A stretch of DNA of 64,000 nucleotides, taken from the NCBI GenBank assembly GCA_047601445.1, contig JASGJH010000001.1, forward strand, positions 8,480,001 to 8,544,000. The letters are read 5' to 3'. The notes beneath the pieces are model-generated. The model saw only the letters and a program-made list of their open reading frames with translations. It did no database searches and was not told the origin of the DNA. This DNA comes from Myxococcales bacterium. GTDB taxonomy: Bacteria > Myxococcota_A > Polyangia > Polyangiales > DASUME01. Below, piece after piece: positions 1 to 64,000 of the stretch. Both the position numbers and the translations under genes were made by a program. The number at the start of each line of letters is the position of its first letter. Position 1 is the stretch's first letter.

Positions 1-596
1 ATCGTGGGCTTCGCCTTGGCCGGGGGCGGCATAGGCGCGAGCTCTCGCGGCGCCTCGGGCACACGCTTGGTGAAGCTCGCGAGCGTAAGGCTCTCGTCGC
101 ACTCTGGACTGCCCTCTCCACACTCGGTTCTGATTAGTTTCCAGGCGCCGTCCAGCTTGCGAAATAGTGAGCTGTAGGCGTACATCGCTGCGTCGTCATC
201 TCGCCTTCCAGGGTTGTGCGACTGCGTCAGGACCCGCGCCCAGTCCCCGACGCGATGAAACGACAGCATGGTCGTCTCGATCGGCTCGTTCGGTCGCGAG
301 AAGGCCGCACGCACCAACTCCATCATCGCGTCGTACTCGTTGGGTGGTCCATCGGGTGGCGCGGAACCGAGCGTAGTGAACGCCGATGCCTGCACAGGTG
401 CCGGCGCAGGCGGCGTCGTCGGCGCGCGTGCTGACTCCGCTGGCGGCGTGGCCGTCTGTGCTGCGGTTTGGGCAGGTGTTGCCTCGTCGGTGTTCCGAGG
501 GCTGCACGCGAGCGCGAGGCTCGCGAGCGCTATCGGGCCCACACCCAGCGAGAGGCTGGTGAAAGTCCGAACGAAGATAGATCTGCGCGGTTGCAT
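1..596 (-). CDS. Putative lipoprotein, Pro/Ala-rich; 3' end outside window
   Basis: My translation from ATG 596: MQPRRSIFVRTF...LASLALAC (lipobox-like), then a Pro/Ala/Thr linker; open to the window edge; GGAG upstream. Confidence 0.6.
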   Translation of the reverse strand, partial: MQPRRSIFVRTFTSLSLGVGPIALASLALACSPRNTDEATPAQTAAQTATPPAESARAPTTPPAPAPVQASAFTTLGSAPPDGPPNEYDAMMELVRAAFSRPNEPIETTMLSFHRVGDWARVLTQSHNPGRRDDDAAMYAYSSLFRKLDGAWKLIRTECGEGSPECDESLTLASFTKRVPEAPRELAPMPPPAKAKPT

Positions 597-623
597 GCGG
601 CTCCCTTGCTCGACGTCGGAGTC

Positions 624-1007
624 TCAGGTGTACAGTGTGCCTTCTTGGACAAAGCACAGCTCGTTGCTCCACGGATCGGTGACGTAGAACGAACGCTCGC
701 CCCAAGGTCGCCTCACGATGGCGCCGGCCGGTTCGCCGTGGACCATGAACGACGCGAGTGCCTTCAGCTCCTTCGCTCGCGTGTGCACCGGCTCGAGTTC
801 GTCGACCGCGAAGTAGAGCGATTTGGCGCCAGGATTCGGCTTGATGCCGCCGGGCGTCGGATCGAAGACCGCGAGGATGACGCCGCCAATGTCGAAGTAG
901 TGGCGTGAGCCCGGACGTCGCTGGCCCGGGATGCCGAGGAGCTCGGCGTAGAACTTGGCCGCTTCGTCGAGGTTCGAAACCTCGAGGTTGATGCGGAAGA
1001 TCTTCAT
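624..1007 (-). CDS. VOC/glyoxalase family protein
   Basis: MKIFRINLEVSNLDEAAKFYAELLG...PWGERSFYVTDPWSNELCF; AAGGA RBS upstream. Confidence 0.85.
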   Translation of the reverse strand: MKIFRINLEVSNLDEAAKFYAELLGIPGQRRPGSRHYFDIGGVILAVFDPTPGGIKPNPGAKSLYFAVDELEPVHTRAKELKALASFMVHGEPAGAIVRRPWGERSFYVTDPWSNELCFVQEGTLYT

Positions 1008-1240
1008 CTTGTTTCCTTTCATTGTCGTGTCGTCAGAGGCCGAACGCGGGCCTGGCGGGAAAAAGGATGGGTCGTGATACAACGAATCCGGCCTTCGCGG
1101 TACCGGCACCACAGCAGGGTGATCGCGGGGTGATCCCTCGGGAGCGTGCACGACGTGTGGCGCTCCCGTTCGGACAACATCACTTGCTTGTTACTCTGTG
1201 CCGCGAGCGAACGATCTAGCTTCCGTGCTCGGAGGCAACG

Positions 1241-1774
1241 ATGCAGAGAGCACGCAACGCGGTTACGCTGGCAAACGTTCTGAGCAGTCTGGCTGTGGTG
1301 ATCGCGATCTGCGTGCTCGGAGCACCAGGCGGTGCATCAGCCCAATCGACCTTTACCGTCACCGTGGACAGCTTTCAGAACTACACGGTCAATGGAGCGC
1401 CCGATCCGACGCTGACGCTGACGCGTGGTCAGACCTACCAGTTCGTCGTCAACAGTCCCGGGCACCCGTTCTACATCAAGACGGCCGCCGTCACGGGCAC
1501 GGGGAGTACCTACGATACCGGGGTGACCGGCAACGGCGCGACCAGCGGTACCATCACCTTCACGGTCCCGGTGAGCGCGCCGAACCAGCTCTTCTACCAG
1601 TGCAGTGTTCACAGCGCGATGTCGGGCGTCATCAACGTCGTGAACGCGGCGGCCGCAAATCCCGTCCCCGGCGTCGGTCCCGGGGCGACCCTGCTGACCG
1701 CCGCGGGACTCGTGGCGCTCGCCTGGTTCTTCATGGGCCGCCGAGGCTGGACCTACGCGAGCCGCCGTTCCTGA
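1241..1774 (+). CDS. Secreted cupredoxin-like protein with C-terminal membrane anchor
   Basis: Signal peptide ending ASA-Q; HPFYI and YQCSVHSAM (His/Cys/His/Met type-1 copper-like ligands); VPGVG + hydrophobic stretch + RR tail. Confidence 0.65.
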   Translation: MQRARNAVTLANVLSSLAVVIAICVLGAPGGASAQSTFTVTVDSFQNYTVNGAPDPTLTLTRGQTYQFVVNSPGHPFYIKTAAVTGTGSTYDTGVTGNGATSGTITFTVPVSAPNQLFYQCSVHSAMSGVINVVNAAAANPVPGVGPGATLLTAAGLVALAWFFMGRRGWTYASRRS

Positions 1775-1793
1775 GGCGTCCGCGCGGTCGCGG

Positions 1794-2954
1794 CTAGAAG
1801 AGCATCGTCTCGTCGCAGACGAACTCGAGGTTGATCGAGCCGCCTTCGCTCTCCGCGAACGTGCAGGCCATCGGGCACAGCAGAACCTGCTTCGGATCGT
1901 CCGGATTGTCGTAGTACCAACCCTTGTCGCTGCCGCAGTCTGCCATCGAGGCCTTGCGCATGAAGGGGGTCGTGGTGCCATTCAGGGAGTGCAGAACGTT
2001 GACCTTGGTGCGGTCGTAGGTCTCACCGCCGGTCGGTTCTGGAATGTCGTATTCGCAGGGGATCACCGCCGTCTTCTGAATGCTGTTCTCGATCGCGGTG
2101 AACGTCGGGCTCCAATCGGCTTCGCAGATCGATTTCTGCACGCCACCGGTGGCCTTGGCACCGTCGATGTAGACCGTGCCCGGTCGCGTCGACGTCGCGC
2201 AGTGCTCGGGCGGATCGACGATGGCGTGGACCGTGTACTTGCGCCCTTTGACCAGGGTGTCCATTTGGCTCTTGAAGTCCGCCCAGCTCATCACGTCGTT
2301 GTCGTCCGTGACCATGATGAAGTGCAGCGCCGCGTCGGGACGCAGCATGGACGAGTAGGACGAGAAGGACCCCACGGCGGGCGTGTAGCAGACGTTGAAC
2401 GTCACGGCGTCTACGGCAAGGAAGCGAGCCGGTTCGAGGCCGAGCGTCTTGGCATCCCATGCGGCTGCGGGCGCATTGAGCACCACGATGTGATAGTCGA
2501 GCCCCGCCTTGACCAAGGACATCGCGAACGACGCCATGTTCTGCTGGACGCGCATGATGTCGTCGAGCATTGAAAACGAGTCGTCGATCACCCACACGAT
2601 GTCCACGGGGGCCGAGCGTGCGACGCCATCGCCGTGGGCTGTGTTGCACGCGCCGCTGTCGCTGACGAACTTGCCGGGGTTGTCAGCACACGCCTTGACG
2701 CCCTCGCAGTCGCTGTCGTCGCAGTCGCTCAGGCCATCGTCGTCGTTGTCTTTGCCGTCGTTGCACTGCTTGGCAGTTTCCTTTGCGTCACTCAGGTCAC
2801 CATCCCCATCCCCACCACCATCGCGTGAGCTTCCGGGATAGTCCGGCACGACGGTGCCTGGGTTCGGGTCTGCAGAGCAGGCCCCGGCGAGTAGCAAGGA
2901 CAGCATGGTGAGCTTGAACACAGGGCGCGGCGAACGCATCTGAAAGTAAGGCAT
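1794..2954 (-). CDS. vWA-domain lipoprotein
   Basis: Lipobox LAGAC; DNDDDGLSDCDDSDC repeat; MIDAS-like VIDDSFSM; MVTDD; Cys-rich C-terminus. Confidence 0.75.
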   Translation of the reverse strand: MPYFQMRSPRPVFKLTMLSLLLAGACSADPNPGTVVPDYPGSSRDGGGDGDGDLSDAKETAKQCNDGKDNDDDGLSDCDDSDCEGVKACADNPGKFVSDSGACNTAHGDGVARSAPVDIVWVIDDSFSMLDDIMRVQQNMASFAMSLVKAGLDYHIVVLNAPAAAWDAKTLGLEPARFLAVDAVTFNVCYTPAVGSFSSYSSMLRPDAALHFIMVTDDNDVMSWADFKSQMDTLVKGRKYTVHAIVDPPEHCATSTRPGTVYIDGAKATGGVQKSICEADWSPTFTAIENSIQKTAVIPCEYDIPEPTGGETYDRTKVNVLHSLNGTTTPFMRKASMADCGSDKGWYYDNPDDPKQVLLCPMACTFAESEGGSINLEFVCDETMLF

Positions 2955-3164
2955 GAGCACCTCAAAGACCTAATTGCGGAGAGCGGCTCGAAATCCACTG
3001 GTGAAAACCAGACCTAGTGGAATGGCCGAGCAGACACTCAGCCGTGAACAAATCTACGACGAATCACCGACTCGGCGCCATCCACACGAGCATCACCCAC
3101 CTCGTGACGTTTCTGGCGCGCGAGATCCCGTGCGGCGAGAACGCCCGCTCACCAGGCGCTCGCC

Positions 3165-3193
3165 TTGACGTATTTAACGATTCGGTTAAATAC
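3165..3193 (+). promoter_or_regulatory. Promoter/operator of the ArsR-SRPBCC pair
   Basis: TTGACG at 3165-3170 adjoining a perfect inverted repeat GTATTTAAC-N6-GTTAAATAC (3170-3193). Confidence 0.7.
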
Positions 3194-3220
3194 TAGCCAG
3201 AACCTCGCTGGAGCCCGCCG

Positions 3221-3628
3221 ATGCACGCACAGCCCTTGCTCGATGCCACCTTCGCCGCCCTTGCCGACCCGACGCGGCGCGCCATCGTGGCGCGCTTGGC
3301 AGAGGGCGATGCCACGGTGCTCGAGCTCGCCGAACCATTCCAGATCAGCCTGCCGGCCATCTCGCGGCACCTCAAGGTACTGGAGCGCGCGGGCCTCATC
3401 ACACGCGGGCGCGATGCACAGCGCAGGCCCTGCAGCCTGCGCGTCGACTCGCTGCGCGAGGTCGCGGAGTGGACCGAGCACACGCGCCGCGCGTGGGAGG
3501 CACGCTTCGAGCGCTTGGACGAGTACCTGCGCGAGCTGCAGAGCGCGCCAAGCACGAAATCGACGAAGCCGCAGACGAAGAAAGCCGTAAAACAGGAGGG
3601 ACGCGATCATGGACGCAAGACACGCTGA
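3221..3628 (+). CDS. ArsR/SmtB family transcriptional regulator
   Basis: FAALADPTRRAIVARL...ISLPAISRHLKVLERAGLI. Confidence 0.9.
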   Translation: MHAQPLLDATFAALADPTRRAIVARLAEGDATVLELAEPFQISLPAISRHLKVLERAGLITRGRDAQRRPCSLRVDSLREVAEWTEHTRRAWEARFERLDEYLRELQSAPSTKSTKPQTKKAVKQEGRDHGRKTR

Positions 3629-4097
3629 AGCCGAGCTGCCGAAGGCAGTGCTCGACCGAGAGATTGTGCTGTCGAGGGTGTTCGATGCACCGCGTGAGCT
3701 GGTGTTTCGCGCATGGACCGAGCCCGAGCACTTCGCGCGCTGGTTCGGCCCCAAGGGCTTCCGTATCGTCATGCACGAGCACGATGCCCGCGTGGGCGGA
3801 CGCGTGCGCTTCGACATGATTGGACCGGACGGCACGCGCTACACGAACCGCATGGACTATCTCGAGATCACGCGCCCCGAGCGCCTGATCTACGAGCACG
3901 GTTCGGACACGGACGACGACGCGAACAAGTTCCACGTGACCATCACCTTCGACTCGCAGAGCGATGGCAAGACGGTGGTCACACTTCGGCAGCTGCACCC
4001 GAGCAAGGCGCGGCGCGCGCTGGTCATCGGCTTCGGCGCGGTCGAGCTCGGCTATCAGACGCTGGACAAGCTGGCCGCCCATTTGCGCGAGATCTGA
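3609..4097 (+). CDS. SRPBCC/AHSA1 domain protein
   Basis: REIVLSRVFDAPRELVFRAWTEPEHFARWFGP; overlaps the ArsR gene, a typical pairing. Confidence 0.9.
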   Translation: MDARHAEAELPKAVLDREIVLSRVFDAPRELVFRAWTEPEHFARWFGPKGFRIVMHEHDARVGGRVRFDMIGPDGTRYTNRMDYLEITRPERLIYEHGSDTDDDANKFHVTITFDSQSDGKTVVTLRQLHPSKARRALVIGFGAVELGYQTLDKLAAHLREI

Positions 4098-4117
4098 GCG
4101 GGCAGGCGGCTTCGCGG

Positions 4118-5482
4118 CTACGCCAGTGCGAGGGGCGGGAGCTGGTAGTCGCCGTCGAGGATCGCTGCACTGGGCTGGTAGGTGCGCAAGGTCAGGCTGA
4201 AGGCGCCTTGGGGCGCCGGCAGCCAGTTGCTGGTGCCTTCGGCCGGCGGGGCGTTTTGGATTTGGATTTCCAAACTGCCGTCGGCTCCGTACGTGAGGCC
4301 CTCCGTACGATCGTGGATGGCGTAGCGGTTGATGGGGTTGTCGACGAGGAAGAAGTTGGCCCCGTACAGGGTGAGTGACCAGAAGGCGCCGACGGGCGGC
4401 AGCTGACCGGCCGGAAAGCGCAGGCGATAGCGGTTTTGGCCGCTGAGCGGTGCCCCAGCGAGATTGTTGGCACTGAAGTACAGCGCCTCGTCTCGCACGT
4501 GGAAGCCCGGACCGTAGAGCACACTGCCTGCGCGCAAGACCGGATCGGTGATGAACGGCACGACCTCTTGGTTGACGCGCCAGCCGTTGACCACGGTCGC
4601 GGCGCTGGCGAGCCCTTGCTTCACGCGCGCGAGACCAGGTGCCACGGCCGAAGCGAGCAACGCGCGCAGGTCGTCGTTGCGAATCTTGCGACCCGGACCA
4701 ATCCCCACGCGCGCGAGGCGGAACAGAGCCCACCACTCCGACGGCAGCGGTGGATACTCGCGAATCAGGCCGTTCAGCTCGTCGAAGTACGACGCGCCTT
4801 CGCCCGACAAGTCGAGCGCGGGGAACACGTTCAGTGACTCGGTGCGCGGCTCGCTCGCGACGCGCCCGTGCGGATACTGCGAGAGCGCCCCAAGCGTGTA
4901 GCTCTGGTGCACCGCGCGCGAGGCTTCGAGGTCGGCATGGCCGCGCACCAGGGTACGCACGAGCGCGAGCACCTTGCTGGTCGGTGCCTTGATCTGCGTC
5001 ACGCCCCGCGGGATGCGTCCCCAATACCCGGGTGGCGTGAGCGCAAACGCGCCTGCTTTGGTGCCGGTGGTGCGACGTCCGATGTACGCGAAGCTGTTGC
5101 CATAGAGATCAAGCAGCTGAATCGAATAGTAGCGGTCGTTCGTGTCCGGTACGGCGATCACCTGTGGCGCTGCGTCGAGGTCGAGCCACGCGAAGCCGTA
5201 CAGCGTGTCGACGTTGGGCCCCACTGCACGGGTCTGCGGGGTCGCCAGATCCAAGCTGAGCTGGAAGCGATTGAACGGTACGCCCGCGTCGCGTGCGATC
5301 TGGATGTAGCGCGACAGAAGTACGGGCGGGATGCCCCAGATGAAGGCGTCCTCCGCGATCTGCTCCAGGCTGGATCCGGCCGAGCTGTCGGCGCGCGCCG
5401 TCGCGAATGGAAGCAGCGTGGAAGCGCCCACGAGGCTCGAACCAATCAAGAAGTTGCGTCGAGAAAAATCCTGTTGCGACAT
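4118..5482 (-). CDS. Tat-exported DUF1254/DUF1214 protein
   Basis: SRRNFL twin-arginine signal; PNVDTLYGFAWLDL; FWSLTLY; NWLPAP. Confidence 0.85.
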   Translation of the reverse strand: MSQQDFSRRNFLIGSSLVGASTLLPFATARADSSAGSSLEQIAEDAFIWGIPPVLLSRYIQIARDAGVPFNRFQLSLDLATPQTRAVGPNVDTLYGFAWLDLDAAPQVIAVPDTNDRYYSIQLLDLYGNSFAYIGRRTTGTKAGAFALTPPGYWGRIPRGVTQIKAPTSKVLALVRTLVRGHADLEASRAVHQSYTLGALSQYPHGRVASEPRTESLNVFPALDLSGEGASYFDELNGLIREYPPLPSEWWALFRLARVGIGPGRKIRNDDLRALLASAVAPGLARVKQGLASAATVVNGWRVNQEVVPFITDPVLRAGSVLYGPGFHVRDEALYFSANNLAGAPLSGQNRYRLRFPAGQLPPVGAFWSLTLYGANFFLVDNPINRYAIHDRTEGLTYGADGSLEIQIQNAPPAEGTSNWLPAPQGAFSLTLRTYQPSAAILDGDYQLPPLALA

Positions 5483-5534
5483 GTTCGTCCTTGGATTGAG
5501 GAAACGCGAGCGCGCGTGCCCGCGCCACGCCTGA

Positions 5535-5550
5535 AGCAGCCCGCGTGCCA
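5535..5550 (-). promoter_or_regulatory. Candidate sigma54 (-24/-12) promoter
   Basis: Minus strand TGGCACGCGGGCTGCT (GG-N10-GC) about 50 bp upstream of the DUF1254 start. Confidence 0.55.
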
Positions 5551-5806
5551 GTCGCGCTTGCCGCTGGAGTCGCAGAAAAGTGCAACGACATGCGCACGCA
5601 GAGTGCAAGGTGCCGTGCATCGTCACGGGCACCAGCGCAGCTCACGGGACAGCCGTGCGATGCGCGGGGAGGCCGTTCAGGGGGCATGGTCCTTGGGCTG
5701 CGGGAAGGGCTCCCACAGCATGCTGACAGAATCTGTCAGTGGACGGATTCTAGGCTGTTTTTGCGCAGAATCCACGGATCGTGGGCGCGTCTGGGAGGAC
5801 TACGTC

Positions 5807-6760
5807 ATGCCAAGCTTCAGTATTCGCAAGCCTCGTGGGTTCGCCTTGCGCGCCGCACGCGAGTTCTACGCCGACTTCGTGCCTGGCAGCGGCATGGCGG
5901 CCGCGGGGACGAGCGACGACGAGTTGCGGCTGGTGTTCCGACTCGACCGCAGTTTCGAGGCGGTGGGCGTGGTCCTGCGCGAGTCGGGCGCTGAGCTCGT
6001 CGCGGACTACGTGGGCACGCACGACGAGCCGGTGGTGCGCGCGCAGGTGTCCCGCATGCTGGGCCTCGACGCCGATGCGGAGGCGTGGCTGACGCTGGGA
6101 GCGAAGGTGCCCTTGGTGGGCAGGCTGCAGGCCGCCTTTCCAGGCTTCTTCACGGCCGCCAAGGCGTCCCCCTACGACGCGGCCGTCTGGGGCTTGATCT
6201 CGCCGCGACTGCAGCAGAAACAGGCCGCCAAGCTCAAGCTCGGCCTGGCGGCGCAGTACGGAGACGTCGTGACGCTAGGTGCCGTCGCGTATCCCGTGTT
6301 CCCGGCCCCCGAGCAGGTGCTCGCGATTGACAAGGCCCCAGGCATCTCGGAGGAGAAGCTGCTCCGCCTCAAAGGCGTGGCCCAGGCAGCGCTGGCGGGC
6401 AAGCTCGACGCGGAACGCTTGCGCGCCCTGCCGCCTCACCAGGCCTTGGAGCTCCTCCAAACGCTGCCTGGCGTGGGCCCCTGGACTGCGAGCCATATCC
6501 TCTATCGCGGCGCGGCACCCATCGATGCGCTCCCTACGGCCGAGCCCCGCGTCTTGCATGCGATCGCCGTCGCCAGTGAGCGCGCCGCCCTCTCCCTGTC
6601 GGAGTATCAGCAGGTGACCGAGAGCTGCCGACCGTTTCGCATGTGGGTCTGCGTGCTAGCGATGCGCCTGCTCGCGCGCGTGGGCCTGTGGAACAAGCCC
6701 GAGTACGGACGCGAGCGCGCCGCAGCAGGACGTGCGCTGCGGGCGGGCTCATCGGGCTAG
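5807..6760 (+). CDS. AlkA-like DNA-3-methyladenine glycosylase (HhH-GPD)
   Basis: LQTLPGVGPWTA helix-hairpin-helix; GGAGG RBS before ATG 5807. Confidence 0.8.
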   Translation: MPSFSIRKPRGFALRAAREFYADFVPGSGMAAAGTSDDELRLVFRLDRSFEAVGVVLRESGAELVADYVGTHDEPVVRAQVSRMLGLDADAEAWLTLGAKVPLVGRLQAAFPGFFTAAKASPYDAAVWGLISPRLQQKQAAKLKLGLAAQYGDVVTLGAVAYPVFPAPEQVLAIDKAPGISEEKLLRLKGVAQAALAGKLDAERLRALPPHQALELLQTLPGVGPWTASHILYRGAAPIDALPTAEPRVLHAIAVASERAALSLSEYQQVTESCRPFRMWVCVLAMRLLARVGLWNKPEYGRERAAAGRALRAGSSG

Positions 6761-6946
6761 GGGCGGTTCCCCCGGTGGACATCACAGCGCGCGAAACAAA
6801 CCGCATGGCCACAAAGCCTCGCGCGCTGGCTTCTTCTAGCGAGTGCGCGCACAGTGCGCCGGCGATCCCGTGGCCGCGATGTAGCGCCGTCCGTCGGTGC
6901 TGCGAGCCCTGCTGGGCGGTCTCGTAGGCGCACCGGCGACACGGAA

Positions 6947-9010
6947 TCAGGCGCCGAACGCGGGATCGCTGACGCTGTCCTTGCCGGTCTCCACGTGGCC
7001 AGCGAGTTGACGCAGGAAGCTGTCCTGCTCGACCTCGAAGGTGAGGTCGTACCATCCCTGGGTGGAGGGCCAGCTCTGCTGCCAGGTGTCGCCGGCGCGC
7101 AGTACGCGGCTGGCGCTGCGGCGCGAGTAGGCGTCGAAGACGGAGACGGTCTTGTTGGCGCGCGTGAGGTTCTTGAGCTGAATGATCAAGTCGTCGCCTT
7201 GATAGCGACTCTCGAGGGAGAGCACCGGCACAGGGCCGCCTGCGTACCTGCGGAAGAAGCCGTTGGGGCCGTAGACCGAAAGGTCATAGGCGGCGCTCAG
7301 TCCCTCACCGACGAGCTGCCAACTATCGCTCAGCTGCCGACGCGATTCGACCGTGTAGGTCCAGGGCCCGTTGCTGTCGAGTACCGAGCGCACCTGGAAT
7401 ACCGCGGCCGCGCGGCCGCTGTTTCGGAACTGCAGCGCGAACCGTCCGGCCGCTGCTGCCAGCTCACCGTCGACGTCGAGCTCATAGGGAAGGGCGCGCG
7501 CCGGGCGCTGACCGCGCTCTTGCTTGGGGAGGACACCCGTTGCAGGCGGCGTGGGTACATAGTCGGGATGGCGTTGATCGTCGGTGGGCTCGTAGGCGTC
7601 CGTGGGCGGCAGACTCGGCCAGCTCGTGCTCTTGCCAGGGTCGGCGCGGAAGTCGAAGGCCGAGGTGAGATCGCCGGTGACCGCGCGCCGCCACTTGGTG
7701 ATGTTGGGCTCGATGATGCCGCGGTGCGAGTCCGAGAAGCGGCGCTCGATGAACTTGACCAACGACGTGTGATCGAAGACCTCCGAGTTCACGTAGCCGC
7801 CTCGGCTCCAGGGCGAGATGACGAACATCGGCACGCGCATGCCCAGACCCAGCGGTCCGCTGACACGCTTCGAGTCGCCGCCGTAGATCTCGTAGGCAGT
7901 CTCCACCGTGGACAAGCCTTCGGCGCGCGTGGCCGGCGGCGTGGGTGGCACCATGTGATCGAAGTAGCCGTCGTTTTCGTCGTACATCACGAAGAACGCG
8001 GTTTGACTCCAGAGTTCTGGATCCTCGGTGAGGATGTCGAGCACCTGCGAGACGTACCAGGCGCCGTAGTTCGCCGGCCAGTTGGAGTGCTCGGTGTACG
8101 CTTCAGGCGCAGCGATCCATGACACCTGCGGGAGCTTTCCGGCGCGTACGTCTGCGCGCAGATCGTCCAGCAACTCGTCGCCGGCGAGGACGTTGCTGCC
8201 GCGGCGCGCGCCCTCATAGAGCGGGCTGCCGGGCTGTGCGTTCTGGTACTGATGGAAGTAGAGCAGTGAGTTGTCGCCGTAGTTGCCGATGTAGGCGTCG
8301 TCGCCCCAACCCCAGAAATGAGCGGCGTCGAGACCGGAGCCGACATCCTGGTAGACCTTCCACGAGATGCCCGCGTTCTGCAGACGCTCGGGATAGGTGG
8401 CCCAATCGTAGCCTGCTTCGGAGTTGTCGAGCACCGGCCCGCCGTTGCGACCGTCGTTGCCGACCCAGCCCGTGAACATGTGATAGCGGTTGGGATCGGT
8501 CGCACCGAGGAAGGAGCAGTGGTACGCGTCGCAGATCGTGAACGCGTCCGCCAGCGCGTAGTGGAACGGGATATCGTCGCGCCGGAAGTACGTCATCGTG
8601 TTGGTTCCCTTGGCAGGGATCCACTGATCGTACTTGCCGCGGTTCCATGCCTTGTGGGTGTCAGGCCAATCGTGAGGCGTGCCTTGCATGAACTGCATGC
8701 CCAGGTTCGGCGCCGTCGGATGGTAGGGAAGGATCGTCTTGTCGCCTTGCTTTTGGTACCAGACGGGATTCCCCGAGGGCAGCTGCATCACGTGTCGGTC
8801 GCCGAAGCCGCGCACGCCGCGCAGCGTGCCGAAGTAGTGATCGAACGAGCGATTCTCCTGCATCAAGATCACGATGTGCTGGACATCCGCGATCGTGCCC
8901 GTGCGGCGACGCGGCGGGATCGATAGAGCGCGGGAGATGCTCGGCGGAATCACGCCAGCGATGGAGCTGGCCGCCAGAAACTGTAGAAACTTGCGACGAT
9001 CGTGCGTCAT
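6947..9010 (-). CDS. Phospholipase C, phosphocholine-specific type (phosphoesterase + DUF756), Tat-exported
   Basis: RRKFL signal; HIVILMQENRSFDHYFGTLRGVRGF; YDENDGYFDH; GWYDL C-terminus. Confidence 0.92.
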   Translation of the reverse strand: MTHDRRKFLQFLAASSIAGVIPPSISRALSIPPRRRTGTIADVQHIVILMQENRSFDHYFGTLRGVRGFGDRHVMQLPSGNPVWYQKQGDKTILPYHPTAPNLGMQFMQGTPHDWPDTHKAWNRGKYDQWIPAKGTNTMTYFRRDDIPFHYALADAFTICDAYHCSFLGATDPNRYHMFTGWVGNDGRNGGPVLDNSEAGYDWATYPERLQNAGISWKVYQDVGSGLDAAHFWGWGDDAYIGNYGDNSLLYFHQYQNAQPGSPLYEGARRGSNVLAGDELLDDLRADVRAGKLPQVSWIAAPEAYTEHSNWPANYGAWYVSQVLDILTEDPELWSQTAFFVMYDENDGYFDHMVPPTPPATRAEGLSTVETAYEIYGGDSKRVSGPLGLGMRVPMFVISPWSRGGYVNSEVFDHTSLVKFIERRFSDSHRGIIEPNITKWRRAVTGDLTSAFDFRADPGKSTSWPSLPPTDAYEPTDDQRHPDYVPTPPATGVLPKQERGQRPARALPYELDVDGELAAAAGRFALQFRNSGRAAAVFQVRSVLDSNGPWTYTVESRRQLSDSWQLVGEGLSAAYDLSVYGPNGFFRRYAGGPVPVLSLESRYQGDDLIIQLKNLTRANKTVSVFDAYSRRSASRVLRAGDTWQQSWPSTQGWYDLTFEVEQDSFLRQLAGHVETGKDSVSDPAFGA

Positions 9011-9073
9011 GGGAAGAAGCCTCCGGAATGAGCTGAGTTCAGACGTTTGTCGGGTGCGGTCGCCGACGGCGCA

Positions 9074-10417
9074 TCAGGGCTGCGGGCCGATCCAGGTGCC
9101 GCACGAGCCAGGCAGCCGGCCATGGAAGAACCCGCGGTCGTCACGGTCGAAGCGGCCGTCTCCGTTGCGGTCCCAGCTCCCGTACTCGCGCGCTCGATCG
9201 ACCGTGAATACGGCGCGCGGCGCTCCTTCGAGGTAGCTGTTGTGAAGGAGGACCACGGCGAAGTAGTTGCCGCGAGGCAGACCTTCGAAGGACAGCGTGC
9301 CCTGCTTGGCGCCGAGGTACGCCCACTGCGTGGCCGAGGGACCTCCGGGCGTCTGACCGCTTCGGTAGATCGCCACCCAGTCTTGTGCTTGTCCGGGCGT
9401 GCTCGACCAGCTCAGCTCGATCGGCTCACATTCGCCATACCTGGTCTTCTTGAGCGTCAGCGAAGGAGGCAGCGCGGCCGCGCAGTAGCCGCGGTCCGTG
9501 ATCGGGCCGACCACGAAGCAGGCCCGCGTCGAGAGCTCCTCGCTCGTCCCGTCGCGATACAGCGCGACGAAGTAGTCCCCGGCTGGCAGCCCTGGGAACG
9601 AGACGCTGCCCGCGGCCGCGCCCGCCAGCGTCTTGGCGGCAACGCGTGGGCTCTGTCCCGGCGTCGCGCCGCGCGCGTACACCGCGAGGTAGTCGTCCGG
9701 ATAGCCGGGACCGCCCGAGAAATTCACCGTGAGGGCCGCGCCAGCATCGATGCGGGCCGCCGGGAGATCCACGATCGAACGCACGTTGCCGACCGAGAAG
9801 CGCACCCGATCCGACGCTTCCGAGTAGCCGTCGTTCAAGAAGAAGGACGCGAAGTAGTAGCCAGGTTCGAGACCCGCGAACGTCGCGCTGCCCGCCGCGC
9901 CGACGTACTGCCACTGCGTCGACCCCTGCACGCTGGGAACATCCCCCGCGCGATAGACGCCCACCCAGTCGGTCGCGTTGCCCGGACCGCCGCTCCACTG
10001 CAAGGTCACGCTCGCGCCCGCAGGATAGGTCGCCGCGTCCGCGCTCAGTGCGACCTGGGCCCCGATCGCGAAGCTCACCCGCGTCGCGACCTCGCCGTAG
10101 CCATCGTTCGCGAAGAAGCCTGCGAAGTACTGCCCATCTTCGAGCCCCGTGAACAGCGCACTACCGTTGGGGCCGGCAACGTACTGGTACTGCGTGGACG
10201 CTACCTGTCCGGGTGTCTGGCCCGGCTTGTAGATTCCGAGCCAATCCGTCGCATTGCCCGGACCGTTCTGATAGCGAACCTCGACCGTCGCGCCGCTCGG
10301 ATAGCGCGCCTGGGTCACGAAAAGCTGCGGGGCCTGGGCAGCGACGATGCTCGACTGAAGGAGCCCGATCGCGAGCGAGAACCAAAGCCAGAATCTCTGC
10401 GCTTGAAGCCTGGGCAT
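9074..10417 (-). CDS. Secreted protein with four ~100-aa beta-sandwich-like repeats
   Basis: Signal peptide; four copies of GPGN/Y..DW/Y.G/A.Y..G.TP...F.GL..G.YF; co-oriented with and just upstream of the PLC gene. Confidence 0.75.
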   Translation of the reverse strand: MPRLQAQRFWLWFSLAIGLLQSSIVAAQAPQLFVTQARYPSGATVEVRYQNGPGNATDWLGIYKPGQTPGQVASTQYQYVAGPNGSALFTGLEDGQYFAGFFANDGYGEVATRVSFAIGAQVALSADAATYPAGASVTLQWSGGPGNATDWVGVYRAGDVPSVQGSTQWQYVGAAGSATFAGLEPGYYFASFFLNDGYSEASDRVRFSVGNVRSIVDLPAARIDAGAALTVNFSGGPGYPDDYLAVYARGATPGQSPRVAAKTLAGAAAGSVSFPGLPAGDYFVALYRDGTSEELSTRACFVVGPITDRGYCAAALPPSLTLKKTRYGECEPIELSWSSTPGQAQDWVAIYRSGQTPGGPSATQWAYLGAKQGTLSFEGLPRGNYFAVVLLHNSYLEGAPRAVFTVDRAREYGSWDRNGDGRFDRDDRGFFHGRLPGSCGTWIGPQP

Positions 10418-10732
10418 ATCGCTCCGTCCTTCGCTGTCGGTCGCCGACGCGCGGTGGGAGCAAACTACGAGGGTGAAGCAACACCCAGGTGAAAGGTGTC
10501 CAACTTCGCGGACGCACACCTTCACGACCTCGTGGCACGACGTCACCGATTCGCCGCAGGTCCTCGAACGCCATCTCCGCGCCACCTCGGAGACACCAAC
10601 CCCGTGTTCCACTCGCACCCGCCAGTGAACACTTCGCCTGGGACTCGTTGCGTTGGCGTGTCGCGGGGGCTCGAGCTGGCCGGGAGAGAGCGATTTGGCG
10701 TGAGAGGGGGCTAGGGTTGAGAAACGAGCGCT

Positions 10733-11590
10733 TCAGAGGCGCGCGAGCTTGTCGGGATTGCGCACGGCCCGGATGCCATAGATGAGTTGACCATCGGTCT
10801 CCAGGTTGATCACGGTCTCGACCCCTTCTGAATTGCGTAGCACCAGTGCGGGCCAACCGTTGATCTCCTCGACCGCGAAGCTCAGCTCGGGCGGCACCTT
10901 CTTGCCCAAGCCGTGATAAAAGCGCGCGACGTGATCCACGCCGTGGAGGGCCTGGGTGGCCGCGCTGGCCTTGCCTCCCCCGTCGGACCACGCGGTGACA
11001 TCGTTTGCCAACAACTTCTTGAGGCCGTCGAGATCGCCTGCACCGATGGCCATCATGAACTTGCCGAGCAGGTTCTGGTGGGCCTGCTTGTCCGGCGCGA
11101 AGCGCGGCCTGCCAGCAGTGACACTGCTTTTGGCACGGTGCAGGAGCTGACGACAGCTGGCCTCTTCGCGGCCGAGGATCTGCGAGATCTCGGCATGGCT
11201 GTAGTCGAACACCTCATGCAGCAAGTACACGGCACGCTCCAGGGGCGTGAGGCTCTGGAGCAGCACCAGGAAGGCGAGCGAGATCGACTCGAGGTCGGGC
11301 GGGTCCGCCGATTGCAGTTCGCGAGCCGAGCCGAACTCGGTGCGCACCGGCTCGGGCAGCCACGGCCCCACGTACTTCTCGCGGCGCACGCGCGCACTGG
11401 CGAGCTGGTCGAGGCACAGGCGCGTGACCATGGTAGAGAGAAACGCGCGCTCGGAGCGAACGTCGTCTCGCGGGGCGGATTGCCACTTGAGATAAGCGTC
11501 CTGCACCACGTCTTCGGCGTCGGCGGCCGAGCCGAGCATGCGGTACGCGATGCCGAAGAGCTGTGGGCGGTGGGCTTCGAAACCTTCCAT
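10733..11590 (-). CDS. ECF41-type (SigJ-like) sigma factor with C-terminal SnoaL-like extension
   Basis: AYRMLGSAADAEDVVQDA; YVGPWLPEP; SDGGGK; RNPDKL motifs of ECF41. Confidence 0.92.
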   Translation of the reverse strand: MEGFEAHRPQLFGIAYRMLGSAADAEDVVQDAYLKWQSAPRDDVRSERAFLSTMVTRLCLDQLASARVRREKYVGPWLPEPVRTEFGSARELQSADPPDLESISLAFLVLLQSLTPLERAVYLLHEVFDYSHAEISQILGREEASCRQLLHRAKSSVTAGRPRFAPDKQAHQNLLGKFMMAIGAGDLDGLKKLLANDVTAWSDGGGKASAATQALHGVDHVARFYHGLGKKVPPELSFAVEEINGWPALVLRNSEGVETVINLETDGQLIYGIRAVRNPDKLARL

Positions 11591-11598
11591 GATTCCTC

Positions 11599-12768
11599 CT
11601 AGCCTGCCACGTTCTCGGGCAACCGCGCGTGTTCCCCGGTCGTACGCAGTCCGAACCGTCGGGACCACGCGCTGCGCTGGCGCTCGAGCCGCAACACCCA
11701 GGTTGTGCTCCTGCAGACGAGCTCCTTGAACCAGGCCGCCGCCTGTCCGGTCAGCGCGCGTCCGCGCAGGCTCGTGTCCCGTGCGCGGCCCTGGATCAAC
11801 CCGTCGTTGCGCCCGAGGCTCACGCAGAAGAAGGGCGATCGGAAAACGAGTGGCCGCTCGCGCTCACCACGCGCACTACGCGCGATATTGTTGGCGGCGT
11901 GGAAGCCCGTGGGGAGAGCACTCTTGCAGCCCATCGGCATGGGATCACCCACGGACTCCACTGGCAATGCGCAGTCGCCCACTGCATAGACATGGGGGTG
12001 CGAGAGAGAACGCAAGCGGGCATCCACGCTCACCTGTCCCAGCGCGTTCACTTGCAGTCCAGCCTCCCTGGCGATGGGCGAAGCCTCGAATCCAACACAC
12101 CACAGGCACGCATCGTAGGCCACGACTCCCCGGTCGGTGTGCGCGCCGCGTTCGCTCAGCGAAGCAACTTTGGCGTGCTGAATCAGCTCCACACCAAGAC
12201 GCTCGAGCGTACGGAGGACGTGCTCGCGCCCTCGCTTCGACCAGCCATCCGCGACCTCACCACGTGTCAGCAACGTGACTCGCAGAGTGGGCCAGCGTTC
12301 CGCCAGCTCGGTGGCCGCTTCGACCCCAGTCAGTCCTCCGCCGACCACGAGCAAGCGGCCGGCGCGCGCCGCGATCTCTGGCACGCGCTGGGCTAGGCGG
12401 GCCGCGTCGGAGCCATCGAGGGTGAAGGCATGTTCGCGCACCCCCGGTGTGTTGCCCAGCAGGGACCGCGATCCCATCGCCAGCACCAGACGGTCCCAGG
12501 GCAGGCTTTGCCCGGATACCCGCACCACCTGTGCGGCGAGATCGATGTGCTCTATCTGTCCCAGGGTGAGCGAGACTTCCGTTCCCTCCAGCAGCTCAGC
12601 CAGGGCCTGGTGCGGTGCGAGTCCGTGGGCAACCTGCTCATGAAGGCGAATTCGTTCGCAGAAATGGGCATCCCGCGTGACGAGCGTGACCTGTGTACGA
12701 CGCTCACGCGAGAGGCGTAAGGCGCATGCCACGCCCGCGTACCCAGCTCCCAAGACCATGATTCGCAT
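11599..12768 (-). CDS. FAD-dependent oxidoreductase (NDH-2-like), ECF41-associated
   Basis: VLGAGYAG and VVGGGLTGVE Rossmann motifs; ERIRLH; YAVGDC; CVSLGR. Confidence 0.88.
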   Translation of the reverse strand: MRIMVLGAGYAGVACALRLSRERRTQVTLVTRDAHFCERIRLHEQVAHGLAPHQALAELLEGTEVSLTLGQIEHIDLAAQVVRVSGQSLPWDRLVLAMGSRSLLGNTPGVREHAFTLDGSDAARLAQRVPEIAARAGRLLVVGGGLTGVEAATELAERWPTLRVTLLTRGEVADGWSKRGREHVLRTLERLGVELIQHAKVASLSERGAHTDRGVVAYDACLWCVGFEASPIAREAGLQVNALGQVSVDARLRSLSHPHVYAVGDCALPVESVGDPMPMGCKSALPTGFHAANNIARSARGERERPLVFRSPFFCVSLGRNDGLIQGRARDTSLRGRALTGQAAAWFKELVCRSTTWVLRLERQRSAWSRRFGLRTTGEHARLPENVAG

Positions 12769-12792
12769 CGGCTCTCTCCTCCTGAGAGCCAA

Positions 12793-12820
12793 GACGGGGT
12801 AGGGGGGCCCGAACGTGACA
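12793..12820 (-). promoter_or_regulatory. ECF41-dependent promoter
   Basis: Minus strand TGTCACG-N17-CGTC directly upstream of the oxidoreductase-sigma operon; ECF41 consensus is TGTCACA-N16/17-CGTC. Confidence 0.75.
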
Positions 12821-12946
12821 GCCTAAAAAACGGGGGGTGTGTAGGCTCCGTGGGGGGCGCAGGGGCTCAGCTGCCGTAGGCGGCAGTGACTGTCGTCCGC
12901 CCGGTATCGCGAGCCCTCACTCGAGCCAGCGCAGATCCCTCTCGAG

Positions 12947-14221
12947 TTACTCGGAGGGATCGCTGATCAGCGCGCCCGGTGCGCTGTCGGACTCGTTGCG
13001 CTTCAGCGCGCCGACCACCACCGAGAGCGCGAACAGGCTGGTCAAGGTGACGAAGCCGACGGCCCAGAAGCAGCTCTCGGGACGGCCAGTGAGCTCTTCC
13101 AAATAGCCGAAACCCAGCGGCAGCAGGAAGCCACCGAGGCCCCCGAGCGTACCGACGATGCCGCCCACCGCGCCGACGTCACGCGGATAGTAGCTGGGCA
13201 CGTACTTGTAAACGGAAGCCTTGCCCACGCCCATGCCCACGCCGAGCACCTCGACCAGCGCGAACGTGCCCCACAGTCCCAGCGTCTGAGTGTCGACGAC
13301 CGAGAGCACCAGCGAGGCCAAGGTCATGATCACGAAGGTCGCGTAGGTCACCGACCGCGCGCCGAAGCGATCCGACAGATAGCCGCCGAGCGGACGCAGC
13401 AGGCTGGCCGGAAAGATGAAGAAGGCGGTCAGCAGCGCAGCGCTCGGGAGGCCCAGCTTGAACACGCTGGCGTAGTAGTTGGGCATCCAGACCGAGAGCG
13501 CGACGTAGGCGCCGAACACCACCACGTAGTACAGGCCGAAGCGCCAGACGCGCATCTCAGACAGCGGGCTCAGCAGCGTGGAGAGCGAACGGCCGGCGCC
13601 GGGCTTGCGGTCGGGCGCGGGGGACATGGTCCACAGCACGATGGCCATGATCACCAGGAGCACCGTGTAGAGCACGGGCACGAAGCGCCAGCCACCGGGG
13701 ATCGAGCCGCCGAACAGGCCGCTGGCCGGCACGATCGCGATCAGCGTCGGACCGATGAGCTTGGTGATCGAAGCGCCGACGTTGCCCGCGCCGAAGGTGC
13801 CGAGCGCCACACCCTGGCGTTGCGCCGAGAACCAGGCGGAGGTCCAGGCCACACCGCTGGTGAACGAGTTGCCCGCGAGACCGAAGAACAACGCGTAGAC
13901 CATCAGCTCCGTGTAGCTGCTGGCATAGGCGGTGAGCAGGCAGGGGACAGCCGTGATCAGCGTGATGGTGGTCATCGCGACTCGGCCGCCCACGCGGTCA
14001 GCCCAGAGGCCGAACGGCAAGCGCCACATCGCACCGCTGAGGATGGCGATGGCGGTGAGCCACGAGAACTGCACCTTGTTGAGGCCGAACTCGGCCTTGA
14101 TCGGCACCGCAAGCACGCCGAGCATCAGCCACACGGCGAACAGCAGCGTGAAAGAGGTGGTGGCCAGTGTGAGGACGCGTGCCGCGCCCTTGTCTTCAGA
14201 ACTGAGCTGCCTCGTGTCCAC
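12947..14221 (-). CDS. narK: NarK/NasA-type nitrate/nitrite MFS transporter
   Basis: WRLPFGLWADRVGGR; FGAGNVG; YYVVVFGAYVA; LRPLGGYLSDRFG; GGLGGF; probable GTG start after GGGAG. Confidence 0.85.
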   Translation of the reverse strand: MDTRQLSSEDKGAARVLTLATTSFTLLFAVWLMLGVLAVPIKAEFGLNKVQFSWLTAIAILSGAMWRLPFGLWADRVGGRVAMTTITLITAVPCLLTAYASSYTELMVYALFFGLAGNSFTSGVAWTSAWFSAQRQGVALGTFGAGNVGASITKLIGPTLIAIVPASGLFGGSIPGGWRFVPVLYTVLLVIMAIVLWTMSPAPDRKPGAGRSLSTLLSPLSEMRVWRFGLYYVVVFGAYVALSVWMPNYYASVFKLGLPSAALLTAFFIFPASLLRPLGGYLSDRFGARSVTYATFVIMTLASLVLSVVDTQTLGLWGTFALVEVLGVGMGVGKASVYKYVPSYYPRDVGAVGGIVGTLGGLGGFLLPLGFGYLEELTGRPESCFWAVGFVTLTSLFALSVVVGALKRNESDSAPGALISDPSE

Positions 14222-14296
14222 GTTCGGCTCCCTGCAAGCGGTTACAAAAGGCGTTGGCGGTGTGCCGCAGCGACGTCTATCTCGGAACACTCTTCA

Positions 14297-14311
14297 GCAA
14301 GCCATGTGCCG
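14297..14311 (-). promoter_or_regulatory. Candidate sigma54 promoter of narK
   Basis: Minus strand CGGCACATGGCTTGC(T), matching GGCAC-N5-TTGC. Confidence 0.65.
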
Positions 14312-14603
14312 TACCTCGCTTCGTGCGATTTGCCCGTATTAAACGCGGTCTTCGTTCGCCGTGCGAGGGCACGCGGACAACAAAAACGTAGCGCCACGAC
14401 GTTCGCGTATCGAACATATCGAGCCTCGATACATTCTCGCTTTCGCTCGTATTTCTTGATGGTTTCTTCGCGCATTCTCACGCGTTCCGGCGGGCATTGC
14501 GCGTGGACACGCTGCGTTCGCACCGGCCGCCGAATGCATCGACGATCGATATTCTTTATATCGATGATCGATATATTTCGGTGTGCCGCCGCGCTCTTCG
14601 GGC

Positions 14604-15104
14604 TCAGCGCCGGTACTTCCAGGCCCACTCGATGACAAAGCGTGCTGGTTCATGCCCCTCCCCATCGAGCACCTGCACCGGCACTCTGAGGCGGCCTTTG
14701 GGCTCCTCGCGCAGCATCCGCTGCTGCGCCTGATCGAGCGTCGCGTGCGCCACCAAGTCTCCGACGGCGCGGCGCACGAAGTCGATCTCCGAGCGCGTCA
14801 CCGAATAGCGAGTGCCGTCCGGTAGGTTGGAGGCCAGCACGGTGCCGGTCGCGGCCTCGGCGAGGAGATACATGGCCGAAGCGTGCACCGAACGCATGTG
14901 GTTCTGCACCTTGCGCTGATTGCGGACGCGTAACTTGGCGGAGCTCGGATCGAACTCGAGGAGCTCGACGGACGACGTGGACAGGTACGGAATGGTCAGG
15001 CCCATGCCGAGCGTGAGCACTTGCTGACGCAGGCGCCGTGGCAGGGGGAGCGCGCTGACACGCGCGTTCACGCGATTGAACTGGTTGGTCTGCGGGGTAG
15101 TCAT
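14604..15104 (-). CDS. Hotdog-fold thioesterase (PaaI/DUF4442-like)
   Basis: VQNHMRSVHASAMYLLAEAATG. Confidence 0.8.
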   Translation of the reverse strand: MTTPQTNQFNRVNARVSALPLPRRLRQQVLTLGMGLTIPYLSTSSVELLEFDPSSAKLRVRNQRKVQNHMRSVHASAMYLLAEAATGTVLASNLPDGTRYSVTRSEIDFVRRAVGDLVAHATLDQAQQRMLREEPKGRLRVPVQVLDGEGHEPARFVIEWAWKYRR

Positions 15105-15151
15105 GGCGGTGATCCTCGTGTTGATTGCCTCGTATGGAACCGTGATTGCCG

Positions 15152-16063
15152 CTATGCGCGGTCTGGTGTGTTAGCTCGGTACTGACCCGTGAGCACTGCG
15201 TGGCCGGACGCCTTGTCCACCACGACGACGTCGCCTGCGTGCGCGTACACCTCGAGCTCCGCCGGCAACACCACGGGCGCCAAGAGCCTGCAACTCCATC
15301 CGCCGAGACGGTGCACGTCGCCGCCGAAGAGCGTCGAGTTCAGCGCCTCGATGGTATGCGCGACCGTGCCGTACCCCTGGAGCACCACGCCACGAAAGCC
15401 AGCGGCCCGTGCCGCCTGCGGGATCCAGTGGATTGGGTTGAAGTCTCCAGTGAGTTTGGCGAACTCCAGCCCGGCGTGACGGCCGAGCTTGATGCAAGTG
15501 AGCGCGGAGTTGGTGGGGAGCACTGGGCGAGCCTTGACTGGCTTGGAAGGTGCCTTTGCGGGCGCGGCGCGGGGCCTTTCGCGAGGGAACAGGCTGACGC
15601 CGTCCGTCACGAGCCCGCGCGGCGCACTTCGAGTCGTGCTCACCAGACGCCCGGTCGCGATGGCGCGACGGCCGTCGTCGTCTACCGTCACGGGCTCTGC
15701 CGTCACGAGCAGTGGTTCGTCGGCGGGCAGCGGGTCGCGCACTTCGAACGAACAGCCGAGGTTGATCACGCGCCGCAGCGGGAGCCCGCTGGACTCCAGC
15801 ATGCTCGCGGCCACACCGATGCTCCATTGGGGCGCGAGGTGCGGCGGCAGCGTGTTCCCGTAGCGCCGCGGATCGCCGCCAAGGTACGCCACGAAGTCGC
15901 GGACCAGGGCTGGCTTCAGAGGCGGCAAGGTGACGACCAGGGGCTCCGAGCGGAGCTCTGCGGGCGATACCCCCAAGCGCGACGTAACCTGTGCCCGCAC
16001 TACGCGCACCATCGCCCCGAAGGCCTCGCGCTGCTCCAGGATATGCAAGTTCGGCACTCTCAT
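15152..16063 (-). CDS. MaoC-family (R)-enoyl-CoA hydratase, double hotdog
   Basis: FAKLTGDFNPIHWIPQAARAAGFRGVVLQG hydratase motif. Confidence 0.85.
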   Translation of the reverse strand: MRVPNLHILEQREAFGAMVRVVRAQVTSRLGVSPAELRSEPLVVTLPPLKPALVRDFVAYLGGDPRRYGNTLPPHLAPQWSIGVAASMLESSGLPLRRVINLGCSFEVRDPLPADEPLLVTAEPVTVDDDGRRAIATGRLVSTTRSAPRGLVTDGVSLFPRERPRAAPAKAPSKPVKARPVLPTNSALTCIKLGRHAGLEFAKLTGDFNPIHWIPQAARAAGFRGVVLQGYGTVAHTIEALNSTLFGGDVHRLGGWSCRLLAPVVLPAELEVYAHAGDVVVVDKASGHAVLTGQYRANTPDRA

Positions 16064-16080
16064 CGGTGTGCTCCTCTACA

Positions 16081-16119
16081 TACTACGCATGTAAACTATA
16101 ATGGTTCGCATGCGTAGTA
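16081..16119. promoter_or_regulatory. Probable MarR operator in the divergent promoter region
   Basis: Perfect 11-bp inverted repeat TACTACGCATG-N17-CATGCGTAGTA enclosing TATAAT (16097-16102). Confidence 0.7.
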
Positions 16120-16177
16120 AGTGCAAGGGGCGGGAGGGGTGACCGGCGTGCTCGGGGCGGACTACACTCGCCTGGTC

Positions 16178-16645
16178 ATGGAAGAGCGTCTGTACTTTTT
16201 GCTCAACGCCGCCCAGCACGAACTACGGCAGTTCGTCGATCAGGAGGGCCTCGGGCGCACGGGTCTCACCTCGGCTCAGATGGGGGTCTTGTTCTTCGTC
16301 GCGCGGAACGACGGCTGCCTCCTGAGCGAGGTCGGCAAGGCTCTTGGGGTCAAGAGCGCCGCCGTCACCGGGCTGATCTCCCGCACCGAAAAAACCGGGG
16401 TGATCCGACGCAAGGCAAGCGCCGAAGATCGCCGCGCCGCCCAGCTATTCCTTACCCCCAAGGGCCGCCGGTTGCTCACCGACATCCACCGCCTCAACAT
16501 CGAACTCAACGCCGCCTTGCGGGAGGGCTTCAGCTACGATGAGCTGGCGGTGGTGGTGCGCTTTCTGGAGCACGTCAGGACGCTGCCTTCCCGCGAGGCA
16601 CCGCGGCAGGCTCGTCGCAAGGGGGAGGGCGTGGCGGAGAGCTGA
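16178..16645 (+). CDS. MarR family regulator
   Basis: GLTSAQMGVL...SAAVTGLISRTEKTGVIRR...EDRRAAQLFLTPKG. Confidence 0.9.
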   Translation: MEERLYFLLNAAQHELRQFVDQEGLGRTGLTSAQMGVLFFVARNDGCLLSEVGKALGVKSAAVTGLISRTEKTGVIRRKASAEDRRAAQLFLTPKGRRLLTDIHRLNIELNAALREGFSYDELAVVVRFLEHVRTLPSREAPRQARRKGEGVAES

Positions 16646-16686
16646 GCGCGGTGGACGAGAAGAGCTTGGGGGCGCGTCGCTAGCGG

Positions 16687-16968
16687 CTACTTGGCGACAC
16701 CCTCGGCCGTGGCCACGCGCGCGCTCCGTCGGCGCTTCGTCGCGTGATCCGCGGGGGGCAGCATGCTACGGGACGCCTCGGGACCTACGGGCACATGCTG
16801 GAGTTCCCCGAGCGCGGGCCTAGAGGAGCGCGAAAGGGTCTCCGGCGTGCGCATTTGCAGCTCGTCTGCGCGCGTCGCTGAGGCCGTCGGCGCGGCACCC
16901 GGAGCAACCCCTTGCTGGGCACCGCACGCGAAACACAAGAGCGACAACACGAGCAATCCTGGGCGCAT
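16687..16968 (-). CDS. Small putative lipoprotein
   Basis: MRPGLLVLSLLCFAC lipobox-like start. Confidence 0.45.
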   Translation of the reverse strand: MRPGLLVLSLLCFACGAQQGVAPGAAPTASATRADELQMRTPETLSRSSRPALGELQHVPVGPEASRSMLPPADHATKRRRSARVATAEGVAK

Positions 16969-17068
16969 CTTGTGGTTCCCCCGTCGACTGGGCCCACCAT
17001 ATCGCAGGGAGTCGCCCGCGCCAGTACCAGCCGCCAAGTCGTCAGCGCAGGCGCCCCGCTGCGAGCCC

Positions 17069-18259
17069 TCACCTCGGCGTGACCTGATTGGATTCCAGGT
17101 GGTTGTTCTCGCCATACACGGCGAGGCCGACCCCGGCAGTATCGGTGATGCGATTGCCGACCACGATGTTGTCGTCGCTGTCGATCAAGAAACCGAAGTC
17201 CCCATTGTCGAAGGCGGCGTTGTTCTCCAGCTGACTATAGGAAGAGTCGCCGTCGACCAGCAGCGCTGCGGTGCTGAAGTCGCTCAGCCGGTTGCGTTCG
17301 ACCAGCGTGTACCGGGCTCCCTCTCCGGACACACGGATGCCGATGCTCCCATGGCGCAGCAGATTGGCGGTCAACTCGTTGTTCTCCGTGGGGCCCGCGC
17401 TGCCGATCACGCTGATGCCGCTCGCGCTGGCCCCTTCGATCTTGTTCGCCTCGACCACGGCCTCGCTCGTCGCCAGGAGCGCCACGCCGATCTCGCAGTG
17501 ATCGATGTGATTGAGCGCGACTTCCGTGTGAGGCGCCGAGCCGAACAACAAGATGCCGGTGGATTCCGTTCCCTCCCCCAGATACTCGTTGCCTTCGACG
17601 TGGTTGAGCTTGATGCTGGCATGGGCACCCCCGCTCACCTGAATGCCGTTCTGAGCGATGATGGTTACCGGACCCATGCCCGTCACGCGATTGAGATAGA
17701 TCTCCGCGTCCACGTCGCCTACCACCAGGATGCCCGTCTTTTGATAGGTGATCACGCGATTGCCCGTGATGTGCACCTGGCGTGTCCCCGGATGCGTGCC
17801 GTCGAAGGGCGGACTGCGCACCTCGATGCCGGACCCTTCCTGACAGCCGCTGTTGACCTGTCGAATGTTGCGCACCGTGTTGCCCACCAGCGATCCAGAC
17901 GCCGACTCGAGGTAGATGCCCCGCAACCGCAAGTCCACTGGCGTGGCCGCATCACATGCGTTGGCCAGGCTTTGCGTGTCGATCACGAGATTGCGCACGT
18001 GCGCCACCGCTCCGCTGTTCTTGACCACCGCGCCCAAGAAATGCCCGCCCGCCGGGTCGCGCGCCGTGATCGTTTTTCCCGCTCCCTCCAGGGTCATCCC
18101 GTTCGGCACGTTCAGCGTGGCATCCGTCGAGCAGTTCGTCCGAAGCACCATCGTTTTGCCCAGGGTGGTGAACACGCAGTCCGATTCTGCGCGCGCCTCC
18201 GTCACGTTCACGCTCCAGAGCCCCAGCGCTACCAAGCCGCCAACCGCGAGTCGCTTCAT
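17069..18259 (-). CDS. Secreted right-handed parallel beta-helix protein (NosD/pectin-lyase-like fold)
   Basis: Signal peptide ARA-E; repeated GI.V....N.I/V units; YQKTGI and AQNGIQVS. Confidence 0.8.
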   Translation of the reverse strand: MKRLAVGGLVALGLWSVNVTEARAESDCVFTTLGKTMVLRTNCSTDATLNVPNGMTLEGAGKTITARDPAGGHFLGAVVKNSGAVAHVRNLVIDTQSLANACDAATPVDLRLRGIYLESASGSLVGNTVRNIRQVNSGCQEGSGIEVRSPPFDGTHPGTRQVHITGNRVITYQKTGILVVGDVDAEIYLNRVTGMGPVTIIAQNGIQVSGGAHASIKLNHVEGNEYLGEGTESTGILLFGSAPHTEVALNHIDHCEIGVALLATSEAVVEANKIEGASASGISVIGSAGPTENNELTANLLRHGSIGIRVSGEGARYTLVERNRLSDFSTAALLVDGDSSYSQLENNAAFDNGDFGFLIDSDDNIVVGNRITDTAGVGLAVYGENNHLESNQVTPR

Positions 18260-18446
18260 GGTCGCCCCCTTGTGGTGGCCACCATAGGGCAATAACGAGC
18301 CGGACTTTGCAACCGGGTTGATCGGCGAGCGTGGAGCTCATCAACGGCGGCGGGCAGCGCGCCACACACAGGATGCGACAGCTCGAAATTGGGAACGCTG
18401 CGATTGCCCTTGCCTGTCCACCGGCATTGGCCGACGCTCTGCCACC

Positions 18447-19457
18447 ATGAACCACAATGAATTGCCACCGCAGTCTGTTGTTCTCCAGATGCTCATGGGC
18501 TCTTGGGTTGCGCAAGCCCTCGGGGCTGTCGCGCGCCTCGGTGTGGCCGATCAACTCGCAAGCGGGCCGAAGAGCTCCGGTGATCTTGCCAAGGCCGTGG
18601 GCGCGCACGCAGAGAGCCTGAGGCGCACCATGAGGGCCCTGGCGAGTGTGGGCATCTTCTCGGTACCAAACCCAGACCATTGGTCGCTCACGCCCCTCGG
18701 GGACTGCCTGCGCACCGATGCAGTGGGATCCCTACGCTACATGCTGATCGCCGAAACCGACCACGCCCACTGGGCCACCTGGGGGCGCTTCACGGACGCA
18801 GTGCGCAGCGGACAACCGCAGGCCCAGACCGCGCTCGGGATGATGCCCTGGGACTACTACGCGGCCCACCCCGAGGATGGATCCGCCTTCAGCAGGGCGA
18901 TGGCGAACATCTCATCCATGGCAACGGGGCCACTGCTCGCGTCCTATGACTTCTCCAATGCTCCGCGCATCGCGGACATCGGAGGCGCGTACGGCGCCTT
19001 GCTCGCCGCCGTCCTGCGCAGCCAGCCCAAGGCGCGCGGCATCCTGTTCGATCGGCCGCACGTGGTAGCCGGCGCGGACGAGGTACTCGGAGACGTCAGC
19101 GCGCGCGTGGAACGCGTAGGTGGCGACTTCCTCTCGCAGAGCGTGCCCGCAGCAGACATCTATCTCCTCAAGCACATCCTGCACGACTGGGACGACGATA
19201 CCTCGGTCAAGATCCTCCAAAACCTCCGCGCCGGCATGCCGCCAGGCGCACGCGCCTTGATCATCGAGCTGATCCTCCCCGAACAGATCGAACCCGGACC
19301 AGGCGCGTGGATGGACCTCAACATGCTCGTGATGCTAGGCGGCAAAGAGCGCAGCGCGGCAGGGTACGAGACGTTGCTCGCGCGCGCTGGGTTGAAGACG
19401 AAGCGGGTGATCGCGACACCGAGCCCCTTTGGGATTGTGGAGGCGGTGGCGAAGTAA
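18447..19457 (+). CDS. SAM-dependent O-methyltransferase (Methyltransf_2 + dimerisation domain)
   Basis: IADIGGAYG; GGDF; LKHILHDWDD; GGKERS. Confidence 0.92.
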   Translation: MNHNELPPQSVVLQMLMGSWVAQALGAVARLGVADQLASGPKSSGDLAKAVGAHAESLRRTMRALASVGIFSVPNPDHWSLTPLGDCLRTDAVGSLRYMLIAETDHAHWATWGRFTDAVRSGQPQAQTALGMMPWDYYAAHPEDGSAFSRAMANISSMATGPLLASYDFSNAPRIADIGGAYGALLAAVLRSQPKARGILFDRPHVVAGADEVLGDVSARVERVGGDFLSQSVPAADIYLLKHILHDWDDDTSVKILQNLRAGMPPGARALIIELILPEQIEPGPGAWMDLNMLVMLGGKERSAAGYETLLARAGLKTKRVIATPSPFGIVEAVAK

Positions 19458-19668
19458 CGGCAGAATAGCTGGGCGACAAGTCGGGCGTAGCGCTGGCCCC
19501 ATACCGAGACCGGATACGCCAAGACCGTGGGGCATCGCGTCGCTCCGTACGAGTTGGCGGTCCGTTCCCGGGCCCGGGGCGCCGGCGGGAGGGCGAGGCC
19601 AGTGGTCATCACCCCGAGTCACCTTTGCGACCTAGAAACTGTGCGCATATGGTCAGGCCCGACCTAAT

Positions 19669-20775
19669 ATGCTCAAACCGCGACCCTTCGGGCGTGATGG
19701 CCTTTCTCAGGCACCGGAGAGCGCGTTCCGGCACGGTGGCCTTCCCCGCCCTCGAGCCCGCCGAGTTCGCCTCTTTGCAGCCATCGCCATGGCCTGCCTC
19801 ACTGCGATGCAAGGCTCGGTGGCACGCGCCGACGATAGGCCCGCTGGCCACAAGTCACAGACCGCGGCGGAACAAGCCCACTCCCAGAAAGTCCTACGTC
19901 AGGCAGTGGCCGAATTCGAGCTGGGCAACTGGACCGAGGCGCGGGCGCTGTTCGAGCAGGTACACGAGGTGTCGCCGAGCGCGCGCACGCTGCGAGCCAT
20001 CGGCCTGTGTTCGTTCGAAGAAAAGCACTACGTCGAGGCACTGAGATACCTCACCAGCGCCCTCGATGATCAGCGCAAGCCCCTGACCGACGATGAGCGG
20101 CACAAGCTCACCGAGGTCATCGCGCGTGCGCGCTCGTTCGTGGCTTCCTACGAGCTGGTCCTCTCGCCTGCACACGCAAAGGTGAGTGTCGACGAGCGCG
20201 CAGCAGTGATGCTCGACAGCAAGTTGCTGCTCGACCCAGGTGTGCACGAACTGGCGGTGAGCGCCGAGGGCTACCGCGACCACAGGCGACGTATCGAGGC
20301 CCAACCGCGTGATCACGGTAAGCTCCAGGTTTCGCTCGAATCGAACGTGGCCGTCGAATTGCCGATGGCGGTAGCAACTCCGCCAGCGCAGCGGCCAGCG
20401 ACCTCCGTCGCAGTGGCCCCCGGCCCAACGCCCTCGAGGCGCGATGACCAAGGTGGTCGCAGGACCCTGGCTTGGGCTGCTCTCGCCAGCTCGGGTGTGA
20501 TCGCCATCACCGGTGGCGTGCTCTTGGGCCTGGGTTTGAAGGACGCGGCGAGCGTGACCGACGCATCGAACGGGACGCGTTGGGAAGAGATCGAAGGCGC
20601 GCACGATCGGGCTGGGCCCCTGCAAACAGCGGGTATCGTCGCGCTCGGAGTGGGTGGCGTAGGGATCGTGCTCAGCTCTGTTTGGCTCGCGGTGGGTCGC
20701 AGGAAGAGCGTGGACTCCACGCGTGCGCAACTGGGGCTGGGGCCGAACGGTCTGGTGCTGCGAGGTCGACTGTGA
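19669..20775 (+). CDS. TPR + PEGA domain membrane protein
   Basis: TPR-like helices (ARALFEQ, YVEALRYL); LDPGVHELAVSAEGY; two C-terminal TM segments; start uncertain. Confidence 0.75.
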   Translation: MLKPRPFGRDGLSQAPESAFRHGGLPRPRARRVRLFAAIAMACLTAMQGSVARADDRPAGHKSQTAAEQAHSQKVLRQAVAEFELGNWTEARALFEQVHEVSPSARTLRAIGLCSFEEKHYVEALRYLTSALDDQRKPLTDDERHKLTEVIARARSFVASYELVLSPAHAKVSVDERAAVMLDSKLLLDPGVHELAVSAEGYRDHRRRIEAQPRDHGKLQVSLESNVAVELPMAVATPPAQRPATSVAVAPGPTPSRRDDQGGRRTLAWAALASSGVIAITGGVLLGLGLKDAASVTDASNGTRWEEIEGAHDRAGPLQTAGIVALGVGGVGIVLSSVWLAVGRRKSVDSTRAQLGLGPNGLVLRGRL

Positions 20776-20783
20776 GAGCGGCG

Positions 20784-22766
20784 ATGAACCGGGCGCCGCA
20801 AGGCAGGCTCGCACTGGTGCTCTCGCTCTGGCTGTCGGCCTGCGTAGCACCGAAAATCCCGGAGGGTGTGTTGAGCTGCCAAGGCAGCGACGAGTGCCCG
20901 GACGGCTGGGCTTGCCGCGATGACCACCGATGCTGGTCACGGGCGGGGGCCAGCGACGGTGCCGTGCTTCCCTCCGATCAGCCGAGCGGTGATGGCGATG
21001 CGGCTGCAGATGCAAACACTAGTTCCTTGGATGGAGATGCCTCAGGACCGGACTCGTCCGTTGACGCCGGTCAGGTTGTCATCGCGTGCGCTCGCGATGG
21101 AGATCCGTGCGACGACGGACAGTTCTGCACAGTCGATGACAAGTGCGTAGGCGGCGCGTGCCACGGGATGACTGCACGCCGCTGCGAAGACCAAGTCGAC
21201 TGCAACGGAGTCGAGACCTGTGACGAACTCGCGGACCGCTGCGCCGAAGGCCAGGTCACGTGCGTCGACCCGCTGCTTTGCGACACCAAGACCGACGGTT
21301 GCGTGTCTGGTTGTCCGGACTGCACCATCGACCGCACCTGTGTCGCTGCGAACGCGACGAAGCTGGGCAATCCTTGCCTTGTCTGCGACCCTGACCGCGA
21401 CCGCAACGGGTGGAGCCACAACGACGGCGTGAGCTGCGGCAACGCGGATGACACGCAGTGCACCCAGCCCGACTCGTGCCTCGGGGGGGGCTGCCGGTCC
21501 AATCACGTGGCGAATGGAACCAATTGCGGCACGGGTCCAGAGGAGTGCTCCGCGCAAGACACCTGTGACGGCAATGGCGTATGCGCCCCCAACCATCGCG
21601 CGACATCGGTGACCTGCGGCGTGGCCGCGACCGCCTGTCGCAATGCCAGTAACTGCGATGGCAGCGGTGCGTGCGGAGCGGTGAGCTTTCGCTCCAGCGA
21701 CGTGGCCTGTGATGCCGACGGCAATCCGCGCACCGTGGATCACTGCAGCGGCAGCGACGCCAGCTGCGTCATGGGCGCCGACTATTGCACCACCAATCGC
21801 TGCTGGGCCGTGCCTCCGACGGGACAGACGCACTGCTACAACGAAACCGTCGAGATCACGTGCCCAGGCAGCGCGGGCGGGTCAGCCTGCGCGACCACCA
21901 GCTTCTGCGGACAGGACGCGCAAGTGACCGATCCCGCGCGCACATTCACGTGCAAGGCATCGGGTGGCACGGACAAGAGCTGCGCGGGCGCGGCCGCCGC
22001 TACCGACATGGTCGTCGATTCGCGCTCTCAGCTGTGGTGGCAACGCGAGGGACCCAGCGATTATGCGGCCGCATGCGGCGGCGCAACCCAGTACTGCACG
22101 TTCAGCAAGGCCACGAGCTACTGCAACGACGTGACCTACGGCGGCTACAGTGATTGGCGGATGCCGGATCTCTTCGAGCTGCTCTCGATCACGCACTACA
22201 ATCTGCCCGCGCTGCCCGGTTCGGACTATCCAGGAGACCTTACGAAGACCCTGTGGAGCTCCACGATGTCGCCAGTGACAGGCACGGAGGCCTACGTCAT
22301 GACGCCGGCTTACCCGTCGCCGATCATGAGCACCCTCGACAACGACACGCCGATTCGATGCGTGCGTAGTGGACCGAGCGGACCTCGCAACGGCGCCAAC
22401 AGATTCACTCAACTGGGCACAATGCAACCCACGACCTACGACCGCGCAACAGGCCTCGAATGGACCCGACGCGGCGAGTACGGAACCTGGAGCCAGGCGC
22501 TTTCCCTATGCGAGGGACTCGACTACGCAGGACATACGGACTGGCATCTGCCGAATCATCAGCAGGCCTTCTCGCTGATGAACCTCGACGAAAACATCAA
22601 TCCCTCGACCGACTTTCCAGGCATCGAGATCATGCCCTACTGGTCCTCGACGACCCTGGTCAGTATCCCCACGAGGGCCTTCGTGGCGGACTTCGACCAT
22701 GGCCACTTCGCAGCCTACACGAAGACGTCAACGGTTGAGGGGATCCTCTGCGTACGGGGGAATTAG
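20784..22766 (+). CDS. Cys-rich lipoprotein with two C-terminal DUF1566 (Lcl-like) domains
   Basis: Lipobox LSAC; CDDG..CT.DD.C repeats; PPTGQTHCY; two D..(T/S).L.W...GY.DW(R/H)(M/L)P...WSST...CVR units. Confidence 0.8.
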   Translation: MNRAPQGRLALVLSLWLSACVAPKIPEGVLSCQGSDECPDGWACRDDHRCWSRAGASDGAVLPSDQPSGDGDAAADANTSSLDGDASGPDSSVDAGQVVIACARDGDPCDDGQFCTVDDKCVGGACHGMTARRCEDQVDCNGVETCDELADRCAEGQVTCVDPLLCDTKTDGCVSGCPDCTIDRTCVAANATKLGNPCLVCDPDRDRNGWSHNDGVSCGNADDTQCTQPDSCLGGGCRSNHVANGTNCGTGPEECSAQDTCDGNGVCAPNHRATSVTCGVAATACRNASNCDGSGACGAVSFRSSDVACDADGNPRTVDHCSGSDASCVMGADYCTTNRCWAVPPTGQTHCYNETVEITCPGSAGGSACATTSFCGQDAQVTDPARTFTCKASGGTDKSCAGAAAATDMVVDSRSQLWWQREGPSDYAAACGGATQYCTFSKATSYCNDVTYGGYSDWRMPDLFELLSITHYNLPALPGSDYPGDLTKTLWSSTMSPVTGTEAYVMTPAYPSPIMSTLDNDTPIRCVRSGPSGPRNGANRFTQLGTMQPTTYDRATGLEWTRRGEYGTWSQALSLCEGLDYAGHTDWHLPNHQQAFSLMNLDENINPSTDFPGIEIMPYWSSTTLVSIPTRAFVADFDHGHFAAYTKTSTVEGILCVRGN

Positions 22767-22815
22767 CGCGGCCGAGAGGCGCTCTCGGAGCATGGAGCTC
22801 AACCTCGAGCGTGCG

Positions 22816-23265
22816 TCAGAACCCAATCTCGTTGAGCCCGGCCTGCTTGCGCTCGAGGCGACTCGTGAAGTCCAGGGTGCGCACGTAAAGCTGCCGCCGC
22901 GCGCTGCTCAGCGCGACCTCGGGCATGCCGGTGACCCCGACCGGATAGGACACCGGTCGCATCCAGGAGAGCGCGGTGAGCGTGGTCCGGATGCGGCGCG
23001 AGCTGCTGATCACGAAGTGCCCGAGGCAGCGCTGGGCCAGCGCAGGGTTGCGGATGACCTGATCGAACACGGCGTCCCGCGCCTCTTCACTGAGCTCTTC
23101 CGCTGCGGTCCAATCGTGCACGACCGTGAAATCGTCGCGCCGTTCGAGCAGCTCCCGGGTGTACCGAGCGAGGTCGGACTCCAGCGTATCCAACGAGTCT
23201 GCTTCACCCTCCAGCCGACACAGGACCAAGGGGTAGTGTGCGAGTTCGATGTGCAGAGTCGCCAT
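22816..23265 (-). CDS. Hypothetical protein (STAS/SEC14-like alpha/beta)
   Basis: 149-aa ORF with host-like codon usage; FTVVHDW motif. Confidence 0.5.
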   Translation of the reverse strand: MATLHIELAHYPLVLCRLEGEADSLDTLESDLARYTRELLERRDDFTVVHDWTAAEELSEEARDAVFDQVIRNPALAQRCLGHFVISSSRRIRTTLTALSWMRPVSYPVGVTGMPEVALSSARRQLYVRTLDFTSRLERKQAGLNEIGF

Positions 23266-23869
23266 GGCTGGCGCCAGTGTCGTGCGCTCTGCGTGGGATG
23301 GAATGGGAAGAATTGCCCAATTAGTGGTGGAAATGAACCCTCCATGGGACTAATAGTCGGCTCGCCGCTCAGGCCGCCAGGCTTGGAGTTTGGTGTCCAA
23401 CATTTTCATGACAAGCGTTTGGTCGAGCACGATCCTGCGCAACAAAGAATCAGGCATGTCTCCTGCACACTGTCCTCCATTTCGGCATGTGCAGAACGCG
23501 AACCGCGGATTGATTCGTCGCTTTGGCGAGTCCCAGCGGCCAACCTCGCTTACCCCCATCAGGAATCATGGATTCTCCCTTGAAGTTTCCTAGCCCCGCC
23601 GCTCCCCCTGTGAACTTGCCCGGCGACTCCTCCAAACCTTGTCCTCAATCCATCAGGACTCGAGCGGCTGTCATCCAAGTCGTCGGTGCGCCTGGTTTCG
23701 ACATTGTCGGGAGGGCCACCTCACCGGAGGCCCAGGCGCGGGCGCAGTCGGGCGGGGACTTGTAAGGCCGGCGCGAAGAGCTTCCCGCCGTCAGGTGCGA
23801 TGGGCACGCGCGCGCCACTGCTTATATCGACGATCGATGTTGTTTCTGTCGATCCGGTATGATCGGAGC

Positions 23870-25126
23870 ATGGTTCGCATCTCGGACATCGAGGCTGCAC
23901 GAAGCCGGATTCGCGACGTCATCTACCTCTCGCCGTGCGCACATAGCCGCGTGCTCAGCAGGCGCCTCGACTGTGAGCTGTATCTCAAGCTCGAGAACCT
24001 GCAGATGACCGGCTCCTTCAAGGAGCGTGGCGCCTGCAACAAACTCATGCAGCTCTCTGCCGAGCAGCGTGAGGCGGGTGTCGTCTGTGCGAGCGCCGGC
24101 AACCATGCCCAGGGAGTCGCCTTTCACGCGCGCCGTCTCGGCATTCCGGCGACCATCGTGATGCCGCTCGCCACGCCGCTCGTGAAGAGCAGTTCGACAC
24201 GCGAGCTCGGTGCGGACGTCGTGCTGTTCGGAGCGAACTACGATGAAGCCTCCGGCGAAGCCCGGAGGTTGCACGCGGAGCGCGGCGGCACCTTCGTGCA
24301 TGGCTTCGACGACCCCGACGTGATCGCGGGGCAAGGCACCATCGGGCTCGAGCTGCTGGAGCAGGCGCCCAGGCTCCATGCCGTGCTGGTACCGGTCGGC
24401 GGCGGAGGCCTGATCTCGGGGATCGCGGTGGCGCTCAAGGAGCGCGCTCCCCATGTTCGCTTGTACGGCATCCAGAGTGCCGCCGTGCCCTCGATGTCCG
24501 CTGCGCTATCGGCGGGCACGTGCGTGGAGGTCGAGTCGAGCCGCACGTTTGCCGACGGCATCGCCGTGAAGCGCGTGGGCGGGCAGTGTCTCGAGATCTG
24601 TCAGCAGTACGTGGATGACGTGATCACGGTGGACGAAGAGACCATCGCCGAAGCCGTCCTCTTGCTACTCGAGCGCGAGAAGGTCGTGGCCGAAGGAGCC
24701 GGCGCTGCGGCCTTGGCGGGGCTCATCTCGGGCAAGCTACCCGACATGCGAGGACAGAACGTCGGCGTGATCGTCAGTGGCGGCAACATCGACGTCAACC
24801 TGATGACCCGCATCATCGACCGCGGCCTCTGGCGCAGCGGCCGCCGCGTGTGCCTCCGCTGCACCATCAACGACGTACCGGGAGCGCTCTCGGCCCTGCT
24901 CGGCATCATCGCGAGCAAACAGGGCAACGTGCTCGAGATCGAGCACGAACGCATCGGTGATGGCCTGGAGCTTGGACAGACCGAAGTCGAGATCCTGCTC
25001 GAGTCGCGCGGCTTCGAGCACATCGAGGAGATCGAGTCCGCACTCTCCCAGCTGGGCATCGCCAATGAGCGTGCCCACCATGCTGCGGTCGCGGGGGCGC
25101 GGCGGGCGTCGAGTGTGGTGCGGTAG
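23870..25126 (+). CDS. ilvA: Threonine ammonia-lyase (PLP) with C-terminal ACT domain
   Basis: KLENLQMTGSFKERGA; SAGNHAQG; PVGGGGL; SGGNID; ACT-like DVPGAL. Confidence 0.92.
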   Translation: MVRISDIEAARSRIRDVIYLSPCAHSRVLSRRLDCELYLKLENLQMTGSFKERGACNKLMQLSAEQREAGVVCASAGNHAQGVAFHARRLGIPATIVMPLATPLVKSSSTRELGADVVLFGANYDEASGEARRLHAERGGTFVHGFDDPDVIAGQGTIGLELLEQAPRLHAVLVPVGGGGLISGIAVALKERAPHVRLYGIQSAAVPSMSAALSAGTCVEVESSRTFADGIAVKRVGGQCLEICQQYVDDVITVDEETIAEAVLLLLEREKVVAEGAGAAALAGLISGKLPDMRGQNVGVIVSGGNIDVNLMTRIIDRGLWRSGRRVCLRCTINDVPGALSALLGIIASKQGNVLEIEHERIGDGLELGQTEVEILLESRGFEHIEEIESALSQLGIANERAHHAAVAGARRASSVVR

Positions 25127-25138
25127 GGACCTGATCCG

Positions 25139-26590
25139 CTACGGGCCGAGGTTGCGGAACGTGGCGGCGTCGGTCGAAAGGTCGCCGTACCAGTCGCACG
25201 GTTTGGTGAAGAGGTTAGCGCAGAAGGCGTTGTAAAAGCGGTCTACGGTCGTAAAGACGTGCTCTGCCGAGAAGTTCCAGGGCGGGTCCGAGGCGTCGGT
25301 CACCGCGGTGTTGATGAAGAAGGTTGCCGTCTTGGGGCCGCCAGTCTGACCGGAGGCGGCAGTCATGTCGGACCGAATATTCAGCATGGCGTTGTAGTAG
25401 CTCGTTTGGTCGATCCAACAGTTGTTGATGTCCGAAAACGCGCTTGATGCAGACTGGTTCTGCGCGCAATTCGCGTTCATTAGGCCCAAATGCCAGCGGA
25501 TGACGTAGTCGCTCATCGAGCTGATGAACGCGTAGCGAATCGACTTCTGGTTGTTCATTAGATAGTTGCGGTAAACCGGAAACCAGTTCTGAGCGTTCGT
25601 GCCTGCGCATGCCGAACCACAGCTCAAGACGGTCGCGTCGTAGTTGAACTTGGTGCGGATGGTTTGCTGCACGACCCCGCCACCGTAGTTGCTGCTGATT
25701 AGAGGGCCCGAGTCGTCGACGACGGTGAGCGTGACGTTCGAGGGCAGCATGGCTTTGAAGCGCTTCGCGTTGAACATCACGCCGTAGCCGCCCGCGCTGG
25801 CGCCATGCAGGATGATGCGCCGGTTCTGTCCCGCCGGTGGGGTTGGCAGAGTCGGCAAGATGCTGTTCACGATGTACGTGAAGAAGGTGGTGGCATTCTT
25901 GTAGCCGACGAAATGCAACGGCTTGGTGTGAGCCGCGTCGTTGGCCGTATCCCAAATCGTGTTGCCGCTGGCGTCCTTGGGCTCCAACCCTACGACTTCA
26001 TTCTGACCAGCGTGGAAGTCACCGGTGCAGTAAGGAATGAACACTTGGCTCCAGCCGGCGACCGGATTGTCCATCGTCCGGGCGTTGTCGAAGATGCCCA
26101 GATGGGATTCGTACTGCGCCGGGTCAGCGCTCGTGAACTTAGCCAGAGAGAAGTTTTGATTGGCCAGTTTTTCGCACGACGGCCGGTTGAAGCAAACACC
26201 ACCACCGTCCATGTAGACGACGAGGTTCGGTGAGCTGGTCGAGGGACGAAATCCCAGGCCGAGATTGTTTGTAGGGTCGGTCGAATCGTAGCCCGTCCCG
26301 TCCAAGCACTTCACTTGGTTCCCGAACCCCGTGATGTAGTTCCACTGATTGCCTGCCTCGTGACAGGTGTACGAAGAACCGCCCGGACAGGGGCTCAGCA
26401 CCGCCTGCTGTTCTCCGTTGACGCTGTCTTCAATCAGCCCCTCATCCTCGGGGCTTCCACAGCCTGCGAGCAACAAGACCAAGGACATCATCCCGGTGCG
26501 AGAAGCGAACAGTAAGGGTGAAAAGGTCTCTCGTAGGCTCTTCAAGGAACTCCTCCAGTCGTCTTTTTGACGCGCAGATCTCAACGTCAC
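25139..26590 (-). CDS. Pectinacetylesterase-family hydrolase, probable lipoprotein
   Basis: YMDGGGVC; FIPYCTGDFHAG; GASAGGYG nucleophile elbow; DDSGP; lipobox LAGC (true start may be ~26491). Confidence 0.8.
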   Translation of the reverse strand: MTLRSARQKDDWRSSLKSLRETFSPLLFASRTGMMSLVLLLAGCGSPEDEGLIEDSVNGEQQAVLSPCPGGSSYTCHEAGNQWNYITGFGNQVKCLDGTGYDSTDPTNNLGLGFRPSTSSPNLVVYMDGGGVCFNRPSCEKLANQNFSLAKFTSADPAQYESHLGIFDNARTMDNPVAGWSQVFIPYCTGDFHAGQNEVVGLEPKDASGNTIWDTANDAAHTKPLHFVGYKNATTFFTYIVNSILPTLPTPPAGQNRRIILHGASAGGYGVMFNAKRFKAMLPSNVTLTVVDDSGPLISSNYGGGVVQQTIRTKFNYDATVLSCGSACAGTNAQNWFPVYRNYLMNNQKSIRYAFISSMSDYVIRWHLGLMNANCAQNQSASSAFSDINNCWIDQTSYYNAMLNIRSDMTAASGQTGGPKTATFFINTAVTDASDPPWNFSAEHVFTTVDRFYNAFCANLFTKPCDWYGDLSTDAATFRNLGP

Positions 26591-26616
26591 GTGCTCTGCT
26601 TCATCGAGGATTCGAT

Positions 26617-26633
26617 AGCAAAGCCATGACCAG
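26617..26633 (-). promoter_or_regulatory. Candidate sigma54 promoter
   Basis: Minus strand CTGGTCATGGCTTTGCT (GG-N10-GC) upstream of the esterase gene. Confidence 0.4.
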
Positions 26634-26776
26634 TGCGGATTCGGAGCGAACTTTCTCTCGAAAACGTCGGCTTGTCAGCGAAGAACGCTTTTCGTTCGGC
26701 AGACTTGCAAGGTCCAAGCTATGACGCGCTTCGAGGACACGGCACAAGTCATTCACGCAGCGACCCAGGAGGGCCC

Positions 26777-27109
26777 ATGATCGTCGAGTACGTCCGCTAT
26801 CGCGTGCAGCCGGGGGAGGGCGAGCGCCTCATTCAGGCCTACGAGAGAGCTGCCGAGAGCCTGCGTCGCTCTGCCCATTGCCTCGGGTTCGAGCTCTCGC
26901 GCTGCGTGGAAGAGCCCGAGCAGTTCGTCCTGCGCATCACCTGGGATTCCGCCGAGGGACATATGACGGGCTTTCGCAAAGGGCCCGAGTTCGCGGCGTT
27001 CTTCGCGGCCGTCCAACCCTTCGTGAAGGCGATCGAAGAAATGCGGCACTACGCGCTGACCGAGGTTCGCTTCGAACGGAGCGGGCGCGTGGCGGAGCCT
27101 GGAGCCTAG
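26777..27109 (+). CDS. Antibiotic biosynthesis monooxygenase (ABM) family protein
   Basis: MIVEYVRY...LRITWDSAEGHMTGFRKGPEF...EEMRHY; AGGAGG RBS. Confidence 0.85.
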   Translation: MIVEYVRYRVQPGEGERLIQAYERAAESLRRSAHCLGFELSRCVEEPEQFVLRITWDSAEGHMTGFRKGPEFAAFFAAVQPFVKAIEEMRHYALTEVRFERSGRVAEPGA

Positions 27110-27183
27110 CCGATCGAGATGCGACGCGACCGAGCTGGCTGGGAGCCGCCCCGCGGGGCAGCGCTTTGCGCTACGCTCGCCCA

Positions 27184-27513
27184 ATGAGCGATGACGAGGA
27201 GCTGGCCATCCATGAGGCCGTCGATGCTGCCCTGAACGAACTCGCGGAGCGGCTCGGAGGCAGTTCGGACACGGGTGGACCGGTCGAGAATGCCACGCAG
27301 ATCAAGGGACGTGGAGACCTCGGGGTCCTGCTCACGGACGCGCAGGACCGCGTGCTCGGACGGGTGTGGATCTCGTTTGGTGCCGGGGTCCAGGTACCGA
27401 ATCAGGACCTCGCCTCCGGCGGCAACGTGCATGTACAGGCCGAGGTGTGCTCCGAGATCATCGAGCCGCCGCTCACGGTGGACGCGTGGCTGAACACGCT
27501 GTCCAAGCACTAG
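27184..27513 (+). CDS. Hypothetical protein
   Basis: 109-aa acidic ORF with host-like codon usage. Confidence 0.5.
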   Translation: MSDDEELAIHEAVDAALNELAERLGGSSDTGGPVENATQIKGRGDLGVLLTDAQDRVLGRVWISFGAGVQVPNQDLASGGNVHVQAEVCSEIIEPPLTVDAWLNTLSKH

Positions 27514-27566
27514 GTCCGGTCCGACGCGGCGAGGCCACAGGTCGTTTAAGCGCCGCGGGCTGAACA

Positions 27567-28589
27567 ATGTTGCCAAGGAGAAGCGGCCTCGCGGCATCAA
27601 CCCGCGTGCAGCTCCATTCTACCTTCCTCCGTTTCGTTGCCCTGCTCACTCTCTGTGCCTGCTCCGGGGCTGGTCCGCACCCCACGGTCGTTGGAGACGG
27701 CGACGCTGGCGCGTCCAACTCGTCGTCGCGGGATGGAGGCAGCGGGGCGGACTCGCAGGGAGATCATGGAGACGGTGATGAAGGCGAAGCCTCGTCTTCG
27801 CTGAAGGCTCACATCGAGCGCGACCGCGTCACCGTGACGGTGGTGACGCTCGCCTGCGATGGTGCCTGCGCGGACGTCGTTGCGGTCGCCGAGGGCGGCT
27901 CTCCGCCCTACGCCTTCGCCTGGGAAGACGGGAGCAGGAATCCAGCGCGCCACGTGTGCCCGTCCGCCAATACACACTACGAAGTCACGGTAACCGATAG
28001 TTCCGCGGAGGCCCTCGAGTTTGCCGGGTCTACACAGACCGCCGTCGCCCAGGTAAGGGCGGAGCTGCTGAACTGCGCTGGCGATGGAGGAGCGCCCCAC
28101 GGCAACCCCGGAGACATCTGCCTGGACAACGGTACGTTCGCAGGAACCCCTCAAATCAACGTCTTCGGCACCCAATTCGACGCCAAATCCTGGTCCGCCT
28201 GCGCGTCGACGCCGGACATCTACGACAGCTCGATGCTCACGACGCCCCCTACCGACGGCCCCACAGCACTCCACCTGTCGAACGGCCCGAGCGAAGCCGT
28301 CTCACAGCAACTCTGCGCTCCGCTACGCGAGGGCAAGACCTACAGCATGGAGATCGACCTCCTTGCGTTTCAGGGGGCGCCGGAGCTGGCCGTGTACGGC
28401 GGTACGGCGTCCTGCGGAAAGACTCAGCCCCTCTGGCACTCCGCGCCGACCACGACGAGCTGGAAGACGTCCTGCTTCGAGTTCACCCCGAGCCAGGAGC
28501 TGTCCCATCTGGTGCTCGACGTGGTCACGAACAGCGAGTACGGCCGCATCGTTGTGGACAATTTGGTGCCTGTGGAGGCGTGTCCGTAG
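27567..28589 (+). CDS. Putative lipoprotein with SprB-like segment and carbohydrate-binding-like C-terminal domain
   Basis: LCAC lipobox; AEGGSPPYAFAW...YEVTVTD; SQQLCAPLREGKTY. Confidence 0.6.
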   Translation: MLPRRSGLAASTRVQLHSTFLRFVALLTLCACSGAGPHPTVVGDGDAGASNSSSRDGGSGADSQGDHGDGDEGEASSSLKAHIERDRVTVTVVTLACDGACADVVAVAEGGSPPYAFAWEDGSRNPARHVCPSANTHYEVTVTDSSAEALEFAGSTQTAVAQVRAELLNCAGDGGAPHGNPGDICLDNGTFAGTPQINVFGTQFDAKSWSACASTPDIYDSSMLTTPPTDGPTALHLSNGPSEAVSQQLCAPLREGKTYSMEIDLLAFQGAPELAVYGGTASCGKTQPLWHSAPTTTSWKTSCFEFTPSQELSHLVLDVVTNSEYGRIVVDNLVPVEACP

Positions 28590-28677
28590 CGGAGCGCGCT
28601 GACGTTGTGCTCGGGCCTTCGGCCTAGGTCTCTCGTCCGGATTCCCAGAGATCCAGATGGCCCACTAAGCTGTCCGT

Positions 28678-30078
28678 GTGCCCAGTCGCAAAGTGCTTGA
28701 TGTTGGTGCGCCCCTAGGCGCAAGACACTCCGCAACGGTCCGCGCGATCGCCTTGGCCGCGCTGACTTGGGCGTCGCCAACGCGAGCCGAGACGGGAGTC
28801 GCCGACCCGCGTGCGCTGCCAACCACCGAGCTAGGTTGGGACTACCAGGGCCGCCTCGCGGCGGCGAGCGCGGGCGCCCACGCGGCGAGCTATTTCTATG
28901 CGGCAGGCGTGGACCGAGCGATCGAAGTGCATGATGGGAGCCTGAGCTACTTCGTGGGACCGAACTTCGAAGTGCACGATGGCGTTGCGGTCACGTATGT
29001 CCGCTCGGGCGCACGTCGCGTCGCGCGCACGCGCACGAGCACGTTGCAGACAGGGCTGATCGAGGACCCCGCGGCAGCACCGAACCCGCGAATCGATGTC
29101 GGAGATGCCTGGCTAGCGAGTACACTGGGGAAGGAGTCCCTTCGCCAGCTCTACGCCAGCGTGCGCCGACTGCTGCTCGAGAGCAGTCCAGGAACGGCGT
29201 ATCTGCATCATGATCATCTCGGCAGCTTGAGCTTGGCGACAGGAGCCGCGGCCGAGCTGCGCGGGCAATGTGCCTTCCACGTGGTTAGGGAAGCCAAGGA
29301 GTGCCATGGCTTCGTCGACTCTTACGGCTTGACCGGCCAGCGGCACGATCCCACCACGCGGTTCGAACACTTTCCCTATCGCGAACTGGATTCACGCGCA
29401 GGGCGCTGGAATAGCGCGGATCCGCGGTTTCTCCGGGATGGAGAGCTGTGCCTTGCTCGGCCGTTCGAGTGTCGGAATGGATACTCGTACGTTACCAACA
29501 ATCCCATCGACGGCTTCGATCCAACGGGAGAGGCCGTGTACTTCGTCCGCACGGGCGAAGAAGTGACCTTCGTTTTTGAGTACGAGGAAGAGGAGGTGGT
29601 GCAGGGCGGGGAGGGCGACTACGAGGGGACTCGAGCTGGTTGGGATGAAATGAATCGCGAGTGGTTTGGGGTAAGGGGTCCAGTCGTGCTTGATGGGGCC
29701 CTGCAGCGCGCTTTCGAGCTTGCCAGCAGTGCAGGTGGAGAAACGGAGGATGTGGTCGATGAATCGACAACTTTCCACGTTCGCAAGACGGGCGCCGTTA
29801 GCTATACCCTCAACAGGCGATGGCATACCGTGTTCAGGATCATCAGCAGTCCGGAGCAGACCAAAATATTTCGTAACCTGCTTGGATCAGGGATCATGGC
29901 GAACGACGTCGCTGATCTGCAGAACGTGGATGAGTACGAGCCCGAAACTGACGCCGCGCGTGGAATCGCGATCTTCGCACGCATGATTGGTAGGCATGAG
30001 CAAAGGTTGCCTCGCGATCGTGTCGATGCGACCGGCTACGTCAGGCAGCTGAGCCGATTGCTCTCGCACGCAGAATAG
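28678..30078 (+). CDS. Orphan Rhs repeat-associated core protein with unknown C-terminal domain
   Basis: YLHHDHLGSL; GLTGQRHD; GRWNSADP; YSYVTNNPIDGFDPTG; N-terminal YD cage missing, start uncertain. Confidence 0.8.
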   Translation: MPSRKVLDVGAPLGARHSATVRAIALAALTWASPTRAETGVADPRALPTTELGWDYQGRLAAASAGAHAASYFYAAGVDRAIEVHDGSLSYFVGPNFEVHDGVAVTYVRSGARRVARTRTSTLQTGLIEDPAAAPNPRIDVGDAWLASTLGKESLRQLYASVRRLLLESSPGTAYLHHDHLGSLSLATGAAAELRGQCAFHVVREAKECHGFVDSYGLTGQRHDPTTRFEHFPYRELDSRAGRWNSADPRFLRDGELCLARPFECRNGYSYVTNNPIDGFDPTGEAVYFVRTGEEVTFVFEYEEEEVVQGGEGDYEGTRAGWDEMNREWFGVRGPVVLDGALQRAFELASSAGGETEDVVDESTTFHVRKTGAVSYTLNRRWHTVFRIISSPEQTKIFRNLLGSGIMANDVADLQNVDEYEPETDAARGIAIFARMIGRHEQRLPRDRVDATGYVRQLSRLLSHAE

Positions 30079-30347
30079 CCGCCTGGTGAACCGTCCTCGT
30101 CGTGAGGTCGCCTGACAGCCGCCAAAAGCGGGTCCCCACACGCCGAGCTATCTGTAAGCCCGGCAGCGTCGACCGCGTGATCGACGAGCGCGGTGGCAGC
30201 CCGACGCACTTCATCGGTCGGACCTTCGAGGTGCGCGACGCATCGCGGTGGCTTACCTGCGGCTGGGCGAGCTCCGGGTAGGTGGGGCACGATGGCCCGT
30301 AGAACTCGCTACCCCAAAAGTAAAAATCCCCGATACACGGGCTTTCT

Positions 30348-30391
30348 TGGTCGGGGTGGCTGAATTCGAACCAACGACATCTGGCTCCCAA
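30348..30391 (-). repeat. Degenerate copy of the tRNA-Pro 3' half (old att site)
   Basis: 39/44 identity to 53116-53159 by my alignment. Confidence 0.85.
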
Positions 30392-30633
30392 GGGGCGGTC
30401 AGGGTGATGCCGCAATCGCTTGCAATCACCCTGACCGGGTCGGTCTTTGCTGGCGCCCACGGCGCTCCTTGTGCACGGATAAGGTGCTCTATTGAAATTG
30501 CTGGTTTCTGTTCGAACTATGCGGTGAGAACGACCGACTGTAGAGTGCGTCACACACTTCCCGTGGCCCCCTTCGGAGACTTGTGGTCGCCGCCGCGCCC
30601 GCGAAGAAGTGAAACGAGAGAAAGGGAATCCTC

Positions 30634-31530
30634 ATGGCCCAAGTACCCGACGTGATGCCCATGTCTGGCGGCGAGTTTTTGACGGCTGCTCGGCTCTGCA
30701 ACTTTTCGACTGGTCAGGCGTTTCTCTTGGCCAAGCATCACACCTGGCTCCAGAAAGACCTGCTGAGAGCGGTTCGCCATTCGGTGGCGCCCTGGATCGA
30801 CGTGGTTGGATACGCCAGCAAGCTCGGCGACGCGAACTTCAACATGACGCTCTCCGGCCACCGCTGTGAGTCGGTCAAAAGGAACATTCGAGCCCACAGC
30901 AACCGCGCAACCTTCAATGTGGAGCTTCACAAGGGCGAGTCCGAGAGCATGGGCAACGAGTCAAACAACGATGGGTATTGGCGCTCAGTCGATGTGTACG
31001 TTTGGGGAAAGAAACCTCCGGTACCAGTTCGACCGCCCCCCGCCCCCATTCCCGCGCTCGGATCCATGGAGTTCGAGATTCGTGTAGTCGGTGGAGGTTC
31101 AGCCTCGATTGGCGTGCAAGCCGACAACTTCTTCTTTCAGATCGTCGACCTCAAAGGCCGCAAAACAGCCTTCTTTTTCTACACCGGTGTGGGGATGGGT
31201 ATTTCCATCCCAAAGATCCCCGGTCCGGGGTCGATGACCAAGGCCGGACCGCCCAGCCGCTTCGTTACCGCGCGGCCCGTGCAGCTTCACTCGTTCAACT
31301 CCAAGGCATCGTTGTATCAGGACCCGGGAGCCACCATCGGATCCTGGAGCTACGGTGGAACCATGCGCCTCAGCTTGAAAGAGCTGACCGATCACGATGG
31401 CTTCGTCGGCACGCGACCGGGAATCATTCCCATCGAAGGCGGACCAGGCATCCAAATGCCGGGCCTCGGCTCGTCCAGCGAAGGCACGCTCGCCTTAGTC
31501 AGCCAAGTTCTCCCGTTCACCGGGTACTAG
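30634..31530 (+). CDS. OmpA-like (peptidoglycan-binding) domain protein with unknown C-terminal domain
   Basis: LCNF..G.A.L; VVGYASKLGDANFNMTLSGHR; GESE; WRSVDV; Pro-rich linker; no signal peptide seen. Confidence 0.6.
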   Translation: MAQVPDVMPMSGGEFLTAARLCNFSTGQAFLLAKHHTWLQKDLLRAVRHSVAPWIDVVGYASKLGDANFNMTLSGHRCESVKRNIRAHSNRATFNVELHKGESESMGNESNNDGYWRSVDVYVWGKKPPVPVRPPPAPIPALGSMEFEIRVVGGGSASIGVQADNFFFQIVDLKGRKTAFFFYTGVGMGISIPKIPGPGSMTKAGPPSRFVTARPVQLHSFNSKASLYQDPGATIGSWSYGGTMRLSLKELTDHDGFVGTRPGIIPIEGGPGIQMPGLGSSSEGTLALVSQVLPFTGY

Positions 31531-31552
31531 GACTACTTGATTGGGGCTTGGG
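31323..31552 (+). repeat. Direct repeat copy 1 (~230 bp; 3' end of the OmpA-like gene)
   Basis: Aligns to 32222-32450, sharing GGATCCTGGAGCTACGGTGGAACCATGCGCCTCA exactly. Confidence 0.9.
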
Positions 31553-32189
31553 TCTGCCAGGGCCTTGGATTTAGGGTGGAAGCTAAGCTGGACGAGCTGC
31601 AAAGTCAGGTCGAGGCAGGCCACGTGAGCTTCGATGAGCGGGCGTTGGCCGGCTGCCTCACCGCGCTGAAGCGGGCGCGCGAGTCGCATGGGTTCGTGGC
31701 ACTGGGAGGACTGCTTCGAGCCGTTCAAGGGCGCCCAGGAATGCGAGGCACCAGACGGTGCGTCGTATTACGTGCTCGGCGTGGACGCGGCCGGAGAGAG
31801 CACCGAGGACGGTGTGTGCTGGGCGCCGCCCAAGCGCAAGCTCGGCGAGCCTTGCGACAGCACTTGCCACACCGAGTACTGCGGCTCAACTTGGGGAGAC
31901 AGCACGGGCAAGAACCCAGGGCGTGTGCTTCTTGGCGGTTGGACTGTTCTGCGATCAATGGCAACGCAAGTGTCAGCATCTGGTCGCGCGCGGCGGAGCC
32001 TGCGAAGACTCCGAGGCCTGCGTCTCCGGCAACTACTGCTCCGACGAAGGCCGCTGCATAACGCAGAAGGCCAAGGGCGAGGCCTGCCAGGACTACGCCG
32101 AGTGTGGCGCCAAGATGTATTGCAGCGACGGTACCTGTAGCGATCTCTCCTTCGCGTTCCCAGACCTATGCGAAGGCGACTACGACTGA
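31553..32189 (+). pseudogene. Fragmented Cys-rich (Dickkopf-like) secreted protein gene
   Basis: Pieces in three frames: VEAGHVSFDERALAGCL; GEPCDSTC; GGACEDSEAC...GEACQDYAEC...; 5' end missing. Confidence 0.65.
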
Positions 32190-32221
32190 GGTGGGCGCAC
32201 GTTGTCGCGGCGTGAGCACGG

Positions 32222-32450
32222 CCCGGGGGCACTATTGGATCCTGGAGCTACGGTGGAACCATGCGCCTCATCTTGAAAGAGGTGACCGAACACGATGGCA
32301 TAGTCGGCACGCGGCCGGGAATCAATCCCATCGAAGGCCGACCAGGCATTCAGATGCCGGGCCTCGGCTCGTCGAGCGAGGGGCACGCTCGCCTTGGTCA
32401 GCCAAGTTCTCCCGTTCACCGGTATTTGCGCTACTTGATTCGGGCTTGGT
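32222..32450 (+). repeat. Direct repeat copy 2 (degenerate, frameshifted)
   Basis: Diverged copy of 31323-31552 with substitutions and indels. Confidence 0.9.
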
Positions 32451-32800
32451 GTCCGCTCCCTCGAAGTTGCGTGAGCACGGCGGGATTCCCGAGCGTTCGT
32501 TCCTGGAGCCTTTGCGTCGACCACGGATTTGCTTCACGCGCCCAGTCGGGCTTGGCGCTGGGTAAGAGGCGGCTGCCGAGCACCAGTGAGACGAACTTGC
32601 TCTGGAGTGTCGAGCACTATGGCGATGCGCTCGCGGGAGACTTAGGCCGGACTCGGCGAGAGTGCGGATGACCGTGCCGAGGTTCGTGGCCGAAGGGACG
32701 TTAGTGAAGATAGGGCAAGCGACCTCCTAAGGAGATCCCGATAGGTGGAGTCCTGGGAGCGATGACCGGTGTGGCCGGACGGCGTGGTATCGTTCCTGCC

Positions 32801-33796
32801 ATGCAGAAACCAACAACCTGTCCCCTCTGCGACGCGATAGAGACGATGGAGCCGCGCCTTCAGCGCTCTCAGTTCGAGTGTGACCAGAACCGAGAGGACC
32901 GCTCGTTCCTCTTTCGGTGCGATCGGTGCGGCGACTTCGAGTTCGAGCACAACTTTCTAGCCGATGAAACGCGGGATCTGCGCCGGAGGTTGAAGGCTGA
33001 AATCGCAATCAGGTTTTCGGGCCTCGCAAGGGCCGCGACTGACGCACGCAAGCAGCTAGTGATCACCGCTGAGAACAGTGACGATCTTCTTCGTAGCTCA
33101 GCCCAGCCGAGGTCGGCGTTGCAATACCTTGATAGGCTGTTGGAGCTGCTCGCAGAGCAGTGCCCGTATCCCGGGGCGAGCACTCAACCTGGGAGCGTGC
33201 GGGCCTATGCAGCCCGCGTATATCTGCCGTCGGCTGCATTCTTACAGGCGGTCGAGCTCCTCATCACGGACAAGGCTATTGTCTGCAAGGACGGCGACCA
33301 TGAGCGCATGTCCTTCAGTCTCTTGCCCGAGGGATGGCGCCGGGCCGAGTTGCTTCGAAGAGGTGTCTCAAGGGGAGATAGGGCTTTCGTCGCGATGTGG
33401 TTCTCGGACTCGATGACGGAGACCTATGAATCTGGAATTCGTCCGGTCCTTGAAGCTGCCGGCTATTCACCTCCGTTCCGGGTCGATGACCGAGAGCACG
33501 ATGCTGCTCACGGGCAGCCGGACCACAGGCCCAGGATCGACGATCGAATCATCGCTGAGATACGGCGCGCTCGCTTCGTAGTCGCAGACGCAACTGGGGC
33601 GCGGATGAACGTCTACTACGAAGCTGGCTACGCGGAGGCACTCGGCCTGCCCGTCATCTGGTGTTGTCGAGAGGACGAGGTTGAGAAGATGCCGTTCGAT
33701 ACCCGGCAACTTTCTCACATCCTTTACAAGGACTCGGAGGAGTTGCGGAAGCGGCTGACCGACCGGGTTGAGCGGCTAGGGCTCGTTCGTAGGTAA
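32801..33796 (+). CDS. Zn-ribbon + nucleoside deoxyribosyltransferase/TIR-like domain protein
   Basis: CPLC...CDRC; FVAMWF...IDDRIIAEIRRARFVVADAT...NVYYEAGYAEALGLPVI...FDTRQ. Confidence 0.75.
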   Translation: MQKPTTCPLCDAIETMEPRLQRSQFECDQNREDRSFLFRCDRCGDFEFEHNFLADETRDLRRRLKAEIAIRFSGLARAATDARKQLVITAENSDDLLRSSAQPRSALQYLDRLLELLAEQCPYPGASTQPGSVRAYAARVYLPSAAFLQAVELLITDKAIVCKDGDHERMSFSLLPEGWRRAELLRRGVSRGDRAFVAMWFSDSMTETYESGIRPVLEAAGYSPPFRVDDREHDAAHGQPDHRPRIDDRIIAEIRRARFVVADATGARMNVYYEAGYAEALGLPVIWCCREDEVEKMPFDTRQLSHILYKDSEELRKRLTDRVERLGLVRR

Positions 33797-33924
33797 TTCA
33801 TTCGGTGTCAGACCACTCGATCGGGTAGCGGGGTGACGAACAGGAGTGCAGGCCTAGTTGGGTCTAGTTGGTAATGGGGACGGGCCTGTAGGATTGCTCC
33901 ATCCGCAGTCAGGAAGGTGCTTCG

Positions 33925-34215
33925 ATGACTTGGATAGTTTCATTCGAACTTGATTCTTCAGTGTCCCCCCTACAGCGCACGGCGCTCTACGTGCTGCTCC
34001 GGAAAGACAATGGCCTCTGTACGATCGTGAAAAGCGGAGAAAAAGAGCATCCAGTTGCCGATACGACGCTCATCGGAGCTGCCGCTGGCCTTGCAAGCAC
34101 GGCTGCCGACGTGAGTGGGAACCTCAAGAGCAAGATGGAGAGCAGCATCGGTACCATCAAGGCCACACGCATCGTCGGTGCGCTCCTCGATGGGGACGCA
34201 CTCTTCGCAATCTAG
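33925..34215 (+). CDS. Hypothetical protein
   Basis: 96-aa ORF, GGAAGG upstream. Confidence 0.5.
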   Translation: MTWIVSFELDSSVSPLQRTALYVLLRKDNGLCTIVKSGEKEHPVADTTLIGAAAGLASTAADVSGNLKSKMESSIGTIKATRIVGALLDGDALFAI

Positions 34216-34275
34216 CGAAGAGCGCCTGAGCACACTGGCGCAAGAATATGTCACAGCCGAAGTATACCATCTTCA

Positions 34276-34617
34276 TCAGCAGCACCTTTCCAGGATGGCC
34301 TTGGCTTCCTCGTAGCTGTCGGCTGCCGGAATGCGGCGAAGGGCCTGGCCTACGGCCCAATCGGGGTTGTTCTTCTTGAGCGGCTTCAGCTCAGTGGAGG
34401 CAATGTCCCAGGCTCGTGCAGTCTGGACGACTGGTGAGGGGGCAGCCTCCACGATAGTGAACCAGCCCCGTTGGAAGAGCGCATCGCCACCCTTGCTCGG
34501 GATACAGAACAGCTCCTCATTGGCTCCGCGCCCGTACTGTTGGATGAGCTGTGCGCGCCACTGTTCCTCGATGGACAACATCCCCCACGCGGTTCTCATG
34601 GTCGAAGGTGGCCCCAA
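34276..34617 (-). pseudogene. Phage terminase large subunit fragment
   Basis: EELFCIPSKGG..LFQRGWF...RAWDIASTE...PDWAVG, resembling the TerL RNase H-like nuclease region; far too short to be intact. Confidence 0.6.
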
Positions 34618-34841
34618 GGAGCTCGCTATCTGGCGGATCTATCTCATCGACGACGGGCAGTCCTTCCGTGTGGGACCCGGGTCCACGGCGTCGCTCGAAA
34701 TGTTCTCTTGGTACGAGCTGACCCTAAGCCGTTAGACACCAGGGACCACCCGAGCTCGACCGATCACGCGCACGGGGCTCACGTCCGATATGACAAGCTC
34801 CGGTAAAGCGCAGAGGTACCAAGGACACTCGGGAGGCAAGA

Positions 34842-35495
34842 ATGGAAGACGAGGAGACAAACAGTTTGAAGCGTGCCGGAAAGTCTGCGCTCGCTGCAGT
34901 CGCTACCGGCGTCGGACTAGTTGTGCCTGGTGGTGCCTTGGTAGGTCGACTGATTCAGCACGTCCAGGAGGTGCGTGAGGAGCGCCAGGCCGCAAAGAGC
35001 CGCGGCTTCTGTTTGCGCCTAATGCATGGCCTGAGCTCCGAGGAGGAGCAACAGACCTTCATGGGAGGGCTCGGGGCTCTACCCGAGTTTCCCGAACTCG
35101 TAGATGCGATGGGGGCTGACGTCGAGCTCGAGAAGGCCGACGTGTACGCCATGGCTGTGCTCCTTATCGTGCACGGGGACATACCTGTCGACTCGCGTCG
35201 CGATCTTGTGCACACCGTCCAGCAACTTCGGATGGAGGACTTCGCGTTTCTCGCGGCTGTCTGTTCGCAATCGCGCGAAGTAATAGAGCGCCCCACCAAC
35301 GACACCATAACCGGCTACGACGCCCGCCATAAGGGAATCATTGAACGGTTGCATCTCAATGGATGCCTGAGAGAGGGAGGTTTGGGCGTGTCGTTCCCGA
35401 CGCTCTTCGGAAGGCAGATCAACGGGTGGTTCCATTCATTGCTCCCAGCTGATGCGATCAAGAACGCAAGACACCCATCCAGGCCCCTGTGGTAA
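34842..35495 (+). CDS. Hypothetical protein (loosely Abi-alpha/DUF4393-like)
   Basis: 217-aa ORF with GGAGG RBS; VPGGALVG N-terminus; EKADVYA...QQLRMEDFAFL; wHTH-like end. Confidence 0.5.
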   Translation: MEDEETNSLKRAGKSALAAVATGVGLVVPGGALVGRLIQHVQEVREERQAAKSRGFCLRLMHGLSSEEEQQTFMGGLGALPEFPELVDAMGADVELEKADVYAMAVLLIVHGDIPVDSRRDLVHTVQQLRMEDFAFLAAVCSQSREVIERPTNDTITGYDARHKGIIERLHLNGCLREGGLGVSFPTLFGRQINGWFHSLLPADAIKNARHPSRPLW

Positions 35496-35715
35496 AGCAC
35501 CGCGGCACCAAGCGCTCCCACCGGGACCAGGCCGCTATCGAGGCTGCCCACGAGCATGCCCGCGTCGCGCGTGGCCCAGGGCATGCCGGCCGAGGAGCCC
35601 GAGCCGACGGCCACGGTGAGCCGCAAGTACAGTGCCGCCCGAGGTGGCAGCGCTCGAGCCGCAGGTCTGTGCGTGGGACCCGAAGCCGGGGGGCGCAGCC
35701 GAAGCGGCGGGGCGG

Positions 35716-36603
35716 TCAGTAGCCGGGAAACCGGGGGCTTCCAAGATTGAGAATGGCGTCGTCTCCAAGACCATTGAAGGTGCACCCGCTCAAGTAAGTT
35801 CGCCCAGCGTGGAAGATCTCGAGAGGGTTGCAGGAGCCGTAGAACGTCGTGTCGGACCTTCTCCTTGCGACGGGAGTTCCCAGCGGATCGCCGATTTGGA
35901 AATCCCACCCGTGGCCATGAATTCGAAACCCGTAATTGGTACCATCGATTTCGTAGCCATTGCCGAGGCCCATTTTCAGTCTCTCAACCTCGACCATGTT
36001 GTGTTCGGGTCGAAACGTCATAGTCGCGACAACATCTCTAGGTCCGTTGTTGATTTGCAGCTTCTGACCTTCGAGCGTGATGTCCCAGCTTCCCCGCGAG
36101 AACACGACCGCGTTGCCTTCCATGCGGAGGGTCTCACGACCTTCGAGGTCAGAAAGCGTTCCCCACAATTCCCATGGCGCGCCGGGGTCTTCAGGCATCT
36201 GAATCCCGACGAGTACTTTGCGATTTACGCAGACGGCGAGCCTAGCTCCTGGAGCTCGGGCTCTCACAAGCAGGCCACCCATTCGGATGACAGACGTTTG
36301 AGACACGTCGAATGTCGGCCAAACAGGCGGGTTGGCTTTGCAAAATGGATTCGATCTCCACCCTGCAACGGCTCTAGCCGAAATTCGTCCGGAGGTTTTT
36401 TCTTGATGATCGGTGGGGCACAGCAGGGCTATGCCCTCTGCGCGGTGCTCCTCTGCGTCCTCAAAGGGCGGGTCGAAGTGCTCGTAGTGAACGGGAAGCC
36501 TCCCGCACCGAACACAGCCGAAGCCGCACTGACGGCGTACCTCCCGCATCACAGTCTCTCTAAGATCGGACCGCCTAAGTCCGAAACGATTCGGGTCTGC
36601 CAT
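35716..36603 (-). CDS. HNH endonuclease domain protein with beta-rich C-terminal region
   Basis: VRRQCGFGCVRCG...YEHFDP...GIALLCPTDH. Confidence 0.75.
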   Translation of the reverse strand: MADPNRFGLRRSDLRETVMREVRRQCGFGCVRCGRLPVHYEHFDPPFEDAEEHRAEGIALLCPTDHQEKTSGRISARAVAGWRSNPFCKANPPVWPTFDVSQTSVIRMGGLLVRARAPGARLAVCVNRKVLVGIQMPEDPGAPWELWGTLSDLEGRETLRMEGNAVVFSRGSWDITLEGQKLQINNGPRDVVATMTFRPEHNMVEVERLKMGLGNGYEIDGTNYGFRIHGHGWDFQIGDPLGTPVARRRSDTTFYGSCNPLEIFHAGRTYLSGCTFNGLGDDAILNLGSPRFPGY

Positions 36604-37170
36604 TTGGTCGACTATCCTTTAGCCAAATCTACTTTTCCGATTCCAAGGGGCGCAAGCACGGCGGCCACGCGCTGGTCGAGCTCGGCGAGCACGTCAGGGT
36701 ACTTCTCGGCCACGATGGCGCGCGACTGCGCTACCTGAGTCGAGAGCTGCTCACGGGGACTTGGGCAGGCTGCTGACCGCGGCCTCGTCGCTTTGCAGCG
36801 CCGCGCACCCCTGGCCCTCGCAGCTCAAGATGGCCGCCACCTAGGCGTTGGAGCACGCCGCCGGCTTGATCTTGTGCTTCGTGAGCGTCTGCTGCAGCTC
36901 GGCGAGCTCGCGCTCGAGCTGCACGATGCCCTGACCGTCCTCGTGAAGCTGGGCCCTGTCCACCACGCCCGACTCCTTGCCGACCTCGCGCTCGGTGGCG
37001 AGCGAGGCCTCGAGCTGGGCAAGCAGTGACTTGGTAGAGCAGATTCGAACCTGCTGGCCGAGTTCCGCCGCAAGTAATTGCGAGTGGTGGGAACTGCCGG
37101 CGAAGAGGACACGCGGGCACTGGCCGAGGCTTGAAGCTCCCCCAGTTCCGTTGACACGCAGGAGAAACTG

Positions 37171-37509
37171 ATGCGTGTTCGGAAGCACAACAAGTACACC
37201 GATGAGTTCAAGGCAGAGACGATCGCGCTGATGAAGCGGGACGACCGCAGTTTTGCCCAGTTGTCCGTGGATTTAGGCATCAGCAGCTGGACCTTGCGGG
37301 AGTGGTACAACAGAGACGAGATGGCCAAGAAGAGCAAGCGGAAGCCGGGGGTACCGGTCGCTCCGGTACCTGCTGCTGAAACGGCAGAGGAGAAGGCGGC
37401 CCGGCTGGAGCGGGAGAACGAGCGGTTACGCAAGAAGGTGGAGTCGCTCGAAATGGACCGCGAAATCCTAAAAAAAGCGGCAGCCTTCTTCGCGAAGGAA
37501 AGCGAATGA
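37171..37509 (+). CDS. IS3 transposase OrfA
   Basis: KYTDEFKAE HTH; ILKKAAAFFAKE; A7G slippery site at 37470-37477. Confidence 0.93.
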   Translation: MRVRKHNKYTDEFKAETIALMKRDDRSFAQLSVDLGISSWTLREWYNRDEMAKKSKRKPGVPVAPVPAAETAEEKAARLERENERLRKKVESLEMDREILKKAAAFFAKESE

Positions 37510-38381
37510 GGTTCGCCTTCATCCACGCGGAGAAGGCGAACTTCCCGGTGTCAGCGCTGTGCCGGAACCTGCAGGTGACCCGGCAGGGGTACTACGCGTT
37601 CGCGAGTCGCCCGCCGAGTCCCCGTGCGGACCAGGACCGGGCCCTCTTGGAACGGGTCGGCCAGGTGCACGCGGAGAGCCGCAACGCCTACGGAAGTCCG
37701 CGAGTTCGAAAGGAACTCCGACGTCGTGGCATTCGGGTCGGCAAACGCCGGGTGGAGCGCGCCATGCGGAGCTTGGGGCTCTGCGCCCGGCCTCGTCGCC
37801 GGTTCCGTGTGACCACCGCTGCAAATCCGCGGCATCCAGTCGAGCCTAACGTGCTCAACCGCGAGTTCCGCGCCGAACGTCCCAATCAGCGCTGGGTGAC
37901 GGACATCTCGTACGTCTGGACCGACGAGGGCTGGTGCTACCTCGCTGTCATCATCGACCTGTTTTCCAGGACCGTCGTGGGCTGGGCTCTGGACGCCATG
38001 CTCTCGACCCAGCTGCCCCTCGCAGCGCTGGACATGGCGCTTCGGCGCCGTCGTCCCGACGCAGCAGGCCTGCTCCACCACTCTGACCGGGGCTGCCAGT
38101 ACACGAGTCAGGAATACCGCTCATCGCTCGCCCAGCACGGGCTCTCGGTCAGCATGAGCCGCAAGGGCAACTGCTGGGATAACGCGGTCGCGGAGAGCTT
38201 CTTTTCGACCATCAAGGCCGAGCTAATTCACGGCCGACGTTGGGCCGGACGCCTTGAGCTCCGGTCCGCAGTCTTCGAGTACATCGAGGTCTTCTACAAT
38301 CGGCGGAGGCTACATTCGTCACTGGGGTATCGGACCCCAGCCGAGTTCGAGAACGATTACACTGCGGCTCAGGCCGCCTAA
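37506..38381 (+). CDS. IS3 transposase OrfB (DDE), -1 frame to OrfA
   Basis: WVTDISY; HHSDRGCQY; GNCWDNAVAESFF; YNRRRLHSSLGY. Confidence 0.95.
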   Translation: MRFAFIHAEKANFPVSALCRNLQVTRQGYYAFASRPPSPRADQDRALLERVGQVHAESRNAYGSPRVRKELRRRGIRVGKRRVERAMRSLGLCARPRRRFRVTTAANPRHPVEPNVLNREFRAERPNQRWVTDISYVWTDEGWCYLAVIIDLFSRTVVGWALDAMLSTQLPLAALDMALRRRRPDAAGLLHHSDRGCQYTSQEYRSSLAQHGLSVSMSRKGNCWDNAVAESFFSTIKAELIHGRRWAGRLELRSAVFEYIEVFYNRRRLHSSLGYRTPAEFENDYTAAQAA

Positions 38382-38602
38382 GCAAGTGTCAACGGATTCG
38401 AGGGAAGCCCAGGCTCTCCTCCGCGGGGACTCGCTCGAGGTCGACGCCCACCTGCCCGAGAACACCATCGCGCTCGTTCCAGGGCGCGTGGTCTTCCAAA
38501 GCAAGGCGCACCTTGAGGCCATGGTCGAAGCGCTCACGGGCAAGCCCGTTGGGAACTCAGGTGCTGTCGTGCTGCCGTTTAGGCGAAAACCTGAATGAAA
38601 TC

Positions 38603-38648
38603 TGGTCGGGGTTGCCGGATTCGAACCAGCGACATCTAGCTCCCAAAG
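38603..38648 (-). repeat. att site: copy of the tRNA-Pro 3' half
   Basis: 44/46 identity to 53116-53161; match runs through the anticodon loop and stops just beyond it. Confidence 0.93.
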
Positions 38649-38780
38649 AACAGCTCGGCTGTCATGGCCTGTCTTGCTCTGTCTTGGTTTTTGCGCCAAA
38701 AACACCGGCGTTTTGAACGTTTTGGCCTCTTTGGGGCCTAGCGTGTCCAGGCTGGCTTTGGCATCCTTGGTCGACGATTT

Positions 38781-38811
38781 GTGGCAGCAAATGTAGCAGC
38801 AAGGTGGCAGC
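38781..38811 (+). repeat. Putative integrase arm-type sites (left end)
   Basis: GTGGCAGCAAAT-GTAGCAGCAAG-GTGGCAGC tandem; same motif at 53031-53052. Confidence 0.7.
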
Positions 38812-38851
38812 GCTTTGTTGCCGCGGGTCGCGGACGGCTGAGGGTAGGTAA

Positions 38852-40282
38852 GTGGCAGCGAGCAAGAAGCGTCGTGGTCGAAAGCATCCGGGCGTGACGA
38901 TCATGAAGCCCAATCCAGCGCGACGGATTGGCTGGCGCCTCCGCTACAAGGACCCTGACTCAGGCAAAATGCGGTACGAAAGTCTCGACTCGGACGTCAC
39001 CACGGAGGATCGACGAGTCGACGCAGCTGTGCAGCGCTCGCGCGAGATTGGAGCGCGCGCTCTTGAAATCGATCGGGGCGCCGACCCACTGCACGGCAGT
39101 GATTTGGTTCAGGCCATTGCGGCGTACCATAAGGCCGCGGAGGTTGAGCTACGGGACAAGACCGTCGCGTTGTACAAGCGCGCGACGGACATGTTCCTGG
39201 AGTGGGCTAGGGCCCACGGCATCAAATCGACGAGGGATCTCAAGGCCGCCCGACTGCCCGGGTTCCGGGACTACTTGCTCGCGCAGCGAAAAAAGGCGTA
39301 CGTGCGAGGCGGCAAGCGTGGACAGCGTAAGGCGGGGAACGAGAAGCTCTCGCCGCAGACGATCAACTGGCAGCTGCGCGCCGTCAAGACCGCGCTCAAC
39401 CATCTTCGCTCACGAGGGATGGTGCCGCTCACGAGCGACGACATCGCCGATCGCCTAAAACCGGTGGAGGTCCCACAGGACGATCCGGAGTTCTTGCGTC
39501 CGCAGGAGTGCGTAGCTCTGCTCGAAGCCGCCCTGCGGCACGATGCTGAGACGTTCGCCGAGACTCGATCGGAGCACCGAGGTATCGGCACAGCGGGAAC
39601 GACGCCAAAATACGATCCGATTGCGCCACTCGTGGCCACCGTGCTCTTGGGGGGCTTTCGCATCGGCGAAGCGCTGGCTGTGCGATGGAGCGCCGTGGAT
39701 CTCGCTGTACTCGACAGCGAGGGTAAGCCCAAAGGCGAGATCCGCTTGAAGGCGAGCGAGACCAAGACGAAACGCGCACGCACCGTCGAACTGGGTGTGT
39801 CGCCATCGCTGCGTATTCTCCTCGCCACGATGAAGCTGAGGGCCGGGGATGCGCAGTTTGTGTTCGGCGGCGATGGGCCGATGCCCCGTTCGTCCGCGGA
39901 GGCTGCGCGGCGGCGCCTCGTCGGTGAAGTGCCCAAGAAGGCACGCAAGATCGAACCAAAGAAAAATCGCAAGCAAACGCCAGCGGTCGATTTTGGCGCA
40001 CCGCGCAACTTCACATGGCAGGCGCTTCGCTCGACTTGTGCCACCTACCAGTGCAATGCGCCCTCCATCTTTGGAGACGCGGCTGCGTTTAGAAGCGCTA
40101 AACGCTTGGGGCACTCAATCACCGTGAGCGAGAAGCTATACGCGAATCAGTTCTCGGTATCGCATGCTGCAAGGACGTTGGAGCAGGCCATGGGGATCGA
40201 GGCCATCATGGCTCGAGTCATCGAATCCGCGAGCGGCTACCGCGTGCCCGCGCCGCCTCTGCGAGCTGTGGCAGCAGAGTGA
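38852..40282 (+). CDS. int: Tyrosine recombinase/integrase
   Basis: GFRIGE (R), TKTK (K), WQALRST (HxxR variant), RLGHS, LYA (Y); lies beside the att copy. Confidence 0.88.
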   Translation: MAASKKRRGRKHPGVTIMKPNPARRIGWRLRYKDPDSGKMRYESLDSDVTTEDRRVDAAVQRSREIGARALEIDRGADPLHGSDLVQAIAAYHKAAEVELRDKTVALYKRATDMFLEWARAHGIKSTRDLKAARLPGFRDYLLAQRKKAYVRGGKRGQRKAGNEKLSPQTINWQLRAVKTALNHLRSRGMVPLTSDDIADRLKPVEVPQDDPEFLRPQECVALLEAALRHDAETFAETRSEHRGIGTAGTTPKYDPIAPLVATVLLGGFRIGEALAVRWSAVDLAVLDSEGKPKGEIRLKASETKTKRARTVELGVSPSLRILLATMKLRAGDAQFVFGGDGPMPRSSAEAARRRLVGEVPKKARKIEPKKNRKQTPAVDFGAPRNFTWQALRSTCATYQCNAPSIFGDAAAFRSAKRLGHSITVSEKLYANQFSVSHAARTLEQAMGIEAIMARVIESASGYRVPAPPLRAVAAE

Positions 40283-41097
40283 GGATTCGCGTGCAGCGGC
40301 GAACAGCTATGGCAAGCAGGGAAAGCGTGTCAGCAAACAAGACGCAACCGAAGCTGGCTGCAGCTCAGAGTCGAGAGCAGAGCCGACCTCCGATGTCCGC
40401 CGAGACGCTCGGGTTGGCAAAGCAAAGACATCGCGAGCTTAAACGCGAATCCGACACGCTTGCGGTCAGACTGGTCGAGATCGTCGAACACTGCGCGGTG
40501 CTTTCTGACGCATGCGGCGCTTTGGCTGCCGAGATCGCCAGGGCCGAACCCGGGTCCGAGGAAAAGCAGGTTTGGGAGCGCATTGCCCAGAGCGACAAGG
40601 CAGCGAGTAAACCTGAGTTCACAAAGGCAGCGCGCGCGCTCGTCGGAGTCATTTCGAAGGCCTTGGTCACGCAGCGCAGCGACGACGTTTTCGTGCTTGC
40701 GGAGCGCTTGGACTCGCGACGGAAGCGGGAGTGGCTCATACGGTGTGCGGCCATTCGGAGATTGCACGCAGTCGGAATGATGAGCATGGGCGAGCAGGGC
40801 CTCGTTGACCTGCTCGCAGACGTCGATGATCACGCGCGGTCTCTTGCCGTCGACGCCATCGCAGAGGCGCTCCAAGACAAGCGTCAGACAAAGCGCAACG
40901 ACCAAAAGGAAGCGAGCCCGGATGCTCGCTTGGCCGCGTCTGTCGGCGTGCTTCGATTCGCCGCGCGCCTCGCGGCCATGTGCGGCGCTCTTGGTTATGG
41001 AATGCGCGCGTATCGGGGCAAGGAGGAGGAGACTGCTTACGAGGCTTTCAAGATGCTGGTCAGGGAGGACCCGGAGCTCGGGTCCCAGCTCTCGTAA
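40279..41097 (+). CDS. Hypothetical helical protein
   Basis: 272-aa ORF overlapping the integrase stop (GTGA). Confidence 0.6.
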   Translation: MRIRVQRRTAMASRESVSANKTQPKLAAAQSREQSRPPMSAETLGLAKQRHRELKRESDTLAVRLVEIVEHCAVLSDACGALAAEIARAEPGSEEKQVWERIAQSDKAASKPEFTKAARALVGVISKALVTQRSDDVFVLAERLDSRRKREWLIRCAAIRRLHAVGMMSMGEQGLVDLLADVDDHARSLAVDAIAEALQDKRQTKRNDQKEASPDARLAASVGVLRFAARLAAMCGALGYGMRAYRGKEEETAYEAFKMLVREDPELGSQLS

Positions 41098-41299
41098 CCA
41101 CTGATTACGATCAGGCGAGCAACTGGGGAGGTGGTGTCCCCAAGACCCCAGGGGGCACGTTCGACGAAGGTGCCTTCCCATGAGAGTCCAAACGAACGAG
41201 CTGCTCGCCGTTGCCGCAACCGGCAAGCACGCTCTCAATCCGAATAAAACCTGCGGACACACCTGCCTCGACAGCGCTTCGAGCGTAACCAGCGAGGCT

Positions 41300-41578
41300 A
41301 TGAACCTGGGAGCAGTCGCGCTTCTCTCAGAACTGATTCGCGCCAGCGTGCGCGAAGAACTCGAGTCAGCTCGCATCGCGTTTGCTCCGCCGCCGGCGGC
41401 TGCCTTGTCTTCGCACGTCGATGTCAAAGAGGCCCGCGTACTCCTGCGCTGCAGCGACAAGACCGTGCGCCGCATGGTGGATCGCGGTCTGCTCAAGAAG
41501 GCCAAGTTGGGGCTCGGGGAGGGCTCAAAGCTGCTGATTTCTCGCGAATCAATCGATCAAGTTCTGGGGGGTGTGTGA
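41300..41578 (+). CDS. HTH_17/excisionase-like DNA-binding protein
   Basis: VDVKEARVLLRCSDKTVRRMVDRGLL...LLISRESI. Confidence 0.8.
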   Translation: MNLGAVALLSELIRASVREELESARIAFAPPPAAALSSHVDVKEARVLLRCSDKTVRRMVDRGLLKKAKLGLGEGSKLLISRESIDQVLGGV

Positions 41579-43938
41579 TGGGTACGAGTGAAGTTCTCTA
41601 CAGCGAGTCGTCCTTGGCCGAGGCGGCGAAATGGTACGCCCACCAGCAGCTCTTCGTGTTGCCGTGCGCGCCGAAGCAGAAGGTTCCGGCGATCAAAGGC
41701 GGGCGTGGTAGTCGCGATGCGAGCAATGATCCGGCCTTCCTCGAATCCATCTGGAATGAGAATCCAGCGTTCAACATCGGCATCGCCACGGGGAGCCGCT
41801 CCCAGGTGGACGTGCTCGATGTGGACGGCGAGTCTGGCGAAGCAGCGCTTGCCGCTCTCGAAGCGGAGCACGGGCCTCTGCCGGTAACCCCGACTGTCCG
41901 CACAGGGAAGGGGCGCCACTTCTACTTCAAGGCCGTGGACGGCTTGCGGAATAGCCAACGGAAGCTCGGGCCTGGTCTCGACATCCGTTCTGAGGGCGGG
42001 CACGTGGTCGCTCCCCCGAGCATTCATCCCAGCGGGGCGCGCTACGAGTGGGTTGAAGGGCGTCGACCTGATCAGGTGCGCCCGGCTCCTATGCCGCAGT
42101 GGATCATCGATCTCCTGCGCTCGACGAGTATTTTGCAAGTGTCGTCCTTAAGTGTCGCGGCGAGCACGACCACCCCGTACGCGCATAAGGCGCTGGAAGA
42201 TGAATGCAGCGCAGTAGCCAACACTCCCAAGGGGAATCGGAATGGGCGCCTTAACCAGGCAGCGTTCGCACTCGGGCAGCTGATTGGTGCGGGCGCTCTC
42301 GACGAAAACGAGGCGCGCGCCGAACTGACCGTTGCCGCCTCCGCATGCGGACTCCCCGCAGGCGAGGCACGCCGCACGATCGACAGCGGCCTTGAAAGCG
42401 GAAAAACGCAACCGCGCATCATCCCGGACGCGAGCGCGCGCGTGTCGGAGAATCGCTTTCATGTCTCGTCCGAGTGGAGCGAGGCCGCTGAACTTCCGGG
42501 GCTGCTGCCCGTGCCGAAGTGGGACGAGCGTCTGCTGCCCGAGGTGCTGCGCCCGTGGCTGTGTGACGTTGTCGAGCGCACTCAGTGTCCCCCGGAGTAC
42601 CCAGCAGTCGGAGCAATGGTTGCTCTTTCTTCGACCGTAGGACGCGGGTGTGCGATCAGGCCCAAGTGCCAGGACGATTGGACTGTCGTGCCGAACCTTT
42701 GGGGCGCGTTGGTAGGGCCTCCGAGTGCGATGAAAACGCCGGCGCTTCGGGAGGCGCTGCGCCCGTTGAATGCGCTGGCCGCCGCGTCTTCGGAGGCTTA
42801 TGCGGAACATGCTTTCGACCGCGAGCAGATCGCCTCGCAGCGAGCTGCTCTGAAGGCGCAGATGGACAAACTTGCAAAGGCCGGCCATGACTTGGCAGAG
42901 CTGCGGCCGGAATACGAGATGCTGAATCAGCGTGAAGCCCAGCTGAAGGGCGAACGCCGCTACATCGTTCACGATGCGACGATCGAAAAGCTGGGGGAGT
43001 TGCTGCAGGCCTGCCCGCGTGGCGTCCTGCAGTTCCGCGACGAGCTTGCCGGCTGGTTCGCCTCCTTGGATCGTCCGGGGCACGAGAGCGATCGAGCGTT
43101 CTTTCTTGAAGCGTGGAACGGCAATGATGGCTTCACCTATGACCGCGTGGGTAGGGGAACGGTGCGCATCGAGGCCGCCTGTGTGTCCGTCTTGGGGGGT
43201 ATCCAGCCGGGGCCGCTTGGCCGGCATCTTCGCGCGGCGGAGTCCGGCGGTGTTGGGGCTGATGGCCTAATGCAGCGCTTCCAGCTCCTCGTCTATCCGG
43301 ATCAGTCGCGCGATTGGCGGAACGTGGACCGCTGGCCAAACTCGGTGGCCCGCGATCGAGCGCATGCCCTGTACAAGCGCCTTGCCCACGCCACTGCCCA
43401 GGAAATGGGCGCAGATCAGGACGCGGACATCCCGTTCGTGCGGTTCGACGATGAAGGCCAAGAGTTCTTCGATCATTGGCGGTACACGCTTGAGAAGCGC
43501 CTTCGCGCCGGCGAGGAGTCGGATGCAATGGAGGGGCACCTCGCCAAGTATCGTTCGCTGCATCCCAGTCTCGCGCTGCTTTTCCAACTTGCTGACCACG
43601 GGCGTGGCCCAGTGGGGCTCGTGGCCGCTCAGCGCGCGGCGTCGTGGTGCGCACTTCTTGAGGCGCATGCTCGCCGCGTGTACGGATCGACGTCGGCGGG
43701 GCCCGTCGCTGCGGCGCGCGTCATCCTCACGAAGCTTCGCGCGCGCAAGCTGCCAAACCCTTTCACGAAGCGCGACATCTGTCGTCCCGAATGGGCCGGG
43801 CTGAGCGACTCAGCCGTCGTCGAGGCCGGCCTACACGTACTCGAGCAACACGGCTGGTTGCGCACGTTGTCCGTGCCCACGGGAGGTAGGCCGCGGGAGG
43901 AGATTCACATTCACCCCTCGCTGCTCGGGGGCCGCTGA
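41578..43938 (+). CDS. Bifunctional primase/polymerase (Prim-Pol) fused to a DUF3987/YfjI-like domain
   Basis: NIGIATG; VLDVDG; TVRTGKGRHFYF; DIRSEGGHVVAPPSIH; then VPNLWGALVGPPSAMKTP, FRDELAGW, GGIQP, DGLMQRFQL. Confidence 0.88.
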   Translation: MGTSEVLYSESSLAEAAKWYAHQQLFVLPCAPKQKVPAIKGGRGSRDASNDPAFLESIWNENPAFNIGIATGSRSQVDVLDVDGESGEAALAALEAEHGPLPVTPTVRTGKGRHFYFKAVDGLRNSQRKLGPGLDIRSEGGHVVAPPSIHPSGARYEWVEGRRPDQVRPAPMPQWIIDLLRSTSILQVSSLSVAASTTTPYAHKALEDECSAVANTPKGNRNGRLNQAAFALGQLIGAGALDENEARAELTVAASACGLPAGEARRTIDSGLESGKTQPRIIPDASARVSENRFHVSSEWSEAAELPGLLPVPKWDERLLPEVLRPWLCDVVERTQCPPEYPAVGAMVALSSTVGRGCAIRPKCQDDWTVVPNLWGALVGPPSAMKTPALREALRPLNALAAASSEAYAEHAFDREQIASQRAALKAQMDKLAKAGHDLAELRPEYEMLNQREAQLKGERRYIVHDATIEKLGELLQACPRGVLQFRDELAGWFASLDRPGHESDRAFFLEAWNGNDGFTYDRVGRGTVRIEAACVSVLGGIQPGPLGRHLRAAESGGVGADGLMQRFQLLVYPDQSRDWRNVDRWPNSVARDRAHALYKRLAHATAQEMGADQDADIPFVRFDDEGQEFFDHWRYTLEKRLRAGEESDAMEGHLAKYRSLHPSLALLFQLADHGRGPVGLVAAQRAASWCALLEAHARRVYGSTSAGPVAAARVILTKLRARKLPNPFTKRDICRPEWAGLSDSAVVEAGLHVLEQHGWLRTLSVPTGGRPREEIHIHPSLLGGR

Positions 43939-44483
43939 TGTCTGCCTACCTGGAAGAGGGCTTCCTCTCGACACTCGATCAAGGCGCACGGCCCAAGCGC
44001 GCTGGGGGGCCACTGTCAGAACTGCCAAAAGTCCACACGCTCGGGCTCACGGAGCGCGAGTCACCTTCTGTCAGTTTTGGCAGTGCCCCTCGTGCCCTCG
44101 TGCAGGAGCCAGCTGTCCGGGAGGTGCTTGGCTTTCCGGCGAGGTGGCTTGCTGGCCTGCCCATTCCCGCTGTCCTCGTACTTGTGCATCGGGAAGACTC
44201 CAACGACGTATTCGTGGACTTCCGCGATGAACCTAGGGAGCTGTCCTTCGACGCCGAGGAGTGGAGCGCCATGGTTAGCGCGGCTGAGTACGGTCGCGCG
44301 AGTCCGCGGGACGCGGACCGCTGGCTGGATCGCAAGCGAGTGCACTCGTGGTTCCGGGTTACGGAACTCGAGGCGCTAGGGGGGCGGATTCGAGGCGAAC
44401 GCTTGCGGCTTACCGTTGGCGCAGTGCTGCTCGAGTATGGGCTTCACCTTCGCGAGGTCATCGCCGACAGCGCGTTTCGGTAA
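43938..44483 (+). CDS. Hypothetical protein
   Basis: 181-aa ORF translationally coupled (TGATG) to the Prim-Pol gene. Confidence 0.6.
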   Translation: MSAYLEEGFLSTLDQGARPKRAGGPLSELPKVHTLGLTERESPSVSFGSAPRALVQEPAVREVLGFPARWLAGLPIPAVLVLVHREDSNDVFVDFRDEPRELSFDAEEWSAMVSAAEYGRASPRDADRWLDRKRVHSWFRVTELEALGGRIRGERLRLTVGAVLLEYGLHLREVIADSAFR

Positions 44484-44730
44484 CGCGAGGCCGTCCCGTT
44501 AGTCGGAGCCGTCTGGCTGGCGGGGCTGCGAGACGCGGGCCGAACGCTTTTCGGGCGATATCCGGCTGCTCGGTGCCCACCCCCCGGCGGAAAGGTACTT
44601 CTCGGGCGGGGCGTGGTTTGCGGGTGAAATGCGCCCGTCGGTGTGAAGGTCAGCAACGGATTAAGAAAATAGAAACCGGACTCAAGGCAACCGCCAAAGT
44701 TGCCTCTGTTCGTCGATAAGGCAGGGGCGA

Positions 44731-46091
44731 TCACTTGTCCTGAGGGCCATTTTTTCCGAAGAACACGTGAATGTCGTGCTGCGGGTGAGCCAGACGATTG
44801 CTCGCTCCCCTTCTCACAAGAACTCTGTTGTCTGCATCGAAGTAGGGAGGCTCGGTTCCCGGGGCTACCTTGATCACGACGAGATGAGTGCCTTTGTACA
44901 GGATCGGAGTTGTGCTGAAGTCTGGAGCTTTCGCCGATAGACGAAGTCTGATGGCGTCACGAATCGCGGCGCAGTAGATCGTCAGGCCCCATTCTCCGCG
45001 TCAATGGACTTCTCTTTAGCCCACTTGCGAAACCATCCCTCGGACACGATGTCCCGGCATTGAATGTAGTCGCTTACGCCCAGGAGGATTGTTCCGCCGT
45101 CCGTGTTCGCGAACGCCACCACGGCTTCCACGATCTCCCGAAGCTTTTCGGAGTGGCCCGGCGCAACCGCGGGCTTGAACTCGACCATTCGATTCTCGCC
45201 CGACTCGAGGCACTGTTCTACGAGTTGTTGAAGTTCCGGAATCACCGCTCGCTTGATCGTCACGACCCGATTCGAGTCTCGGCCTTTAGCTGCATACCAA
45301 TGATCCACGGTGGTGCCTGCCTCGTCGACCAGCGCGATCTCATGATTCCGACCCTCCAAAGGGATCCGCGTCCACGGGATTGCCGGCTCGCTGAACGCCC
45401 GCCACTGGTCTCCAACGTAGGAGCCGCCCTTCACCCTCCAACCCTGGCCTTCCTCGGCGCTGATAATGGTTTCGATCTCGGCCGAACGCCGGCCCCACTG
45501 GATTGCACCAATCTGCCCGCGAAGGTCGGGAATGAAGAGAACGAAGCCGCCGGTTCTGGAATCGTTTGCTCCGCCGTAGGATGGGAACCGGCACCACGAC
45601 TTTGCGGCCACATAGATGTTTGGAAAATAGTCGTGCATCTCGCCGCGGCCCGTGACGTGCTCGTGGACGTTGGGAATGTCATGAGCTGCGCGTCCCTCGC
45701 ACCAGATCGCGACTCCCGGCCAACGAGAGAGGCCATTTTCTGAAGGGCACCGGAGCGTCGTGAACGTTGGATCGGGCTTCGGCTCGAATCCCGCGACTGG
45801 AAAACTCGTCAGGCCGCGCGCAATGGCTGCCTCGAGCACGTCCACATCCATCTCTGACTCCTCAAGGACGAGGCCGTTCTGGTACTCGAGTCGGCCACGG
45901 AGGACGGTTTGCTCATCCACGGACTGTCCGATAACTGTGGTCAGAACATTCCGTGCGATTCCTTGAAGGTTCACGTAGGCGGCTTTGACGATGAACCGAG
46001 CGATGCGTCCTCGATTTGTCTTGAGTGCGGAGCTCGCGATCTGGCGGGTGTCCTCCGGTGACTGGTTGCTCCGCAGATAAATGCCGTCCAT
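44731..46091 (-). CDS. Unknown N-terminal domain + C-terminal Schlafen/AlbA_2 domain (one frameshift at ~44988)
   Basis: GENRMVEFK...VVAFANTDGGTILLGVSD; adding one G to the GGGG run continues into LVVIKVAPGTEPPYF...VRRGASNR, stop at 44731. Confidence 0.8.
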
Positions 46092-46343
46092 GTGAAAACG
46101 TTAGGCGATCTCAGCCGGGTTTCAAAGCCATGCAAGGGAAGCCATCGCGGGGCGCCAACTAGCCACGGCGTCCTGTCGTAGAGCCGGCGCGGCAAGGTGA
46201 CAGGACTGCGAAGCGTCCGTTGGCATCAGGAGCTCGGAGGCGCGAGCTACGGAGTTGCAGGCCCATACGTGATCGATGTGGGCGCTTGTAGGGGCAGGCG
46301 GTTCGACGCGGCAAAGCGCAGGCGAGGGCGTAGAATCCCGTGC

Positions 46344-47752
46344 ATGGATTCAGGTCTAGCCCAGCGCCGAATGGCACTCTTGAAATCATTCATCGCGGAA
46401 GCCGAGAGATACTCAAGATATGGGCACGCCTCTTCGGGTGGCACCATCGACGATTTGGCGTCCATGGCGAACGAAAGCGCTGCCGCTAGGTCTGCGCTCA
46501 ATCGCATGGTGGTGGCCACAAAGGAGGCTACACAAGCTGCAGGCCTATCGTGCCTGATCACCGTCAGGCCGCCACGGGGGCGTTCGGGGCTAATCCATGA
46601 TGATGTGGACGTCTTCGAGCAACTGTTCACTGGCCCGTATGACGTGGATCTGGTCTCAACCGCTGCCGAACTCGCAGAGAAGGCGCTCGGCGTATATCAG
46701 CATCACGCGGAAGGTTTGCTTCAACTTGGAGCCGAGCAAGTCGAGACTGAGCAAGGGCATCGCAAGTACACGATTTTCATCAGCAGCACCTACGAGGACT
46801 TGAAGGAGCAGCGCGATCTTGTAGCGAAGGCCATTCTTGAGATGGGTCACATTCCGGTAGGAATGGAGATGTTCAGCGCTGCAGACGAAGAGCAATGGAA
46901 AATCATCCAGCGTGCGATCGACGATAGCGACTATTACGTAGTTGTCCTCGCGCATCGCTATGGTTCGCTCACCGGCGAGATTAGCTACACGGAGAAGGAG
47001 TACGACTACGCGGCGGAGCGAGGCATCCCGTGCTTAGGGTTTATTCTCCGGGATGACGCGCCGTGGCCGCACAATCATCGCGATCCCGAGTCAGCAAAGG
47101 TGGAGGCGCTCAAATCGTTCAAAAAGAAGGTTGAGCGAAAACCCGTGGGGTACTGGAAGAGCCAGGACGAGCTTCATGGCAAGGTGGCTGTCGCGCTAAT
47201 GAAAGCGTTCAACGCCCAACGTCGTCCAGGTTGGTGCGGGGACCCGGGACAACCGACCCGAACATGGTTGCGGAGTTCGCCAGGTTGAGTAGGGAGAACG
47301 AGGCGCTTCGCAAGGAACTTGAAGTGGCGCGCGCAGAACAGGAGACAGATCGAAAGCATGCGCGTCTTTGTGAAATCCTTGCCAGCAACAGAGTTGCGTT
47401 TCTGGTAGGTTGGGACGATATTCCCGAGCGGCAGGTTCAGGCAACTCTCCTGGATGTCTTTGGTTGGTTGGCTCCGAACCTCGTTGATCCGATGACGACT
47501 GAGTGGGCGTCTCGGATTGTCGCCTCCTCCGCCTTACGCGAATCAGCCCATCGAGAGATCCGCGCCACAGGAGACTCGCACACCATTTTCGTGCAGGCGT
47601 TTACCGACTTCATGGCGTACGGACTAGTGAGTGCGAAGCCAAATGGCGTCGGGAATACCAAGTGGACAATCACTGCGAGCGGACTCGACTTCCAATCGTT
47701 CCTGCGCCGGAGGCGAATGGAGTCCCAGGTTCGTGAGGGATTGCCTGTGTAG
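46344..47752 (+). CDS. DUF4062 (TIR-like) domain protein with N- and C-terminal extensions (one frameshift at ~47233)
   Basis: KYTIFISSTYEDLKEQR; GMEMF; IDDSDYYVVVLAHRYGS; SYTEKEYDYA; one added G restores RPGWVR and joins ORF 47231-47752. Confidence 0.82.
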
Positions 47753-47826
47753 AGCAGAAACTTGCTCCGTTTGTGTTGAGATCTCATGGGCCGTTAGTTG
47801 GCCCCCGGGTGGCCGGTGCGGGGATG

Positions 47827-48756
47827 CTAACCCCGAATCGGCAGCAGGCTCCCACCGACCTCAACACCGTCATACCCGAATGATTGGAGCAGTCCATGCA
47901 GAGCGTGGCCGGCGACGTCCCGATTCGCGGTTGGACCGTGAAGGACGCCAGAGATCGGGAGCGTTGCACGCGGGGTCCCGCTCGGTAGCGGGCGGCCGTA
48001 TTCGATGTACGGCGTCAAGCCGTACCTTCCAACCCTATACTTCGCGCCATTCCAGGGCCCGCTCTCTCCGCAAACCAACCGCCACTCTTGCTCGGCCTTA
48101 AAGGCGGGATGCTTGAAAGCGAGGAGTAGTCGCAGAAGAGGTTGATGAATGTATACGCGCAGCGCCTTATCCGATTTGTCGACATCGCCATCATCGGGGA
48201 AGTGGGTCTCCGCATACTTGACGACGATCCCTAGTAGTTCATCAAGCAGTGCCCGTTGCTCATCTTCCTCGTATACGACCCGGATTAGAGAGAAGTGGTG
48301 ACGTGGCCGTGCTTCCTCTTGCCCTTGGAGAAGTTCTCCGGTGTTGAAGCGAAGGGAGTAGCCATCGTTGGGCGCATACACTCGCCACTGATTGAGCAGA
48401 TTTCCGTCCTCACAAAAACACGCCACGTAGAATGCAAACTGGGTCGTCACCCATTGTCCCTTGAATGGCTCCAACAGTCGGCGCGCGGCTGCGTTGTGAG
48501 TTCCTTTCAAGCAATCATCGATTGCCTGGTCGAGGACAAGGAGCGGATAAAGCGATTCGGACGAGTCGTTGAGGTACAGTGAGTTAGTTGCCCAGAGGCA
48601 ACCGTGCTCGAGTATCCCGATAAGTCCGCGTACGTCGGTATAGTGGTAGAGGTATTTGGGGGGCGTCGAGTGCAGTTGCTCCGCTTTCGCCCTTTGGAGC
48701 TCGCTCGGAAATGCCTCTATGATTTCTAGACGCTGCTGAGCGTTGCGGAAAGCCAT
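47827..48756 (-). CDS. DUF2971 family protein
   Basis: LYHYT...GIL...LWAT...YLND; YVACF...LLNQWRVYA; FKHPAFKAEQEWR. Confidence 0.82.
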   Translation of the reverse strand: MAFRNAQQRLEIIEAFPSELQRAKAEQLHSTPPKYLYHYTDVRGLIGILEHGCLWATNSLYLNDSSESLYPLLVLDQAIDDCLKGTHNAAARRLLEPFKGQWVTTQFAFYVACFCEDGNLLNQWRVYAPNDGYSLRFNTGELLQGQEEARPRHHFSLIRVVYEEDEQRALLDELLGIVVKYAETHFPDDGDVDKSDKALRVYIHQPLLRLLLAFKHPAFKAEQEWRLVCGESGPWNGAKYRVGRYGLTPYIEYGRPLPSGTPRATLPISGVLHGPTANRDVAGHALHGLLQSFGYDGVEVGGSLLPIRG

Positions 48757-49041
48757 GACGAGTAGGCTCTCATGAGCCCGACAGCGGTACCAGTCCTTCC
48801 TCTTGGGGCTCGCAAAGGTTCCGTCAGCATGGGCGCGCACGCTCGCCGATCCGGTTTCGGCCGGCCACGGCGGGCTACCGCAGTTCAGCGGCCGGCGCGC
48901 CGGCACCTGCCAGGAAGCTTGACAAGGGCCCGGGAACGCCCCCCGGGCGGTACAGAGGCTTTCGAGCTCCACTATGTTGCGGTAGAATCGGGACACTCGG
49001 CCGCGCCTACTCTCCGTAGAGCGCTGTGGCGCATCGGACTT

Positions 49042-51082
49042 ATGTATCTAAGAACTCTCACACTGAAGAACTTTCGTTCCTGCGCAGAAACAACCGTCAA
49101 GCTCGATAGCGTGCTTACTGTGTTGGCAGGCGAAAACAACGCCGGTAAGAGCAATATCCTCGATGCGCTTAGGCTGGTGTCGGCGCCGTCCGATACCCGC
49201 CGAGGGCGCAGTTTTGACGTCGACGACCTGCGAATGGGCGCTGGAAGACTTCAGCTAAGCGCCGAGTTTGCCGAGCTCGACGCGGCCCAACGTGGCCTGT
49301 TTTTTACCGCATTAAAGAGCAACAACTCGGACGAGGCGCTCTATCACCTATCGTGGGAGCCACCTCTCGGCCGTTCAAGGCGTCGGTGGGCGTCGTGGAC
49401 GACGGGCGCTTCAGGCGCTCCGGAACAGGAGCCCGATGTTCGGGATCTTATTCGGCACGTCCATCTCCCCGCGCTTCGCGATGCCGATCGAGACTTGGCC
49501 TCGAGTAGCCCAGGTCGGATTCGAGTTCCTGTTGCGTCAACTGCTTGCCGGCAACGACGAAGAAAAGGAAAAGCTACTTCGAAGCGTGCGCTCAGCATCG
49601 ACGACACTGCTTAAGGAGCGCCCACTTCATGCTGCGCGAGAGCGCGTAAGCGAGGTGTTTCGTCCTCTGTCCGCAGGGTTTCACGCGCACGACGCTCATC
49701 TACGATTTGCCGACGCCTCGCTCGTAGGCCTTGCTCGCGACCTGCGGTTCTCTCTGTCGCATGAGGGGTTGGACCCCGATCGTGTTCTTCAGACGGGGCT
49801 CGGCTATTCAAACTTGTTGTATTTGGCGACTGTTCTCGTAGAGCTGGATGCCGCACGCGACGCCGAGCTGACCTTGCTACTGGTTGAGGAGCCGGAGGCA
49901 CACCTGCATCCGCAGCTGCAACGCGCGACGCTGGCCTTTCTAGAGGGAAAGGCGAAGGAGTCTGCGAACAGAAAGTCTGTGCCAGGAGAGCATGCCGGCC
50001 GCATTCAGGTTGTCGTTTCGACCCACTCACCAAATCTAACGGCCGCCACTTCGATCGAGCGGCTGGTCATAATGCGAGCAACTCGGACACGGCCTTCGGT
50101 CCCGGCACGACCTGGCGAGGTTAGGGAACTACCCCCGGTGGGCCGCGCGCCCGTGGAGGGTAACATCGCCGAGTCTATTCCTGGTGACCAAAACTCCGTC
50201 GCACCTGGCACAGGTTCCGAGGCACAGCACAGCATCTCGGCCCCGACTGAATCTTTCGCAGTGGCGATCCGAGACCTCGAGCTGCCAAAGCAGGATTTGC
50301 GCAAGATCGATCGCTATCTTGATGTTACTAAGTCGACTTTGTTGTTCGGGCGCAAAGTGCTGCTGGTGGAAGGCATCGCAGAGGCTCTGCTGATCCCGGT
50401 GCTGGCCGAGTTGGTTCTCACACCCGCGGAGATGGCGAGCTTTCGTGCAGTCTCCGTGGTCGCCATCGACGGGGTGGACTTTGAACCGTACGTGCGGCTG
50501 CTCCTGACGGCACCAAAAGGTACAGCGAACTCGATCGCGGACCGCGTGGTGGTTGTTACGGACGAGGATCCTTCCGCCTCCACGCAGGCGAGCAAATCCG
50601 CGCAGCAAACTGAGGCGGAGCCAGATGAGGGGGCCAATGCAGCGGCTGGGCCACCCGTTGCAAAGAAAACCAAAGGCGCGCGAGCAGCAGGACACACACG
50701 GAAGCAAGGGCTCGAGAAACTTGCTGCGGAGCACGGAGCGACTGAGCGTCTACACGTTGAGCTTACCCCGCTAACGTTTGAGGCCTCCTTATTATCCAGC
50801 ACCCCGACGGCCGCCGCCGCTGGCGAGTTCGTGAAACTAGCATTCGCATCTTGCGATGGAGGGGAGCAGCGTGACAAGGCGTGGGCCACGCGGATAGACG
50901 CGTTTCCGATCGAGGAGCGGGGTAAGCGATTCGTCGAGTGGCTAAAGTCAACCGGCACGCGAAAGGGAGACTTCGCCCAGGCCCTGGCGCAGGTCATCGA
51001 GCAGAAGCGAGCAACCGAAGCGAACTCGCGCTTTCCAGTTCCAGAGCACCTCGTTCGCGCTTTGCGGGTGCTGGTCGGATGA
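49042..51082 (+). CDS. OLD-family ATP-dependent nuclease (ABC ATPase + TOPRIM), GajA-like (one frameshift at ~49521)
   Basis: LKNFRS; GENNAGKS; GLGYSNL; LLVEEPEAHLHPQLQ; STHSP; LLVEGIAE; TDED; removing one T joins the two ORFs. Confidence 0.88.
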
Positions 51083-52842
51083 CGAAATCGAGCAAGCCAA
51101 CGAACGAGCAGCTTTCAGTTGTCGGGGCTGGTGGGCATCTCCTGGTGCGTGCTTGCCCCGGGGCTGGAAAAACCAGGACCATGGTCGCCTTGGGGGAGCG
51201 GGCTGCTGCAACGGGAGGAGCTCGCTCCGGAGTAGCGTTTCTGTCGTTTACGAATGCTGCAGTTGACGAACTGAACCAGCGTCTTTGTGACACTGCAACG
51301 AATAGGGGGATGACGCGCGCACCGCACTACACGGGGACGTTCGACGCGTTCCTGATCAAGTATGTGCTTGGACCTGATGGGCACTCGCATGCGCCAGGTA
51401 TTCGGGTGCAGTTTCGAGACCACTGGGGAGGGCACCCTATCCGTTTCAAGGCAGGAAAGACGACAATGAGCGTTCCGCTCGATGTCTTTCTTCCAAACGG
51501 TCGCACAGTACGGCTCGACAAGAACCGAGCTCCTCACGGAGCCTATGCGCTACGCGCGTTCTTAGAGCGGCTTGATCAGCAGGAACGCGAGCGCCTGTGC
51601 GAGATTGGGAATCAGGAAGTACGGCGGCGCCTCAAGGCTGGTATCCTGACCTCTCCGTTTCTGCGCTCGGAGGCAAGGAAGCGGCTCGGTCGCGATCGTG
51701 CCAATGCGCATTTGGCCGCGCGCTTTCACACGGTAATAGTTGACGAGGCCCAGGACTGTGACGCAGTTGACCTGGAAATCTTGGACGCGCTCAAAACGGC
51801 TGGCTGCCGTTGCGTCGTGGTTGCCGACCCCGAGCAGGCAATCTTTCGGTGGCGTGATGCGGATCCAGCGCGCCTCTCGCTCCTAGGCTTTCCAGAGATG
51901 AGACTGACTGGCAACTTCCGGTCGAGCGACACGATTTGCCGAGCCGCTGCCACACTGCGAAGCGTCGAGAGTGAACCAGATACCGCCCTGGGACCTGCTG
52001 CCATGGTTCAGAATCCAGTCATTGTGGTGCCCTTCAGCACGGATGATCTCGATTCGGGTAAGGTTTTGGCTGAGTTTACTCAGGCACTCGAGCGAGCCGG
52101 CATAGATACCAAGAGTGCTGCGATTGTTGCTCATCGCGAGGCGCATGCTGGCCGCGTACTTGGAATACGCGACGACATAAGAGCATCAGAATCGTTTGCA
52201 GCTGTGCTGGCGCGGGGTAGTTCTTCGAGTGCCAGCTCGGCAGACCGAACAGCGGCTGTCCAACGACTGCAGGAAACCCTGGCGAGCGCGTTTGATCCGG
52301 CAGCTCGGCAAGATCCGAATCTGAAAGGGTGGATTCATCACACAGCCCGACAGGTGATGGGAGAGCTTGCGGGCCAACACATTTCCTTGTCTGGGGTGTG
52401 TAAGAGTACGAGGAAGATCCTGGCAGGGATCAGTGCGCCGCCGGGTCAGTCGTTTATCAAGGAGCCTGCGAAGTGCTTCACCGCGAAAGGCCGTGGCGCT
52501 GTCACTCCATCTAGCAACTCACCGGGTCCCCTGATGCGGTACTCAACTGTGCATGCCGTTAAGGGGCGAGAATACGACGCAGTCCTCGTGGTGGTTGGCG
52601 ACACAAGTTATTTGGATGAGCTCGTTGACGCATGGCGCGCACGCGACCCGGCCCACGAGGGGCGCGCGGTTCTCTATGTTGCAGCTACTCGCGCGCGCCG
52701 ACTGTTGGTGTTCGCTGTTCCCGCGCGCGTCTGCGACGCGGTTGCGGAACTGCTGAGGCGCCAAGGAGCGCCTGTTCAAGTCGCCTCGGGAGCTCGGGAG
52801 ACCGAGTTCGTGCTGCGTTGGAGCGCGTTGGAAACGGCCTGA
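51079..52842 (+). CDS. UvrD-like helicase, GajB-like
   Basis: ACPGAGKT; LSFTNAA; VDEAQD; DPEQAIF; NFRS; STVHAVKGREY; YVAATRAR; ATGA overlap with the OLD gene. Confidence 0.9.
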   Translation: MTKSSKPTNEQLSVVGAGGHLLVRACPGAGKTRTMVALGERAAATGGARSGVAFLSFTNAAVDELNQRLCDTATNRGMTRAPHYTGTFDAFLIKYVLGPDGHSHAPGIRVQFRDHWGGHPIRFKAGKTTMSVPLDVFLPNGRTVRLDKNRAPHGAYALRAFLERLDQQERERLCEIGNQEVRRRLKAGILTSPFLRSEARKRLGRDRANAHLAARFHTVIVDEAQDCDAVDLEILDALKTAGCRCVVVADPEQAIFRWRDADPARLSLLGFPEMRLTGNFRSSDTICRAAATLRSVESEPDTALGPAAMVQNPVIVVPFSTDDLDSGKVLAEFTQALERAGIDTKSAAIVAHREAHAGRVLGIRDDIRASESFAAVLARGSSSSASSADRTAAVQRLQETLASAFDPAARQDPNLKGWIHHTARQVMGELAGQHISLSGVCKSTRKILAGISAPPGQSFIKEPAKCFTAKGRGAVTPSSNSPGPLMRYSTVHAVKGREYDAVLVVVGDTSYLDELVDAWRARDPAHEGRAVLYVAATRARRLLVFAVPARVCDAVAELLRRQGAPVQVASGARETEFVLRWSALETA

Positions 52843-53030
52843 CGCCCTGGTTGGGTGCAACGAGGGAGGCTGGCGCAATGAAGGTAAAGCAAACGAACGA
52901 CCCCCTCCGCGTAGAGGTTGACCGCGTTTGCATAGCCGGTTTTCGGGAAGGGGGCCGTCCTGGCCGCGCGCGGGTGCGATCGCTGTCGCTTCGACCGGTT
53001 GCGGCACCACGGCGCGGGACGGCGCAAGTG

Positions 53031-53052
53031 GTAGCAGCAAATGTAGCAGCAG
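53031..53052 (+). repeat. Putative integrase arm-type sites (right end)
   Basis: GTAGCAGCAAATGTAGCAGCAG; 20/21 match to 38781-38801. Confidence 0.7.
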
Positions 53053-53118
53053 ACCCTTTAACGCACCGAAGGGCTGAACGGTGCCCGCCCAACCCTTCGG
53101 AAACACTCTGTCTTTTAG

Positions 53119-53192
53119 TCGGGGTGGCCGGATTCGAACCAGCGACATCTAGCTCCCAAAGCTAGCGCACTACCAGGCTGTGCTACACCCCG
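53119..53192 (-). tRNA. tRNA-Pro (TGG)
   Basis: Cloverleaf: CGGGGTG/CACCCCG acceptor, GCAC/GTGC D-stem, CTAGC-TTTGGGA-GCTAG anticodon arm, GCTGG-TTCGAAT-CCGGC T-arm; CCA not encoded. Confidence 0.97.
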
Positions 53193-53201
53193 AGGCCGCG
53201 C

Positions 53202-53230
53202 AAGCTAGCGCAACTCAAGGCAAAACTCAA
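53202..53230 (-). promoter_or_regulatory. Candidate sigma70 promoter of tRNA-Pro
   Basis: Minus strand TTGAGT-N17-TAGCTT, ending 9 bp before the tRNA. Confidence 0.55.
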
Positions 53231-53850
53231 GGGCACGCCCAAACGAGCGAAACGCTCGGAAAAGGGCCTCCTTTCAGGCCCAACCCGGGCGCTGTCCCCG
53301 CCCCCTCACAGCATCGCGACCCGACGCTGCACGCGGTCCGCAATTCCGCTGCTCCGGCCCCGCCACGTCCAGGCATGTCCTGACCTCCGGCGCCGAACCA
53401 AGTGCCGTCCGGAATCGCTGCTTCCGATTGCTTGCGTGCTCGCCCAAGCGTTCGTCGATGTCGAGGGCCACGGTGCTCGAGGCTCGCTTGGCTGACTGGT
53501 CGATCTCCGTCGTTCAGCTCGATGCGGGCGGACACACGGGCCTGCTGAGTGTTCATCACGGGGCGTGTCCCGAGGGCACTCGGCCTTGGCCCCAAGCGCA
53601 CTCCTTCTCCACCTTACTGAAGCGCCTCTTCGATGAGCGCAATGGCGATGTCGAGCTCGTCGACGTCGTTTGTTACACGGCGAGGATGCTGCCGCCGTAC
53701 ATCTACAACTAGGCTCTCTTGCTCTATCAAGTTGGCGGAGATTGGTGCGCGCGCAACGGCACTTGCTCCCCCAATTGGGATGACTGATCTCACCCCTTTC
53801 GAGGTAGGGGCCTCCTTGACAGACTTTCGTGGTAATCGCATGACTGCGAA

Positions 53851-54469
53851 ATGCCGCCGTCTGCTCCAACACGTGCTTACGATGGGACTACCCGGCGGGC
53901 CCGAGCAGAGGATCTTACCGGGCACATTCTCGACGTCGTCTTGAAAGTGATCGAGGGCCTCGACGCGCCCGATGTCACGCTCGAGGCCGCCGCGAAGGCC
54001 GCTGACGTGGGCGTTCAATCGCTGGTCCGTCGGTTCCGCACCAAGGATGGCCTGTACGCCGCCGCGTTTGCTCGCGCGCGCAGCCAGTACCGTCCTTCGC
54101 GAGAGCAACAGCCCAAGGGCTCCGACACATTCGACTTCATCGTGAAAAGTCAGCTCGACATCTACGAGCGCTGGGGCAAGGCGCTCCTTTATCTTCGGAC
54201 CCAGGAGAACGACCGCCCGGTGCTGCATCGGGAGCTCGAGAATCGGTCGCCGGGAGCGCCGCGCGTGGCTCGAGAAGTTGCTCGCCGAGCGGCTGCCTGA
54301 TGCGCAGCGCGGTGAGGACGCTCTAGCCAAAATCTTCGCGCTCACCGACGTCCACCTGTGGGCCGTGTTTCGCCTCGATATGAAAATGACGCGGCGTCGA
54401 ACGGAGCTCGCCATGGCCGACCTCCTGCGCGGCTACGTCACCAACTTAAGTAAAGGAAATCCGCGATGA
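53851..54469 (+). CDS. TetR family regulator (one frameshift at ~54242)
   Basis: RAYDGTTRR...VTLEAAAKAADVGVQSLVRRFRTKDGL; removing one A continues into RRAWLEKLL...LTDVHLW. Confidence 0.8.
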
Positions 54470-55212
54470 AGCCCGATGAGATTCTCACGATCAAAGGAGT
54501 CCGAGGCACGCTTCCGTTCGAGGTCTTCAAGCCGCGCGGAGCGGGTCCCTGGCCGGCCGTCTTGATCATCCACGAGCTCATCGGGCTCAATGACGATATT
54601 CGCGGTATCGCGCGGCGCTTCGCCGACAACGGCTATTTGGCGGGTTGTCCCGACTTGATGGCTGATGGCGGGCGCATCAAGTGCGTGCGGTCCGCGCTCG
54701 AGTCGCTGCGCAAGGGCGCTGGGCCCACGGTCGACCAGCTCACCACCGGCATCGAGATGCTGCGGGCGCGTCGCGACACGAGCGACGTGGGAGTCGCGGG
54801 ATTCTGCATGGGTGGCGGCTTTGCGACGTTGCTCGCCACGCGACAGAAGCTTGGAGCAGCAGCTGTTTTTTACGGTGACATCCGCCCCAGCGAAGAGCTC
54901 AAGAACGCATGCCCCATCGTCGGTGGTTACGGCGGCAAGGACAAGGCCTACCGGAGCAAGGGCGAGAAGCTCAAGCAGCGCCTCACGCAGTACGGCATTC
55001 CAAACGACATCGCGATCTACCCGGACGCCGTTCATTCCTACATGAATCGTGGCGTTTCGCCGTTGATGGCCGCACTCATTCGCCCCGTCCTCACGGTGGC
55101 TTACAACGAAGCGGCCGCAGAAGACTCGTGGTCGAGAATGCTCGGCTTCTTCGGAGAGCACCTGCGTAAGGAGCGCGAAGCGATTTCCGTGGGAGAACAT
55201 CAGACTTCTTAG
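54466..55212 (+). CDS. Dienelactone hydrolase family protein
   Basis: IHELIGLN; GFCMGG; YPDAVHSY. Confidence 0.9.
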   Translation: MKPDEILTIKGVRGTLPFEVFKPRGAGPWPAVLIIHELIGLNDDIRGIARRFADNGYLAGCPDLMADGGRIKCVRSALESLRKGAGPTVDQLTTGIEMLRARRDTSDVGVAGFCMGGGFATLLATRQKLGAAAVFYGDIRPSEELKNACPIVGGYGGKDKAYRSKGEKLKQRLTQYGIPNDIAIYPDAVHSYMNRGVSPLMAALIRPVLTVAYNEAAAEDSWSRMLGFFGEHLRKEREAISVGEHQTS

Positions 55213-55483
55213 TCGTATGAGTAAATGGAGATCGGATGGCCAGAAGTCTGCTGACCTGCTGGCGACGGTCTTGTTTTGTCCTGCGTGCGCTCGCAGCTTC
55301 GCCGTGGCTAGCGTCAACTGGGCAAAATACACTTGGAATCACCCCCAATTTGCATTGCGCCGAGTCACGGTTGATGTGAGTGTTGTCACCTCTTGGTGAG
55401 GGAGTTCTTTGGCTCTCTTACCTTCCGATGTGGAGATCTGTCCAATGCATAAGCCGCCGAGCAGGGCACGTGCCGTGTCCCTG

Positions 55484-56539
55484 ATGCGCATGGATGCGCT
55501 GCACGTTCGCCTCGCTTTCGTCGCAGGCTGTGCGTTGGAAGTTCTGTCGGGTTGTGCCGCCGAGTCGGCTCGCGCCGAGGTCGCGCGCAAGAACGATGCG
55601 ACCCCTGTGCGCCTCGCTCCGGTTCTTCGTGGTGAGGTTGCACGCCCGATCAAGACGTTCGGCGTAGTCGAGGCCAAGTCGCGCATCGATCTGGCATTCA
55701 AGGTCGGCGGTATCGTTCAACGCGTCAACGTCGATGTCGGAACCCGCGTCAAGAAGGGCGCCGTCCTCGCCAGCATCGATCGCACGGAAGTGTTGGTCGA
55801 GGAAGCGCGGGCCAGCGAAGCCATCAAGAAGGCCGAGCGAGACCTCGCGCGTCTGCGGGACTTGCACGCGCTGCGCTCTGCGCCGTGGCTTGACGTCCAG
55901 AATGCGCAGACGACCTTCGAGCTCGCCACTGCGGCTCGTACGCTGGCGAGCTACAACGTCAAGCACTCGGAGCTCGTCGCCCCTGACGACGGGATCATCG
56001 AATTCCGTGCGCTGGACCTGGGCGAGGTCGTGGCTCCTGGTCAGCGTGTGCTGCAGCTGGTGGGCGCCTCGCGCGGGCTAATCGTGAAGACGCAGATCCC
56101 CGAGAGTGAGATCCTGGGGCTCCGTTTGGGGCAGAAAGCGCGCGTTGTGCTCGATGTGTCGCCGGACCAGGTCTTCGAAGGGCACATTAGCTCGATCGCC
56201 CGCGTAAGTACGCCGAGCACGGGGGCGTTTGCCGTCGACATCAGCTTCGACACGCCGGTCGCGACTTCGCTGCCGGCGGGGCTCAGTGCCAAGGTGGAGC
56301 TCGACCGCAGCGAGACTCCGAGCGCCGTGGTGCCGCTCGAATCGCTCATCGAGGGCGACGGTCGCGCAGGGGCTGTCTTTGTGGTCAACGACGGCAAAGC
56401 GAAGCGTCTGCCTGTCTCGGTGAGCTTCGTGGCCAACGGTCAGGTCGGGTTGTCGAGCGCTGAGGGGCTCGCGCAGTGGGTCGTCGATCGCGGCGCGGAT
56501 CAATTGGTAGACGGTTCTGCGGTCGTCGTCGTTCCCTGA
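55484..56539 (+). CDS. RND efflux periplasmic adaptor (MFP)
   Basis: LAFKVGGIV..V.VDVG..VKKG; LVAPDDG; LSGC lipobox; start uncertain. Confidence 0.88.
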   Translation: MRMDALHVRLAFVAGCALEVLSGCAAESARAEVARKNDATPVRLAPVLRGEVARPIKTFGVVEAKSRIDLAFKVGGIVQRVNVDVGTRVKKGAVLASIDRTEVLVEEARASEAIKKAERDLARLRDLHALRSAPWLDVQNAQTTFELATAARTLASYNVKHSELVAPDDGIIEFRALDLGEVVAPGQRVLQLVGASRGLIVKTQIPESEILGLRLGQKARVVLDVSPDQVFEGHISSIARVSTPSTGAFAVDISFDTPVATSLPAGLSAKVELDRSETPSAVVPLESLIEGDGRAGAVFVVNDGKAKRLPVSVSFVANGQVGLSSAEGLAQWVVDRGADQLVDGSAVVVVP

Positions 56540-56551
56540 TAGGAGGTTTCG

Positions 56552-59500
56552 GTGTTGGCGAGGTTCTCGGTTCAGCGGTGGCAGTTTACCCTCGTGGTGT
56601 TTGGCGCCCTCTTGGCGCTGGGCGTCTACGCGCTGGTGAGCATCCCAAAGGCCGAGGATCCGACCTTTCCGATTCCCAACTTTCGCGTGGTTGCCGTGCT
56701 GCCTGGCGCACAGCCTCAGGAGCTCGAGCGGTCGGTCATCGATCCCATCGAGACCAAGCTTTCTACCCTCGAAGACCTGAAGCGAATCCGCAGCGAAGCT
56801 CGCGACGGCGTAGCGGTGATCTTCGCCGAGTTCCACCCGGAGATCGACAGCGACCGCAAGCACGACGAGGTCCAGCGTGAGGTCAATGCGCTGCGTGGGC
56901 TGTTGCCGGCCCAGCTCTCGCGTCTCGACGTCACCATGTACAACGCCGCCAATGTCCATGTGTTGGAACTGGCGCTGACCAGCGATGGGGCGGCCTACCG
57001 CGCTCTCGACTCTGTCGCGCGCCGTCTGAAGCGCCGCCTCGAGAGCGTGACGGGCGTGGGCGATGTCCAAATTTCTGGTTTGCCCAAGCGTGAAGTCACG
57101 GTGACGCTCCATGCGGCCCACATGGTCGCAAACCACATCTCGCCGCTCGAGATCTACCGTGCGATCTCGGAGGATAGCGCGAGCGTGCCAGCGGGCAGCA
57201 TCGAGGTCGGTGCCCGACGCATGAACGTGGTCGCCGGCGGCGAGTACGAGTCGCTGGACGAGATCCGCTCCACTGTGATCCGCACGGTCGATGGTGTGCC
57301 GCTCACGGTAGGGCAGGTCGCGGACGTGGTCCTGACCGACGCCGAGGCCTCGCACATCGCGCGCTTCGACGGACAGCGCGCGGTGCTGATCGCGGTTGCG
57401 GCCCGCGAGGGCCAGAGCGTTCTGCAGGTGATGAAGGCGGTGGACACAGAACTCGCGGCGTTCGAACCCACCTTGCCGTCGAACGTGCGGCTACAGCGTG
57501 GCTTCGAACAGGCGGTGAATGTCGAGCGCCGTCTCGGCATGTTCGCGCGAGACTTTCTGCTGGCCATCGTGATCGTCCTGGCCACCTTGCTCCCGCTCGG
57601 CCTGCGTGCCGCGACCGTCGTGATGGTCTCGATCCCGCTCAGCTTGTCGATCGGCGTCTTCCTTCTGAAGCAGTGCGGCTTTAGCGTCAACCAACTGAGC
57701 CTGGTGGGCTTCGTGCTCGCGCTCGGATTGCTGGTCGACGACTCCGTGGTCGTGGTGGAGAACATTACGCGTCACGTGCGCGAAGGGCGTTCGCCACGCG
57801 AGGCGGCCGTACGTGCTACCCAGGAAATTTCGGCGAGCGTGCTCGGCTGCACGGCCACCTTGATCTTGGCGTTCGTTCCCCTGCTGGCCCTGCCGGGCGC
57901 CTCCGGACAGTTCATTCGCTCGATGCCCCTGGCCCTGGTGCTTACCGTGGGAGCCTCGCTACTCGTGTCGCTCACGGTCGTGCCTTTCCTGGCGAGCATC
58001 CTGATCAAACCCGAGGCCGAGCACGGTAACGCTTTCTTTCGCGGGATGATCTGGCTCGTCGAGGGGGCCTATCGACCCATCCTCGGTCGCGCGCTTGCAC
58101 ATCCGTACCTCACGCTGGTCGCGACGGCGCTGCTCTTCGCAGGCAGCATCGCGCTGATCCCGCGCGTCGGGTTCAGCCTCTTTCCAAAGGCCGAAATTCC
58201 CCAGTTTCTGGTCAAAGTCGAGGCGGGCGAGGGCGCGAGCTTGGCGGAGACTGACCGCGCCACGCGCTACGTCGAGGCGGTGCTTGCGCGCCATCCGGAG
58301 GTAAGTCGGGTCGCCAGCACCATCGGCAAAGGCCAACCGCAAATCTACTACAACGTGCAGCCGGCCGCGGAGAAGACCAACACCGCCGAGGTGTTTGCGC
58401 AGGCCGACAGCAAGAGCCCCGAACGACGTGCGAAGCTCTTTCAAGCGCTGAGGCAAGAGCTCGCGACCTTTGCGGGTGCGCGCATCGAGCTCTTCGAGTT
58501 CGAGAATGGCCCTCCGGTCGAGGCGCCCATCGCGTTGCGCCTCATCAGCGATGACGAAGCAGCCCTGCGCGTCGCCGCGGGCTACGTGGAAAAGCAGCTG
58601 AAGGAGACCCGGGGAACGCGAGACGTCAAGAACCCCATGCGGGCTCGGCGTACCGACCTTCGCATCGAACTCGACCGTGAGCGGGCCGGTCTCGTCGGCG
58701 TGAGCCTGCCGGCCGCGGAGCAGATGATTCGCCTGGCGGTCGGCGGCGTGCGTGCCGGGTCGTTTCGTGAGAGCGGAGCAGACGAAGCCTACGCGGTGCG
58801 CTTGACGCTACCACGCGAGCAGACGCCCACGATGGGTGGGGCGCGACCTGGACTGGAGGTGCTCGAGGCGCTGCACGTGCCGAACCACAAGGGCGATCCA
58901 GTGCCGCTCACGCAGTTCTCCCGCGACGTCTTCGAGCCGTCGGCGACGACCATTCGTCACCACAACCGCGAGCGCGGTACCACCGTGAGCGCCTTCGTGG
59001 AGCCTGGCTTCAACGTGGGCCATGTGACCAACGACGTGCTGTCGCGCATCGCTCAACGAGCTCTGGCTGGGGTGCGCCTGGTGCCAGCGGGCGAACTCGA
59101 AACGCGAAACGAGAGCTTTGGTGGCCTCGGGGTCGCGCTGATTGTGGCGGCCTTCGGCATTCTGGGCGTACTGGTCCTGGAGTTCGGCAACTTCAAGGGA
59201 ACGGCCATCGTCGCGTCCGTGATCCCGTTGGGGGTCATCGGCGGCGTGCTCGCGCTGTGGTTCAGTGGTAACGCACTGTCGTTCATCGCCACGGTAGGGT
59301 TCATCGCGCTGATGGGCATCGAAGTGAAGAACTCCATCTTGCTGGTGGACTTCACGAACCACCTTCGCGCTCAAGGCGCGAGTATCGACGACGCCATCAT
59401 GCGTGCCGGCGAGACCCGCTTCGTGCCGGTCTTGCTCACCACGCTGACGGCCATCGGCGGCCTCATTCCGCTCATCCTGTCGAAATCCGCGCTCTACTCG

Positions 59501-59677
59501 CCACTGGCGTGGGTCATCCTGGGTGGCCTCATCAGTTCCACGATTCTTACGCGCATCGTTACGCCGGTGCTCTACCGGTTGCTTGCGCCCCGCGTTGAGT
59601 TGCACGCGGGCGAAGGTGTTCAGGACGCGGCTCAGAGCTTCGTTTCGCCGGAATCTCTGCCGAGTCAGGTTGTCTAA
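56552..59677 (+). CDS. RND efflux permease (AcrB/AcrD/AcrF family)
   Basis: 1041 aa; GLLVDDSVVVVENI; GIEVKNSILLVDF; RFVPVLLTT. Confidence 0.95.
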   Translation: MLARFSVQRWQFTLVVFGALLALGVYALVSIPKAEDPTFPIPNFRVVAVLPGAQPQELERSVIDPIETKLSTLEDLKRIRSEARDGVAVIFAEFHPEIDSDRKHDEVQREVNALRGLLPAQLSRLDVTMYNAANVHVLELALTSDGAAYRALDSVARRLKRRLESVTGVGDVQISGLPKREVTVTLHAAHMVANHISPLEIYRAISEDSASVPAGSIEVGARRMNVVAGGEYESLDEIRSTVIRTVDGVPLTVGQVADVVLTDAEASHIARFDGQRAVLIAVAAREGQSVLQVMKAVDTELAAFEPTLPSNVRLQRGFEQAVNVERRLGMFARDFLLAIVIVLATLLPLGLRAATVVMVSIPLSLSIGVFLLKQCGFSVNQLSLVGFVLALGLLVDDSVVVVENITRHVREGRSPREAAVRATQEISASVLGCTATLILAFVPLLALPGASGQFIRSMPLALVLTVGASLLVSLTVVPFLASILIKPEAEHGNAFFRGMIWLVEGAYRPILGRALAHPYLTLVATALLFAGSIALIPRVGFSLFPKAEIPQFLVKVEAGEGASLAETDRATRYVEAVLARHPEVSRVASTIGKGQPQIYYNVQPAAEKTNTAEVFAQADSKSPERRAKLFQALRQELATFAGARIELFEFENGPPVEAPIALRLISDDEAALRVAAGYVEKQLKETRGTRDVKNPMRARRTDLRIELDRERAGLVGVSLPAAEQMIRLAVGGVRAGSFRESGADEAYAVRLTLPREQTPTMGGARPGLEVLEALHVPNHKGDPVPLTQFSRDVFEPSATTIRHHNRERGTTVSAFVEPGFNVGHVTNDVLSRIAQRALAGVRLVPAGELETRNESFGGLGVALIVAAFGILGVLVLEFGNFKGTAIVASVIPLGVIGGVLALWFSGNALSFIATVGFIALMGIEVKNSILLVDFTNHLRAQGASIDDAIMRAGETRFVPVLLTTLTAIGGLIPLILSKSALYSPLAWVILGGLISSTILTRIVTPVLYRLLAPRVELHAGEGVQDAAQSFVSPESLPSQVV

Positions 59678-59719
59678 GTAAGGGTCGAAGACCCGTTCGT
59701 AAGGGTCGAAGACCCGTTC
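59678..59719. repeat. Exact 21-bp tandem duplication, each unit a hairpin
   Basis: GTAAGGGTCGAAGACCCGTTC x2, with a GGGTC-GAA-GACCC stem-loop, immediately after the RND stop. Confidence 0.85.
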
Positions 59720-59742
59720 CCCCGCATCGTTCGTTTCGTGTC

Positions 59743-59762
59743 TTGACGACGTTCTGTCGTCA
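59743..59762 (+). promoter_or_regulatory. Candidate promoter/operator of the Rieske-FAAL-PKS genes
   Basis: TTGACG overlapping the inverted repeat TGACGAC-N5-GTCGTCA. Confidence 0.5.
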
Positions 59763-59887
59763 TGATGCTTCGCGTCTGTAGAACGACAGTGCACGAGCAC
59801 TGGCGCTGAAAAGTTTCAACGGGTGAGCCTGCGTGGCGCACTCGGCGTGGCTTCCATTGCCTTCTTACCGCCCCCCCCAGGAGTTCC

Positions 59888-61075
59888 GTGGATAACCTCA
59901 ATAACCCGGTCGTGCGCGCGTTCTCGGATGCAAATGGAGAGCGCAACAAAAGCCAACGTCATCACTGGTGGCCCGTGGCCTACAGCTCGGAGCTCGGTTC
60001 CGACAAGCCCCTGGCCATCAAGCTATTCGGCGAGCCGCTCGCGCTGTTTCGAGGCAAGGACCGGGTTGGCTGTGTTGCGGATGTATGTCCGCACAAGTCG
60101 GCCGCGCTCTCCGCAGGCTTCGTCGAAAACGGAGAGCTCGCATGTCGTTACCATGGCTGGCGCTTTGACCCAGGAGGCGCATGTTCCTATCCCGAGGAGC
60201 TGAGAGACCGACGTAAGACGGCGCGCTACGCGTATCCGGCGCTGGACGACGGGCTCTTGATTTGGGTGTTCCCCTCCACCGACGAGCCGGTCGAGTTCGT
60301 GAATCCGGTGCTCGAGCACGCACGGCGCGTCGGCGCGAAAATCCGCGCATTCAAGCCACGAAAGTTCGAGTTCGACCAACCCTGGGAGCTCTGGGCAGCG
60401 AGCTTCGTCGACGGTACTCACCACGAGTACGCCCACCCCAAGACGTTCATGGAATCGCAGCGCGACACGCTCACCTTCATGTTCGACCCCGCGCTGAGTC
60501 CGGCTGCCATGGTGGTCCGCGGTCGTCACGATCGCACCATGGGAGTGCTCGCCTATCTGACTTTCAGTCCGGAGGAAGAAGGCAGACACAAGCAGTTCCT
60601 GACTCTCTTCCCGACCTCCGACATCCTCCCGGGTCCATTGAGTTGCGGCATCTTCCGCACATTCCGCATCGCGGAGTTGCTCTATCAAGTGGTCTACGAA
60701 GACTACTACTTGATCGTGAAGCAAGCGGAGCGCATTCGCCAAGGCGCTTCCAAGTGGGGCATTCGCGGCCGCTATGGCGCGCCAACGTCGGATCAGTTCA
60801 TCGACTGGCACCGCGAACGTGAGCTCGATCCTGTCTGGTTCCACGCCTACGGCGCCGACGGCATGCCCGTCCTCGGTGCGGGGGACGCATCCCCGCGGCC
60901 TGGCAAGCCCGCGCTGCCGATTCTCCAGGATTCGGGCCCGGAACTTGGACCGACGCTCGCGCGGACGCCGCGGGCTACCTTCGAAGATGCGAGCCCCAGC
61001 ACCTGGAGCAGATTGGCTCTCTATGACCGCGTGGTGAAGGGAATCGCGGAGGGCGCATTGCGCATGTCTCGCTAG
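59888..61075 (+). CDS. Rieske [2Fe-2S] oxygenase (VanA/PaO-like)
   Basis: WWPVA; DVCPHK...CRYHGW; mononuclear iron motif DGTHHEYAH. Confidence 0.88.
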   Translation: MDNLNNPVVRAFSDANGERNKSQRHHWWPVAYSSELGSDKPLAIKLFGEPLALFRGKDRVGCVADVCPHKSAALSAGFVENGELACRYHGWRFDPGGACSYPEELRDRRKTARYAYPALDDGLLIWVFPSTDEPVEFVNPVLEHARRVGAKIRAFKPRKFEFDQPWELWAASFVDGTHHEYAHPKTFMESQRDTLTFMFDPALSPAAMVVRGRHDRTMGVLAYLTFSPEEEGRHKQFLTLFPTSDILPGPLSCGIFRTFRIAELLYQVVYEDYYLIVKQAERIRQGASKWGIRGRYGAPTSDQFIDWHRERELDPVWFHAYGADGMPVLGAGDASPRPGKPALPILQDSGPELGPTLARTPRATFEDASPSTWSRLALYDRVVKGIAEGALRMSR

Positions 61076-61125
61076 GGCGGTCTGGCCGTCCGCTTCCTGA
61101 CTGTCCATTCACAAGGAGTTCTGAG

Positions 61126-63229
61126 GTGACCCCAAGCTTCGAAAATCTAGTTGATGCCGCACGCGCACGCGGGATGGAGTGCGAAGGTCGTCCGATGTAC
61201 ACGTTCCTCGAGGACGGAGAGTCGAACGCGCGAAGTCTGACTTCGGCTGAGCTCGACAGGCACGCCCGATCCGTGGCGGCCGCGTTGCAAGCGCGCTTTG
61301 CCCCAGGCTCGCGGCTGGTGTTGGCCTTGCCGCCAGGACTCGACTACGTGGTCTCGTTCTGGTCCTGCCTGTACGCGGGGGTTTGCGCCGTTCCGCTCTA
61401 TCCACCCATGAACCCCAAGCATGTGGGTCGCATGATCTCGGTGATGCGAGACTGCGACGCGGCGGGCGTCATCACGCTCGGCGCCTTCGCTGGCATCATG
61501 GGGAGCTGGCTGTCGGCCCAGGGCACCGACCCCACGCAGTATCAGTGGCTGAGCATTGATGGAATCGCGCGCGACGAGTTCGCCGCTTGGACGCGCCCAG
61601 CGCTCGAGCCAGAGTCGATCGCCTTCCTGCAGTACACCTCGGGCTCCACCGGCGAGCCCAAGGGGGTCATGCTGAGCCACCGCGCGCTGACCTACAATTC
61701 CAAGGTGATTTACGAGGCCTACGAGCAGGTCTTCGAGACCGCCAAGCAGCCGCTGGGCAAGGTTTCGGTGAGCTGGCTGCCCCCCTATCACGACCTCGGG
61801 CTGATCGACGGCGTTCTGCAGCCGGCCCTTGCGGGCAAGCACGCCGTGTTGATGTCGCCGCTGGCGTTCCTCGAAAAGCCCGCGCGCTGGCTGAAGGCCA
61901 TCACCAAGTATCGTGGGACCACGTCGGGCGGCCCCTGCTTCGGCTACGACCTGTGCGAGCGCAAGGTCTCCGAGGCAGACCTTGCGGAGCTCGACCTGAG
62001 CTCCTGGTACTGCTCCTACAACGCGGCCGAGCCGATTCGGCGTGAGGTCGTCGAGCGGTTCACGGCGAAGTTCGAGCGCTGCGGCTATCAGCGTCACGCG
62101 TTCACGCCCGTCTACGGACTGGCCGAGGCGTCGCTGATGGTGACCGGTGACTGCAAGTTCGGCAACAACTACTGGGTCGCGCTCGATCGAGACAAGCAGA
62201 GCGAGGCCGTCGTGGTGCGCGGCCCGAGCAACAAGACCGACTATGCCCTGGTCTCCCTGGGACACGCTCGCGGGGACACCAAGCTGCGCGTGGTGAACCC
62301 CGAGACGATGCGGCCTTGCGCGCCGCGCGAGATCGGCGAGGCATGGATCTCGGGCTCGAGCTTGGCTCATGGTTACTGGGGCAAGCCCGAGCTGAACGCG
62401 GCGGTGTTCTCGGCGTTCACGCGCGACGCCGACGGTGCTCAGCTCGAAGGACCCTTCTTCCGCACGGGAGACCTGGGCTTTCTCACGGAGGATGGGACCT
62501 TCTTCATCAGTGGCCGGCTCAAGGATCTCATCATCCTGCGCGGCAAGAACCACTACCCGCAGGACATCGAAGCGAGCGCGCAGCACGGGCACGCCAGCCT
62601 ACGCGGCGGTGGCGGCGCGGCATTCTCGGTGCAAGGCGCCGATGGCGAAGCCCTGGTCCTGGTGCAAGAGGTTCGAGCCAACGTGCCGCCAGAGTCTTGG
62701 CCGGACATCTTGCGGGCGGCCGAGCGGGCCATCGTCGAGAACCATGGCGTGACTCCCCACGACATCGTCTTGATCGCCCACAACGGTTTGCCCAAGACAT
62801 CCAGCGGGAAGATCCGGCGCTTCAAGGCCCGTGAGAAGTACCTGGACGGGTCGATGACCATCCTCGCGAGCTCGCGGGGGAGCCGCGAAACGGAGAGCGC
62901 CGAGCGAGAGAAGCGCCTCCGCAAGGTCGAGCGCAAGATGGTGGCCTGGATTGCCGAGCACGCCGACCTCGAGCTCCAGGCGGTGGGTCGCGACACGGAC
63001 TTCGCGGAGTTCGGCATCGATTCCGTGGCGGTGGTGGAGCTGATCTGCGAGGTCGAAGAGGTGGTGGGCTTCAGAGATCGCCGACGGCGCAGCGTCGCAA
63101 TGCCGGACGGTGGCCCAACTGCTGGCCTTCCTCGAGACCGATGCGGCGCGCGCGGGTCGGAGCCCGGTTGAGCCGGCTCCGGCGCCCAGCGATGGCGCGA
63201 CTGTGGAGTTCGTGGTGCCGAGGCTCTGA
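61126..63229 (+). CDS. Fatty acyl-AMP ligase (FAAL) fused to an acyl carrier protein (one frameshift at ~63073)
   Basis: FLQYTSGSTGEPKG; SWLPPYHDLGLI; YGLAEA; FRTGDLG; GRLKDLII; PKTSSGK; ACP motif FGIDSV; removing one A completes the ACP. Confidence 0.9.
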
Positions 63230-63283
63230 CGAGGAGCCCACAAAGAGAACGAAGGCCATCCTGAGGATGGAAAGGGTGTTGCT

Positions 63284-64000
63284 ATGATATCGGACGTAGA
63301 CGGAAGCGTACTGACTGATTTCAGAACCGTTCAGCTGACGGAGCCGAAAAAACAAGAGGACGTGTTGAACTACTTCGCCTGGGTGATCGCGGCGCACCGC
63401 TGTCGCGACCTGAAGGTCAAGGAGGCGACCGAAGCGCAGGCCATCATGGCCGATGTCAAAGAGAAGGTGTGGGCCTATGGCGTAACGCCGGAGCATATCC
63501 GCGCGCGCCAGCTCAACGCACTGCCTAGTCTATCTGGAGAGGCCAGCAATACGCCGGGGCTCCCCGACCTGATGAGCTTCGAGGATGGCCCCCAGGGGGG
63601 CGACTTGAGGCACAAGATGAAGCGCTACAAAGACGTGGCGCGTGCAGCCTTCGAGAAGGCGTATGACCGGGATGCGACCCGGCCAAGCAGTTTGATCCAC
63701 GTCACGTGCGCTGGATACGTGTCCCCCAGCGCGGCACAGGAGTTCGTTTCAGAGCGCGGCTGGAACGATACCGGCGTGACCCACTCCTACCACATGGGGT
63801 GCTACGGCGCGTTTCCTCCGGTCAAGATGGCGACGGGCTATCTGGCACGCGGTGCCACGGATGGGCTCGGGTTCAATGACGAGCAAGTCGACATCGTGCA
63901 CACGGAGTTCCTCTCCTTGCACGGGGACTACTCGACCGTCGATCCCGGCTCGCTCGTGAACATGACGCTGTTCGCCGACGGCTTCGCCAAGTACTCCGTG
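63284..64000 (+). CDS. Type III polyketide synthase-like protein; 3' end outside window
   Basis: My translation is open from ATG 63284 to the edge: LIHVTCAGYVSP; YHMGCYGA (catalytic Cys region); VHTEFLSLH; TLFADG. Confidence 0.85.
   Translation, partial: MISDVDGSVLTDFRTVQLTEPKKQEDVLNYFAWVIAAHRCRDLKVKEATEAQAIMADVKEKVWAYGVTPEHIRARQLNALPSLSGEASNTPGLPDLMSFEDGPQGGDLRHKMKRYKDVARAAFEKAYDRDATRPSSLIHVTCAGYVSPSAAQEFVSERGWNDTGVTHSYHMGCYGAFPPVKMATGYLARGATDGLGFNDEQVDIVHTEFLSLHGDYSTVDPGSLVNMTLFADGFAKYSV

Follow-up and report, generated by a model that had tools for sequence, protein, structure and literature searches.

What kind of mobile element occupies the tRNA-Pro gene of this uncultured myxobacterium, and is it a phage satellite, as the earlier note on this DNA had proposed? 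Within the window, meaning the whole 64,000-nucleotide stretch analysed, a mobile island of 14.5 kb is confirmed at this gene, and its ends are marked by the following features:

30350..38604, strand not assigned, older tandem island, lacking an integrase, at this tRNA as well, a neighbour outside the element, with a degenerate att at 30350-30391
38605..38648, minus strand, integrase-proximal att copy, the duplicated 3' 44 bp of tRNA-Pro(TGG), 43/44 identical to 53118-53161
38784..38801, plus strand, putative arm-type integrase sites of the left end, a tandem pair with a 12-bp period
53034..53051, plus strand, putative arm-type sites of the right end, an 18-mer identical to 38784-38801
53118..53192, minus strand, intact tRNA-Pro(TGG), the target gene, whose 3' part (53118-53161) is the right att

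The bounding repeats had been described as 46-bp copies of tRNA-Pro; the tRNA was named correctly, and the length is 44 bp with one mismatch, since 46 bp needs a second one. The target is the sole Pro-TGG gene of the genome. The direct repeats restore the tRNA, and a tyrosine integrase with its catalytic residues lies beside att, as in tRNA-targeting integrative elements. The right arm-type sites end about 67 nt short of the 3' end of the tRNA, and the arm-type 17-mer occurs at two places in the 9.5-Mb genome, the left arm and 53034, even with one mismatch allowed. Arm-type pairs were found at 25 of 32 integrase-family loci, compared with 16 of 256 control windows. The arm-type repeats, the third, degenerate att at 30350-30391 and the frameshifts of three cargo genes (Schlafen, DUF4062, gajA) go beyond the earlier note.

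When nine same-genus genomes were searched with the element (E<=1e-10), only the tRNA/att copy and one 66% integrase piece were recovered, and this absence rules out a conserved core region. At the same tRNA, different islands were seen in four of the five same-genus genomes with at least 3.7 kb of flank, and the site looks empty in G008. The older neighbouring island carries an NDT/TIR-like gene, an HNH-like gene and IS3, and an arm-type pair is absent from its ends. A 49-kb accretion marked by the genes at window positions 3221-4097 was rejected, as the window holds no further att copy.

The backbone that had been proposed (integrase, ORF, HTH protein, PrimPol/DUF3987, ORF) was recovered in full and in the claimed order:

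38852..40282, plus strand, divergent, inward-facing tyrosine integrase of 476 aa, assigned by alignment, AF2 model and PHROG
40279..41097, plus strand, ORF sharing 4 nt (GTGA) with int, in the position of PICMI iolg
41180..41578, plus strand, HTH_17 excisionase/AlpA-like protein (PF12728, E 7e-9), start possibly at 41300
41575..43938, plus strand, PrimPol fused to a DUF3987 helicase (PF09250, E 5e-42; PF13148, E 5e-78)
43938..44483, plus strand, post-replicase ORF of 181 aa, with a weak match only

The integrase has no Pfam match, PF00589 included, and falls in an integrase family of PHROGs (E 3e-22). Alignment placed its catalytic residues at R270, K305, Q-x-x-R393, H421 and Y430; the His of the HxxR motif is Gln in 50 of the 73 alignment rows and Lys in 2, with 21 unread. 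Its AF2 model (pLDDT 84) is closest in fold to lambda Int (1z1b, E 5e-7), and as modelled the protein is a divergent lambda-like tyrosine recombinase below the Pfam cut-offs. The ORF that overlaps int has one homolog, in L142, likewise directly 3' of the integrase (31% over 156 aa), and the HTH_17 protein scores below cut-off against TIGR01764. With primase motifs and Walker A/B intact, the PrimPol-DUF3987 protein is the predicted replicase of the element; DUF3987 has been demonstrated to be a 5'-3' helicase (PMC11724360). The post-replicase ORF weakly resembles the gene that follows the replicase in L022 (37% over 59 aa), and has no family match in Pfam, NCBIfam or PHROGs.

The element was said to be without virion or conjugation genes, and no virion, terminase or relaxase match was found in it. 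In Pfam and NCBIfam there was none among the 12 main ORFs, and in Pfam none among 64 of the 105 minor ORFs, plus a few more. In PHROGs, virion and terminase genes were absent from nine main ORFs (the three Gabija pieces left out) and from all 105 minor ORFs. A complete prophage is ruled out by the lack of virion genes. PICIs and cf-PICIs carry terS and/or capsid, portal and head genes, and no head or packaging PHROG was present in the 9 main and 105 minor ORFs; P4-like satellites carry sid, psu and delta, none of which was matched in Pfam or PHROGs. ICEs and IMEs carry a relaxase and/or a T4SS, and that reading is rejected because neither was matched within the element. The VirB4 family (PF03135) was not found in the host genome (G000), so a conjugative helper is likewise not in sight. 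No pac/cos-like sequence common to the element and the resident prophage was found, the best matches being 15 nt at E 0.5.

Used as a query, the integrase alignment recovered 27 loci in the genome contigs, where a scan with the single protein had returned nothing. On sequence grounds, the elements with this type of integrase form a tRNA-targeting family that extends over the host order, probably Polyangiales, and some Planctomycetota; the family is apparently undescribed. A tRNA T-loop motif lies within 330 bp upstream of int at 28 of 32 family loci, and an att match of at least 34/40 was found in 10 of the 14 candidates for a complete element, which measure 4.1-15.9 kb. A co-oriented HTH_17-like gene within 3.5 kb was seen at 36 of 51 loci and on the other strand at 1 of 51, counted with a profile partly built from the same loci. 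Replicase type and cargo differ among the relatives, many of which have cargo outside defence, for example Rhs, collagen-repeat or PKD proteins. The claim of an integrative element in a myxobacterium-like host is upheld, with cargo that varies among relatives and is defensive here. Packaging or virion genes occur in at least 14 of 51 relatives, the element itself having none.

These relatives bear on whether the element is a true phage satellite of the PICMI kind, one that a specific helper phage induces and that enters particles selectively by means of a cis signal, leaving the capsid unremodelled, which we consider possible at somewhat less than an even chance. It has the PICMI components co-localised, namely an integrase, an AlpA-type gene (PF05930/PF12728) and a primase (PF13148/PF19263), with PF12728 and PF13148 over cut-off, in the order int-iolg-alpA-prim, the gene in the iolg/icg position overlapping int at GTGA. 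Four complete, satellite-like relatives of 10-11 kb carry terS (L165), a capsid-protease (L174) or terL (L175, L176); the integrase also occurs on four IMG/VR contigs, and the host carries a 36-kb prophage. Against this, the element contains no packaging or interference gene, its target is tRNA-Pro and not fis, the PICMI hallmark, at 14.5 kb it has roughly double the mean PICMI length of 6.7 kb, and no integrase match was found among 50,697 phage records. In addition, its closest integrases lie mostly on non-packaging or unlabelled elements: in a tree built by a quick method, with 39 of 73 rows unlabelled, the supported 25-row clade containing this integrase has 1 packaging-labelled row and 15 unlabelled rows. 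Several unlabelled rows are duplicates under another locus id (terS-bearing L024 entered as unlabelled L008), and the packaging label of L070 comes solely from its viral-collection origin.

The same tree requires at least six changes of packaging label on supported branches, which parallels the lineage mixing of tycheposons and suggests a cargo-only island resembling the cargo tycheposons, whose spread would depend on vesicles, on transduction (generalised or lateral) or on uptake, and on no specific helper. An inward-facing integrase, a partial tRNA, an adjacent replication module and cargo are what defines a tycheposon, and the many relatives with non-defence cargo point the same way. Replication by a PrimPol-helicase and an all-defence cargo would better suit a life triggered by phage, and we hold this reading, too, to be somewhat less than evenly probable. 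Of the earlier term "satellite-type", then, the layout stands, as it agrees with the search model for PICMI and some relatives are satellite-like; a packaging or capsid-redirecting gene and a link to a helper were not found. By its gene content the element is a plausible satellite and is graded no higher, because its layout matches PICMIs and cargo tycheposons but membership of the PICIs, of P4 and of the strict PICMIs fails.

Downstream of the backbone lies the cargo, with a GC content of 59.4% against 66.3% for the genome (18 of 1187 8-kb windows are equal or lower):

44731..46091, minus strand, sensor-Schlafen fusion with an N-terminal domain of ~290 aa and a C-terminal SLFN nuclease, frame break near 44980
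46371..47752, plus strand, Swarożyc-type DUF4062 (NIR) NADase with ~130 extra N-terminal aa, frame break near 47234
47827..48756, minus strand, intact DUF2971 ADP-ribosyltransferase-fold protein of 309 aa (PF11185, E 6e-11)
49042..51082, plus strand, gajA (OLD ATPase-TOPRIM nuclease), matching PADLOC PDLC00073 positions 1-165 and 164-587 in two frames
51079..52842, plus strand, intact gajB (UvrD-like helicase), motifs intact, overlapping gajA by 4 nt

The conflict-type domains listed earlier (SLFN_AlbA_2, DUF4062, DUF2971, AAA_15/OLD-TOPRIM and UvrD) were all found in Pfam, and the Gabija-like pair was recognised by PADLOC (GajA, E 3e-133; GajB, E 1e-104) as adjacent OLD and UvrD genes. In contrast, the view that the genes beside this pair are candidate new defence systems did not survive, as antiphage activity has already been published for DUF4062 (Swarożyc/NIR), DUF2971 (Aristaios) and prokaryotic Schlafens. 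By analogy, the cargo is defensive and of four known kinds, and at most the domain combinations are candidate novelties.

A full HMMER scan gave 320 relatives of the Schlafen gene at E<=0.001, mostly of ~450 aa, a family missed by the word-indexed protein search. Its E298, E303 and K305 are invariant in 115/115 aligned sequences and provide the Ex4(E/D)xK nuclease motif of pSlfn5; compared with an Ig-like sensor, the N-terminal domain gave only weak beta-sandwich look-alikes (TM 0.24-0.35). The DUF4062 protein matches KpSwz (10wc, E 6e-31) and keeps the catalytic Glu, and its homolog P0004 aligns to KpSwz over the full length. The C-terminal auxiliary domain expected of Swarożyc is present across the frame break, which falls between the NADase and the stalk/auxiliary domain. 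The start lies within 20 aa of the NADase domain in 118 of 119 homologs and ~130 aa further out here, so that extension and break together depart from the single continuous gene of Swarożyc. No relative of the extension was found in the Atlas, in 72,556 plasmids or in 400 other genomes of the phylum, nor by the word-indexed protein search (167-534 aa only); the extension could be a genuine domain, or else an open frame that goes untranslated. The DUF2971 protein is a single-gene ART fold that corresponds to Aristaios at family level only; among its plasmid matches, 204 of 220 records cover at least 80% of its length, and several adjoin qatD. The TOPRIM region of gajA bears an insertion, with motifs intact.

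As assembled, three of the five cargo genes are broken. In gajA there is one extra base at a GATTC site (49518), the same as the genome-wide pattern of assembly error, and this +1 break is probably such an error. One base is missing from each of the Schlafen and DUF4062 genes, whose homologs match both frames in 77 of 147 (those that align) and 75 of 119 cases, respectively. These two losses could reflect a decaying island, excisable on paper and shedding toxic abortive-infection genes, as its older neighbour lost its integrase. Two such breaks are unlikely by error alone: in conserved genes, 10 of 175 loci were flagged and six kept (two edge stops, one paralog pair and one duplicate dropped), at most one of the six being a non-GATTC break, and at a rate base of 6 per 185 kb two non-GATTC breaks in 7.4 kb have a Poisson probability of about 0.001. 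That rate is somewhat too high because three rows entered as flagged earlier (3/33), and conserved genes do not fully represent accessory DNA. The element is also present as a single copy. Against decay, the backbone keeps its reading frames and catalytic residues, and the att/arm sequences are whole at either end. The two lost bases also fall within short runs of G/C, where long-read errors are typical, and the assembly has demonstrable indel errors, even in clpX. Whether the Schlafen and DUF4062 breaks are real stands at near even odds, and we judge decay less likely than not. Automatic annotation will underestimate the defence systems of this assembly, given its gene breaks at GATTC sites.

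Overall, the reading we prefer, and consider likely from the gene content, is a non-self-transmissible, replicative integrative element with antiphage cargo. The integrase would join circular attP to the tRNA 3' end through core sites and the arm sites of 12-bp period; a switch to excision would come from the HTH_17 protein, perhaps together with the ORF that overlaps int, in the manner of PICMI AlpA/IolG, and PrimPol-DUF3987 would amplify the circle. Its DNA would exit in particles encoded elsewhere. By analogy with PICMI or the Pseudomonas I55 island, the single most likely route is tentatively that a phage packages it passively. The element would persist through protection of its host: Gabija, probably intact, would nick DNA and DUF2971 would probably ADP-ribosylate a target, activities transferred from published homologs. 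Only if the respective frame break is an assembly error would the Swarożyc-type NADase deplete NAD+ on sensing a phage structural protein, or the Schlafen act as a tRNase.

Small integrase-primase defence islands are well known from Proteobacteria, Firmicutes and marine cyanobacteria, so an element of this type is unsurprising; more interest attaches to the integrase family, which opens a way into the mobilome of myxobacteria. For 3,229 surveyed myxobacterial genomes the categories reported are plasmids, prophages, IS, transposons, integrons and 10 ICE/IMEs, and in the available text of that survey satellites occur in the references only (10.64898/2026.09.14.751636). No report of myxobacterial satellites was found in the literature searched, a scope outside which about 1.7 million PMC articles and most subscription papers fall. 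More speculatively, and short of an even chance, the lineage could be an undescribed myxobacterial satellite family that swaps replication and cargo modules on one att/arm chassis and includes both L165, L174, L175 and L176 and capsid-less defence carriers. The present element would then be PICMI-like and travel in the particles of a myxophage, for which the resident prophage is a candidate; its Swarożyc variant would have a second, N-terminal sensor. Elements of this kind are found with a profile of the integrase family, their cargo slot supplies defence variants, and the tRNA specificity and legible arm sites of their integrases make these enzymes possible tools for Polyangiales genetics.

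Among described systems, PICMI is similar in its int, 4-nt-overlapping ORF, AlpA/HTH_17 gene and DUF3987 primase, in lacking capsid genes, and in placing defence genes between prim and the target gene, as here (PMC10803314). As described there, PICMIs target fis, measure about 6.7 kb and occur in Vibrionaceae, whereas this element sits at tRNA-Pro, spans 14.5 kb and belongs to Myxococcota; its integrase falls below the Pfam cut-off, its primase is a PrimPol fusion and no helper was found here. As the integrase lacks a PF00589 match, the published PICMI model would probably miss the element. PICMIs are excised on induction by a helper and packaged as concatemers. Tycheposons share the tRNA-targeting inward-facing tyrosine integrase, xis, swappable replication module and tandem accretion at tRNAs, and include cargo and PICI-like (terS/MCP) types within one integrase lineage (10.1101/2020.12.28.424599); they differ in host phylum and cargo, and the likeness is one of layout. 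The Pseudomonas I23, I44 and I55 islands are likewise integrase islands bound by direct repeats, with defence cargo and no transfer genes, I55 being transduced by a jumbo phage, but they target tmRNA, carry alpA at the far end and have no primase mentioned in the main text (PMC12595487). The tRNA-integrated AgaPP/PriCT-DUF3987 element of Seonamhaeicola combines integrase, PrimPol, DUF3987 helicase and defence genes, with PrimPol and helicase as separate genes, another AEP family and a long-B pAgo (PMC11724360).

For the cargo, the Swarożyc/NIR NADases have the same DUF4062, stalk and auxiliary domain with the catalytic Glu (10.64898/2026.05.01.722283; 10.64898/2026.09.04.749371), without the ~130 extra N-terminal aa and the frame break before the sensor part seen here; NAD+ depletion by Swarożyc is activated by the phage portal. 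The Gabija genes are adjacent, with full-length PADLOC matches and intact motifs, and differ in the apparent +1 break and TOPRIM insertion of gajA. Aristaios is a single-gene DUF2971 ART-fold protein of 316 aa, compared with 309 aa here, alike at the family level (PMC11381338). Finally, pSlfn/pSlfn5 proteins likewise fuse an Ex4(E/D)xK Schlafen to a putative sensor; the nuclease is N-terminal in the tested RorSlfn5 and C-terminal here, and Ig.Ig.pSlfn variants have been catalogued (PMC13056530).

The window lies within a single 9.5-Mb contig, in which the element comprises the following features.

38605-38648: att copy, corresponding to the 3' 44 bp of tRNA-Pro(TGG) with one mismatch
Plus strand, backbone, in order: 476-aa ORF (integrase); 272-aa ORF, with a GTGA overlap with the 476-aa ORF; HTH_17 gene; PrimPol-DUF3987 gene; 181-aa ORF
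After the 181-aa ORF, cargo: Schlafen, DUF4062 and DUF2971 genes; OLD nuclease/UvrD pair
53118-53192, minus strand: intact tRNA-Pro(TGG), the target gene

The tRNA-Pro repeats, backbone order and cargo domains were found as the earlier note had described them, and searches of the element's ORFs with Pfam, NCBIfam and PHROG profiles matched no virion, terminase or relaxase family. These boundaries, target and gene content are directly observed. No backbone or cargo gene has a second copy in the host genome, and the GC content of the cargo, 59.4%, is below the genome's 66.3%; a value this low is reached in 18 of 1187 8-kb windows.

The element's integrase had no Pfam match and was overlooked by a PF00589 search of the host genome; a PHROG integrase family does match it. 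In the alignment, residues R270, K305, R393, H421 and Y430 are kept and the His of HxxR is replaced by Gln, and the predicted fold is that of full-length lambda integrase (model pLDDT 84; 1z1b, E 5e-7). At the left end, 135 bp inward of the att, lies a tandem repeat of 18 bp (period 12 bp), and its right copy ends ~67 bp before the tRNA; the 17-mer core occurs only in these two places genome-wide. By analogy with lambda-type recombination, these repeats are putative arm-type integrase sites, and the element's ends look functional. The integrase would integrate the element at the tRNA, excision would be Xis-assisted, and the PrimPol-helicase would replicate it, DUF3987 being described as a 5'-3' helicase (PMC11724360). 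We consider it likely that the element is a replicative integrative defense island.

Matches to the integrase were found in 18 of 101 related genomes (host genome counted), including 6/9 of the same genus, and phylum-wide in 7/401 genomes, every one in the host's order. The 27 named loci are mostly titled Polyangiales, Polyangiaceae, Sandaracinaceae or Myxococcales, with 6 from Planctomycetota, which makes a Polyangiales myxobacterium the most likely host; a further 66 metagenome loci and 4 IMG/VR contigs matched, and none of 50,697 phage records did. Family members share a common chassis: in 28/32 loci a tRNA T-loop motif lies no more than 330 bp upstream of int, a repeat pair with an 11- to 13-bp period is present in 25/32 (versus 16/256 control windows), and an HTH_17-like gene follows int in 36 of the 51 loci with enough sequence. 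Among 14 candidate complete elements, which include two pairs of close relatives, 10 have a tRNA match of at least 34/40 bases and 9 share an end repeat that exceeds every control in length, 44 to 68 nt from the tRNA. The tRNAs targeted include those for Pro, Gly, Val and Arg. Among the selected ORFs scanned, the replicase is exchanged freely (PrimPol, D5, DnaB, DnaG, PolA, DUF3631, or none in some elements), and cargo spans restriction-modification, toxin-antitoxin and STAND genes as well as Rhs and collagen-repeat proteins. In two elements (L027, L028) the replicase is a family A DNA polymerase, and at another locus (L035:1880-16753) the integrase is followed by a defense island without a replicase, which holds an AAA+ and S8 protease pair, Schlafen, DUF3800, Hen1-Pnkp RNA repair and Mrr.

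Packaging or virion genes occur in at least 14 of 51 family loci. Four complete, tRNA-bound 10- to 11-kb elements (L165, L174, L175 and L176) carry only terS, capsid-protease or terL; their anatomy is that of satellites, and they are the family's best satellite candidates. L174 additionally carries a NarE-like ART gene. In a quick tree of 73 integrase rows, 39 of them unlabelled (several because duplicates were entered under another locus id, as the terS-bearing L024 was under L008) and one, L070, labelled packaging solely for its origin in a viral collection, packaging and other types are interspersed, and the clade around the element's integrase consists mostly of non-packaging or unlabelled rows. 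No report of this lineage or of its satellite-like Polyangiales members was found in the literature searched, so that both are apparently undescribed; the element itself is of a known kind.

The GajA and GajB genes match PADLOC models along their length, and the earlier note had proposed their neighbors as candidate new defense systems. The product of the DUF4062 gene matches KpSwz, a Swarożyc protein of solved structure (E 6e-31), and retains the catalytic Glu; its homologs extend into the next frame in 75/119 cases, and one aligns to KpSwz full length. Swarożyc is described as a portal-activated NADase defense and DUF4062/NIR as a general defense effector (10.64898/2026.05.01.722283; 10.64898/2026.09.04.749371). 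For the N-terminal ~130 aa of the DUF4062 gene product here, no relative was found in the Atlas, word-indexed proteins of 167-534 aa, 72,556 plasmids or 400 other phylum genomes, and this stretch is, by sequence comparison, the gene's sole novelty. The DUF2971 gene is intact and has full-length homologs on plasmids; the family is ART-fold (PMC12522546), and the tested system Aristaios falls within it (PMC11381338). The family to which the Schlafen gene belongs is made up of proteins ~450 aa long, whose nuclease is C-terminal and whose Ex4ExK motif is invariant; bacterial Schlafens are described as tRNA-cleaving defenses, with 55 architectures catalogued, Ig.Ig.pSlfn among them (PMC13056530). 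Since DUF4062 (Swarożyc/NIR), DUF2971 (Aristaios) and Schlafens are already published defenses, the genes beside Gabija are predicted defense genes of known kinds; the defense part of the proposal stands, and the suggestion that they are new in kind is not supported. A separate Schlafen-domain protein, P0124, has 2337 aa and 22 Schlafen-domain stretches, possibly as an assembly artifact.

Three cargo genes (Schlafen, DUF4062 and gajA) are split. Broken conserved control genes reveal indel errors in the assembly (6 true breaks, clpX among them, 5/6 at GATTC/GAATC). Of 19,866 GATTC/GAATC sites across the genome, 172 show a +1 frame switch, a rate ~4 times that of three control motifs (2.0-2.1 per 1000); these breaks are systematic, with ~130 sites above background, and look like methylation-related long-read error. 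The gajA break, a +1 at GATTC, fits this pattern, and Gabija is therefore probably intact. One base is missing from a short G/C run in each of the other two genes, Schlafen and DUF4062. Because this type of loss is rare in controls (P ~0.001 for two in 7.4 kb, from a somewhat too high rate of 6 breaks per 185 kb, three rows having been carried over as already flagged), true inactivation of both toxic effectors and assembly error are about equally probable.

The tRNA-Pro(TGG) site is an island hotspot, as differing islands occupy it in 4/5 same-genus genomes with enough flank and an older tandem island lies behind the element. The element itself is absent from the same-genus genomes compared (n=9), and the region is not a conserved core of relatives, a reading that the earlier note had named as contrary to its own. 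The older island (30350-38604; degenerate tRNA-Pro att at 30350-30391) holds an OmpA-like gene and a partial copy of it, an NDT/TIR-like gene of 344 aa (32762-33796), an IS3-family element (37171-38381; 7 genome copies, two variants) and, on the minus strand, an HNH-like gene (35716-36603); no integrase or arm repeats were found in it. An Rhs-core-like ORF (28678-30078), recognized by eye and ending in an unassigned C-terminal domain, adjoins the oldest att. A TetR-like gene just outside the element (53851-54469) is apparently split into two frames. An island at the tRNA-Pro of another same-genus genome (L097:8533-12019) encodes a Cap4 nuclease and two further genes, which we take to resemble a Lamassu-type operon.

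The element would spread in borrowed particles. A host prophage of ~36 kb at tRNA-Leu (G000:C1:8017821-8053637), with terL in two pieces, is a candidate helper, and sequence comparison revealed no obvious packaging sequence common to both. Specific phage packaging is a tentative reading, somewhat short of an even chance; non-specific routes take a similar share, and the remainder falls to an element presently immobile. By eye, the prophage also carries SEFIR/TIR-like and SIR2-like genes.

As described in PMC10803314, PICMI share the element's layout (int, overlapping ORF, PF12728, PF13148), with defense genes between primase and target gene in both; they are defined by fis and Vibrionaceae, whereas the element lies at tRNA-Pro(TGG) in a myxobacterium. 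The PICMI-like layout and the satellite-like relatives make its classification as satellite-type plausible; the element lies outside PICI, P4 and strict PICMI. As these are described, the layout fits cargo tycheposons (10.1101/2020.12.28.424599) and the jumbo-phage-transduced island I55 (PMC12595487) as well.

Follow-up and report, generated by a model that had tools for sequence, protein, structure and literature searches.

A Schlafen gene of reversed domain order as a probable anti-phage cargo of a tRNA-Pro-integrated element

A tRNA-Pro-integrated element and its Schlafen gene

Within the window, by which we mean the whole 64,000-nucleotide stretch of Myxococcales DNA that was analysed, we found a 14.5 kb element lying between an att-like repeat and a tRNA-Pro gene, with a GC content of 61 % compared with 66 % for the genome. 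A Schlafen gene forms part of its cargo, alongside DUF4062, DUF2971 and Gabija genes (Table 1). The DUF4062 gene additionally has a weak TIR_2 match, an N-terminal extension and, past an apparent frameshift that was joined by frame inspection rather than by homologue comparison, a tail of coiled-coil/wHTH appearance; GajA contains long low-complexity insertions. To the left of the element, the region 30347–38604 (GC 61 %), which begins at a third and more diverged att-like copy of the tRNA-Pro (30347–30391; 89 % over 45 bp), may be a second, tandem island using this tRNA gene. An IS3-like element at 37171–38381 recurs in near-identical form at other genomic sites, and ORFs at 32762–33796 and 35716–36603 match unknown PHROGs. 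The latter (minus strand, 295 aa; phrog_6544, E 5e-36) carries CxxCxxC and HxxHxD motifs, appears HNH-like by eye and gave no Pfam or PADLOC match; it is a possible defence cargo gene. A gene region containing an RHS core (TIGR03696; 27567–30078, plus strand) is located just left of the tandem islands.

Table 1. Features of the integrated element and of its Schlafen gene (window coordinates)
Feature	Position	Strand	Evidence or remark
att-like direct repeat, left end	38605..38648	.	blastn, 43/44 bases identical to 3' part of tRNA-Pro
Tyrosine integrase	38852..40282	+	PHROG integrase, E 2.8e-22
HTH_17, excisionase-like	41180..41578	+	Pfam, E 7e-9
Prim-Pol + DUF3987 replication protein	41575..43938	+	Pfam, E 5e-42 and 5e-78
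Schlafen/AlbA_2 gene	44731..46091	-	Carries intact Ex4ExK motif
Predicted alpha/beta domain, residues 1–188, without named family	45528..46091	-	AlphaFold2, conserved motif, no Pfam match
Predicted Ig-like/FnIII-like beta-sandwich, residues 190–268	45288..45524	-	Predicted fold
Schlafen/AlbA_2 first half, residues 287–369	44985..45233	-	PF04326 and translation
Ex4ExK	45174..45197	-	Within Schlafen first half
AFANTDGG.ILLGV	45075..45116	-	Within Schlafen first half
One-base frameshift interval (base missing)	44985..45000	-	Three-frame translation, comparison with P0002
Schlafen/AlbA_2 second half, shifted frame, to stop 44731–44733	44731..45000	-	Pfam profile 65–116, identity to P0002
DUF4062 gene, divergent, apparent frameshift (one base missing) near 47235	46374..47752	+	Pfam, E 5e-29
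DUF2971 gene	47827..48996	-	Pfam, E 6e-11
GajA (Gabija), one extra base near 49520	49042..51082	+	PADLOC PDLC00073 1–165 and 164–587, two frames
GajB (Gabija helicase), intact	51079..52842	+	PADLOC, E 1.4e-104
tRNA-Pro(TGG), integration target, right end	53118..53192	-	ARAGORN and repeat

As assembled, the Schlafen ORF specifies 369 aa (44982..46091, minus strand), and the protein ends halfway through its nuclease domain. Pfam SLFN_AlbA_2 (PF04326) aligned with residues 299–343 over profile positions 1–43 (35.4 bits, above the cut-off), whilst the translation contains both ENRMVEFK (E299, E304 and K306) and AFANTDGGTILLGV. These results bear out the sequence-only reading, which had placed a Schlafen/AlbA_2 domain with E..VEFK and AFANTDGG.ILLGV motifs at the C-terminus. 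Its further claim, that the domain is completed beyond a 1-nt frameshift, also held: profile positions 65–116 were detected in another frame (44734–44994, E 7.8e-5), which terminates at the TGA at 44731–44733, and the downstream piece aligns over 79 aa with residues 371–448 of P0002 (38 % identity, E 5e-17), an intact homologue of 450 aa whose N-terminal part shares 41 % identity with the window protein. As the interval is bounded by two stops, the switch of frame is confined to 44985–45000, where the coding strand has a run of four G (44987–44990) and where codon-position GC shifts register. The read-through product, computed from the coordinates, is 453 aa long, with residues 287–298 modelled by AlphaFold2 as the first Schlafen helix.

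We lean towards an assembly error as the source of this frameshift, which would leave the actual copy intact; the somewhat less probable alternative is that the gene is a genuine pseudogene and the defence island is in decay, whereby this allele yields a truncated and inactive protein even if the family is defensive. Decay is favoured by the presence of three single-base shifts in the element cargo (in the Schlafen, DUF4062 and GajA genes), set against 0.38 expected from a genome-wide floor of 59 sites in 2.05 Mb (2.9 per 100 kb, resting on 4194 of 4930 queries); with the ascertained Schlafen shift discounted, the two further shifts have a P value of 0.057. Across the genome, pseudogene-like marks comprise 56 in-frame stops versus 52 shifts, whilst the integrase, Prim-Pol and GajB genes of the element are intact. 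Moreover, IS copies are free of internal indels, which argues against poor accuracy genome-wide. In disagreement with decay, however, none of the pieces shows an in-frame stop or large deletion, the att copies still agree at 43 of 44 bases, two of the shifts are losses at G runs, and one shift lies in a GATC-like context. Furthermore, a 13.4 kb segment that is duplicated in this single-contig assembly (contig positions 123599–136964 and 9455897–9469255; 99.7 % identical) differs by 10 indels versus 11 substitutions, with 7 of the 21 differences next to GATC (background 7.5 %, p 6e-4), and we take such indel-rich, GATC-clustered differences to resemble long-read error. This pattern possibly reflects an assembly artefact or methylation-linked read errors.

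The N-terminal module and its family

The N-terminal region had been described from the sequence as a single, beta-rich stretch of ∼290 aa that matched nothing recognizable. The second part of that description was upheld, as we found no Pfam match in any of 10 family members, no NCBIfam match and, among PDB sequences, nothing with an E-value under 0.9. The first was not: an AlphaFold2 model built from 28 sequences (block pLDDT 69–96, compared with only 34 for single-sequence prediction) resolves it, up to about residue 270, into an alpha/beta domain and a following Ig-like sandwich. The 'possibly novel sensor' suggested earlier is thus upheld only in part: the first half has no named family, its best lead being the Juno/VPA1262 N-terminus, whilst the second is Ig-like. 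The alpha/beta domain is marked by the conserved pattern Y/F-P-D..A...W..F..YHG..D.R.G...hP; A162, W166, D177 and P188 are invariant across the module alignment, and R179 and R191 are listed with W166 and D177 among the invariant polar or aromatic residues. With queries other than domain 1–188 by itself, Foldseek returned no PDB match at E ≤ 0.001, so that the domain may still have a known fold, and its nine matches at E ≤ 0.001 in a viral library all had TM ≤ 0.2 by query. Atlas feature searches gave no usable match, and an Argonaute/APAZ or ApeA identity, considered as a lead, found no support in Pfam. In the Atlas structure search, the alpha/beta domain was placed at TM 0.56–0.73 to unnamed clusters. 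An Atlas cluster of 82 members, mostly archaeal, has the same architecture as the family (TM 0.72).

A phmmer search with residues 1–290 against 1.84 billion representatives identified nine relatives apart from the query: seven with a C-terminal Schlafen domain, one 106 aa fragment and P0010, which has a different, unnamed tail. A word-seeded search with the same residues recovered the query alone, and a profile search gave 33 proteins: besides the query itself, 20 have the module, one of which had been found before, and 12 match through Schlafen only. Intact relatives are 431–474 aa long. The Ex4ExK motif is kept in all 27 Schlafen-bearing members examined; for P0006 and P0019 the true site was read from the sequence, the automatic match being a spurious earlier one. 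P0010 and P0028 share the N-terminal module followed by an unrelated tail of ∼100 aa that has no Schlafen domain and no Pfam match; P0028 (L007:1680–2810) lies directly downstream of an integrase. As these two proteins carry another tail, the front module can travel without Schlafen.

The distribution of the family is sparse and patchy. It was found in none of 60 relatives of the source genome (nine of the same genus; completeness 54–100 %) and in three of 400 genomes from the class of Sulfuriferula (one genome unscored), whilst a tblastn search of plasmids and phages with a central member gave no match. A single own-phylum candidate among 400 other genomes was rejected owing to its marginal E-value (7.6e-4) and an internal stop. 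The 7999 candidates that were scored included no longer fusion forms, though this negative carries little weight.

Relationship to known Schlafens and to Juno

Prokaryotic Schlafen tRNases are an established class of defence proteins, and interest centres on what the many domains fused to them detect. In RorSlfn5, the Schlafen domain is N-terminal and the C-terminal Ig-like domain is a proven phage sensor; the protein binds the tail assembly chaperone of T5 and, with Mn2+, cleaves the anticodon arms of tRNA, with Ex4ExK as the catalytic motif in both SLFN11 and RorSlfn5 (Perez Taboada et al., Nat Microbiol 2026, PMC13056530). The window protein resembles the pSlfn5 group in being a single gene with PF04326, an Ex4(E/D)xK motif, a fused Ig-like domain and a defence-island context (Gabija in the same element), features that place it among the prokaryotic Schlafens (pSlfn) and within the pSlfn5 catalogue, which takes Schlafen plus Ig-like in either order and is an automatic domain-content bin rather than a demonstrated homology group. 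In the pSlfn5 proteins reported as tested (Ror, Pag and Sfo) Schlafen comes first and Ig-like last, whereas the window protein and its family have the reverse order and a module that begins with the 188-residue alpha/beta domain. The family is thus an order-reversed branch of a known class. Nor is the arrangement itself new: the pSlfn5 bin already holds 17 Ig-first/Schlafen-last proteins of ∼400–460 aa (PMC13056530, supplementary file 21), and the one examined, WP_014043682.1 from a Streptomyces plasmid, carries the module, matching our profile with 17.5 bits over 190 positions (controls: ≤ 7.8 bits in 4930 genome ORFs and ≤ 3.0 in 1000 shuffles). The catalogue's labels for the front part vary from one to three Ig domains to snake-toxin-like, in keeping with a domain that departs from a typical Ig.

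Cash, a CRISPR-associated Schlafen tRNase whose fused sensor activates it via a change of oligomer and which is switched on by cA4 (PMC13462974; PDB 9YLU), is likewise a prokaryotic Schlafen with a fused sensor. Our family profile matched CbCash over the Schlafen part (E 8.8e-4); the Csx15 sensor, cA4 signal and type III CRISPR context described for Cash were not seen in the window family. Papers on BREX, CoCoNuT and serine recombinases concern other architectures, and a literature search returned no paper describing the module or a Juno–Schlafen link.

The link to Juno arose from the structure search, in which unnamed Atlas clusters of 482–544 aa (TM 0.60–0.68 over ∼250 residues) and of 960 aa were returned for the module, some having PLDc_2 in 10 % of members. 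The clusters, which are not named VPA1262, agree with the VPA1262 family in size (487–597 aa) and PLD-like tail and may belong to it. VPA1262 has been renamed Juno (NF040700), and Juno alone is reported to protect E. coli > 100-fold against T4, Bas35, Bas45 and lambda-vir, four of 12 phages (bioRxiv 10.64898/2026.08.01.741415). From genomes and plasmids we assembled 15 Juno members (taking 11 of 14 plasmid matches), which are 487–597 aa long and have a C-terminal PLD-like PLDc_2 match in two of five scanned. Aligned by hhalign with three Juno alignments, the 19-sequence module profile scored 34.2 (238 columns, P 0.0012), 33.2 (216 columns, P 0.0018) and 24.7 (179 columns, P 0.026), compared with 13.8–18.5 for reversed controls (16.5 against the score of 34.2) and maxima of 19.3–23.4 for 12 block shuffles per alignment (at most 23.4 against the score of 34.2), with hhalign probabilities of just 2–19 % and single-sequence HMM scores at noise. 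The alignments are colinear, fall in the N-terminal ∼270 residues of Juno and keep the D-R-x-G-x-h-h-h-x-x-P strand in register. An earlier, shallow comparison was weak (P 0.016); NF040700 gave no match at E ≤ 0.01 in the 10 family members scanned and none over its cut-off in 201 class-level genomes. The sequence link is therefore suggestive, and we put the chance that the module is shared with the Juno N-terminus at about even. Equally balanced is the broader proposal that this ∼270-residue alpha/beta plus Ig module is a widespread phage-sensing unit with interchangeable effectors, namely Schlafen, the PLD-like domain that Juno has in its place, and the tail of P0010 and P0028. A VPA1262/Juno member of 1027 aa (L025:52–3132, minus strand), kept out of the 15 used above, is by size and position an apparent fusion of Juno with a ∼480 aa protein that lies directly downstream in L024 and L027.

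Defence neighbours and the proposed function

In order to describe the surroundings of the family we fetched 13 loci, dropped two of < 2 kb and merged two pairs judged duplicates by ORF size rather than alignment (L008/L009 and L012/L013), leaving nine distinct loci. PADLOC was run on 100 of the 123 called ORFs at a cut-off of E ≤ 1e-10, giving single-HMM matches rather than whole systems. Eight of the nine loci had a defence match, a raw count with no matched control from loci mostly of one clade (45–69 % identity to query P0028, its own locus aside); to that extent the homologues are defence-linked. The family gene adjoins a type IIG RM system (L004, where it belongs to Sulfuriferula multivorans), Olokun (L005) or Gabija (L012), and the remaining matches are a type III methylase and HEC-01 beside the non-Schlafen form (L007), type I RM (L009), PDC-M63A (L010), PDC-S46 with PDC-S05 (L011) and capH/capP homologues (L014). 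For housekeeping genes, a baseline of 0.13–0.19 defence genes per neighbourhood has been reported (PMC13056530). At L006 the gene lies within a molybdenum-cofactor operon, where PADLOC detected no defence gene nearby, and PADLOC models matched neither the window protein nor two intact homologues. Integrases occur near the family gene at L007, L013 and L014.

Taken with the conserved motif and the island context, these neighbours lend support to the earlier proposal of a one-gene sensor-effector defence protein, and the window gene, located on a small mobile island, probably codes for a one-gene defence against phage. For the family as a whole, we think it rather likely, by analogy, that its members act as stand-alone anti-phage sensor-effectors. 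The N-terminal module would keep the C-terminal Schlafen domain inactive until it bound a trigger produced by the phage, which would most likely be a protein; binding would rearrange the oligomer, the Ex4ExK metal site would then cut tRNA, and stalled translation would lower phage yield. The module would be swappable: in P0010 and P0028 another tail follows it, and in Juno it is probably followed by the PLD-like nuclease. The tRNase activity, trigger binding and oligomer switch are borrowed from what is reported for other prokaryotic Schlafens (RorSlfn5 and Cash). This anti-phage reading draws on the motif in 27/27 members, a mobile element shared with Gabija, patchy distribution, defence matches at 8/9 loci, the Ig-like sensor of RorSlfn5, the module's non-Schlafen tails and the Juno alignment. 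Weighing against it are the locus without a defence neighbour, the lack of a PADLOC match, the one-clade and uncontrolled set of loci, the finding that only two of seven prokaryotic Schlafens tested protected E. coli (PMC13056530), the low Juno probabilities and an effector that is truncated as assembled.

Two other functions are improbable. In the first, the gene would encode either a regulator or a toxin that serves stress responses or addiction to the mobile element; the module would be its own antitoxin or a scaffold, and the Schlafen domain would act on host RNA or bind nucleic acid. The ∼30 % of prokaryotic Schlafens reported to be without defence neighbours (PMC13056530), the L006 copy among housekeeping genes and the nearby integrases are consistent with this, whereas retention of the catalytic motif throughout and the recurrent placement beside RM, Gabija, Olokun and CapH/CapP are not, and a single partnerless gene would be ill-suited to post-segregational killing. 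In the second, which we rate marginally lower still, the module would sense nucleic acid, a small signal or another defence system, with Schlafen as a back-up effector for RM or Gabija. Here, the invariant W166, D177, R179 and R191 could line a ligand pocket, much as cA4 activates the Cash Schlafens (PMC13462974), and the gene directly adjoins RM, Olokun or Gabija at several loci; yet these residues could simply form the hinge between the two domains, and since neighbours vary between loci there is no fixed partner.

If the module is indeed a unit shared between effectors, it would represent a new sensor family spanning bacteria and archaea, and sharing it would give Juno its first mechanism. 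Juno escape mutants would in that case point to the trigger for both families, and swapping effectors would directly test whether they have the sensor in common. Finally, the capH/capP homologues in L014 (79–2843) immediately precede a family member that is intact. As CapH/CapP are tied to DNA-damage-induced expression, this arrangement suggests that the family member may be induced in the same manner.
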